NCBI GenBank assembly: GCA_964426095.1
Contig: CAYRPD010000004.1
Coordinates: 1-34,192 of the forward strand
From: an uncultured Oscillospiraceae bacterium
GTDB lineage: Bacteria; Bacillota; Clostridia; Oscillospirales; Oscillospiraceae
Length of the DNA stretch: 34,192 bases
Direction: 5' to 3'
Shown here: positions 1-34,192 of the stretch, piece after piece
Layout of the letters: each line of letters opens with the position of its first letter
How positions within the stretch are numbered: position 1 is the first letter of the stretch
Program-made: the position numbers and the translations under genes
The notes under the pieces: generated by a model
The model's database searches: none
What the model was told of the DNA's origin: nothing
The model's input: the letters and a program-made list of their open reading frames with translations, nothing else

Positions 1-55
1 ATACACTTTCTTTTTCGGAGAAATTAAAAAGAGATAATTCGGAGGACAAATAAAA

Positions 56-2698
56 ATGGAAAAGTACGGTCTCAACCAACTTCGCGAGATGTTTCTCAGC
101 TTCTTTGAAAGCAAAGACCATCTCCGTCTGCCCAGCTTCTCGCTCATTCCGCAAAATGATGCGAGCCTGCTGCTCATCAACTCCGGCATGGCGCCCATGA
201 AGCCCTATTTCAAGGGCGAGCAAGAGCCGCCCCGCCGCCGCGTGTGCACCTGCCAAAAGTGCATCCGCACCGGTGACATTGAAAACATCGGCAAAACCGC
301 CCGCCACGGCACGTATTTTGAAATGCTCGGCAACTTCTCGTTCGGCGATTATTTCAAGCATGAAGCCATTGCGTGGAGCTGGGAGTTTCTCACCTCGCCC
401 GATTGGGTCGGCATTGACCCGGATAGGCTCTATCCCTCTATCTACGTGGACGATGACGAAGCCTTTGAGATTTGGAATAAGGAAATCGGCATACCCGCCG
501 AGCGTATTTTCCGCTTCGGCAAAGAAGATAACTTCTGGGAGCATGGCGCAGGCCCGTGCGGCCCGTGCTCGGAGATTTACTTTGACCGCGGCGAAAAGTA
601 CGGCTGCGGCAAGCCCGATTGCACTGTCGGCTGTGATTGTGACCGCTACATGGAAGTTTGGAACAATGTCTTTTCCCAGTTTGATAATGACGGCAACAAT
701 AACTATACCGAGCTTAAGCAGAAGAACATTGACACCGGCATGGGCTTGGAGCGCTTGGCCGTTGTCTGCCAGGGCGTTGATTCCCTTTTCGATGTCGATA
801 CCGTCATGAACATCACCCATAAGGTCAGCGAGCTTACCGGCGCTTACTACGGGAAGAGCCACAAGATGGACGTGTCGCTTCGCGTTATAACCGACCATAT
901 TCGCTCTGCCACCTTTATGATTTGCGACGGCGTTTTGCCCTCGAACGAGGGCAGGGGCTACGTTCTCCGCCGCCTTTTGCGCCGCGCCGCGCGCCACGGC
1001 AAGCTCTTGGGCGTGAACGAACCGTTCCTTTACAAGGTCATTGACACGGTTATTCACGAAAACGAGTGCCAGTACCCCGAGCTTCGCGAGAAGCAGAGCT
1101 ATATTACCAAGGTTGTTAAAACCGAGGAAGAGAACTTTGCTAAGACCATTGATGCCGGCATGAAGATTTTTGCCGACCTTCTTGCCGAGCATAAGGCAAA
1201 GGGCGAAACCGTTTTTTCCGGCGCTGACGCTTTTAAGCTTTACGATACCTACGGCTTCCCCATAGATCTTACGCTTGAAATGTGCGCTGATGACGGCATG
1301 ACCGTTGACGAAGAGGGCTTCAAAGCGCTCATGGAAGAGCAGCGTGTGCGCGCAAGAAAAGCGCGCGAGGCGCTGGGTGACCTCGGCTGGGCGGGTCAGG
1401 AATTCGGCAAGGATGTGCCCGAAACCGAGTATATAGGCTATGAAAACACCGAGTGCACCGGCAAGGTTGTTGCCATTGTCGCCGAAGGCGAGCTGCGCGA
1501 TGAGATAACTTCCGGCACGGAAGCGATAATCGTGCTTGACCGCACTGTTATGTACGCCGAAATGGGCGGCCAAGTGGCCGACCACGCCACTTTGACGGCG
1601 GACGGCGTGAGCTTTGAGGTTAATAATGTCTCCAAGAATAAGGGCGGCAAGTTCATGCACTGCGGCAAGCTCCTATCCGGCGCTGTAAAGCTTGGGGATG
1701 AGCTTCATGTGAGCATTGATGTTGAGCGCCGCAAGGCCGTTTCCCGCGCGCACACCGCGACCCACCTTTTGCAAAGCGCACTCAGACAAGTCTTGGGCGA
1801 CCATGTGCATCAGGCCGGTTCTCTTGTCGAGCCCGACAGACTTCGCTTTGACTTTACGCACTTTTCCGCCCTCACTACGGAAGAGCTTAACCGCGTTAAT
1901 GCGCTCATGGCCGATATGATTCTTGACGGCGCTGAGGTTAACACCAAGGTCATGGCCTATGATGAAGCCAAGGAGCTTGGCGCAACGGCGCTCTTCGGCG
2001 AAAAGTACGGCGACACCGTGCGTGTTGTGACTATGGGCGACTATTCTATGGAGTTTTGCGGCGGTACGCACCTTGATAATACCGCAAAAGTCGGTATGTT
2101 CGTTGTCACCTCCGAGGGGTCAGTCGCTTCCGGCGTGCGCCGCATTGAAGCACTTACCGGGCGCGAGGTTATAAATAGATACGTCAGTATGTCCTCCACC
2201 ATGACAAAGGTTGCCGATAAGCTCAAGGCGCGTCCCGTTGACATCATGGCGCGTGTGGAAAGCAATCTCCTTGAAATCCACGATTTGAAGCAGAACATAG
2301 ATAAGCTCAAAGAGCAGATTATGTCCGGCCAGGCAGAGCGATTGCTGTACGGCGCAAAGGACATTAAGGGGCTGAAAGTCGTCACGATTACAAACGGCCC
2401 TGTTAACGCCGCCGATATCCGCAAAATGGGCGACCAGCTCAAGGATAGATACCCCAACATCGTGGCCGTCCTCGCCGCCACGGCAGAGGATAAGGCGACC
2501 ATGCTTGCCATATGCGGCAAAAACGCCATTGCGCGCGGCATTCGCGCCGGGGATCTTATAAAGACCATTACGAAGCTTTGCGAGGGTTCCGGCGGCGGCA
2601 AGCCCGATTCCGCAATGGGCGGATGCAAAAACCTTATCAAGCTTGACGATGCTATGGCGGCGGTTGACAACTATGTCGATATGAACGCGCAGGACTGA
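56..2698 (+). CDS. alaS: alanine--tRNA ligase (AlaRS)
   Basis: 880-aa ORF with RBS ggagga 9 nt upstream. Class II core FEMLGNFSFGDYFK. Editing-domain zinc motifs HTATHLL and CGGTH. C-terminal GGGKPD segment typical of AlaRS. Confidence 0.97.
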   Translation: MEKYGLNQLREMFLSFFESKDHLRLPSFSLIPQNDASLLLINSGMAPMKPYFKGEQEPPRRRVCTCQKCIRTGDIENIGKTARHGTYFEMLGNFSFGDYFKHEAIAWSWEFLTSPDWVGIDPDRLYPSIYVDDDEAFEIWNKEIGIPAERIFRFGKEDNFWEHGAGPCGPCSEIYFDRGEKYGCGKPDCTVGCDCDRYMEVWNNVFSQFDNDGNNNYTELKQKNIDTGMGLERLAVVCQGVDSLFDVDTVMNITHKVSELTGAYYGKSHKMDVSLRVITDHIRSATFMICDGVLPSNEGRGYVLRRLLRRAARHGKLLGVNEPFLYKVIDTVIHENECQYPELREKQSYITKVVKTEEENFAKTIDAGMKIFADLLAEHKAKGETVFSGADAFKLYDTYGFPIDLTLEMCADDGMTVDEEGFKALMEEQRVRARKAREALGDLGWAGQEFGKDVPETEYIGYENTECTGKVVAIVAEGELRDEITSGTEAIIVLDRTVMYAEMGGQVADHATLTADGVSFEVNNVSKNKGGKFMHCGKLLSGAVKLGDELHVSIDVERRKAVSRAHTATHLLQSALRQVLGDHVHQAGSLVEPDRLRFDFTHFSALTTEELNRVNALMADMILDGAEVNTKVMAYDEAKELGATALFGEKYGDTVRVVTMGDYSMEFCGGTHLDNTAKVGMFVVTSEGSVASGVRRIEALTGREVINRYVSMSSTMTKVADKLKARPVDIMARVESNLLEIHDLKQNIDKLKEQIMSGQAERLLYGAKDIKGLKVVTITNGPVNAADIRKMGDQLKDRYPNIVAVLAATAEDKATMLAICGKNAIARGIRAGDLIKTITKLCEGSGGGKPDSAMGGCKNLIKLDDAMAAVDNYVDMNAQD

Positions 2699-2719
2699 TT
2701 TAATAAAGGAGTGTGTCAA

Positions 2720-3061
2720 ATGAACGATTGCCTTTTCTGCAAGATTATAGCGGGGGAGATCCCCTCTGCAAAGGTTTATGAGGATGAACACATTTATGCT
2801 TTTCGAGATATTAACCCGCAAGCGCCCGTGCATATTCTCATAGTGCCGAAAGAGCATATTTGCTGTGCCGACGCAATAGACGCTTCTAATTCCGCTGTCG
2901 TGGCGCAGGTTTTTGAAGCCGTGCCCAAGATTGCCAAGGCCGAGGGGCTTACCGGCGGCTACCGCGTTATCAATAACTGCGGTGCTGACGGCGGCCAAAC
3001 CGTGATGCACCTGCATTTTCACCTCATCGGCGGCGAAAAGCTGAGCGAGAAAATAGTGTGA
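2720..3061 (+). CDS. HIT-family (histidine triad) nucleotide hydrolase
   Basis: Histidine triad HLHFHLI near the C-terminus and an N-terminal CLFCKI motif. ATG at 2720 follows aaaggag (8-nt spacer); the track's GTG start at 2711 lacks an RBS. Confidence 0.9.
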   Translation: MNDCLFCKIIAGEIPSAKVYEDEHIYAFRDINPQAPVHILIVPKEHICCADAIDASNSAVVAQVFEAVPKIAKAEGLTGGYRVINNCGADGGQTVMHLHFHLIGGEKLSEKIV

Positions 3062-3082
3062 TTATTTGAAAATAGGTTAAAT

Positions 3083-3120
3083 CAAAACCGCCCGACGCTT
3101 TTATGTGTCGAGCGGTTTTG
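3083..3120 (+). terminator. imperfect hairpin terminator after the HIT gene
   Basis: caaaaccgcccgac / gtcgagcggttttg stem (one mismatch) 22 nt after the stop codon. A/T-run arms make it potentially bidirectional. Confidence 0.55.
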
Positions 3121-3166
3121 GCTATGTGCGGTTGTTATGTTTGGCTCTCGTTTAGAAAACTTCATC

Positions 3167-3302
3167 TTGACTTCTTTTGCGGACTGTGATAGTCTCTACA
3201 ACGAAATGTTGCTGAGGAATTTGGACTTCGGGTTATTCCCGTATGAGCCAATTTTGTCCTTAGCAACATTTATTTTGTTATATTCTCAGAGTTGCTTTTT
3301 TT
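3167..3302 (+). ncRNA. candidate small RNA (promoter + long hairpin + U-tract)
   Basis: TTGACT (3167-3172), 17-nt spacer, then an extended -10 (TG at 3187-3188, TAGTCT at 3190-3195). 15-bp stem 3204-3218 / 3258-3272 with one G.U. GTTGC followed by a T7 run at 3291-3302. No RBS-led ORF. Confidence 0.25.
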
Positions 3303-3371
3303 ACCTGTTGCAAATTGTTGTAGCAAAATAGCTCTCTATTCCATTCGTAAAAATGCGTGTTAAATACAGAT

Positions 3372-3400
3372 ATAATTCAATCAAATAGTGATTGAATTAT
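3372..3400. repeat. 12-bp perfect inverted repeat (ataattcaatca N5 tgattgaattat)
   Basis: Read directly from the sequence; function unknown (binding site or hairpin). Confidence 0.6.
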
Positions 3401-3447
3401 TCAAATCTGAACAGGGGCAAAAACCCGAAAAGCATTGATAACAAAGA

Positions 3448-3487
3448 AGAATCCTGCAATCTCAACGATTGCAGGATTCTTAAAAAA
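3448..3487 (-). terminator. hairpin downstream of the tRNA 3' end remnant
   Basis: 14-bp perfect stem agaatcctgcaatc / gattgcaggattct with a 5-nt loop. On the minus strand it follows the CCA end and is followed by tctttgtt. Confidence 0.5.
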
Positions 3488-3515
3488 TGGTCGGAGTGCG
3501 GAGATTTGAACCCCG
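3488..3515 (-). other. truncated tRNA 3' end (T-arm + acceptor 3' strand + ACCA); probable att core
   Basis: The reverse complement reads CGGGG-TTCAAAT-CTCCG-CACTCCG-A-CCA. No D-arm, anticodon arm or matching 5' acceptor strand lies further right. The C1-G72/A73-type end resembles tRNA-Pro (inference). Confidence 0.6.
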
Positions 3516-3589
3516 AAGAAAACGCGTAAAGACATTGATAACACTAGGCTTTTTAAATGCATTCGTAAATCCGTTCGTAAAAATGCACG

Positions 3590-4696
3590 TTAAGTATTAT
3601 AGAATGCGGCGATTTCATTCTGACTGTTGGTAACATCCAGCTTGGAAACGTGGGTATAAATATTACGCATAGTCTTTGAATCAGCCCAGCCGCCAATCTC
3701 CATAGCAACGGGTTCAGGTAATCGAAGATGAGCGGCAAGAGAAGCGAAGCTGTGACGGCAGCCATGCACACCTATCTTCGGCAAACTGTTCTCTTTACAG
3801 ATACGATTGATTTGCTTGCACAATGTATTAGGCGCACAGTTCATTACTCGCCCTGATTTAATCGGTGCGGCAGACAGTACATCATAAAGCTGGTTCATCA
3901 TTATAGGAACATCGCGGCGCGAGGTTTTATTTTTGTTCTGCTTCTTGGTGACAAGCTTGTTGTTTTCACCGTACACCATAGCACCGCGCACGTGAATGAC
4001 GCGGTGCACAAGGTCGATGTTGTCCCATGTCAGCGCGAGTATCTCAGAGCGGCGCAGAGAAGACAGCGCGAGGAGCGCGCCGATCTCGCAAGGTTGTCCG
4101 GCGATAGCTGTACAGAAAAGCTTGATTTCTTCCGGCATAAGCCAAGCGTGCTCTTCACTTACCACTTGAGCGGTGCGAATGTTCAGCTTTTGCCCGGTAA
4201 CAGAAGATATGACGGTATTCACAAAACCCCATGCATTATGTACAGTTTTTGTTGCACAGGAGCGGGTCTCTGCGTTTACTGCGGTTTGAGCAACTGCGGG
4301 TGTAATCGCGGAAACTTCCATATCCATAAGTGAGGGGAAGCGCTTGTTTTGGTAGTTCCTATAGGTGCGCACGGTTTCCGGGGATAGTACAGCGTCCTTT
4401 GAAGAAATGTATCTATCTATTGCCTTTGACAGAGTAATGCACTCTGTCTTTTTTTTCGCTTCGATGAAGCCCACGCGGACGGCGCGCGCACGCGCCGTGC
4501 ACAGCTCGGGCGTGTCCTCGGTGATACTCTCGTGCTCGGCGCGAAGCTCAATGTTCCACGCGCCGGAGCTTAACAGCCGGGGCTTTGGCACGCGTATCTC
4601 CTTTTTCTTCTTCCGTTCACGGAGCTGCTTTTCGCCGCACCATTTGCAGAAGATAGAATCATCATCAATCGTGCGCTTGCAATTCTTACAAAGCAT
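3590..4696 (-). CDS. int: tyrosine recombinase / phage integrase with N-terminal zinc ribbon
   Basis: Catalytic-type motifs LRRSE (Arg), HGCRHSF (H-x-x-R) and NIYTHV (Tyr). N-terminal CKNC...CKWC. Located next to the att remnant. Confidence 0.9.
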   Translation of the reverse strand: MLCKNCKRTIDDDSIFCKWCGEKQLRERKKKKEIRVPKPRLLSSGAWNIELRAEHESITEDTPELCTARARAVRVGFIEAKKKTECITLSKAIDRYISSKDAVLSPETVRTYRNYQNKRFPSLMDMEVSAITPAVAQTAVNAETRSCATKTVHNAWGFVNTVISSVTGQKLNIRTAQVVSEEHAWLMPEEIKLFCTAIAGQPCEIGALLALSSLRRSEILALTWDNIDLVHRVIHVRGAMVYGENNKLVTKKQNKNKTSRRDVPIMMNQLYDVLSAAPIKSGRVMNCAPNTLCKQINRICKENSLPKIGVHGCRHSFASLAAHLRLPEPVAMEIGGWADSKTMRNIYTHVSKLDVTNSQNEIAAFYNT

Positions 4697-5176
4697 GGCC
4701 CGTTACCCAAGAGACGATCCGCGCCAGCACTTGCGCGCTTGACGGTTCAAGAGTGTAGGCGGCTTGTGTGGCATATCGAATCCAACCGATGTGAGGATTG
4801 AACGCATCGTATACGAATACAGAAATCACGGCTAGGGCAAGCGCAACAAACAGCGCGCTCCAAAGCTTAACCTTGCTTCGTTCGTGCATAACCTCACTGC
4901 GAAGCTCGGCCACGAGCGGGTCATTAGAAGAATAGGAATGCGTTCGCTCTGCGGGGGCAGCACCGATTACCTCATCAACAGAGCCGCCGCAAGCGGTGAT
5001 GATGCCGCACAGAAGCATGAACGAGGGATTCTTGCTTATCTCACTACCCGAACCGTTGAGCAAGCGGCTGATAGTTTTTCATTCACGCCGCACCTATCCG
5101 CGAGAGCGGCGTAGGAAATGCCGCTCGTTACGACAAGCTCCCGCGTTCTCTCCAATATTTGATTCTTATCTAACAT
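4686..5176 (-). pseudogene. HTH (XRE-type) + single transmembrane helix regulator, interrupted by a frameshift
   Basis: ATG 5176 with RBS gggagga gives MLDKNQILERTRELVVTSGISYAALADRCGVNEK, then a stop. The -1 frame continues TISRLLNGSGSE... with TM helix LWSALFVALALAVISVFVY. The break is at the T5 run 5075-5079 (A5 on the coding strand). Confidence 0.6.
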
Positions 5177-5366
5177 TCAAGTCCTCCCATGCATTTTGAT
5201 TCTGATATATAAATCCGTCCCCAAGCATGGGCGAATAAAAGACAAATTAGTCCGTTGCATTCCAAGGTTGCCGGTGTTAATGTATAAGCAACGGGTGAAA
5301 CAAACGTTAATAACTTGTTAACGATTATAAAGCGTGAAGAAATTTATGTCAAGGAGAAATAAAGAA

Positions 5367-5480
5367 ATGTATAGAATTAATTGTAGGCCTAGCTGTTGCC
5401 GCTGCTGTTGCATGAAGCATTGTTGCCCCGGCGTTGACATGGGAGCGAGCGGGGGGAACAAAGCAAACTTGCCCCAGTGA
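5367..5480 (+). CDS. candidate 37-aa cysteine-rich micropeptide (MYRINCRPSCCRCCCMKHCCPGVDMGASGGNKANLPQ)
   Basis: aaggaga lies 10 nt upstream of the ATG, and an in-frame alternative ATG is at 5346. 9 of 37 residues are Cys. The region is also open on the opposite strand, so coding is uncertain. Confidence 0.25.
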   Translation: MYRINCRPSCCRCCCMKHCCPGVDMGASGGNKANLPQ

Positions 5481-5492
5481 GGGGGTGCAATT

Positions 5493-5582
5493 ATGATAGA
5501 GCTGATAATCGCCAAGCTCGCCGCCGCCACGCCGGAGCAACTGCGCTATGTTCTGCTTATGCTTGACAACATGATAGGGTAA
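5493..5582 (+). CDS. candidate 29-aa peptide (MIELIIAKLAAATPEQLRYVLLMLDNMIG)
   Basis: RBS gaggggg 7 nt upstream; the stop lies 4 nt before the terminator hairpin. Confidence 0.3.
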   Translation: MIELIIAKLAAATPEQLRYVLLMLDNMIG

Positions 5583-5585
5583 AGC

Positions 5586-5620
5586 AAAAGACTGCAAGCA
5601 AAAACACTTGCAGTCTTTTT
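5586..5620. terminator. bidirectional intrinsic terminator
   Basis: 13-bp stem aaaagactgcaag / cttgcagtctttt with an 8-nt loop. T-rich tracts follow it on both strands. Confidence 0.7.
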
Positions 5621-5720
5621 CGTGGGTGTTGGCAGGGCGGCGTATCCTGCATCTCAGGTTCTCCTTTCAGAGAGCGTCGGGAGCCTTTCCAACCTCAACA
5701 TCCAAGAACATCATATGTGT
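5586..5720 (-). ncRNA. candidate ~135-nt transcript (sRNA, or mRNA of a 31-aa hydrophobic peptide at 5557..5652)
   Basis: Bounded by the consensus promoter at 5727-5755 and the terminator at 5586-5620. It contains aaaggaga-N7-ATG (5652) encoding MQDTPPCQHPRKRLQVFLLAVFCFTLSCCQA, but the terminator hairpin lies inside that ORF. Confidence 0.35.
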
Positions 5721-5726
5721 GTATGT

Positions 5727-5755
5727 ATTATATTATACAAATGTAATTTTGTCAA
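5727..5755 (-). promoter_or_regulatory. consensus sigma-A type promoter
   Basis: Minus strand reads TTGACA (5755-5750), a 17-nt spacer, then TATAAT (5732-5727). Confidence 0.6.
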
Positions 5756-5762
5756 TTGCCAG

Positions 5763-6119
5763 TCAAGAAAATTTAACAAGTCTGCCGCTTGTTATTCGAT
5801 TCGCAAGTTTAGCTTCGCTGATTTCAAAGAAACTTGCAACGTAAAGATAGTTATGTTTTACATCAAGTTTTACGCACACCATCAAATCATCTTCCAAGCA
5901 CTTAACCAACTCTATGCTTTGCGGTTCTTTGGGGTTTTTGCCAATGTAGTCAGGCTCGGCAATGATGGTAGGAATAAGATCTATATCACCAATGCGGGCA
6001 GGGTGTCGCTTCAAAATGTGTTTGGAAAGACCGTTTGATTGGTATATATCACCGCAAGGAATATGTTGCCCGGTTAAAGAATTAAACTTCTCTATGTATT
6101 CTCCGACTATCTGTAGCAT
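5763..6119 (-). CDS. small nuclease-like protein resembling phage Barnase-EndoU-ColicinE5/D-RelE (BECR/PBECR) domains
   Basis: 118-aa ORF with RBS agagg. The layout KHILKRHP...PDYIGKNP...SIELVK...VCVKLD...YLYVASFF...GRLVKF matches my recollection of stand-alone PBECR-type proteins in Firmicutes prophages. The function is not verified. Confidence 0.45.
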   Translation of the reverse strand: MLQIVGEYIEKFNSLTGQHIPCGDIYQSNGLSKHILKRHPARIGDIDLIPTIIAEPDYIGKNPKEPQSIELVKCLEDDLMVCVKLDVKHNYLYVASFFEISEAKLANRITSGRLVKFS

Positions 6120-6135
6120 AATGAAAACCTCTGTA

Positions 6136-6175
6136 AAAAACGGCGAGACAGGGGAAAACCTATCTCGCCTTTTTC
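6136..6175. terminator. bidirectional intrinsic terminator immediately upstream of the nuclease-like gene
   Basis: ggcgaga / tctcgcc stem with a 14-nt loop, flanked by aaaaaac and ttttt. On the minus strand it ends 17 nt before the ATG at 6119. Confidence 0.6.
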
Positions 6176-6273
6176 AACCCCTCATCGGCGGAGGGGCTTC
6201 CAGTCCAGACGCACTTTTATATCCCGCTGTCGCCAAGCGGCACGGTGCGCAAGCAAAGTCAGCTTGCGCATAT

Positions 6274-6303
6274 ATTATATGCACAATCGAATAAAAAAGT
6301 CAA
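6274..6303 (-). promoter_or_regulatory. candidate promoter for the leader of the nuclease-like gene
   Basis: Minus strand reads TTGACT (6303-6298), an 18-nt spacer, then TATAAT (6279-6274). It overlaps the 15-nt palindrome gcatatattatatgc (6269-6283). Confidence 0.5.
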
Positions 6304-6328
6304 TCCCTGAATTAAACCTCTCGACACA

Positions 6329-6733
6329 TTATGTGTCGGGAGGTTTATCAATCTCGGCTATCTTCTCTGCGAGCGGGCGGATTATTTCAAGCAGCAGCTT
6401 CCACTGCGAAACATCTGTCTCGGCCATGAATTTTATAAGCTCCTCTTCCAACTCCGTGCGCTGACCGCCGAGAAGCTTACCCATGTATGCGGAGATTTCT
6501 TCCTTGCGGGTGCGTTCTTTGAACATCGGCTCATCGCCGCCGTGCCGCAGCCACAATTCATTCACGCCAAACTCCCGGCAGATATCAGAAATAGTGCGGT
6601 CGCTGGGTGTGCGTTTCCCCTGCTCAATCATCCACACATAGTTTTGAGATAGCTTTATTTTTTCGCCGAAATCTGATTGTGTCTGATTAAAATGTGCGCG
6701 AATAGTCTTGATTCTTTCGCCTATCGTATCCAT
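6329..6733 (-). CDS. cI-like repressor (XRE-family HTH)
   Basis: N-terminal HTH TQSDFGEKIKLSQNYVWMIEQGKRTPS. It diverges from a strong plus-strand promoter. A hairpin at 6316-6349 overlaps its 3' end. Confidence 0.85.
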   Translation of the reverse strand: MDTIGERIKTIRAHFNQTQSDFGEKIKLSQNYVWMIEQGKRTPSDRTISDICREFGVNELWLRHGGDEPMFKERTRKEEISAYMGKLLGGQRTELEEELIKFMAETDVSQWKLLLEIIRPLAEKIAEIDKPPDT

Positions 6734-6755
6734 GTTCTCACCCCCTTTGAAACAA

Positions 6756-6849
6756 AAAATATCATATCAATCTAACTTTGTCAATAAAAATTTGAAAAAT
6801 TATATTGACAAGCTCTAACTAAGGTGTTATATTAGACTCACAAGTTAGA
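6756..6849. promoter_or_regulatory. genetic-switch region: back-to-back promoters plus three TCTAACT boxes
   Basis: Minus strand: TTGACA (6784-6779), 17 nt, TATTTT. Plus strand: TTGACA (6805-6810), 17 nt, TGtTATATT (6825-6833). TCTAACT occurs at 6771-6777 and 6814-6820 and inverted at 6843-6849. Confidence 0.6.
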
Positions 6850-6872
6850 AAATCTTTTTTGTGCTACGCTAC

Positions 6873-6915
6873 GAAAAAGTGAAGAAGTCAATCAAAAATG
6901 ACTTGACTTCTTCAC
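6873..6915 (-). terminator. intrinsic terminator of the moron operon
   Basis: 13-bp perfect stem gtgaagaagtcaa / ttgacttcttcac, followed on the minus strand by tttttcg. It lies 8 nt after the stop at 6923. Confidence 0.65.
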
Positions 6916-6922
6916 GAGCGGG

Positions 6923-7534
6923 TTAGTCAAGAGCATCTTCAATACGTTGTAAAGATTGGCTGACGGATTCTAGATTGTCATGTACCGACAATATTTCATC
7001 CACGATGCTAGTTTTCTCACTACTGCCCCCCAACTCTTTCATGTATTCATCAAAAGATTGTTTCTTGTCGTTGCTTGAGGACGATTGCTGTGTAGAGTTT
7101 TCGTTAACACGTGCTACCAATTCCCGTGCATATTCATCAAAAGTTTTTTTCTTGCCGTTGCTTGAGGAGATAACGTTATCTTCATCCATGGGAGTTGTTC
7201 CGTTAAGCTCCGGGGTGTTAAAGACTTCTATACTTTGTTTTATTTCATCGACTACATTGTTTGTGCTTTTATCCGTAGAAGAATCTGACAACCAATTGTC
7301 AATTGAATCTAATGCATTGTCGATGTTGCTTTGTGCGGAGGATAATTCTTCACGGAAATTCTCATAGTCGAGTTTGTTTTTGGCTTCATAGTACCCAGAT
7401 TCGTAACCGCGAGCATAGCCCATTTCCCGACCTTCGGCATAGGCGGCATCTAAATCACTTTGTGAATATGTTCCGCAACCGCAGAGGGAAACGAGAAGCA
7501 CCAATGCAAGAATAAACAGAGCAGACTTTTTCAT
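6923..7534 (-). CDS. secreted lipoprotein (moron; possible superinfection-exclusion factor)
   Basis: Start moved to MKKSALFILALVLLVSLCGCG (signal peptide + lipobox L-C-G-C) with RBS aaaggaa. Internal repeat KKxxFDEYxxEL occurs twice. It shares the motif EIKQSIEVFNTPELNGTT with the giant protein. Confidence 0.75.
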   Translation of the reverse strand: MKKSALFILALVLLVSLCGCGTYSQSDLDAAYAEGREMGYARGYESGYYEAKNKLDYENFREELSSAQSNIDNALDSIDNWLSDSSTDKSTNNVVDEIKQSIEVFNTPELNGTTPMDEDNVISSSNGKKKTFDEYARELVARVNENSTQQSSSSNDKKQSFDEYMKELGGSSEKTSIVDEILSVHDNLESVSQSLQRIEDALD

Positions 7535-7548
7535 AATAGCAATTCCTT

Positions 7549-7866
7549 TCAGTGCTTTTTCACAAATGTGAGAATCCACATAGCGATACAGCAGAGAATA
7601 CCCAATGAATCTGAAAGGTTAATTCCCTTGGATAACATCAAACAAATACACGAGCAAATTGTTATGGTGGCAAAAGTGCGGACGGCAAGTCGCTTATTAC
7701 CTTTCTTGATACACACTAGCAACATTGTTCCGTAGGCGGCAGCCATAGCGAAAAGAACGCCTAAAGTTTCAAACACAAATAAGCCGGTTTCCAACACAAG
7801 GACGCGAAAGAAACTAAAGACAAAAAGATAAATCAATGCAGCGAGCAATATTGCCAAAGTAGTCAT
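7549..7866 (-). CDS. small multi-pass membrane protein
   Basis: 105 aa with 3-4 hydrophobic segments and RBS aaaggag. First gene of a two-gene operon with the lipoprotein. Confidence 0.7.
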   Translation of the reverse strand: MTTLAILLAALIYLFVFSFFRVLVLETGLFVFETLGVLFAMAAAYGTMLLVCIKKGNKRLAVRTFATITICSCICLMLSKGINLSDSLGILCCIAMWILTFVKKH

Positions 7867-7908
7867 AGCACAAACTCCTTTATTTATTTTTTACAGAAAG
7901 CTAAACCC

Positions 7909-7937
7909 ATACTACCACGGATGACAATATAAGTCAA
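7909..7937 (-). promoter_or_regulatory. promoter of the membrane-protein/lipoprotein operon
   Basis: Minus strand reads TTGACT (7937-7932), a 17-nt spacer, then TGgTAGTAT (extended -10; hexamer at 7914-7909). Confidence 0.55.
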
Positions 7938-7958
7938 GGATTGAAAGGGGGTGAGGAA

Positions 7959-8327
7959 ATGGGAAAAGAGAACATAGTAAAAAATGAAACGGAAGATTTG
8001 CGTGAGGAGATAATCATGTACACCGATGCACTCTTGAGGCTTGCGATAGACAAAGGTGAGAAGAGCGCTGAGACAGAATCGGAAACGGACATCAAAGCGC
8101 TTGAACGTATGTATAAGAGAATGACAGGAGAGCCGGATATCTTTTTACAAGGGATAATAATACTTTATGAATCTGCCCCCGAGCGCGCGAACAAAAGAAT
8201 GAAGCAGTACTTCTCTTCGGTGCAGAAAATCCCAAGCTGGGAAACGCAGTTAGAACGGTGCTACGCAATGCTGAACGTTATGAATCGCAATTCCGGCTCG
8301 AAGTTATCTGCTTTGCGCAGTGTATGA
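7959..8327 (+). CDS. hypothetical protein
   Basis: ATG 7959 after aggggg (7-nt spacer); 122 aa, acidic N-terminal half; no recognisable motif. Confidence 0.6.
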   Translation: MGKENIVKNETEDLREEIIMYTDALLRLAIDKGEKSAETESETDIKALERMYKRMTGEPDIFLQGIIILYESAPERANKRMKQYFSSVQKIPSWETQLERCYAMLNVMNRNSGSKLSALRSV

Positions 8328-8377
8328 TTCAGACAAAAAGAAATATAGGCGCGAGAGAATCTGTGCCTATATTGTGG

Positions 8378-8700
8378 TAGGGTGGGGCGAGAGAAGACCG
8401 CCGCCGCTGTAACGGTCGGCGCTCTCCTCTGCACAAGCTCCCAATCAGCCGCAAGGTTTCCGCTACACCCTTTTACGGAATGGCCTTTGCCTAAGCCGAG
8501 GGTAGGCGACACCCGGGCGGAAGTCCTATCTGTTACAGCAGATGCTTAAGCTGATCCCGTTCTTTCAGTGTGCGAGCTTCGCGGGCTTAGACCTCCCACG
8601 AACTGAGAACGGATTGCCGGGAGTAACAGGAACGGTGACATGAGGGAACTAAAGGTAGCTTCCATAACACATCACCCCCTTTCACTCCGGAGCAGCCCTA
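8378..8700. ncRNA. candidate structured RNA, class unknown, strand undetermined
   Basis: No RBS-led ORF. Nested perfect helices: 8529-8535/8623-8629; 8557-8563/8606-8612 plus 8566-8569/8602-8605; 8396-8400/8413-8417; 8458-8462/8476-8480. Closing pair 8378-8382/8696-8700. Confidence 0.3.
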
Positions 8701-8710
8701 TCCTATCACA

Positions 8711-8724
8711 ATATGTGCACATAT
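8711..8724. promoter_or_regulatory. 14-nt perfect palindrome ATATGTGCACATAT (candidate operator)
   Basis: Read directly; it ends 38 nt upstream of the ATG at 8763. Confidence 0.45.
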
Positions 8725-8762
8725 ATCAATAAACAAATTCAAATCTACGGAGGACTTTAACC

Positions 8763-8918
8763 ATGAGCGCAGAAGAAATGAACGATGCAAAGGCATTAGC
8801 CGATGTAATCAATGACATTCCGGCAGAAGATACGGCATTCCTGCATGGCGTAGTTGTCGGCATGAGACAGGCAAACAGAAGTCTGAGGAAAGAGGGGGAA
8901 GACGATGCCGAGAGTTAA
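8763..8918 (+). CDS. small acidic protein (51 aa)
   Basis: RBS ggagga with an 8-nt spacer. Not in the ORF track (<60 aa). 12 acidic versus 5 basic residues. Overlaps the next gene by 14 nt. Confidence 0.55.
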   Translation: MSAEEMNDAKALADVINDIPAEDTAFLHGVVVGMRQANRSLRKEGEDDAES

Positions 8919-9141
8919 CCTCGGAAAGCCCGAGGTAGATAAAATAAAAGGGCTTATCCTTGAACGGCAGAATGCTTTAGGGTATTCGCAAACGCGCATG
9001 GCGAAGCTGTCCGGGTATTCTCAAGCCAAGTACTACCGCATGATGAACGAGCGAAGCAGTAAGGACTGGCCGCTGAAAGATATCCTAAAGCTGACGAACG
9101 CTTTAGGTATTCCCAAAGACGAAGTGCGCGCGGCGATATGA
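8905..9141 (+). CDS. small HTH DNA-binding protein (Cro/XRE-like)
   Basis: 78 aa. HTH-like GYSQTRMAKLSGYSQAKYYRM. RBS gaggaaagaggggga upstream. Confidence 0.7.
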   Translation: MPRVNLGKPEVDKIKGLILERQNALGYSQTRMAKLSGYSQAKYYRMMNERSSKDWPLKDILKLTNALGIPKDEVRAAI

Positions 9142-9157
9142 TAAAGGAGATTAGCCG

Positions 9158-9442
9158 ATGAAGATTCTTGAAGTAACATATCGGTCAAGCCGATATGTTG
9201 AGGACACAAAGATTGAGATGCAGGTGGTGAAGCGCCTTACTGCGGCGGACGAACACGCGGAAAAGCTTCTCACAATGGATTTCAAAGTGTCAACATTCCC
9301 GGACTGGCAAGCGGTGAAGTCGCTTCAATATGCGTTGCTGTACATAGAGAAGCTTAAAAACTGCTCGTATATCTTCGACAGCATAGTAAAGATAAGAGAG
9401 GTAAAAGACTATGAGCCATTATGCGAACCTAAAGAGCAATAA
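9158..9442 (+). CDS. hypothetical protein
   Basis: 94-aa ORF with RBS aaggaga 7 nt upstream. Confidence 0.6.
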   Translation: MKILEVTYRSSRYVEDTKIEMQVVKRLTAADEHAEKLLTMDFKVSTFPDWQAVKSLQYALLYIEKLKNCSYIFDSIVKIREVKDYEPLCEPKEQ

Positions 9443-9821
9443 CAAAAGTATGCCTACCTGCGCCCGCGAGGGCGAGGAACAGGCCACGCTGTTCCATTGG
9501 GCGGCCATGCAGCAGGGCAAGTACCCGGAGCTGGCGGCGCTGTTCCATATTCCGAACGGCGGCAAGCGCGGCAAGGCCGAGGCCGCGCGCTTCAAGAAAG
9601 AGGGGGTAAAGGCGGGTGTGCCGGATTTGTTTCTCCCCGTAGCCCGCGGGCGGTATCACGGACTGTTTATAGAAATGAAGCGCGCCAAGGGCGGTACTCT
9701 CAGCGCAGCACAAAAGGAATGGCGCGGACGGCTTGAATCACAAGGGTACTGCTGGCTCATGTGCCACGGCTGGGAAGAAGCAAGCGAGGCGATTGTGGAT
9801 TACATGGAGGAGAAGATATGA
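9411..9821 (+). CDS. VRR-NUC domain nuclease (PD-(D/E)XK fold)
   Basis: Motifs FHIPNGG, GVPDLFL and GLFIEMK...LSAAQKEW are typical of VRR-NUC. RBS gagg upstream. Confidence 0.8.
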   Translation: MSHYANLKSNNKSMPTCAREGEEQATLFHWAAMQQGKYPELAALFHIPNGGKRGKAEAARFKKEGVKAGVPDLFLPVARGRYHGLFIEMKRAKGGTLSAAQKEWRGRLESQGYCWLMCHGWEEASEAIVDYMEEKI

Positions 9822-9982
9822 ACCTCGCTTCACTCTCGGTGGCAATCAACTGCCGCAACCTCAAAGCAACCACGCGGACGTATGAGGGCAAGGGCTGGAA
9901 TCTTATCTGCGCACGAGACGGGAAGAGCACAGACCAAGCGCACTGCGGCCTGTGCCGTATGCGGGAAAGGCTGGTGCGATGA
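9818..9982 (+). CDS. small Cys-containing protein (54 aa)
   Basis: ATGA overlap with the VRR-NUC stop; RBS ggaggag. The track ORF (9761) was shortened to this start. Confidence 0.5.
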   Translation: MNLASLSVAINCRNLKATTRTYEGKGWNLICARDGKSTDQAHCGLCRMRERLVR

Positions 9983-10185
9983 GCAAGGTACACCGCTGTA
10001 AAAGAAAGAGCTGTTGCTATCATATGCCGGACAACAGCATCTTCGGCTGTAACTATGCCGGCATAACAGGGCACACGCGCCTTGCCCAGCTTCCGCGAGA
10101 GAAGCAAGACCCCGCAGACTGCCCGCTGTACAAGCGCGGCAAGAGGAAAAAATCAATGACACTATCGGTATTACCGAATACATAA
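9979..10185 (+). CDS. small Cys-rich protein (68 aa)
   Basis: ATGA overlap with the previous stop; RBS ggaaagg. Cys pattern C-x4-CC...C...C. Confidence 0.55.
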   Translation: MSKVHRCKRKSCCYHMPDNSIFGCNYAGITGHTRLAQLPREKQDPADCPLYKRGKRKKSMTLSVLPNT

Positions 10186-10197
10186 GGAGAAAAAACA

Positions 10198-10515
10198 ATG
10201 AGCCTTTTTGAAGAAAGCCAAAGCATGAATGCTGTGATGAAAGCATATAAAGATGAAATCGCCGAGCGGCGCGGTGCGCCGGGCAACACCCACGAATGCT
10301 ATGCCCGCATAGCGGACGCGGCGGAGTGCGCGGAAGCGCAGACAAAGGAGTGGAAAGAAAACGTTAAAAGGATGTGGGAATCGTGCAAGGAAGGTGACGC
10401 TACCGCCTTTGACGCATACGCAGGACAGCTTGCGAATGTCGCGATGTTGAGTGCAATGAATTGGCTTACTGTGGCCGCCGAAGCTACCCGCGCATTGGAA
10501 AGGGGTGAGGACTGA
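10198..10515 (+). CDS. hypothetical protein
   Basis: 105 aa with RBS aaggaga. Confidence 0.65.
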   Translation: MSLFEESQSMNAVMKAYKDEIAERRGAPGNTHECYARIADAAECAEAQTKEWKENVKRMWESCKEGDATAFDAYAGQLANVAMLSAMNWLTVAAEATRALERGED

Positions 10516-10919
10516 TGACTATAGGCGGGTGGTTGATATTCGCAATACTTGCGGGGCTTGCTGCGCTGCTCGGATTAATCGGTGCATTACTGTACTATTA
10601 TGATACGGGAAAAAAGAATGGAAGTATATTAATCGTGGTCGTTACGGTTAGCATAATTATTGCTTTACTGTCGGGAATGAAGTGGTTCTATTCAAATACA
10701 GCGAGCGGGATAAGAGCGATGACTGATCAGCAGTCGGAGCTGGCAAACGGGCTTGAGCGCACAGTGACAATCTACACAGCAGACGGTAAAACTATAGCGC
10801 AGTACCAAGGGAAAATAGATATCGAAGATAACGCGGGCGGGTATGTCTTATTCGATTTCGAGGGCAAGCGCTACGCCTACTATAACTGCTTTGTAGAAAG
10901 CATAGCTGATATAAGATAG
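10515..10919 (+). CDS. membrane-anchored protein (two N-terminal TM helices, beta-rich C-terminal domain)
   Basis: TGATG overlap with the upstream gene. Hydrophobic segments at roughly aa 5-28 and 38-56. Confidence 0.65.
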   Translation: MTIGGWLIFAILAGLAALLGLIGALLYYYDTGKKNGSILIVVVTVSIIIALLSGMKWFYSNTASGIRAMTDQQSELANGLERTVTIYTADGKTIAQYQGKIDIEDNAGGYVLFDFEGKRYAYYNCFVESIADIR

Positions 10920-10930
10920 GAGCTAACCCA

Positions 10931-11101
10931 ATGACAAATTATGAAATAATATGTTCTTCGATAGACAAAGCGGCGAAGCATTTGGAAGATAACCTAATCT
11001 TCACTTGCCCGCCGGGTAGAGAAAACAGTATGTGCAATGAAGAAACCTGCACTAAATGCTGGCGAAGATGGTTAGGCCATGAGGTGAAAGAAGATGTGTG
11101 A
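10931..11101 (+). CDS. small Cys-rich protein (56 aa)
   Basis: Not in the track (<60 aa). RBS taggag with an 8-nt spacer. CPP...C...C..C pattern. Overlaps the next start (ATGTGTGA). Confidence 0.5.
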   Translation: MTNYEIICSSIDKAAKHLEDNLIFTCPPGRENSMCNEETCTKCWRRWLGHEVKEDV

Positions 11102-11402
11102 CTGGTTAATTAATAATCTCCCCTGGTGCGTGGAGCACATAGGCGGAATGGCGCTGCCGTGGCAGACGGTGCTTGCGCTTGCGCTGGTTGCGGCGGCGGT
11201 GCTGGTGTATTACGCGGCGGGCATCGCAATTGACAGCGCTTGCGCGCGCCCCGCCGCGCGCGTCCGGGCGCGGAACAGGAAAGACCGCCGCGCCGCACCG
11301 CGCGTCACTTTGCGTGAAAGACTGAAAGAGCTTAACTGCTACAGCGATTATGAGGTGTACGATGCGGAATGGATAGACTACGAGAAATTCATAAACGAAT
11401 AG
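11094..11402 (+). CDS. membrane protein with an Arg-rich segment
   Basis: 102 aa. TM helix VLALALVAAAVLVYYAAGIAI followed by an RARNRKDRR tract. Confidence 0.55.
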   Translation: MCDWLINNLPWCVEHIGGMALPWQTVLALALVAAAVLVYYAAGIAIDSACARPAARVRARNRKDRRAAPRVTLRERLKELNCYSDYEVYDAEWIDYEKFINE

Positions 11403-11584
11403 AGGATAGCCACGTTTTTACAAAGCTTTGCCCGGACTGTGCCGAGAAGCTTAATCGAATGTACTTTCTCAATCCGCATAAAAACTCCGGCGACAGATTA
11501 AAACGGTGCGAGCTTTGTAAACGCATAGGGTATTTCCTCGACTACGACTATCACACCGCCAGCTACGGAAGAGGGGAAAAGTGA
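11369..11584 (+). CDS. zinc-ribbon mini-protein (paralog 1)
   Basis: CPDCAEKL...CELCKR. The start is uncertain (weak RBS, 34-nt overlap). Confidence 0.5.
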   Translation: MDRLREIHKRIEDSHVFTKLCPDCAEKLNRMYFLNPHKNSGDRLKRCELCKRIGYFLDYDYHTASYGRGEK

Positions 11585-11848
11585 ATGGTTCAATTAACAA
11601 ATGTATGCCCTGCGTGTGCGGAGAAACTGAGCGCGGCATATGAGGTGTGGCCGTATGACTACGAAGCGGCGCAGTGGCATATGTGCGAGCTGTGCATTCC
11701 ACCCAAGCAATACTTCGGATATCCGAGCGAGCTGCGCTCCCGTTCTCTTCGCCGCCGCAAGAAAGCTCACAGCGCGCCGCGCGCCGGAGAGATAAACAAA
11801 CAAGAGGAGTGGCGAGAGTTCCGCCGACAGCAGAGAAACGCCCAATGA
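11585..11848 (+). CDS. zinc-ribbon mini-protein (paralog 2) with basic tail
   Basis: CPACAEKL...CELCIP mirrors the preceding gene. RBS gagggga. Confidence 0.6.
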   Translation: MVQLTNVCPACAEKLSAAYEVWPYDYEAAQWHMCELCIPPKQYFGYPSELRSRSLRRRKKAHSAPRAGEINKQEEWREFRRQQRNAQ

Positions 11849-11854
11849 ATGTGT

Positions 11855-11886
11855 GAACATAGGCATGGAAAACCTTGCCTATGTTC
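11855..11886 (+). terminator. 11-bp hairpin after the early operon (no U-tract)
   Basis: gaacataggca / tgcctatgttc with a 10-nt loop, starting 7 nt after the stop at 11848. Confidence 0.35.
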
Positions 11887-11895
11887 AAGCACTCA

Positions 11896-11943
11896 TTGCT
11901 TACCTAACAACTATATTATATAACGCGCGCGCACGCGCGTTAT
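11896..11943 (+). promoter_or_regulatory. candidate promoter overlapping a 10-bp alternating-GC hairpin/palindrome
   Basis: TTGCTT (11896-11901), 17 nt, TATAAC (11919-11924). The palindrome ataacgcgcg-cgca-cgcgcgttat spans 11920-11943. Confidence 0.4.
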
Positions 11944-12046
11944 GGAGCTGGGTAAAGGCCTAAGTTTTCAACCATACTTTAATAAGCGAAAGATTCAACA
12001 CACTTTTTTTGAGATATCATCAATCACCATGAGGGGGCGAGCCGAC

Positions 12047-12913
12047 ATGAAAGAGGGATACTGGGTAGTCCGAACCTACGAAGCGGGAGCGGTAGGAGAA
12101 AAGATTAAGTTTTGGATACCGGGCAAGCGTCCGAATGGCAAGACAAAGAGAAGTGAAAAGGCAGAGATAAAAAAACAGGAGCAGAACGAATACTCCAGTC
12201 AGAAATCCCTCGCGCGTTTGCTCAATGCAAACTTCCGAGCGGGTGATGTATTACTCGGCCTTGACTATTCCGAGCAGGGATTAAAAAAGATTCTTGCTTC
12301 CGTCACGGGTACGGAAGCATGGAATCTAGCCGATGATGAACAGAAGCGCGAGCTTGTATATAAAGCGGCAGAGCACGCAATGAATCTTTATCTGCGCCGA
12401 CTGAAGCGCGAGCTGAAGAAAGACGGGATAGAGCTTAAAGCAATTTCGACTACCTCAGATATGGACGGGGACACGGGAGAGCTTGTGCGAGTGCATCATC
12501 ACATCGTGGTGAACGCCGAAGCACGCGATAAGCTCATAGAGAAATGGAAGCTCGGCGGTGTAGACATTGAGAGCTTGAGCAATCAAGGAGACTATACCGC
12601 GTTAGCTGAATACCTATTGCGCCAAGTGCGCCGCCGCACTGACGCGAAGAAGTACACGAGCACGCGTAATCTTATCCGCCCTCAACCAAAGGACAGGGTG
12701 GCAATGAGCGATGCGCCGCTCCGCGTACCGCAGGGCGGCACTCTGATTTTCTGCGCGGAGTATAGAAAGAACGCTCCGCAGTACATACGGTATTTCACAG
12801 GTAAAGGCAGCAAGCATAAGACAGACGGCAACACGAACAGCGGGGGAAGCACTTCCGGCACTGTGCGCCCTTGTGCTGTCGGAAAAGGAGTTGTGCACAG
12901 TGAGCAATTATAA
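12047..12913 (+). CDS. hypothetical protein with HUH-like motif (possible rolling-circle Rep/nickase)
   Basis: Start moved to MKEGYW (RBS gaggggg). RVHHHIVVN (H-x-H + hydrophobic run), downstream ALAEYLLRQ and AKKYTST tyrosines, and upstream VLLGLDYS match the spacing of RCR motifs 1-3. Unverified. Confidence 0.3.
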   Translation: MKEGYWVVRTYEAGAVGEKIKFWIPGKRPNGKTKRSEKAEIKKQEQNEYSSQKSLARLLNANFRAGDVLLGLDYSEQGLKKILASVTGTEAWNLADDEQKRELVYKAAEHAMNLYLRRLKRELKKDGIELKAISTTSDMDGDTGELVRVHHHIVVNAEARDKLIEKWKLGGVDIESLSNQGDYTALAEYLLRQVRRRTDAKKYTSTRNLIRPQPKDRVAMSDAPLRVPQGGTLIFCAEYRKNAPQYIRYFTGKGSKHKTDGNTNSGGSTSGTVRPCAVGKGVVHSEQL

Positions 12914-13133
12914 AGAGACTTGGAGAGCGGCGGATGTAGTATGCCCGTTCTTCCTCGGAGAGAGGAGCGGGAAAAAGGATATCGTGTGCGAGGGGTGGCA
13001 TGACAAGATGAAAGTGACCCTTGAATTCAACACGCACAAAAGCAAGGATGTTTATATGGGGCGGCACTGCGTAGGCCCCTACCAACGGTGCAAGATATAC
13101 CAAGAGACAATGAAAAAATACGAGATAGAATAA
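12901..13133 (+). CDS. small Cys-rich protein (77 aa)
   Basis: GTG 12901 after aaggag (9-nt spacer). Cys pattern CPFF...CEGW...C...C. Confidence 0.5.
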
Positions 13134-13135
13134 AC

Positions 13136-13175
13136 AAAGGGGCAGCACACATTGAAGTGCAGCCCTTTATTTTTT
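13136..13175 (+). terminator. intrinsic terminator
   Basis: aaaggggcagcac / gtgcagccctt stem (one mismatch) followed by tattttttg. Confidence 0.65.
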
Positions 13176-13176
13176 G

Positions 13177-13228
13177 CTTGAAAAAAATTTTCCTCCCAAA
13201 AGTACCGTAGAGAAATCGGAAAGCTGTT
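13177..13228 (+). promoter_or_regulatory. late-promoter element, copy 1 (52-nt repeat)
   Basis: ATTTTCCTCCCAAAAGTACCGTAGAGAAAT-C-GGAAA-N9-TATAATA. The first 30 nt are identical to 27945-27974, and a -10 TATAAT lies at 13222-13227. The -35 position reads AGAGAA (non-consensus). Confidence 0.55.
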
Positions 13229-13269
13229 GCTTATAATAAAAGCAAGAAAGAGTATCGGAGGTAAAAAAC

Positions 13270-13506
13270 GTGAGCGGGTTAAAGACAACGGCGCAGCGTT
13301 TGCAGACTGCGCTGATAATGAGCGGGCGGAATGTGAGCATTAATGCCCGGCAATTCTACAGCACGAAGTATCAGAAGATAGTCACTTGCTACAAAGTGCA
13401 AGAGGACAACAAGCTCGTGGTAAAGACATATTCACTGGCAGCGCTTGTGCAGGAGCTTGCGAAGATGTACAAGGAGGTGAGCGGGCTTGACCCCAAGACA
13501 GACTAG
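13270..13506 (+). CDS. hypothetical protein
   Basis: GTG start after ggagg (8-nt spacer); 78 aa. Confidence 0.55.
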   Translation: MSGLKTTAQRLQTALIMSGRNVSINARQFYSTKYQKIVTCYKVQEDNKLVVKTYSLAALVQELAKMYKEVSGLDPKTD

Positions 13507-13876
13507 ATTTGCTGAAGCATGGCTACGTTGCCGGAACGAAACGCAGGCCGCCGTTGAAGCCGGGTATACCCCGCGCTCGGCACATAATCAAGGCAGTAGG
13601 CTGATGAAGAATGAAGAGGTCAAAGAATATATTCGCGCCCGCCTACGCGCGCAGGACGCGCGCGAGGTTGCCAAGACGGATGAGGTTTTGAAGTTTCTCA
13701 CCGCTGTCATGCGCGGCGAGGAGAAAGACCAGTTCGGTTTAGATGCACAGCTTGCCGATAGAATCAAGGCAGGAGTGGAGCTACTGAAAAGATACACTGC
13801 CGTGGAAGAGGGCGAGGAGAAAGAGGGACAGAACATAGTGATTCATTTTGGCGGCGGAGAGGAGAGCGCGAAGTGA
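13487..13876 (+). CDS. terS: terminase small subunit
   Basis: TTG start after ggaggtg. LTPRQTRFAEAW...AGY...SAHNQGSRLMKN is typical of Terminase_2-type small subunits. Lies directly upstream of terL. Confidence 0.8.
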   Translation: MTPRQTRFAEAWLRCRNETQAAVEAGYTPRSAHNQGSRLMKNEEVKEYIRARLRAQDAREVAKTDEVLKFLTAVMRGEEKDQFGLDAQLADRIKAGVELLKRYTAVEEGEEKEGQNIVIHFGGGEESAK

Positions 13877-15309
13877 AAGAGATTTTCATACCTGCGCCAA
13901 GCGAAAAGCAGCAGCACTTTCTTGATGACAAGCACAAGTACATATGCTACGGCGGCGCGCGCGGGGGCGGAAAGAGCTGGGCGGTGAGAACAAAAGCGGT
14001 TTTATTATGCGCGCAATATCCGGGAATCACTGTGCTTATTATCCGCGCGACATACCCGGAGCTGAGAGAAAACCATATCCGCCCGCTTACGGTGTTGCTC
14101 AAATGCTATGCACCAAGGGCGGAGCGAATAGCGAAATACAACGACAACAGAAAAGAAATCACTTTTCCGAACGGCAGCAGAATTCTTTTTAGGTACTGCG
14201 CGAATGACACCGATGTGCTTACATTCCAGGGCTTAGAGTGCGATGTGATGTTCATTGATGAGGCAACGAACCAAACAGAGGACAGAGTGAAGAAGCTCAA
14301 TGCCTGTGTACGAGGTGTTAACAGCTTTCCCAAGCGCGCGTACTACACCTGCAACCCCGGGGGCGTAGGGCATGAATGGGTAAAGCGCCTTTTCGTAGAC
14401 AAGCATTATAAAAGCGGCGAAGATCCGAAAGAATATTTTTTTATACAAGCAGGGGTCAGAGATAACCAAGCGCTGATGAAGATTAACCCCGACTATATAC
14501 GAAACCTTGAAGCGCTGCCGCCGAAGCAACGGGCGGCGTGGCTGGACGGCGATTGGAACATATACGAGGGCGCATTCTTTGATGACTTCCGCACCACGCC
14601 GGATATCCGCGCGGCCAATGAAGCGGGCTATCATCTGACAGCGGAAGAGCTTATACAACAGCGCCGCTTCGTGCACGTTATTCCGGCGTTCGATTTGAAT
14701 GCCGGGGCAAGCCGTGGCTGGAACATCATGCGCTCCTATGACTTCGGCTACGGCAAGCCTTTCTCTTGCGCGTGGTGGGCGGTTGACTATGACGGTGTGC
14801 TGTACAGAATACTGGAGCTGTACGGCTGTACGCAAACGGCCAATGAGGGTGTGCGCTGGAATCCCGACAGACAATTTGCGGAGATAGCAAAGGTGGAGCG
14901 GGAGCACCCGTGGCTAAAAGGAAAGTCCATATCCGGCGTGGCTGACCCAAGCATATGGGATTCAAGCCGAGGGGAAAGCATAGCCGAAACCGCGATGAAG
15001 TACCATGTGTACTTTACCCCCGGGGACAATGAACGAATAGCCGGGTGGATGCAGTGCCATTACCGGCTGCAGTTTGACAGTGAGGGCTACCCGAAGATGT
15101 ATGTATTCGATAACTGCGAGGCGTTCATAAGAACCGTACCGCTGATGCGCCATGCCACGGTGCGAGTTGAGGATTTAGATACAACGCTTGAAGACCATGT
15201 GTGCGATGAGTGGAGGTACACGTGTATGTCCCGCCCGATAACACCGAGCGTACCGGAAGAGAAGAACACCATAAGCATAGACCCTCTTAATCAATTCAAA
15301 AAAAGATAA
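13873..15309 (+). CDS. terL: terminase large subunit
   Basis: Walker A-like GGARGGGKS and Walker B-like VMFIDEA. C-terminal nuclease-type acidic motifs. GTGA overlap with terS. Confidence 0.92.
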   Translation: MKEIFIPAPSEKQQHFLDDKHKYICYGGARGGGKSWAVRTKAVLLCAQYPGITVLIIRATYPELRENHIRPLTVLLKCYAPRAERIAKYNDNRKEITFPNGSRILFRYCANDTDVLTFQGLECDVMFIDEATNQTEDRVKKLNACVRGVNSFPKRAYYTCNPGGVGHEWVKRLFVDKHYKSGEDPKEYFFIQAGVRDNQALMKINPDYIRNLEALPPKQRAAWLDGDWNIYEGAFFDDFRTTPDIRAANEAGYHLTAEELIQQRRFVHVIPAFDLNAGASRGWNIMRSYDFGYGKPFSCAWWAVDYDGVLYRILELYGCTQTANEGVRWNPDRQFAEIAKVEREHPWLKGKSISGVADPSIWDSSRGESIAETAMKYHVYFTPGDNERIAGWMQCHYRLQFDSEGYPKMYVFDNCEAFIRTVPLMRHATVRVEDLDTTLEDHVCDEWRYTCMSRPITPSVPEEKNTISIDPLNQFKKR

Positions 15310-15324
15310 CAGGAGAACAGAATC

Positions 15325-17349
15325 ATGGATGAAATCAAAAGCATTACCCCGGCACTGGATAGCCGCCCGGTGAATAGCGAGACGCTTACTAAATTCAATC
15401 TCGCTTTGAACAAGTACAAGGCCGGTAAGAAAAGTGTAGAGACGCGCGCTATAGCGGCGGAAAACTGGTGGAAGCTCCGCAACCAAACCGAGACAGAGAA
15501 AGAAACCATAGGGCTGGCAGGGTTCAAAGCTAAGAGCGGGTGGTTGCATAATGTCATAGTTGCCAAACACGCAGACGCTACAGAAGCTTTTCCCGAACCT
15601 AACATCCTTGCGCGCGAGCCGAACGATGTCAAGGAAGCCGGTATGCTCAGCAAGATAGTCCCCGTTGTGCTGGACGCGAATCACTTTGAAGAAACCTACA
15701 GCGACTGCGCATGGCAGAAGCTCAAGACAGGTACAGCGATATATAAAGTTTACTGGGATTCGGACAAGCTGAACGGCCTCGGAGATATCGCAGTGCAGAG
15801 GGTGGACGTGCTCAATGTGTTTTGGGAGCCGGGCATAACAGATATACAGAACAGCAAGTATTTCTTTCACACCGCATTCGTTGACAATGAGGTGTTGGAG
15901 AGCGCATACCCCCAGCTCAAGGGCAAGTTGAAAGCAGCGGCCTTTGTCCCTGCCGATTTCCAAACAGATGATAGCGTGCCGAAAGATAACAAGTCTGTCG
16001 TGATAGATGTGTACTACAAGAAGCGCGAGGACGGCAAGACGGTGCTGCACTACTGCAAGTATGTCGGCAATGAGATTCTGTACAGCACGGAGAATGACGG
16101 AGCGCTGCCGCACAGTGTAGAGCCGCCCGCCGTGGCCGTGCCTATGGTAGAACCGGGGAGTATGCCCCTGCCCGGAGCGCAAGACGATGCGGGGAGTGTA
16201 CAGGATAATATATCCGAACAGATAACGGGGAGTATACCTGCGGCCATGGGCGGAGCAGTACCAATGACTGCGCCGCAGACGATACACCAAGGGCTGTACG
16301 ACCATGGGCTTTATCCTTTTGTGTTTGACCCTCTCTTCCCGATAGAGGGCAGCCCCTGTGGGTATGGGTACATTGACCTTTGCCAAAACAACCAAATGCA
16401 AATTGACCTAATGCAGACGGCATTCTTGAAGAACACAATGGTGGGCGCAATGCCCCGGTACTTCTCACGTATGGACGGGTCAATCAACGAAGAAGAGTTC
16501 TTAGACCTCAACAATCCCATAGTTCACGTGAACGGAAACCTGGGGCAGGACAGCCTAAAGCTTATAGACCACAAGGCGCTGAACGGTAACTACCTCAATA
16601 TGCGCACGTCCATAATAAACGAGCTGCGCGAAACGAGTGGAAACACGGAAGCTAGCAACGGCGTTATATCTTCGGGGGTAACTGCGGCCTCAGCTATAGC
16701 CGCGTTGCAAGAAGCGAGCGGGAAAGGCAGCAGAGACAGCAGCCGCGCAAGCTACCGGGCGTACTCCCGCATTGTCAATCTGTGCATAGAACTGATTCGA
16801 CAATTCTACGATATCCCCCGACAGTTCAGAATCACAGGGCAGCTCGGCGCGGAAACCTTTGTGCGCTATTCCAATGAGGGCTTGAAGCTACAGACGGAGC
16901 AGAGCGGGAACGTAATGCTTGCCCGCTTGCCGGAGTTTGATATCAAAGTCAGCCCGGCGAAGAGGTCAAGCTACAGCCGCATAACGCAGAACGAAATGGC
17001 ATTGCAATTCTACAACCTCGGCTTCTTCAATCCCCAAATGACAGACCAAGCGCTGGCTTGCTGTTACATGATGGACTTCGATAACAAAGACACGGTAATG
17101 CAGATGATTAACTACAACGGCACAATGTATCAGAAGCTTGCGCAGTTCCAGCAGCTTGCCCTTGCCCTTGTGCAGAAATACGAGCCGGAGCGGGTTAATG
17201 AGCTGGCCGCTTCTATCACGGGACAGGCTGCGCCCGCCGCGTCAGCCGGAAGCGCCGAGGATATAAAGTTAGCACCTGACACGGAGGAAGATACCCGCGT
17301 GCAGAACACCCGCGCCAAGAGCCAATCATATTCACAGCCGGAGGGATAA
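15325..17349 (+). CDS. portal protein
   Basis: 674 aa, immediately after terL, with an acidic/disordered C-terminus. Assigned by size and position; no motif verified. Confidence 0.75.
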   Translation: MDEIKSITPALDSRPVNSETLTKFNLALNKYKAGKKSVETRAIAAENWWKLRNQTETEKETIGLAGFKAKSGWLHNVIVAKHADATEAFPEPNILAREPNDVKEAGMLSKIVPVVLDANHFEETYSDCAWQKLKTGTAIYKVYWDSDKLNGLGDIAVQRVDVLNVFWEPGITDIQNSKYFFHTAFVDNEVLESAYPQLKGKLKAAAFVPADFQTDDSVPKDNKSVVIDVYYKKREDGKTVLHYCKYVGNEILYSTENDGALPHSVEPPAVAVPMVEPGSMPLPGAQDDAGSVQDNISEQITGSIPAAMGGAVPMTAPQTIHQGLYDHGLYPFVFDPLFPIEGSPCGYGYIDLCQNNQMQIDLMQTAFLKNTMVGAMPRYFSRMDGSINEEEFLDLNNPIVHVNGNLGQDSLKLIDHKALNGNYLNMRTSIINELRETSGNTEASNGVISSGVTAASAIAALQEASGKGSRDSSRASYRAYSRIVNLCIELIRQFYDIPRQFRITGQLGAETFVRYSNEGLKLQTEQSGNVMLARLPEFDIKVSPAKRSSYSRITQNEMALQFYNLGFFNPQMTDQALACCYMMDFDNKDTVMQMINYNGTMYQKLAQFQQLALALVQKYEPERVNELAASITGQAAPAASAGSAEDIKLAPDTEEDTRVQNTRAKSQSYSQPEG

Positions 17350-17352
17350 GCG

Positions 17353-17664
17353 ATGACTAAGATAATCTATGATGAATCGAACAACGTATTAGAGATAAGC
17401 GGCCACGCAGGAGCGGGAGAGCCGGGAAAGGATTTGGTGTGCGCTGCCGTTACAATTCTCATGCGCACGCTGGAAGCTTCGGTTATGGATAACCGAGCTA
17501 GACTGTGCCCCACGGTGTGCCATAAAGACGGGTATGTAAGAATCCAATGTAACCCCCCACCCAGGGCAAAAGCAAAGAGCAAAGAAATCTTCACCACGAT
17601 ATACCGCGGGTATGAGCTGTTAGCGCAGCAGTACCCGGAGTATGTAAGAACCGTAATATATTGA
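17353..17664 (+). CDS. Prp-type cysteine protease (ribosomal-processing cysteine protease family)
   Basis: 103 aa. SGHAG...GKDLVCAAVT places the His18/Cys30 dyad 12 residues apart, as in Prp. Confidence 0.75.
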   Translation: MTKIIYDESNNVLEISGHAGAGEPGKDLVCAAVTILMRTLEASVMDNRARLCPTVCHKDGYVRIQCNPPPRAKAKSKEIFTTIYRGYELLAQQYPEYVRTVIY

Positions 17665-17677
17665 GGAGGGAAAAGAA

Positions 17678-18748
17678 ATGTCATTACTTGTAGGCATAGA
17701 CGAAAACAAAAAGCAGCAGACCGCCGCGACACAGGCCGACACTACGCCGACCGTGGATAAGGTGGTGCATCAGGACACGGCCACGCAGACCGCTACCCCG
17801 GCAGTGAAGACTGCCACGCAGTCAACTACCCCGACAACGACAGCCAACACCACGGCAACCACGACCCCGGCCACAGCAACGGCAACCACGAGCGGGAGCG
17901 GGAGCAGAAGCGCGGTATATGAGAAAGCCATGCAAACGCTCAAGCAGGCGCAGGGTAACGCGCCCACATATTCATCTTCGTATGATGATGATATCAATGA
18001 GATATACAATCAGATTGTCAACCGCGCGCCCTTTAAGTATGACTACAGCACTGACCCGCTTTACAACCAGTACAAGGAGCAGTATACCCAGCTCGGCAAG
18101 CAAGCCATGAAAGATACCATGGGGCAGACGGCGGCGCTCACCGGGGGCTACGGCAACAGCTACGGAAGCGCAGTAGGACAGCAGCAGTATGACGCATATC
18201 TGCAAAGGCTGAATGATGTTGTGCCGGAACTGTACGGGCAAGCCTATGATATCTATTCGCAGGAAGCAAACGACTTAGAAAAACAATACTCCATGCTCCT
18301 TGACAGGCAGAACACGGAGTATAACGAATGGCGCGATGCGTTGTCAGATTACCGCTACGACCAAGCGCTGGAGCTTGACAAGGGGCAGCAGCTTGCGAGC
18401 GACCTTGCGGCATACGGGGACTTCTCCGGCTATGCGGAGCTGTACGGCAAAGACGCGGCGGCCAAAATGGAAAAGGCTTGGGCGGTTGCGAATCCTCTGC
18501 CGGCATACATAAACGGACAGATAGACGCAGAGGAATACTACAGAATAGTCGGCGAATATCCCATAGGCTACACTCCGCCCGGTTCTTCATCGGGAAGCAG
18601 CGGCGGGGGCTGGACGTTCGACCCGTGGTATGGCGGAACGGCGAGAGATACCAGTACAGATAAAAGCGCAACGAAGACAGAAACAAAGAGTTCTGCTGTA
18701 ATTACTCCGACAATAATTAACAAGTATGAAAGGTATTATTACAAGTAA
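17678..18748 (+). CDS. Thr/Ala/Pro-rich virion-associated protein (function unknown)
   Basis: 356 aa. Low-complexity aa 15-75, a Tyr/Gln/Asp-rich core and a Gly/Ser tail. RBS gaggaggg. Confidence 0.7.
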   Translation: MSLLVGIDENKKQQTAATQADTTPTVDKVVHQDTATQTATPAVKTATQSTTPTTTANTTATTTPATATATTSGSGSRSAVYEKAMQTLKQAQGNAPTYSSSYDDDINEIYNQIVNRAPFKYDYSTDPLYNQYKEQYTQLGKQAMKDTMGQTAALTGGYGNSYGSAVGQQQYDAYLQRLNDVVPELYGQAYDIYSQEANDLEKQYSMLLDRQNTEYNEWRDALSDYRYDQALELDKGQQLASDLAAYGDFSGYAELYGKDAAAKMEKAWAVANPLPAYINGQIDAEEYYRIVGEYPIGYTPPGSSSGSSGGGWTFDPWYGGTARDTSTDKSATKTETKSSAVITPTIINKYERYYYK

Positions 18749-21700
18749 TATGAGTAATAAGATATTAGAAGAAATAGAAAAAAGTATTGCCGCGTATAAT
18801 ACTCCAGAGCTTAACGGCACAACAAAAGCGCAAGCCCCGGCAACGAAAGAAAATGCAAGTAATGCATATAGAATAAATACAATACCTTCTTCGCAGAATA
18901 ACGTGTTAGGCGAAATAGGAAAAAGCGTTGCCGCGTTCAACAATTCTAAGCTTAACGGGACAAACGGCTGGAAAATGAAGTCGTATACGAAAAACCCTCA
19001 AACCAAAGCCAAGAAGAGCGTGGTATCCTATGACCAAGGGGGTAAAGTAAACGCATGGCAAACTGCACTGAACGTTCTAAATGGGATTGACAGTGCAAAG
19101 GTTAAGGCGCTGAGCAATCAGAAGTACAGCGACAGATTCAATGAAGAGGTATTAAAAGAGTATACGGCTCGCGGTGGAAAAACCTTTTTAGGCAAAGCTA
19201 TGAACGCGAATTTGTACAAGCAAATTGAAGATGAGCTTACGCCGAACTATGCTCCGGCGCAAACTTCATATGAAAGAGCCAAACTCCCCGCCAGCATGGC
19301 AAGAGATTCTATCGTTGAAAATGCACAGGCGGCGCAGTATCTAGCTGATTATTACGAGAACCCGACAGTAGCAATCGAGGGAAGCCGAACGAGAGGTAAT
19401 ACCCTTGACTATCTGCAAAAGTATGAAAACATGGGCTTTGGAGAAAAGCTCGCAAACACGGCAGGGAATGCTGTGGTTAACTACGGCCTTGATCTGTCGA
19501 ACACATTGCTTACCGGGGCAGACGCATTAACAGGCGGAAAGCTCAGCAACGGCAACAGCAAAGCAGCTTCTATCTATTCTGCGCTTAACTTTGCGCAGAA
19601 TGCGGGGAGCGGGTTAACCTCTCAAGCTTACAACAGTATGCGTGAAAGCTCTAACTGGTTAGGTAAGCTCATCCTTGACTTGGAGAAAACAAGTGTAGAG
19701 CAATTGCTTGACCGTGCCTTTTCAGCATTTGGCATGAACGGAGCAAACAGCCTTGTATCAATGGGGGCTAGAGTGTTTGGCTCGGGTGCGCAGGAAGCGG
19801 AGAACGAGGGTAAAAGCCTGAGAGAACAGTTATTAACAGGTGGAATACGTTCCGGCATAGAGATTGGGACAGAATTATTAGGCGGTGTCGGCGGCTCGTG
19901 GAGGGGTACGGGTTACGGTGACGCAGTGTTTAACTCGCTGGATAAGTGGGTTGGAACAAAAACGAATAAAGAAATGCTTGGCACTTTGGCAAGCGCATTC
20001 GGCAGTGAAGCGACAGAAGAAATGCTGTCGGATATTCTCAATCCTTTAGCGGATAGAATATTCAACATCAGCAACGGCGATCAGACCTTTTGGCAAGAGG
20101 TATGGGGTGACGGGCAAATCCTTTATGACGGTTTACTGGGTGGGCTTGCAGGATTGGGCGGCGGCCTTGGCACATCTTTTTCTAACGCTTCAGCGGCGAA
20201 GTACTTCGGTGTAGATGTAGCTACATATAAAGCAGCGCAGAGAATAGCCGGAGATAAGAAGCTTCGCAAAAAGTATGAGAAGTATACGGGTGAACACCTG
20301 CAAGAGAATGAATCGACATCCATAATGCAGATAGCCGTTGGCCTTACCGAGACAGCAGAGAAAACAGATAGCACTACCCGTGCGCTTGAAAACGATATCC
20401 GCCAATACAAAGCAGAGCCGCACGGTACGCAGAGCGCCACCACCCCCGCGGCACTCTCCACCTCACAGACGGATACGAGCACACTCGCTGCCGCTAACGT
20501 TGCGCAGAACGCGTCAGAATCGCCCACAACGAACGAGAGCGCGAGGACAAGCACGAATACCACCCCCGCACAAAACTATTCACAGAGCACCATACAGGCC
20601 AAAGCAGCGGCACTCGGAGACATGACCGCAATATACAACGGCGCAGAAGCGCGCGTAACCAGCATGGTGAAAATGGATAACGGGAAGTACGCGGCACAGA
20701 TAGAGTACCCCACCAGCAAAGGCATAAAGAAAAGGCAACTCACCGAAGACAAGCTGACCTTTGACCCGGAGACAAAGCGCCTTATCAATATGTTCCGTCC
20801 GTATGAATACAGCAGCGAAATGCTTTTTAATTACGATGCGCAAAAGGACGGCGGGGAAAACCTTGCGGCGTACACCATGGCCTTTAACACCGTGGCGGAT
20901 ATCCTCGGCAAGCAGACAACGCTTTCTGAGGAAGCGGCGAAGCAGTACGTGCAGGGCGAGCCGGGGCTGGCAAGCACCTTGTCTGAAGAACAGATTACTG
21001 CGGCATTCAGAGCGGGAAGAAAGAGCAAGGATGCGCGTGTACAATCCAGCGTTACTCGCAAGGGCGGCACGGGCAAGCTCGTGTTCGGGAAAAGCATAAC
21101 CGTGCAGGGAATGCAGTACCAAGCCGCCACTGAGGACATGGTAAGCCAAGCAGAGCGGGAGGTGTTGCAGACCGTAGCAAAGGCGGCGGGCGTGGATATC
21201 TTCTTCTATCAGTCTGAGGAAGCGGAGGGCATATACCAAGGGGCAAACGGGTTTTACCGTAACGGCACAGTATACCTTGATGTTAACGCCGGGGCAGAGA
21301 GGACTACGGAGCAGTCGGCAATCCTGCTCACGGCGGCGCATGAACTCACGCACTACCTTAGAGAGAACAACGCCGAGGGTTACGCCGAGCTGCGGGACTT
21401 TGTCACAACGCACCTTATACAGGACGGCACGGACATAGTTACACTTGCCGAGCAAAAGATAAGAAACGAGGGCGGGGAAAACTATGCAGACTTTACATTG
21501 GAAGACGCGATAGAAGAAGTCGTGGCCGACAGCTGCGAAATGATGTTGGAGAACACCCAGCTTCCGCAGATAATGGCGCAAGAAAACCCCGACCTTTACA
21601 GTAAGGTTAGGGGCTGGCTGAGAAAGTTTGTAGAGAATCTGCGCCGCGCGTTCGAGGGCGTGACAGCGAGAAGCCCGGAAGCCCGCGCCATGGTGCAGTA

Positions 21701-24700
21701 TGCCGGGGAGCTTCAGCAGATATGGGACAATGCCCTGGCCGACACCGCATTGAAGCCGAGAGAGAAGCGCGGCGCGAGCGGGAGCACGAAGTATTCTTAT
21801 GCCGGGCGTAATGCAAGCACGGCGAATATGGAGACGCTGTCTAAGGCAGAGGAGCTAGAGCGCAACGGCGAGGATTGGAACACCATACGCAATGAAACAG
21901 GTTGGTTCAGAGGCATGGATAACAAATGGCGATATGAAATCAACGACAGCAATATGGAGTTTCGCAAAGGTGGTGATGTACAGTTACTCGCAGAGCCGGA
22001 GTATCAGCAGCTTATAGATTTGACAGATAAGTGGGCAGCCTCGTTTGACGGCGGTGAAGCTTTAACCGAAGCCGAAGAAAATGAAATGACCCGTTTGAAA
22101 GAAAAATACGGCGCGGAAGTATGGGAAGATAAATATATGCTCCGCGACTTTGTAAAGCATGATGAGCTGTTCGAGGCGTACCCTCGCTTGAACAGTGTCG
22201 GCTTGCAGTTTGATGAACTGCCGGACGGAGTGAAAGGCTATTACAGCAAGCGCGGCAATACGATTATCTTAAATGAAAGCTTGTTTGGTAAAGAGCCTGA
22301 TGTAGTACTGCACGAGATACAGCACATCATACAAAAGATTGAGGGCTTCACCGGCGGCGCGAGCGTTGAGTATTGGGAAGAGCAAATGAAAAACGGTTAT
22401 TCCAAACGAGGAAGCCGTGAATCGGATATGATGCCGGGCGAGCTTTACCGTAATACAGCCGGGGAAATAGAAGCGAGAGACACAGCTTCACGCCGCAAGC
22501 TGACAGCAGAAGAGCGCCGCAGCAATGCCCCTGTACGTGCAGACGAGAACACCGTGTTCGCTGATGATGAACGGTCGTACAGCGTTAGAAATTATAAGGG
22601 CAACAGAATTGTGTGGATTGATACTGATATAACAAAACAAAAACCTAGCGATGTGCCAATACAGGATTATGTCCAGCGATACATATCGGACATGGCATAC
22701 GATAGGAGTGACTTCTTAGCTACATTGCCGGAAAGCGGAATTAACGTGTATGCGGAGAAAAAAGGTAGAACACCGAAAAGCAAATACGGTTTGGCTGAAG
22801 AGTATGTTAGGTCAACTTATTCCCGTTGGCTCAAAGACAACTCCAAGAGTGCATTCCGTGCAAAAATGAAAGCAGCTGGTGTTCTTGATGAATTGGTATC
22901 AATTGCGACTGGGCGGAAGTGGAGCGAAACTGAACACTCGCATAATAAAGACGCAAGGTATGGAGTAGATACGTACAGAAGCTCTTTCGCGTTTCCAGTC
23001 AAAGATAATATGGGTAAGCTTGCAAATGTCAGAGCATACGACTGTAAGCTGATAGTATTGAATGCCAGTGACGGCAAAAAGTATTTATACGATGTGACAG
23101 GAATAAAAGAAAACACCAGTAAGGCAAAGGACGTTCTCCTTTCGGAGCGTCAGAGGGCGGCTTATAGAGCCGCACGCCAAACTGATGTTGTCAACAATAT
23201 ATCACAGCCCGGTGAAGAAGTCAACAGTAAGTTTTCCCGCCGTGCGGCAGATGATACAATGACAAAGGAACAAGTGCGGGAACAGCAGATAAGCCGTGCG
23301 GAGCTGTTGCGGGAGAACGAGGCGTTGAGACAACGCGCAGAGTATTGGAAAGGGCAAACCCAGCTTACCAAAGAAAAGACTGTGCGCAATACGGACACGC
23401 ACAAGTTTGCCCGCGACATGGCGGAAAAGCTTGATGTAAAGAACCGTGAGGCCGTGGCTGAGTTTGAAGACGCGGCGCAGCACATGGGCAATTACATCGT
23501 GCAAAGCGACAGTGAGACCTTAGACTATGACACGCTTCACACCATGGCAAGCGAGACGGCGGATATTCTGTTGAGCAATTCCGAGGTTGAAGTGGAAAGC
23601 GGCATGGAAGAACAGCTCGGTGAGCTTGCCGATTACATCAAGACGCATAAGCTCAAGGTGAACGAAACGGAGCTAAAGGATTTGCCTAAAGAGTGGCTGC
23701 GCCAGCACAGGCGCTTTATCAAACTCAGCTCGGACGGTACACCGATAGATGTGGCATGGCAGGAGTGGCAAGAGCAATTCGGGGAAGGTATGTTCCCCTC
23801 GGACATTACAGCGCAGTCGGATATGCTTCAGCGCCTTGCCGATATAGAGCAGGGCTGGAGAACATATAAGGCCAATCCCTTTGAAAATAACATGGCCGAA
23901 ATGCGGGAGATTGTGGCGCAGGAAATAATAGATACCATGCTCAGCGATGAGATACGGCAGACCGCGCCCACCGCCGCCGACCGTGCCAAAGCCAAGGCAG
24001 ACAAACGCTACTCGGATATGCGACAGGCCGAACGGCAGCGCGCCAATGAGCGCATAGCAAAGGTGCTTGAAGAGGGAAAGCAGCGGACAAAGGATGCGGT
24101 AAAGGCCGAGCGCACATTCCAGCTTCAAAGGGTGGAACGTATACAAAAAATGAATAGCATAAAAAAGCTTCGTGACCGTATGATAAAAAGCCTTACGGAC
24201 AACACGGGCAAGAACCATGTGCCGGATATCCTTAAAGAACCCGTTGCTCAACTGCTGCAGAGCATAGACCCGACAACCAAGCGCACCCGCCAAGCCGGGA
24301 CAAAGCTTTATGTAGAATCTCTTGAAAAGCTTCAGCGGGTATTAGAACAGCAACGCAAGCACAATGCGCATACCTTGGATGAGAACGAAGCCGAGGGCGA
24401 GGGGGCAGATCTGTTCTTCGATATCCCCGTAGAGTTTACCGAGCAGATACAAGATTACGTGGATAACGTTAAGCATTGGGGCGAGTTTTCCAAGACAACA
24501 ACATTCAAGCTGGAAGACATGAGCTTGCAGGGGCTGAACGATTTAGAGAATATTCTGCGCGTGGTGAGGGGTGCTGTCAATAATGTTAACGAGCTGTACG
24601 ATATGAACACAACAGCCTCCGAGCTTGGGAATGAGACGATAAACTATCTTGCGGAGATGAAAGAGAAAACCAAGGTAACGGGTGGAATGGAAAAGTTCCT

Positions 24701-27700
24701 CGGCTTTTCAAACCAAACCCCTGTGTATTACTTTGAGCGCTTCGGTGAAGCGGGAAAGAAAGTAATGAAATCTCTGACGGACGGCTGGGATAAGTTCGCG
24801 TTCTATACGGATGAGATATTGAGCTTCGCAAAGAATCTGTATTCAACAAAGGAAGTGCGCAAGGCCGAGCGAGATATACGTATAGTACAGCTTCATGAGA
24901 CGCTGGCGGACGGATTGACGGACAGCGTAACCGTCCCGGTATCCATGACACGCGCGCAGATAATGAATCTGTACGGCGCGGCACGCAGGGGCGAAGCGTC
25001 ACTTAATCATATTCTCGGAGCGGGTATAGAGATTACGGCAATAAAGCCTAAGGTGGGAAAGGCCACAGCGCAATCTAAAACTTATCTCTTTGAGGATATC
25101 TACGAGCTGGCGCAAATAATAAACGACAATCTCACGGCAAGGGATAAGCAGATAGTAGACGCAATGATAAGCTTCATGAGCGGGCCTGTTGCGAAGTGGG
25201 GTAATGCCGTCAGCCAAGAACGCTGGGGAATAGATTTGTTCACCGAGGAAAACTACTGGCCTATAATAACAACACGCAACAGCCACAATGTATCTAACTC
25301 GGATTCGGCGGGAGCGTCAACCAGCATATACCGCTTAATGAATATGGGATTTACAAAGAAGCTCACCCCCGGCGCGAACAATCCCGTGGTTATCGGCAGT
25401 GCGTTTGATGTGTTCGCTAACCATACTTCGGACATGGCAAAGTACGGCTCAATGGTATTGCCTATCCTGAACACCATGAAGTGGATTAACTACTCTTCGG
25501 CCACGGGCAACAGGACGCTGCAAGCCGGCATAGATTCTGCGTCCCCGGGCAAAGCATATTCCCAGTACACAACCGTGTCCGTGAGAAAATCCATGGATAG
25601 CATATACGGGCGTGAAGCGCAGGACTATCTCGTCCAGCTCTTGCGTGACCTCAACGGCCAAAGCGGCGGGATAAGCAGCGTGGACTTTGTAGATACGCTG
25701 ACTTCAAACTACAAGCGCCAAGCCGTGGCGGCCAATCTGCGCGTGGCCTTGCTCCAGCCCACAAGTATTATCAGGGCATTTCATGTTTTAGAATCGAACG
25801 GATTAAGCATGGATACATTGCGCTCGTTCGCAGTCAAGAAGAATTACGAGGAAGCGAAAGCGAACAGCGGCATAGCACTGTGGAAAGACTTGGGCTTTTA
25901 TGACACTAACATAAATGCCTCTGTGCGAAAGCAGATAAAGCACGATGAAAGCTTTATTGATAACCTCGTAGACAAATCAATGTTCCTTGCCGAGAAAGGA
26001 GACCGGCTGACATGGAGTATCTTGTGGGGTGCGAGCCGACATCAAGTTAAGCAGGAAGCAGCGAAAGTCGGGCAGAAGCTGACGCACGAAGAGCTTATGC
26101 AAAAGACTAATGAGCTTTTCACCACGGTGATATATAAAACCCAAGTGGTGGATTCTCCGCTTACCCGAAGCCAGCTTATGCGCAATAACGATAAGCTTAG
26201 CAAAGCTCTGACTGCGTTCATGGCCGAGCCGACATTAAGCTATAATGTCTTGGCCGAGAATGTACATGAGTTTGCGAGGGAAACCAGCGCGCATGATATT
26301 CCCACGGCGTGGAAGAAATGCGGGAAAAAGATTCTCCGAAGCTTGGTGATATACAGCGCGTCCGCTATTCTCACAGCGGCGGCGGCGAGCCTTGCCGATG
26401 CCGGGAGAGACGATGACGAATATAAAAAGCTTTGGCAAAAGTGGCTGGAAAAATTCAAGGGCGAAGAAAGCTTTTGGGACAGCAACATATGGGCGGAACT
26501 TAATCCTCTTACCAAGCTCCCGGCTATAAAAGATATCTTCAATCTTATTGCCGGGCAGACTTCAAGTAATATGTGGCTTGAGGGATTCGATTCTGCGTAC
26601 AGTGCAGTCAAGAGTATCTATGAGAGAATCGGCGAAAAGGATGATTTGTTCCGGCTAGAAATGAAAGATTGGCAGGTTGCTTATCGCGGATTAAAAGCAG
26701 CGTCCCAGCTCGCGGGGCTACCTCTAATGACATTCACACGAGATGCCGTAGGCTTGTGGAATACAACAGTCGGAGCTTTCACCGGGAAGTATATCCACAA
26801 CTATGACTACGACCAAGAGAAAGCTATACGCAATGCCTACCGCAGCGGGTACTTAGACGAAGAGCAGGCAATGAATCTTCTCATGGATAGGGACACCATG
26901 GGCGACAACGTTTATTTCACGGAGCACGCGGCGCAGGTGAAGATAGCCGACTGGACGAACGACAGCATAGAAGCGATGTACGACAGCCTTTACACCGCTA
27001 TGGAAAACGATGACCGAGCGGGTTTTAATGCGGCAATGGAAAGCCTTGTGAAAGACGGAAAGCGCTATCACTATGATGTGATAGGCAATGTCCGAAGCAC
27101 GATTAAGGAGTGGTACATCGGCGATGAACACGGGGCATATAAGCTCAACAGGGACATGGCCGTGGATATGCTGACGGATTACGGCGGGTACACTACGGAC
27201 GATGCAAAGAAGACGGTGCACCAATGGACGTGCGAGAAAGTAGAGGGCTTCAGCTACACCAACCGGAAAGAGTTGTTTCTGCTCGGAGATATCACGAGGG
27301 ACGAAGCGATTAAGCTTGTAATGGCATACGGCAAGGACGATGACGGCAAGCTTCTTTCCGACTATGAAGATAAGTCCGCCGCAAGGGAAGCAGCCGAAAA
27401 GGAAGTGCAGACTTGGCAAATGGCGCTTGACACCAAGATAGACTACGAGAAAATCCGCAGTGCCTATGATGCCGGAGAAATAAGTGAAGCGCAGCTGAAA
27501 GAGTATCTCATGACATACGGCAGTTTAGAAGAAGAATCCGCAGAAAATAAAGCGTACCTTTGGCAATGGAAAGAGGGCGATGACAAGCTGGGAAGTATTA
27601 CGAGCGCGCAAGCGCGGCGGTATGATAACTACATTGTCGGCGCGGGCGTAGACATTACCAAGGAACAGTATGCGAATTTCATTGACGGAAACTTGGCAAG

Positions 27701-27908
27701 TGAGTTTAGCGGTGATCTGAAGCCTGGGAGTACAACCTCTTATATACCCTACAGCAAGCGAAATAAAATATGGGCGTACATAGACACTCTGCCACTAACC
27801 CCGGAGGAAAAGGACGCAATGGCTGTTGTATACGCATACGATAATAATCCGGACACTTCGGCAAATTCTTCGTATTTCGATTTGCAAGAAGCCCCTTGGA
27901 ACAACTAA
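18726..27908 (+). CDS. giant multi-domain (polyvalent-type) virion protein, 3,060 aa
   Basis: Single uninterrupted ORF. An alternative start at ATG 18750 lies 1 nt after the upstream stop. Features are the duplicated N-terminal motif, a Gly-rich region, HELTH (21339-21353), HEIQH (22311-22325), a nuclease-like module, coiled-coil stretches and a large C-terminal region. Confidence 0.85.
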   Translation: MKGIITSNMSNKILEEIEKSIAAYNTPELNGTTKAQAPATKENASNAYRINTIPSSQNNVLGEIGKSVAAFNNSKLNGTNGWKMKSYTKNPQTKAKKSVVSYDQGGKVNAWQTALNVLNGIDSAKVKALSNQKYSDRFNEEVLKEYTARGGKTFLGKAMNANLYKQIEDELTPNYAPAQTSYERAKLPASMARDSIVENAQAAQYLADYYENPTVAIEGSRTRGNTLDYLQKYENMGFGEKLANTAGNAVVNYGLDLSNTLLTGADALTGGKLSNGNSKAASIYSALNFAQNAGSGLTSQAYNSMRESSNWLGKLILDLEKTSVEQLLDRAFSAFGMNGANSLVSMGARVFGSGAQEAENEGKSLREQLLTGGIRSGIEIGTELLGGVGGSWRGTGYGDAVFNSLDKWVGTKTNKEMLGTLASAFGSEATEEMLSDILNPLADRIFNISNGDQTFWQEVWGDGQILYDGLLGGLAGLGGGLGTSFSNASAAKYFGVDVATYKAAQRIAGDKKLRKKYEKYTGEHLQENESTSIMQIAVGLTETAEKTDSTTRALENDIRQYKAEPHGTQSATTPAALSTSQTDTSTLAAANVAQNASESPTTNESARTSTNTTPAQNYSQSTIQAKAAALGDMTAIYNGAEARVTSMVKMDNGKYAAQIEYPTSKGIKKRQLTEDKLTFDPETKRLINMFRPYEYSSEMLFNYDAQKDGGENLAAYTMAFNTVADILGKQTTLSEEAAKQYVQGEPGLASTLSEEQITAAFRAGRKSKDARVQSSVTRKGGTGKLVFGKSITVQGMQYQAATEDMVSQAEREVLQTVAKAAGVDIFFYQSEEAEGIYQGANGFYRNGTVYLDVNAGAERTTEQSAILLTAAHELTHYLRENNAEGYAELRDFVTTHLIQDGTDIVTLAEQKIRNEGGENYADFTLEDAIEEVVADSCEMMLENTQLPQIMAQENPDLYSKVRGWLRKFVENLRRAFEGVTARSPEARAMVQYAGELQQIWDNALADTALKPREKRGASGSTKYSYAGRNASTANMETLSKAEELERNGEDWNTIRNETGWFRGMDNKWRYEINDSNMEFRKGGDVQLLAEPEYQQLIDLTDKWAASFDGGEALTEAEENEMTRLKEKYGAEVWEDKYMLRDFVKHDELFEAYPRLNSVGLQFDELPDGVKGYYSKRGNTIILNESLFGKEPDVVLHEIQHIIQKIEGFTGGASVEYWEEQMKNGYSKRGSRESDMMPGELYRNTAGEIEARDTASRRKLTAEERRSNAPVRADENTVFADDERSYSVRNYKGNRIVWIDTDITKQKPSDVPIQDYVQRYISDMAYDRSDFLATLPESGINVYAEKKGRTPKSKYGLAEEYVRSTYSRWLKDNSKSAFRAKMKAAGVLDELVSIATGRKWSETEHSHNKDARYGVDTYRSSFAFPVKDNMGKLANVRAYDCKLIVLNASDGKKYLYDVTGIKENTSKAKDVLLSERQRAAYRAARQTDVVNNISQPGEEVNSKFSRRAADDTMTKEQVREQQISRAELLRENEALRQRAEYWKGQTQLTKEKTVRNTDTHKFARDMAEKLDVKNREAVAEFEDAAQHMGNYIVQSDSETLDYDTLHTMASETADILLSNSEVEVESGMEEQLGELADYIKTHKLKVNETELKDLPKEWLRQHRRFIKLSSDGTPIDVAWQEWQEQFGEGMFPSDITAQSDMLQRLADIEQGWRTYKANPFENNMAEMREIVAQEIIDTMLSDEIRQTAPTAADRAKAKADKRYSDMRQAERQRANERIAKVLEEGKQRTKDAVKAERTFQLQRVERIQKMNSIKKLRDRMIKSLTDNTGKNHVPDILKEPVAQLLQSIDPTTKRTRQAGTKLYVESLEKLQRVLEQQRKHNAHTLDENEAEGEGADLFFDIPVEFTEQIQDYVDNVKHWGEFSKTTTFKLEDMSLQGLNDLENILRVVRGAVNNVNELYDMNTTASELGNETINYLAEMKEKTKVTGGMEKFLGFSNQTPVYYFERFGEAGKKVMKSLTDGWDKFAFYTDEILSFAKNLYSTKEVRKAERDIRIVQLHETLADGLTDSVTVPVSMTRAQIMNLYGAARRGEASLNHILGAGIEITAIKPKVGKATAQSKTYLFEDIYELAQIINDNLTARDKQIVDAMISFMSGPVAKWGNAVSQERWGIDLFTEENYWPIITTRNSHNVSNSDSAGASTSIYRLMNMGFTKKLTPGANNPVVIGSAFDVFANHTSDMAKYGSMVLPILNTMKWINYSSATGNRTLQAGIDSASPGKAYSQYTTVSVRKSMDSIYGREAQDYLVQLLRDLNGQSGGISSVDFVDTLTSNYKRQAVAANLRVALLQPTSIIRAFHVLESNGLSMDTLRSFAVKKNYEEAKANSGIALWKDLGFYDTNINASVRKQIKHDESFIDNLVDKSMFLAEKGDRLTWSILWGASRHQVKQEAAKVGQKLTHEELMQKTNELFTTVIYKTQVVDSPLTRSQLMRNNDKLSKALTAFMAEPTLSYNVLAENVHEFARETSAHDIPTAWKKCGKKILRSLVIYSASAILTAAAASLADAGRDDDEYKKLWQKWLEKFKGEESFWDSNIWAELNPLTKLPAIKDIFNLIAGQTSSNMWLEGFDSAYSAVKSIYERIGEKDDLFRLEMKDWQVAYRGLKAASQLAGLPLMTFTRDAVGLWNTTVGAFTGKYIHNYDYDQEKAIRNAYRSGYLDEEQAMNLLMDRDTMGDNVYFTEHAAQVKIADWTNDSIEAMYDSLYTAMENDDRAGFNAAMESLVKDGKRYHYDVIGNVRSTIKEWYIGDEHGAYKLNRDMAVDMLTDYGGYTTDDAKKTVHQWTCEKVEGFSYTNRKELFLLGDITRDEAIKLVMAYGKDDDGKLLSDYEDKSAAREAAEKEVQTWQMALDTKIDYEKIRSAYDAGEISEAQLKEYLMTYGSLEEESAENKAYLWQWKEGDDKLGSITSAQARRYDNYIVGAGVDITKEQYANFIDGNLASEFSGDLKPGSTTSYIPYSKRNKIWAYIDTLPLTPEEKDAMAVVYAYDNNPDTSANSSYFDLQEAPWNN

Positions 27909-27915
27909 CAAAAAA

Positions 27916-27949
27916 GAATCCCCGAAAAAAATCGGGGATTTTTTATTTT
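27916..27949 (+). terminator. intrinsic terminator after the giant gene
   Basis: aatccccga / tcggggatt stem with an A6 loop, followed by ttttatttt. Confidence 0.75.
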
Positions 27950-27996
27950 CCTCCCAAAAGTACCGTAGAGAAATTGGAAAAGTATTTTGTATAATA
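27945..27996 (+). promoter_or_regulatory. late-promoter element, copy 2 (52-nt repeat)
   Basis: Same length and layout as 13177-13228. The first 30 nt are identical, then T-GGAAA-N9-TATAATA. Confidence 0.55.
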
Positions 27997-28074
27997 GGGG
28001 CAGGAAGACACCGAGGCAGTCGCCCTGCCTGGCATTACAGCCGAAACAAAGCAGAAAGGTTATGGAGGATTCCT

Positions 28075-29091
28075 ATGTATAAATTTAATTGGCTTCAGAC
28101 CTTTGCCGAGGGCAGCGCACCCGCGGGCAATGCAGGTGAGGGAGCAGGAAACACGGGCGTTACTTCCCCTGCTGACGCCGGGCAGGATTCTAGCACCAAT
28201 ACTTTGGAAGCGTTGGGAGTACCCAAGAACAAAGTGGCGAGGTATGAAGCGTCATTAAAGCGCCGAGGCATACAGCCCAAAGAACAAACCGCCCCGCCGC
28301 CCGCCGTAGCCCCGGCAACAAGCACCGAGCCGAACGAGAAAGCCGACAACGCCGGAGCTTCTGCAAAAACACCTTGGGAAGATATTCTCAAAGACCCGGA
28401 GTATAAAGAAGCATTCAATAACCAAGTCAACGGCATTATGCAAAAGCGTCTTGCAAAGGCGCAGGAGCGGGAAGCAAACGTAGCCAAGCTTGCCCCGGCA
28501 CTCGAAGTCCTTGCGGCTAAGTACGGCGTGGACGTGGGCGACTATGAAGCGATTGCCCGCGCGGTCAATGACGATGATGATTTCTACAGAGAAAAGGCCG
28601 CAGAAATGGGCGTTGATGTGAAAACGGCAAAGGAGCTTACCCAAAGCTCCCGCGAGTTGCACAGGCTGACCGCAGAAAAGCAGGACAGTGTCAGACAGCA
28701 GTATGTGCGCGAGCATATAGCAAGGCTCAATCAGCAAGCGGAGAATCTGAAAGCGGAGTATCCGGGCTTCAATCTTTCAGAGGAAATGCAAAACGAGATG
28801 TTTGTAAAGCTCACCGCGCCGGGAATGCTCACCGTTGAGGACGCGTATAAAGCCGTGCACAGAAAAGAGATTGAAGCTTCAAAGGAAAGGGCGTTGCAGG
28901 AGCAGGCATTGGCCGCCGCCACCGCCACCATAAGAGCAGGGCAGCAGAGACCGAAAGAGAATGGAAGCTCTGCCGCCGCAACGATAACCCGCGTACCTCC
29001 CGCGATGAGGAGTAAAGCGGAAAGAGCGGAGCTTCGCCGCCAAATATATGCGGCAGGAGCGAACGGGAAGAAACTACCGCGAGATTGGTAA
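28075..29091 (+). CDS. scaffolding protein
   Basis: Start moved to ATG 28075 (RBS ggagga, 5-nt spacer); the track ORF reads through the terminator and promoter. Ala/Glu/Lys/Gln-rich helical composition, directly upstream of the capsid gene. N-terminus MYKFNWLQTFAEG. Confidence 0.7.
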   Translation: MYKFNWLQTFAEGSAPAGNAGEGAGNTGVTSPADAGQDSSTNTLEALGVPKNKVARYEASLKRRGIQPKEQTAPPPAVAPATSTEPNEKADNAGASAKTPWEDILKDPEYKEAFNNQVNGIMQKRLAKAQEREANVAKLAPALEVLAAKYGVDVGDYEAIARAVNDDDDFYREKAAEMGVDVKTAKELTQSSRELHRLTAEKQDSVRQQYVREHIARLNQQAENLKAEYPGFNLSEEMQNEMFVKLTAPGMLTVEDAYKAVHRKEIEASKERALQEQALAAATATIRAGQQRPKENGSSAAATITRVPPAMRSKAERAELRRQIYAAGANGKKLPRDW

Positions 29092-29130
29092 CACTGCTTC
29101 TTCCCGTAACATAGGAAGGAGAAATACAAA

Positions 29131-30222
29131 ATGTTTAAATATGAATGGATTCAGTACTTTGCAGACGCGGGCACGCTCGTGAATGCAACAGGCGCTTATG
29201 TCAACGCCTACACCGGCGCAACCACGGAATTCAGCGGGGCAGATACGCTTGCTCCCGAGCTTAAAGCGTATTACGACACGGAGCTTTTGGAGAACGCGCG
29301 TACCGAAATGATATATGCGCAGTTCGGCAAGCGCCAGCCGCTCCCCGCAAACCACCAGGGCAAGGTGGAGTGGCGCAAGTTCAACACCTTTGCCCGCGCG
29401 TCAAAGCTCGAAGAGGGCGTTATCCCCACGGGGCAGAAGCTTGGCATGACTTCTATTACCGGCACGGTAGACCAGTACGGCACATATACCACCGTGACGG
29501 ACAAGCTGGAGCTTCGCGCGTATGATGATATCATCCTCGCCGCCACAGAGGAAATGGGCGCTTCTGCCGCAGAGACGCAGGAAGCCCTTATTCGTGATGC
29601 GCTGCTTGTCGGCACGAACGTGCTCTACTGCGACAACATAAACATTACCACCGGCGCAGTAACCGGCACTACGCCCACGAGCTGCGCGACCATGGGCGCG
29701 AGTACGGAAAACGGCTGGGCTATGCTTACTCCCGCCGTCATAAACAAGGCCGTTACAATCATGAAGAAGAACCGCGTGCCGAAGATTGACGGGTACTACT
29801 ACGCCGTTATTCATCCCTCTGTGGCAAGCGACCTCAGGCAGAATGCTGAATGGATTGACGCGCACAAGTACGCCATGCCGGAGCAGATATACAACGGCGA
29901 GATCGGCGAGCTTCACGGTGTGCGCTTCATCGAAAATGTGTTTGCGCCCGTGCTCAAAGACACCGACACATACAAGAATAAGGACGGCGGCGCGACCTAT
30001 GCAACGTACTTCTTCGGCAAAGACAGCTTCGGTATTATCGACCCCGAGGGCGGCGCACTTGAGATGATTGTGCATAACAAGAACGAGATAGGCGGACCGT
30101 TGAATCAGTTCAGCACTATAGGCTATAAGTTTGAGACCAACGGCGCGACTATCCTTTACCCCGAACGTGTTCTGCGCGTGATGAGTGTATCCAGCTCCAG
30201 CGCAACCGATGAGGTAAACTGA
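29131..30222 (+). CDS. major capsid protein (HK97-fold, resembles the N4-gp56-type family)
   Basis: 363 aa with RBS aaggaga, located after the scaffold. Sequence style (KVEWRKFNTF..., GGPLNQ...IGYKF) recalls the N4-gp56-like capsid family; unverified. N-terminus MFKYEWIQYFADAG. Confidence 0.75.
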   Translation: MFKYEWIQYFADAGTLVNATGAYVNAYTGATTEFSGADTLAPELKAYYDTELLENARTEMIYAQFGKRQPLPANHQGKVEWRKFNTFARASKLEEGVIPTGQKLGMTSITGTVDQYGTYTTVTDKLELRAYDDIILAATEEMGASAAETQEALIRDALLVGTNVLYCDNINITTGAVTGTTPTSCATMGASTENGWAMLTPAVINKAVTIMKKNRVPKIDGYYYAVIHPSVASDLRQNAEWIDAHKYAMPEQIYNGEIGELHGVRFIENVFAPVLKDTDTYKNKDGGATYATYFFGKDSFGIIDPEGGALEMIVHNKNEIGGPLNQFSTIGYKFETNGATILYPERVLRVMSVSSSSATDEVN

Positions 30223-30240
30223 GCTATACATAAATGAAAC

Positions 30241-30260
30241 AGGGGCGTATTCACGCCCCT
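30241..30260 (+). terminator. 7-bp GC hairpin after the capsid gene (possible partial terminator)
   Basis: aggggcg-tattca-cgcccct; weak T content downstream. Confidence 0.3.
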
Positions 30261-30281
30261 GCTGTTGAAAGGAGAATTATT

Positions 30282-30530
30282 ATGGCAAAGGCTAATGAGA
30301 CTGCGGCAAAGGTTGAGACCACAAACAGAGTGAAATACAGAGTACCCAAGGGGTCAAGCAAAGAAGACCCAAATCTTTTTGTAGCCATAAACGGGAAGAC
30401 CTATCTTATCCCGCGCGGGGTTGAGGTGGAGATACCCGACTTCGTTGCAAAAGAAATTGAGAGAAGCAGCGCCGCGCGCGATAACTTCTATGAAACAGTT
30501 GAAGAGCTTGCCGTAAAACCCGGCAAGTAA
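30282..30530 (+). CDS. small structural-module protein (82 aa)
   Basis: Start moved to MAKANE after aaaggaga (6-nt spacer). Confidence 0.6.
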   Translation: MAKANETAAKVETTNRVKYRVPKGSSKEDPNLFVAINGKTYLIPRGVEVEIPDFVAKEIERSSAARDNFYETVEELAVKPGK

Positions 30531-30549
30531 CGTGTGAGAGGAGACCGCC

Positions 30550-30930
30550 GTGAACTGTATGGATATTATAGACCGGGTAGATATCATGGAACCCAATGCG
30601 TATTGCCCGGAACAGAAATTAAAGTGGCTGTCCATACTGGACGGCAAGATTTATGAAGAGGTGATCCGACCGTGCGAAGAAAGCCCGGCCGGATTTACCG
30701 AATACTCCAACGGTGACGAAGAGCTTATAGTGCCGTCCCCTTATGACTATGATATTTACTATCACTATCTAATGGCGATGATAGATGCCGAGAACTCCGA
30801 AACCCAGCGCTACAATAAACGCATGACGATGTTCAATAACGCGTATACGGAGTTTATAAACTGGTATAACAAAAGCCATAATCGAAGCCGAGCGCGACCG
30901 GGCAAAGAGCCGAAGCATTTTCTTTTCTGA
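30550..30930 (+). CDS. putative head-tail connector/adaptor protein
   Basis: GTG start after gaggaga. Assigned by position after the capsid gene; Tyr/Asn-rich helical C-terminus. Function inferred from position only. Confidence 0.4.
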   Translation: MNCMDIIDRVDIMEPNAYCPEQKLKWLSILDGKIYEEVIRPCEESPAGFTEYSNGDEELIVPSPYDYDIYYHYLMAMIDAENSETQRYNKRMTMFNNAYTEFINWYNKSHNRSRARPGKEPKHFLF

Positions 30931-30943
30931 CAGGAGAGCTAAT

Positions 30944-32689
30944 ATGAAACTTCCAACGTTAGATTATGAATACACAAATCGAAGTGTGGTAGATACCTTT
31001 GCCGGATATAATCACAATCTGAAAATCGAAGAGGGGTCATTCTACCACACGGAGAATCTATCTACCTCATACTATCCCCTGCTAGGCGAGAGAAAAAAGC
31101 GCGGCCTTGTGAAACAACTGACTGCACCCGGGGGCTTGCTCGGCAAGGACAAGCTGGCGTATGTGGATAACGGGACGCTTTACTATGACGGAACGGCCAC
31201 ACCTATTACAAACCTCACGAGCGGGCAAAAGCAGTTGGTGAGCATGGGCGCATATATTTGCGTGTTCCCCGATAAGAAATACTACAACACGGCAGACGCG
31301 ACCGATTACGGAAGCATGGAAGCATTCTATTCCTCAACCGGCAATGTAAAGTACGCCATGTGCAAGGTGGACGGAACGGAATATGCTCAGCCCACTGTGT
31401 CGGATACTGCGCCGTCAAGCCCGGCCAATGCCGCGCTTTGGATAGACACGGCGAAAGAAACCCGTGTGCTAAAGCAGTACAGCGAAGCAACGGGTGAATG
31501 GGTTAGCATACCCACGGTATATACGAAGATAACTTTTATTTCTCAAGGCGAGATAACACAGCACTTCAAAGAATATGACGGCATTACGATTACGGGTGCA
31601 GGAGTAGAAGAGCTAAACGGTGACAAAGTTATTTATGCGCTCGGCGGTGATTCAAATACATTTGACTATGTTGTTGTAATCGGATTACTTGAACAGGGAT
31701 ACGAGCAGAACACGGGGAGCGTCAGCCTTGCAAGAAGCGTGCCGCAAATGGACTTCGTTTGCGAAAGTCAAAATAGACTGTGGGGCTGTTTCTATGGCAC
31801 GGACGGAGAACAGAACCTCAACGAGATATACTGTTGCGCTCTCGGCGACTTCAAAAACTGGCGGCAATACATGGGGCTGAGCACGGATTCTTGGACGGCT
31901 TCTGTCGGCTCTGACGGCGCATGGACGGGGGCAATTAATTACCTCGGCTACCCGACATTCTTCAAAGAGGACAGAATCCACCGCGTAACTGTATCAAGCG
32001 TGGGCGCGCATACATTGAGCGAGACGGCTTGCCGTGGCGTACAAGCCGGGTGTGATAAGAGCTTGGCCGTTGTAAATGAAGTGTTGATATATAAATCCCG
32101 CAGTGACGTTTGTATATATCAAGGCGGTTTTCCCTCATCTATATCTGAAGCGCTTGGAGATGTGCAGTATTCAAATGCTGTCGCGGGTACGGTGCGGGAT
32201 AAGTACTACATCAGCATGAAAGATGAAAAGGGCGAATATCAGCTCTTTGTTTTTGACACAGCCAAAAAACTGTGGATTCGTGAGGATGGATTCAAAGCGG
32301 ACGGCTTTGCTCGTGTCGGTGATGAATTGTATTCCGTAACGGGAAAGCTCTTATATGCAATGCAGGGAACTGTGGGAGAGCTTGAGCCGTTTATCAGCTG
32401 GACGGCTGAGAGCGGCATACTTTATTATCAACAGCCGGACAAAAAGTATGTTTCCCGCTTCAATGTCCGCTGCCAAATGGAAGCGGGCGCGGAGCTGAAG
32501 ATATATATTCAGTATGATTCAAACGGCGTATGGGAAAACAAAGGCACGGTAAAGCTGAAAGGAACAAACACGATGACAGTCCCTGTCCGCCCGCGCCGGT
32601 GCGACCATATGCGTATAAGGTTAGAGGGTAAAGGAATGTTCAGACTTTTTTCAATCGCAAAGATTATTACATACGGGAGTGATGTATAA
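30944..32689 (+). CDS. structural protein, probable tail component (581 aa)
   Basis: RBS aggagag. Beta-rich composition. Lies between the connector-like and fibre genes. Confidence 0.55.
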   Translation: MKLPTLDYEYTNRSVVDTFAGYNHNLKIEEGSFYHTENLSTSYYPLLGERKKRGLVKQLTAPGGLLGKDKLAYVDNGTLYYDGTATPITNLTSGQKQLVSMGAYICVFPDKKYYNTADATDYGSMEAFYSSTGNVKYAMCKVDGTEYAQPTVSDTAPSSPANAALWIDTAKETRVLKQYSEATGEWVSIPTVYTKITFISQGEITQHFKEYDGITITGAGVEELNGDKVIYALGGDSNTFDYVVVIGLLEQGYEQNTGSVSLARSVPQMDFVCESQNRLWGCFYGTDGEQNLNEIYCCALGDFKNWRQYMGLSTDSWTASVGSDGAWTGAINYLGYPTFFKEDRIHRVTVSSVGAHTLSETACRGVQAGCDKSLAVVNEVLIYKSRSDVCIYQGGFPSSISEALGDVQYSNAVAGTVRDKYYISMKDEKGEYQLFVFDTAKKLWIREDGFKADGFARVGDELYSVTGKLLYAMQGTVGELEPFISWTAESGILYYQQPDKKYVSRFNVRCQMEAGAELKIYIQYDSNGVWENKGTVKLKGTNTMTVPVRPRRCDHMRIRLEGKGMFRLFSIAKIITYGSDV

Positions 32690-32802
32690 TGCGAAATTTA
32701 GAATACCCGCCTATTCTCAAAGGCACGGCAGAAGAACAGTTAGAGCAGCTGAGAGAGTATATGCTGCGAGTGGTGCAGAAGCTTAACGAGGAGAGCGATT
32801 AA
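32689..32802 (+). CDS. 37-aa helical peptide
   Basis: TAATG overlap with the upstream stop; RBS gggag. Not in the track. Confidence 0.4.
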   Translation: MRNLEYPPILKGTAEEQLEQLREYMLRVVQKLNEESD

Positions 32803-32804
32803 TT

Positions 32805-34192
32805 ATGTTGGAGCTTTATATAACCGGGCAGAGCTTGAAAATATTTCAGCCGGTAATTGCGGCAGACACATTAAAATATCTCAATGCACAAGCACACTTC
32901 ATAGGCGATGAGTGGAAAGACTATACACGCTGGGTGCATTTCCGCAAAGGCGAAACGGTGTATGATGTTGAGCTTGATAGTAAGGACATGATTACCGATG
33001 ACGATGAGCTTAACCTCACTGCCGGTGAGTGGGATGTTTATATGACCGGCACTAAAGATACATCAAGATTAACAACTATAGTCGCGATTATAACCGTGAA
33101 AGAAAGCGGCCTTGTCGATGCGCCGCTCCACGTTGTTCCGCAGTCTGTTGCCGAACAGATAGATTCAAAAGCAAACCTTGCGTTGCAGACGGCAAGGGCT
33201 GTGCAAGCCCTTGCTGAATCTGGTGAACTTGACGGTGCGCAAGGCCCGCAAGGTGAACAGGGAGAGACAGGCCCGCAAGGCCCGCAAGGCATCCAAGGTG
33301 TAGCCGGACCGCAAGGCCCGCAGGGCGTGAAAGGAGACAAGGGCGACAAAGGAGATAAGGGTGATAAGGGGGATGTCGGCGCGCAGGGTGTAAAAGGCGA
33401 TAAAGGAGATAAGGGCGATACCGGCGCGGGCTTCGTTGTAAAAGGCTATTACGGAAGCCCGTCTGCTTTAGAAGCGGCGGTGACATCACCCAACGCTGGC
33501 GATGCCTACGGCGTAGGATTATCTCAGCCCTATGATATTTATATCTACGACAGTGTAACCTCTGCTTGGATAAATAACGGAACACTGCAAGGCGCAAAAG
33601 GTGACCCGGGCGCAAAAGGAGATAAAGGTGACAAAGGCGATGCATTCACCTATGCCGACTTCACTGCCGCCCAGCTCGCTGCGCTGAAAGGTGCAAAGGG
33701 AGACAAAGGCGATAAAGGAGATAAGGGCGATACAGGTGCGCAGGGTGTTCAAGGGCAGCAGGGTGAAACCGGACCGCAAGGCGCGACAGGCGCGCAAGGC
33801 GCAAAGGGTGACGCAGGTGCGCCCGGCGAAGACGGCGCGACCTTTACCCCCAACGTTGACGCAAACGGAAATCTTTCGTGGACGAATGACAAAGGCAAGG
33901 TTAATCCGGCAACGCAGAATATACGCGGCGCGACCGGGGCTAAAGGTGACAAAGGTGATACCGGCAAAAGCGCATTTGATGCCGCGCAGGAAGCGGGCTA
34001 CACCGGCACGGAAGCTACTTTCTATGCAGCAGTCGCGGCGATGCCCTCTCATCATGACCGTCATTTGCCGGACGGCGCAGACCCTATAACGGTGAAATCG
34101 GGGAATATAGAGAACGGAGCTGTTGACACCGATGCGCTTGCCAACGGTGCTGTGACAAGCGCAAAACTGGCGGCGGGGGCAACGCACGATAC
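32805..34192 (+). CDS. collagen-like tail fibre protein (3' end outside the window)
   Basis: ATG 32805 after gaggagag. The frame stays open to the window edge, which presumably explains its absence from the track. Gly-X-Y runs start at 33234-33431 and recur, separated by globular inserts. Confidence 0.8.
33332..33375 (+). repeat. 9-nt tandem repeat encoding (GDK)n
   Basis: ggagacaag ggcgacaaa ggagataag ggtgataag ggggat. Similar units recur at 33396-33419, 33616-33640 and 33700-33730. Confidence 0.8.

Follow-up and report, generated by a model that had tools for sequence, protein, structure and literature searches.

A prophage lipoprotein sharing a private motif with the N-terminus of its phage's giant head protein: a possible role in superinfection exclusion

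Background

Why does a prophage encode a surface lipoprotein with the same short motif that stands, in two copies, at the N-terminus of the giant head protein of its own phage? The question was raised by an earlier note, made from the letters of a stretch of 34,192 nucleotides of an uncultured Oscillospiraceae bacterium (the whole stretch is called the window hereafter), which proposed that the lysogen displays a decoy of a protein ejected by the incoming phage. Exclusion lipoproteins and membrane proteins act on phage proteins that are delivered into the envelope, and the source of their specificity is mostly unknown. We analysed the cassette that encodes the lipoprotein, the giant protein, the motif that they share and the related prophages, and we weighed the possible explanations against each other.

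Results

The cassette and the slot beside the repressor

The features of the window that are discussed here are collected in Table 1. The earlier note had described a self-contained minus-strand cassette with a promoter and a terminator of its own, and actually every element sits at the positions that it claimed. The terminator hairpin has a folding energy of -23.2 kcal/mol (z = -5.4), and none of the shuffled sequences folded equally well (0/200). The cassette has the repressor on one side and the early genes on the other and shares the strand of the repressor and the integrase of the lysogeny module, and the repressor has a separate promoter-like site at 6784-6756(-). From its position, its strand and its promoter-like site, the cassette should be expressed in the lysogen. 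We also observed a strong plus-strand promoter-like site at 6805-6833, which runs antisense through the cassette.

Table 1. Positions in the window of the cassette, the head module and the three copies of the motif.
Feature	Position	Strand	Details
XRE-type repressor	6329..6733	(-)	directly downstream of the cassette; lysogeny module
Intrinsic terminator	6874..6915	(-)	hairpin 6915-6879, 13-bp core stem; T-run 6878-6874
203-aa acidic lipoprotein ORF	6923..7534	(-)	
Motif in the lipoprotein	7193..7261	(-)	NNVVDEIKQSIEVFNTPELNGTT, aa 92-114; amphipathic helix, then NTPELNGTT turn
Signal peptide and lipobox	7475..7534	(-)	MKKSALFILALVLLVSLCG; lipidated Cys20 at 7475-7477
105-aa membrane protein ORF	7549..7866	(-)	first cassette gene (facultative); AGGAG ribosome-binding site
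Promoter-like site, sigma-70-like	7909..7937	(-)	TTGACT-17-TAGTAT, upstream TG; 9/12 consensus positions (consensus match alone)
P22-like portal	15325-17349	(+)	head module upstream of the giant gene
Prp-like protease	17353-17664	(+)	head module upstream of the giant gene
356-aa protein	17678-18748	(+)	directly upstream of the giant gene
Giant polyvalent MuF-type head-module protein	18750..27908	(+)	3,052 aa from the revised start
Motif copy 1 in the giant	18756..18824	(+)	NKILEEIEKSIAAYNTPELNGTT, residues 3-25
Motif copy 2 in the giant	18897..18965	(+)	NNVLGEIGKSVAAFNNSKLNGTN, residues 50-72

Regarding the related prophages, we gathered 80 loci through the large terminase subunit. The giant ORF was present in only 4 of them, plus the window, and these terminase-related loci contained neither an analogous prophage lipoprotein nor the motif. 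The slot beside the repressor holds different cargo in near-identical prophages. One of them (L090), whose flanks are 96-97% identical to the window, has an allele of the lipoprotein whose signal peptide is unchanged, whose body has diverged and which lacks the motif, and in two others with the same giant motif (L095 and L096) the slot is filled by a 393-aa gene that does not encode a lipoprotein. As there are same-tag phages without the lipoprotein as well as a lipoprotein allele without the motif, the pairing of the motifs is dispensable. A further locus (L102) has a lipoprotein with 98.7% identity over 130 codons, and the adjacent repressor differs at 17% of its nucleotides. Another lipoprotein allele carries the changes N92S, V94L and V104D. 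The membrane gene is present in L001-L005 and absent from the lipoprotein-bearing variants L090 and L104, therefore the two genes of the cassette are not an obligate pair. The contigs that we found via homologues of the 356-aa protein (10-kb flank) end around 1 kb short of the slot, and the window is the only contig that spans both the lipoprotein gene and the giant gene.

Thus, the cassette has its own promoter and terminator, there is alternative cargo in the same slot and the flanks are 96-98% identical, as is typical of phage morons. The best explanation is that it is a prophage moron, that is, an accessory block placed in the immunity region.

The two products of the cassette

The 105-aa product had been called a multi-pass membrane protein, and its hydropathy agrees, with four hydrophobic segments at residues 6-24, 35-53, 60-78 and 84-102. 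Searches of Pfam, PHROGs, PADLOC and NCBIfam gave no match for it. The 203-aa product is a lipoprotein, again as proposed, since a canonical signal peptide and lipobox (MKKSALFILALVLLVSLCG/C, Cys20) can be read directly from its sequence. We defined a bacterial lipoprotein (Lgt/Lsp substrate) by a basic n-region, a hydrophobic core and a lipobox of the form [LVI][ASTVI][GAS]C; the protein starts with MKK-SALFILALVLLVS-LCG-C and has a lone hydrophobic segment at residues 4-22. This region is unchanged in all the members of the lipoprotein family (5/5).

The mature lipoprotein is strongly acidic (net charge -21) and predicted to be mostly helical or disordered, with further internal helical repeats and indels. 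Its AF2 model is helical with a pLDDT of 43 and the model of the giant leader has a pLDDT of 36, values that make both models too poor for a fold search or for the geometry of binding. Among 5.8 billion proteins we found only 4 homologues, all near-identical and on contigs of at most 2.4 kb, and no family could be assigned from them. Variants of the lipoprotein are contained in the sequencing runs SRR25400518, SRR35641739, SRR25400522, SRR14160769 and SRR25400510. A tblastn search against the GenBank phages gave no match for the lipoprotein. The earlier note had likened it to Ltp, the exclusion lipoprotein of Streptococcus phage TP-J34; a Pfam scan with E up to 10 did not return the family Lipoprotein_Ltp, which we take to be that of the Ltp repeat domains. 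Likewise, the PHROG exclusion families were not matched, nor was any PDB sequence (E up to 10), and among the defence profiles of PADLOC-DB the lipoprotein gave only a noise-level match to Csm3 (E = 0.033) and the membrane protein nothing.

The giant head protein

The giant gene is located between the portal and Prp genes and the scaffold and major capsid genes. Its start is most likely the ATG at 18750 and not the one at 18726, because of a TAAtATG coupling to the upstream ORF; most of the independent contigs have gene calls at the equivalent of 18750, while two use the upstream ATG. With this start, copy 1 of the motif begins at residue 3. The protein has the marks of a polyvalent protein, with matches to LPD23 (E = 6.6e-24), phrog_22978 (E = 1e-139) and the metalloprotease phrog_87 and two HExxH zincin motifs (HELTH and HEIQH), and a related giant in another locus (L100) combines LPD23 with MuF_C. 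From the position of the gene and its domain content, we infer that the giant is probably packaged and ejected. Giant polyvalent head proteins are common in gut Clostridia prophages.

The first 90-100 residues of the giants form a hypervariable leader, which is wholly different even among giants whose following core is around 54% identical; the L110 type is one example of a relative with another leader. Copy 1 of the motif is identical in L093-L099. The NTPELNGTT tandem tag has no Pfam domain match, and aa 1-526 of the giant gave no match in a tblastn search against the GenBank phages. When aa 1-210 were compared with 5.8 billion proteins not even the giant itself was recovered, and therefore giant proteins seem to be absent from that database.

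The shared motif

The central claim of the earlier note was that a segment of the lipoprotein (residues 92-114) is common to both N-terminal copies in the giant ORF, and this claim holds. It had placed the copies in the giant at 18750-18824 and 18891-18965; the location is right, but these ranges carry 2-4 extra flanking residues. The lipoprotein (aa 87-114) and the giant (aa 6-33) are 54% identical over 28 residues (38.1 bits), with NTPELNGTT identical at 9/9 positions between the lipoprotein and copy 1, as had been noted; the identity with copy 2 is 54% over 24 residues.

The same note took the conservation to be at the protein level, and the codons bear this out. In the nine identical codons of the lipoprotein and copy 1, 5 of 7.0 synonymous sites differ and 0 of 20 non-synonymous sites, although the latter value is partly built in because the segment was picked for its identity. 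With synonymous sites this close to saturation, a recent copying of the DNA is excluded. The distances among the three copies are about equal, which makes the triplication an old one that has been maintained. On this codon evidence, the motif is selected at the protein level.

A common low-information repeat, the result that the earlier note had named as fatal to its proposal, is not what we found: a profile search of 1.84 billion representative proteins returned the lipoprotein alone. A looser, 46-bit degenerate DNA pattern gave zero matches in IMG/VR and zero in the JGI metagenomes. The exact DNA pattern for NTPELNGT had 2 matches in IMG/VR, both of them unrelated chance matches. We also considered other roles for the motif. 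It does not resemble the QxFA-type N-termini of the capsid and scaffold proteins, as a Prp cleavage site would. E-L-N-G-T fits the N-glycosylation sequon D/E-x-N-x-S/T, but copy 2 lacks the acidic residue and this candidate found no support. Nor is a tandem motif a generic feature of giant N-termini, since only the window and L025 have a repeat that stands out statistically; the internal duplication in the giant of the window has z = 10 against shuffles.

In order to know how frequent such sharing is, we examined 18 comparable loci, 16 from other lineages and 2 from a close relative with different cargo. None of their N-termini had such a match to another ORF of the same locus, and the only match reported among these control loci was of low complexity. 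The sharing of the motif is thus a single evolutionary instance among comparable prophage loci.

Discussion

Exclusion through a copy of the tag

Among the possible functions of the cassette we consider superinfection exclusion the most likely one; that it uses its copy of the tag to shut out phages of its own lineage is plausible, with a probability of roughly 35%. The acidic lipoprotein, as the constant product of the cassette, would be tethered on the outer face of the cytoplasmic membrane and would display there a third paralogue of the lineage-specific N-terminal tag of the phage's own giant. An incoming phage of the same lineage would eject its internal proteins, which would then meet the tethered copy. 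This copy could either pair with the tag helices of the incoming giant, acting as a poison subunit, or fill a site that the tag of the giant must engage, and in both cases the conduit for DNA delivery would not form. That the tag copy of the lysogen blocks genome delivery by same-leader phages in one of these two ways, by homotypic pairing or by competition for a docking site, and that the hypervariability of the leader reflects an arms race with prophage mimics, is a further proposal and on present evidence an unlikely one.

In support of exclusion we counted the place of the cassette in the lysogeny module, on the strand of the repressor and with its own promoter and terminator; the swappable cargo of the slot, as expected for conflict genes; a motif that is private, selected at the protein level and at the extreme N-terminus of the giant; and the hypervariable leader together with the precedents of Ltp and SieA. 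Against it we counted that the lipoprotein has no match to exclusion or defence families, that the sharing of the motif is a one-off and that the pairing is dispensable. Furthermore, the repressor already confers immunity to homoimmune phages, so the selective benefit of exclusion is not obvious.

Regarding the precedents, exclusion genes of the Ltp type belong to the lysogeny module; the target that Ltp binds is the tape measure protein, which the incoming phage delivers into the envelope, and the acidic residues of Ltp matter (PMC3952083). The lipoprotein described here resembles Ltp of phage TP-J34 of Streptococcus thermophilus in being a prophage lipoprotein of the lysogeny module, strongly acidic when mature and with a predicted tether outside the cytoplasmic membrane. 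However, it has no sequence similarity to Ltp, it lacks the Ltp repeat domains and it is predicted to be helical or disordered, and its phage has a P22-type portal, with no tape measure gene in the window. Moreover, Ltp is not described as sharing sequence with its target (PMC3952083), in contrast to the lipoprotein studied here.

A P22-type portal is also found, according to the available text on SieA, in the phages that this protein of P22 blocks. SieA blocks DNA delivery, and the mutations by which phages escape it lie in the ejection proteins gp16 and gp20 (PMC10883804, available text). On that description the cassette resembles SieA in being predicted to be prophage-expressed and membrane-located, and the giant would belong to the same logical class of targets as the ejection proteins. 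SieA is an integral protein of the inner membrane of a Gram-negative host, whereas here we have a lipoprotein, and the available text reports no motif common to SieA and gp16 or gp20 (PMC10883804). As for the giant, polyvalent proteins, among them the N4 virion RNA polymerase, have been proposed to be packaged and injected (Iyer et al. 2017), and for the N4 polymerase an N-terminal helical region is needed for injection (PMC5512222). The giant is like the polyvalent proteins in its LPD23 domain, its zincin HExxH motifs and its place among the virion genes after the portal; that a polyvalent protein shares a motif with a prophage surface protein, as the giant does, is a case that the available passages on these proteins do not mention (PMC5512222).

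The host seems to be of another kind than the hosts of the small exclusion lipoproteins of T5 and phi80/N15: judging from the hosts of the related prophages, it appears to be a Gram-positive-type member of the Clostridia (Oscillospiraceae-like). Those lipoproteins, Llp of T5 and Cor of phi80 and N15, prevent superinfection by binding and blocking the outer-membrane receptor FhuA. To our knowledge, neither Llp nor Cor resembles a phage protein.

Other explanations

Instead of exclusion, the cassette might be an accessory or lysogenic-conversion moron that has nothing to do with the giant, for instance a factor that serves the envelope or the fitness of the host, or one that defends it against unrelated phages, and a helix-turn module would have been moved by illegitimate recombination and kept in each protein for structural reasons of its own. 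We regard this explanation as possible, though somewhat doubtful. It agrees with a motif shared only once among comparable loci, with an interchangeable cargo beside a constant giant tag, with the one lipoprotein allele that lacks the motif and with the internal repeats and indels of the lipoprotein, which suggest a loosely constrained modular protein. However, the 9-residue core has stayed intact despite near-saturated synonymous sites, in two contexts that are highly diverged elsewhere, and separate structural constraints on an exposed, low-confidence helix-turn in two unrelated proteins are not easy to conceive. The motif occurs in no other protein of 1.84 billion, therefore it is not a generic structural cap.

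The evidence of the motif would be the same if the lipoprotein aided the phage, either as an envelope docking or assembly factor for the tag of the giant or by sparing the progeny a wasteful ejection into lysed or lysogenic cells, as T5 Llp does via FhuA. The promoter-like site at 6805-6833, antisense to the cassette, would suit such a role, as it suggests that the expression of the cassette is coupled to the lysis-lysogeny switch. Nevertheless, the lipoprotein is missing from close relatives that have the same giant tag and is thus not required for infection, and the orientation and position of the cassette are typical of prophage-expressed genes. In our opinion this role is quite improbable.

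A chance match between two sequences biased to S/T/N/D/E/K is more improbable still. The Smith-Waterman score of the lipoprotein against the whole window proteome is 87, and none of the 3,400 shuffled lipoproteins reached it (0/3,400), although the shuffle null is heavy-tailed and comes as close as 85. The BLAST E value, when scaled to the proteome of the window, is 9.6e-5, only about 1e-4, and the 356-aa protein gives compositional matches of similar score to the giant ORF. Nevertheless, the alignment is compact and ungapped with an exact 9-mer, for which the estimated chance of occurring anywhere in the window proteome is around 4e-4. Only 3 9-mers are common to different six-frame ORFs of the window, namely NTPELNGTT, its antisense mirror and one in the collagen-repeat region at the window end. 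Furthermore, both tandem copies are matched in register and at the extreme N-terminus, and the comparable control loci have no comparable match.

Finally, it is hardly credible that the three copies are a DNA or RNA element (a protein-binding site or a packaging signal) or that selection acts on the frames of the antisense ORFs: the DNA of the three 50-nt stretches is 62-72% identical, with AGCTTAACGG common to all, and the ORFs 6975-7367(+) and 18587-18943(-) both hold the 9-mer VVPLSSGVL, but all 5 differences of the core fall at third-codon positions of the sense frame, which points to coding selection and not to a nucleic-acid site, the antisense 9-mer is the mirror expected because the third positions of both frames coincide, and of the sense frames one is an ORF of 3,052 codons and the other encodes a lipoprotein whose signal peptide is conserved.

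Conclusions

Should the motif turn out to play no part, what is left is an ordinary moron in a variable slot. If, on the other hand, the tag copy is what works, exclusion would have a simple specificity that can be read from the sequence, namely the display of the target's own interaction motif. Exclusion through the tag copy would also give a first function to the N-terminal leader that is hypervariable among the giant polyvalent head proteins, and it would provide a 23-residue handle for direct testing.

The lipoprotein cassette and its surroundings

The minus-strand cassette described in the earlier note was recovered in all its parts, with the two ORFs, the promoter-like site, the hairpin followed by a T-run and the canonical lipoprotein signal as claimed (see the table). 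The mature lipoprotein is very acidic (net charge -21), its structural model is helical or disordered (pLDDT 43), and no match to it was found in Pfam (also up to E 10), PHROGs, PADLOC, NCBIfam or the PDB sequences. Therefore, we rejected its membership in the family of Ltp, the exclusion lipoprotein of Streptococcus phage TP-J34.

Region 6756-6833 has a back-to-back pair of promoter-like sites, that of the repressor (6784-6756, minus strand) and a strong plus-strand site (6805-6833, TTGACA-17-TATATT with TG upstream, 11/12), which points toward the early genes and would drive transcription antisense across the entire cassette. With this arrangement, the cassette looks as if it had been inserted into the region of the genetic switch; transcription in the lytic state might silence it.

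Coordinates of the prophage features, in window order
Feature	Position	Strand	Remarks
alaS (host gene)	56-2698		prophage begins after it
Integrase	3590-4696	minus	
Solo PBECR3 nuclease	5763-6119	minus	Barnase/EndoU/colicin E5-D/RelE-like; lysogeny module, adjoins repressor
XRE repressor	6329-6733	minus	between PBECR3 gene and cassette
Terminator hairpin and T-run	6915-6879 (hairpin)	minus	-23.2 kcal/mol, z = -5.4
203-aa lipoprotein ORF	6923-7534	minus	lipoprotein signal MKKSALFILALVLLVSLCG before C
105-aa ORF	7549-7866	minus	four hydrophobic segments
Promoter-like site	7937-7909	minus	TTGACT-17-TAGTAT, TG upstream
Early and replication genes, small terminase subunit (TerS)	from ~7959	plus	
Large terminase subunit (TerL)	13873-15309	plus	head module
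P22-like portal	15325-17349	plus	head module
103-aa Prp-like cysteine protease	17353-17664	plus	NCBIfam Prp; PF04327 on sister contigs
356-aa protein	17678-18748	plus	directly before giant ORF
Giant ORF (3,052 aa)	18750-27908	plus	motif copies at 18756-18824 and 18897-18965
Scaffold-like ORF	start about 28078-28125	plus	3' of giant ORF
Major capsid protein	29131-30222	plus	3' of giant ORF
'Internal virion protein'	30944-32689	plus	
Collagen-like ORF	about 32900-34192, third reading frame	plus	G-X-Y repeats (KGDKGDKGD...); probably a tail fibre; open at window end

Regarding the other genes, the PBECR3 nuclease may be a toxin or an abortive-infection-type moron. The N-termini of the major capsid protein (MFKYEWIQYFA/DAG, 29131-29175, plus strand) and of the scaffold-like ORF (MYKFNWLQTFA/EGS) look like L27/Prp-type cleavage sites, a type of N-terminal cleavage known in S. 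aureus phage 80alpha. The 356-aa protein belongs to a large family (2,385 homologues) and has a T/S/A/Q-rich low-complexity stretch in common with giant residues 554-722 (24% identity over 170 residues, E = 5e-7 without composition correction), a match that is probably compositional. TerL is 57-70% identical in 80 prophages, all of them in genomes of Oscillospiraceae, Ruminococcaceae or other gut Clostridia, and therefore the host is probably a Gram-positive-type member of the Clostridia.

A motif shared with the giant protein

A stretch of the lipoprotein does match the giant ORF twice, as the earlier note had seen. Giant residues 6-33 align ungapped with lipoprotein residues 87-114 (54% identity, 38.1 bits), NTPELNGTT being identical at 9/9 positions in copy 1, and a second lipoprotein alignment falls on giant residues 56-79. 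None of 3,400 shuffled lipoproteins compared with the whole window proteome reached the observed score, although the null is heavy-tailed (maximum 85 vs 87 observed), which is a point in favour of chance; after scaling to the window proteome the E-value is ~1e-4. As an empirical control, the first 100 residues of the corresponding protein at each of 18 other loci were compared with every other ORF of that locus; no comparable match was found, and the sole hit reported was of low complexity.

The conservation is at the protein level, as had also been proposed. A comparison of the nine core codons in the lipoprotein with those in copy 1 shows differences at 5 of 7.0 synonymous sites and at 0 of 20 non-synonymous ones (72% nucleotide identity overall). 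The choice of segment partly guarantees the absence of non-synonymous differences, but it does not account for synonymous sites being close to saturation. This saturation rules out a recent DNA transfer, and a nucleic-acid-level element is ruled out because every core difference lies at a third codon position. Three exact 9-mers are common to different six-frame ORFs of the window, namely NTPELNGTT, its antisense mirror and one in the collagen-repeat region. The mirror, VVPLSSGVL, is present in antisense ORFs 6975-7367 (plus) and 18587-18943 (minus) because all core differences sit at third codon positions; these positions coincide in both frames, and we rejected it as a second shared motif.

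The three copies are roughly equidistant (52-61% pairwise identity), so the one in the lipoprotein is an old third paralogue rather than a recent duplicate of one in the giant protein. A profile built from all three copies, which themselves score ~70 bits against it, matched the lipoprotein alone among 1.84 billion representative proteins and nothing in 80 related prophage loci or seven further loci. A degenerate DNA pattern (~46 bits) finds 3/3 copies in the window and had no match in IMG/VR or the JGI metagenomes. The motif is thus not the common low-information repeat that the earlier note had named as the contrary outcome, and in these searches it is private to the phage lineage of the window.

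The giant protein and its leader

The stop codon of the upstream ORF runs straight into the giant start codon (TAAtATG), and gene calls on most independent contigs start at 18750, with an upstream ATG in two. Given this start, copy 1 begins at giant residue 3 (MSNKILEEIEKSIAAYNTPELNGTT), and copy 2 begins at residue 50; a helix and then a loop are predicted in both. The giant protein is a polyvalent one: it carries LPD23 and a pair of HExxH motifs and matches phrog_22978, and MuF_C is present in a relative. The position of the giant gene after the portal is that of the MuF/gp7-type head proteins, for which packaging and injection have been proposed (PMC5512222); by analogy, the giant protein is presumed to be injected.

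Relatives whose core is ~54% identical from about residue 90 onward have wholly different leaders of 90-105 residues: a GREQLLNQI / GRDRLLKQI tandem in related loci L006 and L007, a Lys/Thr/Pro-rich leader in L110-L112, and another type again in L100 and L107. Within the window's lineage, copy 1 is invariant in 7/7 other contigs, which come from other sequencing runs or assemblies, and four amino-acid changes are found in the linker that separates it from copy 2.

The protein encoded behind the 356-aa homologue frequently opens, in other prophages, with a short motif (residues 2-3) that recurs around residues 35-50; the sequence of this motif is lineage-specific. The pair in L025 (13381-13600) is AFNKNKWEKKYADALASVR / SFNKENWERKYADSLAAIR (z = 16); the repeats in L006:7534-7680, L080:20339-20500 and L043:14899-15050 are suggestive only.

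Variation of the slot in near relatives

The position of the cassette beside the repressor varies in content. Contig L090, with flanks 96-97% identical to the window, lacks the membrane gene, and its lipoprotein allele (P0005) keeps the signal peptide and first 34 residues, has a diverged body and is without NTPELNGTT. L104 has a motif-bearing lipoprotein without the membrane gene. Therefore, of the two-gene operon described earlier, both genes stand in the window, but the pairing is not obligate. The lipoprotein of L102 is 98.7% identical over 130 codons, and the adjoining repressor differs at 17% of nucleotides and 31 residues. Of the five substitutions in this lipoprotein, three change amino acids within the helical portion of the motif (N92S, V94L, V104D), a clustering with an estimated chance of ~0.01, judged post hoc.

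The slot of L095 and L096 holds a 393-aa non-lipoprotein gene on the minus strand (L095:1-184, L096:1-181; start MDIYTSTFKTCYSKCCRKLSKSPIAHNYKF..., first 61 residues readable), while both contigs have the same giant tag and a 356-aa protein 98% identical to that of the window. Thus, the pairing of the lipoprotein with the giant tag is not obligate either; the two genes were found together on one contig only in the window.

Possible function

Several traits are those of a prophage exclusion gene: its position and strand, its autonomy, the variability of the slot, the anchoring at the surface and the acidity of the protein. There are precedents for exclusion genes aimed at proteins delivered by an incoming phage, since Ltp, which the lipoprotein does not resemble in sequence, acts on the tape measure protein (PMC3952083) and P22 SieA on ejection proteins (PMC10883804). 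Tag mimicry is a plausible and coherent mechanism, because a surface lipoprotein bears a private, selected copy of the extreme N-terminal tag of the giant protein. This copy would pair with the tag of the incoming giant protein or, alternatively, compete for its docking site. We give superinfection exclusion through the motif a probability of roughly 35%. Slightly less probable is that the lipoprotein is an unrelated moron and the motif a shuffled structural module, and a pro-phage helper role of the lipoprotein is unlikely. Chance or a DNA-level explanation, even taken together, is very improbable in view of the shuffles and the third-position differences. A residual share of the probability goes to none of these readings.

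The interpretation in the earlier note is therefore partly supported: what it says on the anatomy and the motif is borne out, and the mechanism that it proposes is plausible. Evolutionarily, the motif sharing represents one instance only. We would best class the feature as a prophage surface-lipoprotein moron resembling exclusion genes, unusual in having a motif in common with a protein that the same phage is presumed to inject.

Follow-up and report, generated by a model that had tools for sequence, protein, structure and literature searches.

A Prp-family cysteine protease in the head module of an Oscillospiraceae prophage and its predicted scaffold-like and capsid substrates

Between the portal and the head genes of a prophage in the genome of an uncultured member of the Oscillospiraceae lies a small open reading frame (ORF) resembling Prp, the protease that acts on ribosomal protein L27, and the locus raises the question of whether the phage brings its own protease for the maturation of its head proteins or leaves this task to the enzyme of its host. 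The window, by which we mean the whole stretch of 34,192 bp that was analysed and which constitutes a complete contig, is a prophage junction beside the host gene alaS (56–2698), which encodes an AlaRS of 880 residues with an AlaRS domain and is followed by a host HIT-family gene (2711–3061, HIT domain). The left end of the prophage is marked by a tyrosine integrase gene (3590–4696, reverse strand; PF00589), whose product has a zinc ribbon at its N-terminus. A gene at 6329–6733 (reverse strand) is HTH repressor-like. The AlaRS of the window is 98% identical to the AlaRS of an uncultured Oscillospiraceae MAG. The host is therefore a member of the gut Clostridia, which should have a Prp of its own and a long L27; in 80 Oscillospiraceae loci, no host Prp or L27 gene was found within range of alaS. 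The head-module proteins tested included no further protein recognisable as a prohead protease.

The protease gene and its family

The ORF at 17353–17664 (forward strand, 103 residues) has an ATG start and a GGAGGG ribosome-binding site, and begins 3 nt past the stop codon of the portal gene. Its product opens with MTKIIYDESNNVLEISGHAGAGEPGKDLVCAAV... and reads ...EISGHAGAGEPGKDLVCAAV... in the region of the predicted catalytic residues. The product matched PF04327 (Peptidase_Prp) with 53.6 bits (E = 2.6e-14, profile positions 11–90 of 90), the gathering score of the profile being 27, and also matched PHROG 4478 'peptidase' (phrog_4478) with an E-value of 1.2e-15. The AlphaFold2 model, which was built on 13 homologues, has a pLDDT of 92.5 and a pTM of 0.85, and in a Foldseek search of the PDB with this model ranks 1–13 were all Prp structures (TM 0.71–0.82), comprising those from S. 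mutans (2G0I/2G0J), S. pneumoniae (2IDL), S. aureus (4PEO/7KLD/7JVS) and T. maritima (1S12), whereas the first non-Prp match, at rank 14, had an E-value of 0.064. The identity between the phage protease and the solved Prps in the Foldseek alignments is about 12–29%.

Focusing on the catalytic residues, a phmmer alignment to S. aureus Prp (SaPrp; 4peo/7kld) equates His18 (codon CAC, 17404–17406, forward strand) with SaPrp His22 and Cys30 (codon TGC, 17440–17442, forward strand; also placed by the homologue alignment) with SaPrp Cys34, the two residues being spaced 12 residues apart within GHA...D(I/L)VCA. As shown for SaPrp, His22 and Cys34 form the catalytic dyad, the G21A, D31A and S38A variants are inactive, Ala23 contributes to the oxyanion hole, and Gly21 and Gly29 flank a mobile loop (PMC9405229). 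In the phmmer search of the PDB, Gly17, His18, Ala19, Gly25, Asp27 and Cys30 of the phage protease were identical to SaPrp Gly21, His22, Ala23, Gly29, Asp31 and Cys34, respectively, and all six are invariant among the 13 phage homologues. Thr34 aligns to SaPrp Ser38, with the hydroxyl group kept, and this position is Thr or Ser in the relatives. The position of SaPrp Phe42, which packs against P1/P2 of the substrate (PMC9405229), is occupied by Arg38 in the phage protease.

An earlier, sequence-only reading of this DNA had placed a Prp-type protease after the portal gene, with His18 and Cys30 12 residues apart. The first point is upheld by PF04327, phrog_4478, the predicted fold with its Foldseek matches and the catalytic residues, the second by the two codons and the SaPrp alignment, and the profile search, to which that reading had looked for a check on family membership, gave a PF04327 score well above threshold (53.6 versus 27). 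On the profile matches and the predicted fold, the ORF is assigned to the Prp family (MEROPS C108). All eleven NCBIfam Prp equivalogs (PRK14553) match the ORF, the best of them with 38.4 bits at a cut-off of 171; since these scores are far below the cut-offs, the product is best regarded as a member of the Prp family and not as the housekeeping orthologue. Its gene has the portal gene on one side and further head genes of the prophage on the other, and does not have the rplU–prp–rpmA operon context.

Leaders of the scaffold-like and capsid proteins

The two presumed substrates are encoded some 10 kb downstream. The major capsid protein (29131–30222, forward strand) belongs to the N4-gp56 family, matching phrog_1357 and TIGR04387, the latter at the equivalog level with 189.8 bits at a cut-off of 60. 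The scaffold-like protein (28075–29091, forward strand, 338 residues) has phrog_13908, a family to which no function is assigned, as its sole profile match, and its name follows from the position of its gene before the capsid gene, a position that it also has in relatives. The scaffold-like ORF was extended by automatic calling to an upstream TTG (27826), but the starts of the homologues support the ATG at 28075, which is preceded by GGAGGA; the protein opens with MYKFNWLQTFAEGS. Just upstream of the capsid ATG at 29131 lies GGAAGGAG, and the capsid protein opens with MFKYEWIQYFADAG. Thus, the start sequences given for both proteins in the earlier reading stand, whereas 'scaffold' is to be read as a name based on position.

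The N-termini of the two proteins share the pattern M[YF]K[FY]xW[LI]QxF-A. In a six-frame regular-expression scan of the window, W[LI]Q.FA and [FY]K[FY].W[LI]Q were each found at these two head-protein N-termini only, in agreement with the previous statement that no other ORF starts with the motif. The L27 motif is MLxx(D/N)LQ(F/L)F'A(S/H)KK (PMC9405229), and host Prp cuts the F'A bond (PMC5744158). Because Prp cuts at F'A, the leaders are predicted to be ten residues in length, MYKFNWLQTF in the scaffold-like protein (28075–28104, forward strand) and MFKYEWIQYF in the capsid protein (29131–29160, forward strand), with a predicted cut before Ala11 as the mature start in both cases; the scaffold-like assignment draws on the sequence and its homologues, and an equivalent of the capsid leader is present in the best 120 of more than 6,000 relatives. 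The cleavage point had earlier been drawn after the alanine (FA|), one residue too late, and the corrected sites are MYKFNWLQTF'AEGS and MFKYEWIQYF'ADAG.

The capsid protein has more than 6,000 relatives in a protein search. Among the best 120 of these, a leader of 6–22 residues ending in (D/N/W)LQxF'A(D/E)AG(T/S) was found in 120/120. These leaders comprise 67 distinct sites, with Gln at P3 and Ala at P1' in all 67, Phe at P1 in 66 and Leu at P4 in 64, while Asp or Asn occupies P5 in 48 and Trp in seven; with such conservation, the motif is far beyond chance. The positions contacted in the SaPrp–substrate structure are P4 Leu, P3 Gln, P1 Phe and P1' Ala (PMC9405229), and the proposal that both scaffold and capsid carry L27-like leaders is thus borne out by conservation at the very positions that SaPrp reads. 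In IMG/VR, an alignment-based scan yielded 80 capsid loci (a scan with a single capsid protein as the query gave no matches), 78 of which have an LQxF'A[DE]AG leader, the other two having the near variants QFFA|NAG and QFFT|NAG.

Leaders of the LQxF type are also present at the N-termini of 63 of the 81 scaffold homologues, with Ala, Gly or Ser at P1'; examples are MDKIKWLQYF'A (in full MDKIKWLQYF'AEGS, on one close contig), MEKLYWLQFF'A and FDFDLQLF'A. In about 16 relatives, Prp and the capsid leader are accompanied by a scaffold that lacks a leader, and scaffold tagging is therefore optional within the group. Among the IMG/VR loci, L034, L036–L038, L040–L043, L051, L052, L069 and L071 have Prp, a capsid leader and a scaffold homologue without the LQxF leader. 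Trp at P5 was considered as a mark of Prp-encoding phages and was rejected, since some scaffolds with Trp at P5 are found alongside capsids with Asp or Asn at this position, so that there is no clear correlation.

Gene order in the window and in related phages

The portal protein encoded directly upstream of the protease gene (15325–17349, forward strand) is P22-like (PF16510, 82.9 bits; phrog_156). Among related loci that show the portal plus at least 500 nt downstream, the Prp gene is located 3' of the portal gene in 50/51, including podophages and siphophages, so that the linkage of portal and Prp is near-obligate. The contigs of the seven closest Prp homologues have the exact gene order of the window, namely TerS, TerL, portal, Prp, a 356-residue protein and a giant protein. 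With a profile made from homologues, a Prp ORF was found 0.65–4.4 kb upstream of the capsid gene in 46 of the 80 IMG/VR loci; the remaining loci have little upstream sequence, or the layout of the window, in which the intervening giant gene of roughly 9 kb would place Prp beyond the 10 kb flank. Long open Prp frames of about 2 kb in L076, L081 and L083 were considered as portal–Prp fusions and rejected, since the portal ends at its usual place in another frame; the long frames are attributable to GC-rich DNA.

In one relative, MT835607.1 (L008), the portal, scaffold and capsid genes are located at 7404–11561 with no Prp in 25 kb; its scaffold begins MEGEF... and has no leader, whereas its capsid keeps MFKSKVGFQFF'A, and this phage may naturally depend on the Prp of its host. 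Bacillus phage Page, a distant relative with a capsid about 30% identical, has neither leader nor Prp, which fits the linkage of the two. In P0134 (980 residues) of the representative library, the first approximately 84 residues of Prp continue in frame into the central part of a giant polyvalent protein; P0134 has the appearance of a deletion derivative or an assembly chimera and not of a designed fusion.

Two genes lie between the protease gene and those of its presumed substrates. The first (17678–18748, forward strand) encodes a conserved head-module protein of 356 residues that has homologues in related loci and gave no Pfam or PHROG match; it directly follows Prp in the closest relatives and is located elsewhere in the module in others. 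The second (18726–27908, forward strand), a gene of about 9 kb that accounts for most of the separation, encodes a giant polyvalent protein of 3060 residues with an LPD23 domain (83.9 bits) and two HExxH motifs (encoded at 21339–21353 and 22311–22325). The homologue of the giant protein in L001 has MuF_C, and in other relatives the giant gene is located downstream of the capsid gene. Cleavage of the giant protein by Prp at the internal sequences VQLLA and LQRLA (residues 1085 and 1701) was rejected, as the sites are not conserved and their density is that expected by chance.

Directly after the giant gene, a pattern scan gave a terminator-like hairpin with a T-run (27913–27944) followed by a promoter-like site containing TATAAT (27966–27995), both on the forward strand (27913–27995 overall), and because of these elements the sequence suggests that the scaffold–capsid pair is transcribed separately from the Prp gene. 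Past the capsid gene, two small conserved proteins with unassigned functions are encoded at 30234–30530 (phrog_15239) and 30550–30930 (phrog_12105); L008, L009 and Bacillus phage Page likewise have a counterpart of the first 3' of their capsid genes.

Overall, the comparison indicates that the arrangement of Prp with leaders is widespread in gut Firmicutes phages and also occurs in isolated lactococcal and Dorea phages, and that a protease together with tagged substrates is a rule of the clade and not a one-off. The portal–Prp linkage lends further weight to the earlier suggestion of a protease supplied by the phage itself.

Proposed head maturation and comparison with known systems

These features can be combined into a model in which the phage Prp probably removes the ten-residue leaders of the scaffold-like and capsid proteins at F10'A11, a reading in which we have good confidence on the sequence data. 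The protease would belong to the head-assembly module and be expressed together with the portal, and the scaffold-like and N4-gp56-type capsid proteins would each be made with a ten-residue leader ending in ...W(L/I)QxF. The phage Prp would recognize Leu or Ile at P4, Gln at P3, Phe at P1 and Ala at P1' and cut the F'A bond, so that the mature proteins would begin AEGSAPAG... (scaffold) and ADAGTLVN... (capsid). The details of recognition may differ from those of SaPrp because of the replacement of Phe42 by Arg38 and of Asn/Asp by Trp at P5. Likely purposes would be the coordination of folding or assembly, or the supply of enough specific protease for the hundreds of capsid and scaffold copies per particle. 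We infer from these comparisons the occurrence of the cleavage, the phage rather than the host enzyme as the cutter and the purpose of the cut, and the independence of head maturation from host Prp, which the earlier reading had put forward, would follow in the same conditional sense.

If the host Prp were instead to cut the phage leaders, the phage Prp would serve another purpose, such as the processing of L27 to sustain or bias ribosome assembly, or would act on some other target. Such a division of labour could draw on the reliance of 80alpha on host Prp (PMC5744158), on the expectation that the host, as a Firmicute, has its own Prp, which could cut the leaders, and on the capsid leaders of most relatives, (D/N)LQ(F/Y)F'A, which are very near the L27 consensus. 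The phage L008 bears on both readings, as it keeps its capsid leader with no phage Prp in 25 kb, but, being the sole Prp-less relative, has also lost its scaffold leader, which we count in favour of cleavage by the phage Prp. The abutment of the Prp gene on the portal gene within the head module in 50/51 loci, across podophages and siphophages, argues against the host enzyme as the cutter, as does the specificity of each Prp for its own L27, the C. difficile Prp not cutting the S. aureus peptide (PMC9405229). The leaders of the window moreover differ from L27 in having Trp at P5 and acidic or small residues at P2'–P4' instead of S/H-K-K, and we consider cutting by the host Prp to be unlikely. 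Because Prps are specific for their own L27, and in view of Trp at P5 and the acidic P2', there is room for a co-adapted, host-independent pair, and it is conceivable, although we hold this only tentatively, that the phage Prp and the leaders have co-evolved as a protease–substrate pair and diverged from the Prp/L27 pair of the host. The divergent traits would be Trp at P5, an acidic residue at P2', the Gly or Ser that some scaffolds have at P1' and, in the enzyme, Arg at the position of SaPrp Phe42. If so, head maturation would be insulated from the host enzyme, the phage Prp may compete with or perturb host L27 processing, and the near-universal retention, in a very large gut-phage clade, of an enzyme that the host already has would be explained.

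The cut itself may not be the main point of the leader, since cleavage of the capsid and scaffold proteins is dispensable for the viability of 80alpha (PMC5744158). The leader could mainly be a binding tag with incidental cleavage, and the phage Prp an assembly chaperone or docking factor that unites scaffold and capsid at the portal. This idea is in line with the abutment of the Prp and portal genes and with 80alpha, in which uncleavable capsid and scaffold are viable, leaderless scaffold makes no capsids and a shared chaperone-like role has been suggested (PMC5744158), but it is hard to reconcile with relatives that have no scaffold leader at all, or with the invariance of the full catalytic apparatus across phage Prps of 31–97% identity, from which it is argued that the chemistry is under selection; a binding role of this kind is quite improbable. 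The unmet NCBIfam equivalog thresholds could also be taken to mean that the ORF was recently captured from a host, or is a remnant without activity, and that the leaders resemble L27 by coincidence. The conservation of synteny and catalytic residues in dozens of phage lineages, the leader in 120/120 of the best capsid relatives and the restriction of the motif to two N-termini of the window contradict this, and together with the 50/51 linkage they effectively refute an interpretation that is in any case extremely improbable.

The interest of the trimming of both head proteins by the phage Prp, as we propose it, lies mainly in the generality of the protease–leader pairing, which is notable. The concept of phage head maturation is unchanged by it, being precedented by 80alpha (with host Prp) and by Streptococcus phage Cp-1 (with its own C108 protease). 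Work on Prp as a target for narrow-spectrum antibiotics is under way, and little of its substrate specificity has been mapped; E. coli, to our knowledge, lacks a Prp. A very large gut-phage group with protease and tagged substrates together would offer hundreds of natural enzyme–leader pairs for studies of specificity; an exhaustive HMMER search gave 1,657 Prp-like cluster representatives at E ≤ 1e-3, and at least 555 IMG/VR stretches were confirmed for the group. For annotation, the rule would be that phage Prp genes are head-maturation proteases and that the mature N-terminus of the capsid is the predicted Ala11. In BFVD, the names "Cysteine protease" and "YsxB-like protein" are already in use for gut viral MAG proteins of the Prp fold, and the literature searched contained no account of a PF04327 Prp that is encoded by a phage and coupled to L27-type leaders, although older papers may mention it.

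Compared with known systems, the phage enzyme is most readily set beside S. aureus Prp acting on the 80alpha capsid (gp47), the 80alpha scaffold (gp46) and L27, with which it shares the family, the fold and the His/Cys spacing of 12. That host Prp trims the capsid and scaffold of 80alpha, as noted in the earlier reading, is documented, with the cut at F'A (PMC5744158). In both phages scaffold and capsid are both tagged, and the leader ends in LQxF'A with a small P1' and the F'A cut site, which is predicted for the window. However, the protease of the window is phage-encoded beside the portal, whereas that of 80alpha comes from the host rplU–prp–rpmA operon; the substrates of the window have Trp at P5 and acidic/small residues at P2'–P3' in contrast to N/D and S/H-K; and 80alpha is a staphylococcal siphovirus, whereas the window represents a temperate phage of an Oscillospiraceae host with a P22-like portal and an N4-gp56-type capsid.

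Similar to the window phage, Cp-1 encodes a small cysteine protease (orf13, 104 residues) of the same MEROPS family or clan, assigned to C108, which removes 48 N-terminal residues of the major head protein (PMC12445089). The orf13 product (L174, 8805–9119) aligns end to end with PF04327 at 18.5 bits, below the cut-off. If 48 residues are removed as reported, the Cp-1 head protein (L174, 5410–6507) is cut after His48, ...ARINH|ATVP, which is not L27-like, and the scaffold of Cp-1, a phi29-like phage, has no such leader, unlike that of the window phage.

In the Lactococcus phages TP712 and PLgT-1, which we take to be siphoviruses, the portal is likewise followed by Prp (71 bits on PF04327); their scaffolds start ...LLKLNLQLF'A or KLLKFNLQRF'A and their capsids KLKFNLQRF'A/S, but their capsid families did not match the capsid profile of the window. 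In Dorea phage DO134P1 (L011, OP172779.1), the record of which annotates a tail protein, Prp is located just upstream of the scaffold–capsid pair, as a clear ORF (5965–6255, 67 bits on PF04327) in a gap of the GenBank annotation, with a scaffold starting MANLQLF'A and a capsid with ...LGLQVF'T. The Prps of these three phages, which fall into PHROG 4478 'peptidase', are about 28–33% identical to that of the window. The prohead proteases of the HK97, lambda and T4 types are also encoded by the phage in the head module and trim capsid and scaffold, the role proposed here for the phage Prp; typically, they act within the procapsid and cleave off long delta domains. In contrast to the phage Prp, they are serine proteases (S78, S77, U9/U35) of an unrelated fold and catalytic type.

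Follow-up and report, generated by a model that had tools for sequence, protein, structure and literature searches.

We analyzed a 34,192-nucleotide stretch of DNA that contains a prophage (hereafter, the window). The structural genes in the window are arranged in the order TerS, TerL, P22-like portal, Prp, p356, one giant gene, scaffold, and MCP, which confirmed the predicted placement of the giant gene between portal/Prp and scaffold/capsid. The Prp-family cysteine protease is encoded at 17353..17664 (+), and L27-like leaders (…QTFA and …QYFA) are present on the scaffold and capsid proteins. The upstream partner gene, p356 (17678..18748, +), encodes a protein of no known family with a T/Q/A-rich N-terminus and a Tyr/Gln-rich body. 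The giant open reading frame (ORF) runs uninterrupted from 18726 to 27908 (+), that is, for 3060 aa, as originally predicted. Its true start is probably the ATG at 18750, which was chosen by the gene caller (P0001, 3052 aa) and lies 2 nt past the stop of the upstream ORF; this start gives a product of 3052 aa. The gene accounts for 26.9% of the window and approximately 29.5% of the visible prophage. Directly 3' of its stop codon is an intrinsic-terminator-like hairpin (27913..27944, +; 13 bp stem and T run), the sole one on the + strand within 17.3-29.2 kb, and a promoter-like site (27966-27995) is located downstream of the hairpin.

An ORF of this length might arise from an assembly artefact or from the fusion of several genes, and this was checked in independent assemblies. 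Intact orthologues were found, namely P0002 (ENA), P0003 and P0005 (Logan), and P0007 (Hadza), with ORFs of 2,874-3,221 aa and an identical module order, and cluster representatives of similar size number in the thousands. We found no point in support of an artefact, and this explanation is negligibly probable; the ORF is real.

The giant protein is built from three parts: an N-terminal scaffold and a C-terminal half, which are both conserved, and a hypervariable cassette (aa 1024-1503) between them. The N-terminus begins with a leader (aa 1 to ~95) that is itself hypervariable among homologues and contains two copies of a motif, NKILEEIEKSIAAYNTPELNGTT at 18756..18824 (+; aa 11-33) and NNVLGEIGKSVAAFNNSKLNGTN at 18897..18965 (+; aa 58-80). 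The duplication scored above all of 200 shuffles (p ≤ 0.005). The same motif occurs once, at 7193-7267, in a true lipoprotein of 203 aa with a signal peptide and lipobox, encoded in the lysogeny module at 6923..7534 (−); in a blastp search against the ORFs of the window, the similarity was detected at E-values of 2.7e-6 and 1e-3. The leader is followed by N1 (18993..20405, +; aa 90-560), a conserved Gly-rich helical module in which Gly makes up 12-18% of aa 201-500 and which includes the stretch LLGGLAGLGGGLG at aa 470-482. N1 was modeled by AF2 as low-confidence helices and is also present in giant proteins sharing no other detectable similarity with the window protein. A Ser/Thr/Ala-rich low-complexity linker (20412..20609, +; aa 563-628), disordered in the AF2 model, connects N1 to N2 (20613..21785, +; aa 630-1020), which comprises a small beta domain and then a conserved zincin-like domain.

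The N2 zincin-like region was modeled by AF2 as strands followed by helices, and its residues H872, E873, H876, and E931 were invariant in 14 diverse sequences. Searches of Pfam and the PDB returned zincin-type matches, all sub-threshold (eCIS_core, DUF5700, DUF6782, snapalysin, and, at a probability of 0.66-0.75, jannalysin). The HExxH...E motif and these matches suggest that N2 carries a zincin-like metallopeptidase. A second HExxH motif is found at aa 1196 in the cassette. Thus, the duplicated motif shared with the lipoprotein, the Gly-rich/hydrophobic stretch, the Ser/Thr/Ala linker, and the two HExxH modules listed in the original prediction were all recovered.

The cassette consists of two halves. 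V1 (21795..22577, +; aa 1024-1284) contains LPD23 at aa 1023-1079 (E 6.6e-24; 83.9 bits against a Pfam gathering cut-off of 27) and the second HExxH domain (H1196, DUF6782-like), and shows homology to gp60 of Pseudomonas phage H66 (aa 2141-2358). V2 (22578..23234, +; aa 1285-1503) is a domain of approximately 220 aa to which no known family was assigned; a comparison with LPD3 revealed no relation. V2 is found without V1 in P0004-P0006 (82% identity) and in P0008 and P0027 (62%).

Comparison across relatives, which had been proposed as a check for module shuffling, showed that the cassette is exchanged. The DNA of the window and that of a sibling phage, L003, are 96.6% identical over 15691-21794 and 97.6% identical over 23235-34157, with no nucleotide similarity over 21795-23234, where L003 carries an unrelated cassette in place of the 1.4-kb cassette of the window. 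The left breakpoint (junction 1; 21783..21818, +; STKYSYAGRNAS) and the right breakpoint (junction 3; 23226..23255, +; SKFS|RRAADD) are at STKY|S and KFS|RRAADD, both on a short "[FY]S" junction motif whose density in cassettes is 23 times that in scaffolds. Conservation across homologues falls sharply over aa 1000-1500. Among the 45 closest homologues, the central inserts range from 305 to 698 aa, form at least six clusters, and contain LPD3, LPD23 with a peptidase-like domain, or ART-PolyVal. These observations demonstrate that phages which are otherwise near-identical trade aa 1024-1503 through recombination at short conserved [FY]S junctions.

Cassette swapping with conserved junction motifs resembles polymorphic toxin loci, and some homologues bear MuF_C or PBECR nuclease domains. 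We thus considered a weapon directed against competing bacteria, comparable to MuF-type toxin fusions. This reading is very improbable, as the variable part is central and not C-terminal, what comes directly after the stop codon is the terminator, then the scaffold gene, and not an immunity gene, and neither a secretion-system domain nor a MuF N-terminal domain was found; the protein was not classed as a polymorphic toxin. A nuclease-like module had also been predicted in the giant protein itself but was not confirmed. No nuclease family in Pfam matched it, either as a whole protein or as tiles, although such domains occur in the homologues mentioned above.

The C-terminal half, of approximately 1,550 aa, is conserved and mostly helical. 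C1 (23235..24425, +; aa 1504-1900) is conserved and highly charged: the stretch at ~23200-24400 is 35% charged and contains 5% Gly+Pro. Of the long charged coiled-coil stretches predicted here, the charged character was borne out, and the composition indirectly supports the coiled coil; C1 is probably helical or a coiled coil. C2 (24426..26825, +; aa 1901-2700) is the most conserved core and matches phrog_22978. Its model is mostly alpha-helical with small beta sheets, and many of its polar residues are invariant (H2095, E2174, Q2344, D2426, and RDDD at 2561-2564). The one hydrophobic helix expected in the C-terminal region was located by a Kyte-Doolittle scan at aa 2539-2557 (26340-26396), the only 19-aa window with a value of at least 1.1. 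C3 (26826..27905, +; aa 2701-3060), a helical C-terminal extension, is conserved in approximately half of the homologues.

A search with aa 1501-2700 as the query against clusters at 50% identity retrieved 3,408 cluster representatives at E ≤ 1e-3 for the C-terminal core (aa ~1750-2700). Most matches map to the C-terminal part of proteins that span roughly 900-4,800 aa and in most cases exceed 2,000 aa, and the hosts are almost all gut or rumen Clostridia. The C-terminal half is the defining feature of a very large family of giant phage proteins. Fold comparison with BFVD gave 79 matches at E ≤ 1e-3, led by C-terminal pieces of giant phage proteins, and the top matches were named after polyvalent-type domains (MuF_C, Nuclease, PolyVal ART, and LPD). 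No PDB entry matched the C-terminal core, and no similarity of the core to the ejection proteins of P22 or N4 or to T7 gp15/gp16 was detectable.

Phage polyvalent proteins have been predicted to be packaged and delivered with the DNA and to be processed by a metallopeptidase (Iyer et al. 2017, J Bacteriol, PMC5512222). The domain content places the giant protein in this class. It contains a domain of the defined inventory, LPD23, above the gathering threshold, together with putative zincin-like metallopeptidase domains, and is a large multidomain protein (3060 aa, at least eight modules) of a portal-terminase phage, with TerS, TerL, and the P22-like portal encoded directly upstream. We identified 135 homologues; the 120 that are listed are 1,752-4,555 aa long and carry ART-PolyVal, LPD1, LPD3, PBECR3/4, MuF_C, ddrB-ParB, SNF2/ResIII, and methylase domains, the Pfam identifiers of the homologue domains being PF18760, PF18796, PF18798, PF18812, PF18814, PF18819, and PF18763. 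The siblings of the window protein thus share ART-PolyVal, LPD1/3, PBECR, methylase-helicase, and ddrB-ParB with the polyvalent proteins of Iyer et al. These results and the cassette swap support the term polyvalent used in the original prediction. The window protein differs from the proteins of Iyer et al. in that its Gly-rich N-terminal and ~1,550-aa C-terminal modules matched no Pfam family, and in that its effector domains occupy one central, junction-flanked slot and are not strung along the protein.

We examined the gene neighborhood of the relatives. In 49 of 79 genome loci, the gene immediately preceding the giant gene is a p356 homologue, and the two genes are co-inherited as a two-gene module. 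In most relatives with detected upstream structural genes, the order is MCP, p98, p126, p581, p356, and giant gene, which is the internal-virion-protein slot of podoviruses, after the tail genes; the pair in the window, unlike that in most relatives, is located upstream of the scaffold gene. The predicted minor-head-protein slot therefore holds for the window phage and a few relatives but not for most relatives with detected structural genes. In the syntenic relatives L002 and L003, we found no tape measure, tail tube, or sheath gene downstream, in agreement with the predicted lack of a tape measure gene. The interval from capsid to lysis genes in relatives contains only six to nine small or medium genes, and because none of them is a tape measure, tube, or sheath gene, the gene content supports the podovirus-like particle that had been proposed. 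An 8-kb ORF of similar kind is present in prophages phi1 and phi4 of Clostridium clostridioforme LM41, a strain from which podovirus-like particles have been seen (PMC11318856).

We then compared the protein with named systems. The suggested analogy with the SPP1 gp7 and Mu F minor head proteins was weakened: Phage_Mu_F was not matched in Pfam by the whole protein (up to E=0.1) or by tiles (up to E=10), the MuF_C of some homologues is a C-terminal nuclease domain and not a head domain, and the placement of the pair between portal and scaffold is not maintained across relatives. No RNA polymerase family was matched in Pfam, PHROGs, or NCBIfam, and no sequence match to one was found in the PDB; the protein was not classed as an N4-like virion RNA polymerase. 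The absence of both signatures had been predicted. Tape measure families were likewise unmatched, and the relatives lack tube and sheath genes; the protein was not classed as a tape measure protein.

A close counterpart is the 3,787-aa gp60 of Pseudomonas phage H66 (F116 p60; "PLxRFG domain-containing protein"). This giant protein belongs to a temperate podovirus and is annotated as a virion protein verified by mass spectrometry. It shares the LPD23 + HExxH cassette with the window protein (~30% identity, E 1e-25), and its gene also ends a structural transcription unit with a terminator. Beyond the cassette there is no detectable similarity, the window protein has no PLxRFG NCBIfam match, and the host of H66 is Gram-negative. 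The sequence link to a virion-found protein is thus through the swappable cassette only, not the conserved scaffold. Hardies et al. (2016, PMC4819975) assigned H66 gp60, along with the C-terminal domain of N4 gp50, to an extended T7 IVP-D family. As expected of this family, the window protein is large and its model mostly helical, and in most relatives with detected upstream structural genes the giant gene follows the tail genes; the pair in the window lies upstream of the scaffold gene instead. Sequence or profile similarity to IVP-D (gp16) was not detected: a Foldseek search of the PDB with aa 1861-3060 yielded no match below E 0.19, and hhalign of the C-terminal core profile against H66 gp60 was negative (P=0.28).

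Coliphage N4 gp50, the virion RNA polymerase, is also a giant protein (~3,500 aa) and is packaged in a podovirus capsid. Its N-terminal part serves injection, its centre is a catalytic cargo, and its C-terminal part includes a metallopeptidase-like domain required for encapsidation (summarised in PMC5512222). The window protein shares this three-part logic and differs in having no RNA polymerase module, a zincin-like domain in its N-terminal half, and no sequence or fold match to gp50. By description, it also resembles gp47 of Stx phage phi24B (2,811 aa; LPD5, LPD1, LPD38, and MuF-C), a giant polyvalent protein of a short-tailed temperate phage with a different set of LPD domains. This gp47 is abundant in virion proteomics by mass spectrometry, is invisible in the cryo-EM map, and has been proposed to be an encapsidated ejection protein. 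The LM41 prophages phi1 and phi4 are similar by description, being ~41-kb podovirus-like prophages of gut Lachnospiraceae in which the 8-kb ORF makes up ~20% of the genome, has LPD3-like similarity, and is located at the 3' end, matching synteny type B (PMC11318856). LM41 particles have been seen by electron microscopy. The window gene is instead located between Prp/p356 and scaffold.

We consider it reasonably likely that this temperate, probably short-tailed prophage, whose host is a gut Clostridia bacterium, expresses the ORF late, as part of its structural operon, and that the product is a ~340 kDa phage polyvalent protein that is packed in the capsid and ejected with the DNA. Packaging and ejection are a reasonable inference because the gene has a late structural operon position, most relatives have it in the internal-virion-protein slot, and the analogues H66 gp60 and phi24B gp47 are found in virions. 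The capsid would hold a few copies of the giant protein, probably loaded with the aid of p356, and these would leave with the DNA by way of the portal and short tail. Packaging and ejection would be the task of the conserved N- and C-terminal helical modules, which may extend a conduit across the Gram-positive envelope, much as the internal virion proteins of T7, N4, and F116-type podoviruses do. The payload for host takeover or anti-defence would be the central cassette, by analogy with the ART or nuclease cassettes of siblings. Its release may come about through cleavage by the conserved zincin at the junction motifs; this cleavage is speculative, and the motif could instead be only recombination microhomology or a linker.

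A purely structural internal or tail part, such as a head core, ejection conduit, or tape-measure-like ruler, would also account for the slot of the gene pair in most relatives, for helical and conserved N1 and C1-C3 modules with no recognisable enzyme fold, and for a Gly-rich N1 superficially similar to tape measure proteins. The cassette would then have no effector role and would vary by relaxed constraint or antigenic drift. We regard this as rather unlikely, since the cassette is swapped wholesale and does not drift, sibling cassettes are bona fide enzyme domains of the polyvalent set (ART-PolyVal, 2e-16; PBECR nucleases, methylases, and SNF2), and the tape measure families gave no match. 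The protein might alternatively act late in the producing cell, as a cytoplasmic anti-defence/host-shutoff or assembly factor, and never be packaged. The C-core family is known from genes alone and not from virions, the giant protein has no MuF/gp7 head-anchoring domain, and 340 kDa is a heavy load for a capsid packaging ~40 kb. We find this improbable, as the p356-giant pair stays linked to structural genes in both synteny types, late production would be of little use to a first-strike effector that is not carried into the next cell, and analogous giant polyvalent proteins are virion components.

If the giant protein is ejected as proposed, its two-copy leader could be the leading or targeting end, and the third copy, on the lipoprotein, could be a surface decoy that blocks ejection by superinfecting sibling phages. 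We offer this as a doubtful idea. If true, the leader-bearing lipoprotein would represent superinfection exclusion by ejection-protein mimicry, and, more generally, lineage-specific two-copy leaders would be a recognition code for packaging or ejection.

Giant polyvalent proteins abound in the prophages of gut Clostridia, where they occupy a fifth to a quarter of the small phage genome. To our knowledge, no member of the C-core family has been studied experimentally. The two ~97% identical phages that differ only in the central cassette are a clean natural experiment, and thus the idea of an injected, exchangeable anti-defence payload is directly testable. The leader, N1, zincin, C-core, and p356 are the conserved parts that any packaging or ejection mechanism must use, and a scaffold of this kind might, in principle, be used to carry engineered protein cargo into gut Firmicutes.

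The 3060-aa giant protein is encoded by an uninterrupted ORF (18726..27908, plus strand). We checked whether several genes had been joined by misassembly, a caveat attached to the original prediction, and the ORF stood: it is not an assembly artefact, because intact orthologues (2,874-3,221 aa, modules in the same order) are present in assemblies made independently, namely ENA k141_329456, two Logan runs, and a Hadza metagenome. The more likely true start is the ATG at 18750. It was chosen by the gene caller, yielding a 3052-aa protein (P0001), and lies 2 nt past the stop codon of the ORF upstream (17678..18748).

LPD23 was the one significant Pfam domain in the giant (aa 1023-1079, E 6.6e-24), and it is one of the domains by which 'polyvalent proteins' are defined (Iyer et al. 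2017, PMC5512222). Word-indexed searching gave 135 homologues, of which the 120 listed span 1,752-4,555 aa. The precomputed domains of the homologues were ART-PolyVal, LPD1, LPD3, PBECR3/4, MuF_C, ddrB-ParB, SNF2/ResIII, DNA methylases, and M23 peptidase, which are the classic polyvalent set. The region aa 1435-2681 matched phrog_22978 (unknown function) in PHROGs with an E value of 1e-139. No match was found for the whole giant in a sequence search of the PDB or in NCBIfam, including its PLxRFG model. The giant is a genuine, well-formed phage polyvalent protein, a known class.

Exhaustive HMMER searching with aa 1501-2700 as the query detected 3,408 cluster representatives at E<=1e-3, including 2,657 at E<=1e-30. 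The match to this conserved C-terminal core (C-core) was mostly located in the C-terminal portion of proteins of ~900-4,800 aa, most of them longer than 2,000 aa. Among species-representative genomes, 139 relatives were identified, nearly all in gut or rumen Clostridia of the families Oscillospiraceae, Lachnospiraceae, Ruminococcaceae, and Acutalibacteraceae; the cultured strains include Waltera intestinalis, Flavonifractor sp. An100, and Butyrivibrio proteoclasticus P6B7. Contigs assigned to Planctomycetota (L024, Thermoguttaceae) and Kiritimatiellota (L057, Kiritimatiellales) likewise carry the C-core family with its synteny, L057 showing the order portal, p356 (the 356-aa gene upstream of the giant), giant, scaffold, MCP, p98, p126, and p581. 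These two loci represent either real spread beyond Firmicutes or binning error.

Mapping of 119 homologues onto the query revealed a three-part plan. Most modules listed in the original prediction are present; its nuclease-like module lacks support, as no library matched the giant for one. The leader (aa 1 to ~95) is hypervariable, and in the giant it contains the predicted duplicated motif (aa 11-33 and aa 58-80), which scored better than 200 of 200 shuffles. N1 (aa 90-560) is Gly-rich, with 12-18% Gly across aa 201-500 (LLGGLAGLGGGLG corresponds to aa 470-482), and was modelled by AF2 as low-confidence helices. N1 also occurs in giant proteins that otherwise share nothing with the giant of the window. 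The disordered linker between N1 and N2 corresponds to the Ser/Thr/Ala-rich low-complexity stretch (aa 563-628).

N2 (aa 630-1020) comprises a small beta domain and, after it, an HExxH domain. The two HExxH motifs noted by eye are located at aa 872 and aa 1196, the first being that of N2. Residues H872, E873, H876, and E931 were invariant in 14 of 14 diverse sequences and fit the gluzincin pattern described for polyvalent-protein metallopeptidases (Iyer et al. 2017, PMC5512222). All library matches of N2 were below threshold (eCIS_core, DUF5700, and snapalysin), as was the Foldseek match to jannalysin at a probability of 0.66-0.75. A Foldseek search of the PDB with the AF2 model of aa 90-1285, a poor model with a mean pLDDT of 56, returned nothing significant. 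N2 is therefore described here as zincin-like and probably active, and not as a proven zincin member. The giant contains just 4 cysteines among its 3060 residues, and one of these, C936 (in EEVVADSCE), adjoins the invariant E931.

The C-terminal half consists of C1, C2, and C3. The high charge of the predicted coiled-coil stretch was recovered in C1 (aa 1504-1900, 35% K/R/D/E). C2 (aa 1901-2700) shows the highest conservation, and C3 is a helical extension. Only one hydrophobic helix is present (aa 2539-2557), as had been predicted, and the invariant polar residues of this half include H2095, E2174, Q2344, D2426, and RDDD 2561-2564. The AF2 model of aa 1861-3060 (mean pLDDT 72.9, pTM 0.57) is mainly alpha-helical with a few small sheets. 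It had no significant neighbour in the PDB by Foldseek (best E 0.19, generic helical repeats), and it matched 79 BFVD entries at E<=1e-3, led by C-terminal fragments of giant metagenomic phage proteins whose names refer to MuF_C, nuclease, PolyVal ART, or LPD domains. Kinship of the C-core with T7 gp16 or with the C-terminus of H66 gp60, a 3787-aa Pseudomonas phage protein, was rejected (hhalign negative; only generic helical repeats at E>=0.19 in the Foldseek PDB search). Internal repeats in C3 (aa 2701-3060), seen by eye as 4-5 'EAxxxLxxYG…W' units, were not significant: the best ungapped score (41) fell short of the highest score of the shuffled sequences (43).

Between these conserved parts lies the cassette (V1 and V2, aa 1024-1503), which was found in just 14-31 of the 119 homologues. 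V1 consists of LPD23 and the second HExxH domain (DUF6782-like, E 6.5e-4), and V2 is a ~220-aa domain of no known family. V2 resembles LPD3 by eye, and its assignment as a divergent LPD3 was rejected (blastp E 0.5, hhalign P 0.22). Across the 45 closest homologues, central inserts are 305-698 aa long and fall into at least 6 clusters, containing LPD3, LPD23 with the peptidase, ART-PolyVal, or unknown domains.

Comparison across related prophages directly showed the anticipated module shuffling. The cleanest case is L003, a sibling phage with a different cassette, where DNA identity to the window is 96.6% at 15691-21794 and 97.6% at 23235-34157, and nucleotide similarity is zero at 21795-23234 (1,440 nt in the window and 1,128 nt in L003). 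With a slash marking the break, the left breakpoint lies within STKY/S and the right one is SKFS/RRAADD in the window and FRYS/RRAADD in L003. Junction-like peptides (GKSSMRERD, GKFSMRDNTTDD, and RSYSVRN) occur at sub-module boundaries of many homologues and are 23-fold denser in cassettes than in scaffolds (3.02 vs 0.13 per 1,000 aa), the counts being phylogenetically non-independent and some peptides falling within the peptidase domain. In behaviour the junctions are comparable to the conserved pre-toxin motifs of polymorphic toxin loci. We regard them as recombination sites; their cleavage by the conserved zincin-like domain is possible and speculative.

Of 79 genome loci, 49 have a homologue of p356 (17678..18748, plus strand) directly upstream of the giant gene; several of the others are too truncated to display the upstream region. 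The p356 family comprises at least 2,384 clusters without annotation, and p356 had no match in Pfam, PHROG, or the PDB. Two syntenies were observed: type A, as in the window (portal, Prp, p356, giant, scaffold, MCP, p98, p126, p581), and the commoner type B (MCP, p98, p126, p581, p356, giant). In type B the pair follows the tail genes, which is the location of internal virion proteins in T7-, N4-, and F116-type podoviruses. p356 and the giant are thus a mobile two-gene module that moves jointly between two genomic positions. Given the two syntenies, the 'minor-head-protein slot' originally proposed for the giant holds for the lineage of the window and does not extend to the family.

The window covers the left portion of a prophage adjoining alaS (56-2698). 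By eye, the minus strand carries an integrase-like gene (3590-4696) and a CI-like HTH repressor (6329-6733). The plus strand carries, in order, a replication initiator, TerS, TerL, a P22-like portal, the Prp cysteine protease, p356, the giant, a scaffold-like protein matching phrog_13908, MCP, p98, p126, and p581. A collagen-like ORF with long Gly-X-Y and KGD repeats (~32787-34190, plus strand) follows p581 and extends beyond the window end; it is probably a tail fibre, and its counterpart in L003 has 535 aa. A strong terminator hairpin (27913-27944, plus strand), the sole strong one on this strand in 12 kb, directly follows the giant stop, and a promoter-like site (27966-27995, plus strand) comes after it. 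These elements 3' of the p356-giant module indicate that the head genes belong to two separate transcription units.

As listed, the scaffold ORF (27826..29091, TTG start) is too long; it really begins at 28075 (MYKFNWLQTFA/EG; 28075-28110, plus strand). This N-terminus and that of the capsid protein (MFKYEWIQYFA/DA; 29131-29165, plus strand) resemble the leader of ribosomal protein L27 cut by Prp proteases. In staphylococcal phage 80alpha, an L27-type leader is removed by Prp. Because the scaffold and capsid proteins carry such L27-like leaders, Prp (17353-17664, plus strand) is probably the head maturation protease, as in 80alpha. Prp cleavage within the giant was unsupported, as just three xFA sites were found, none of them conserved.

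The gene content fits the short-tailed (podovirus-like) phage of the original prediction. Past the window, the syntenic loci L002 and L003 contain 6-9 small or medium genes between the capsid gene and those for lysin and holin, and no tape measure, tube, or sheath gene was found in this interval. Megablast found no match to the structural region among GenBank phages. p581 (30944-32689, plus strand) matched phrog_511, annotated 'internal virion protein' (E 2.6e-59), and had no match in Pfam or the PDB, including by PDB sequence search. It directly precedes the p356-giant pair in most relatives and may be a nozzle or another ejected protein.

The most intriguing detail is that the leader motif is shared with a lipoprotein. 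This 203-aa protein (7534..6923, minus strand), which begins MKKSALFILALVLLVSLCGC, is encoded in the lysogeny module next to a repressor-like gene and, by eye, a four-helix membrane protein, a position where superinfection-exclusion genes, such as Ltp of TP-J34, usually lie in Firmicute prophages. The earlier remark on this sharing was correct: the lipoprotein has one copy of the motif at 7193-7267 (…VDEIKQSIEVFNTPELNGTT), carrying STNNVVDEIKQSIEVFNTPELNGTT, compared with SNKILEEIEKSIAAYNTPELNGTT and SQNNVLGEIGKSVAAFNNSKLNGT in the giant. The lipoprotein family has just 5 clusters, and the motif is kept in 3 of 4 homologues. A lineage-specific two-copy 14-aa motif was significant in 8 of 20 non-redundant leaders (~0.2 expected by chance), with a spacing of 11-47 residues (35-47 in most). 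Leaders with their own motif (for example RQSFSDWDKQQREK, VITLQEALALGNNG, and DRRKKALEILSNGN) include the N-termini of homologues P0010, P0030, P0032, P0049, P0069, and P0070. This sequence pattern points to a bivalent short linear motif. The fetched loci, of which Logan loci L134 and L135 end before the lysogeny module, contained neither a lipoprotein homologue nor a third copy of the motif, and scans of IMG/VR with the back-translated leader motif returned nothing. A model in which the lipoprotein copy serves as a decoy is of low probability but attractive.

These results show that the giant is a late structural-operon gene of a polyvalent-protein family, whose centre is swappable and whose partner gene is conserved. 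We propose that a few copies of the giant would be packed in the capsid and then ejected along with the DNA. Packaging and passage would be served by the helical modules conserved at the N- and C-terminal ends, which may lengthen the short tail across the envelope; the zincin would release the cassette, which would act inside the new host. Packaging and ejection are, in our judgement, fairly probable, and a role of the giant in conduit formation is less so. The former reading is drawn from the operon position, the argument that Iyer et al. 2017 make for the class, and three analogues. H66 gp60, which is annotated as verified in virions by mass spectrometry, shares the LPD23-peptidase cassette with the giant (~30% identity, E 1e-25). 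It has been grouped with N4 gp50 in the extended T7 IVP-D family, whose type of protein 'variably host... domains destined for the cytoplasm' (Hardies et al. 2016, PMC4819975). The phi24B gp47 protein is a giant polyvalent protein detected in virions and proposed to be an ejection protein. Prophages phi1 and phi4 of C. clostridioforme LM41 are podovirus-like, with released particles and an 8-kb LPD3-like ORF at the 3' end (PMC11318856). The packaging reading is held back because homology of the giant to a virion-detected protein is confined to the mobile cassette and the C-core had no detectable relation to solved ejection proteins (Foldseek PDB; hhalign with H66 gp60).

Similar giant ORFs of Clostridial podovirus-like prophages have been noted before in published work. 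The new points are descriptive: the three-part plan, a natural exchange of the cassette whose breakpoints at junction motifs are resolved to the nucleotide, p356 as an obligatory partner, the two alternative genomic positions, and a two-copy leader that recurs once in a prophage lipoprotein.
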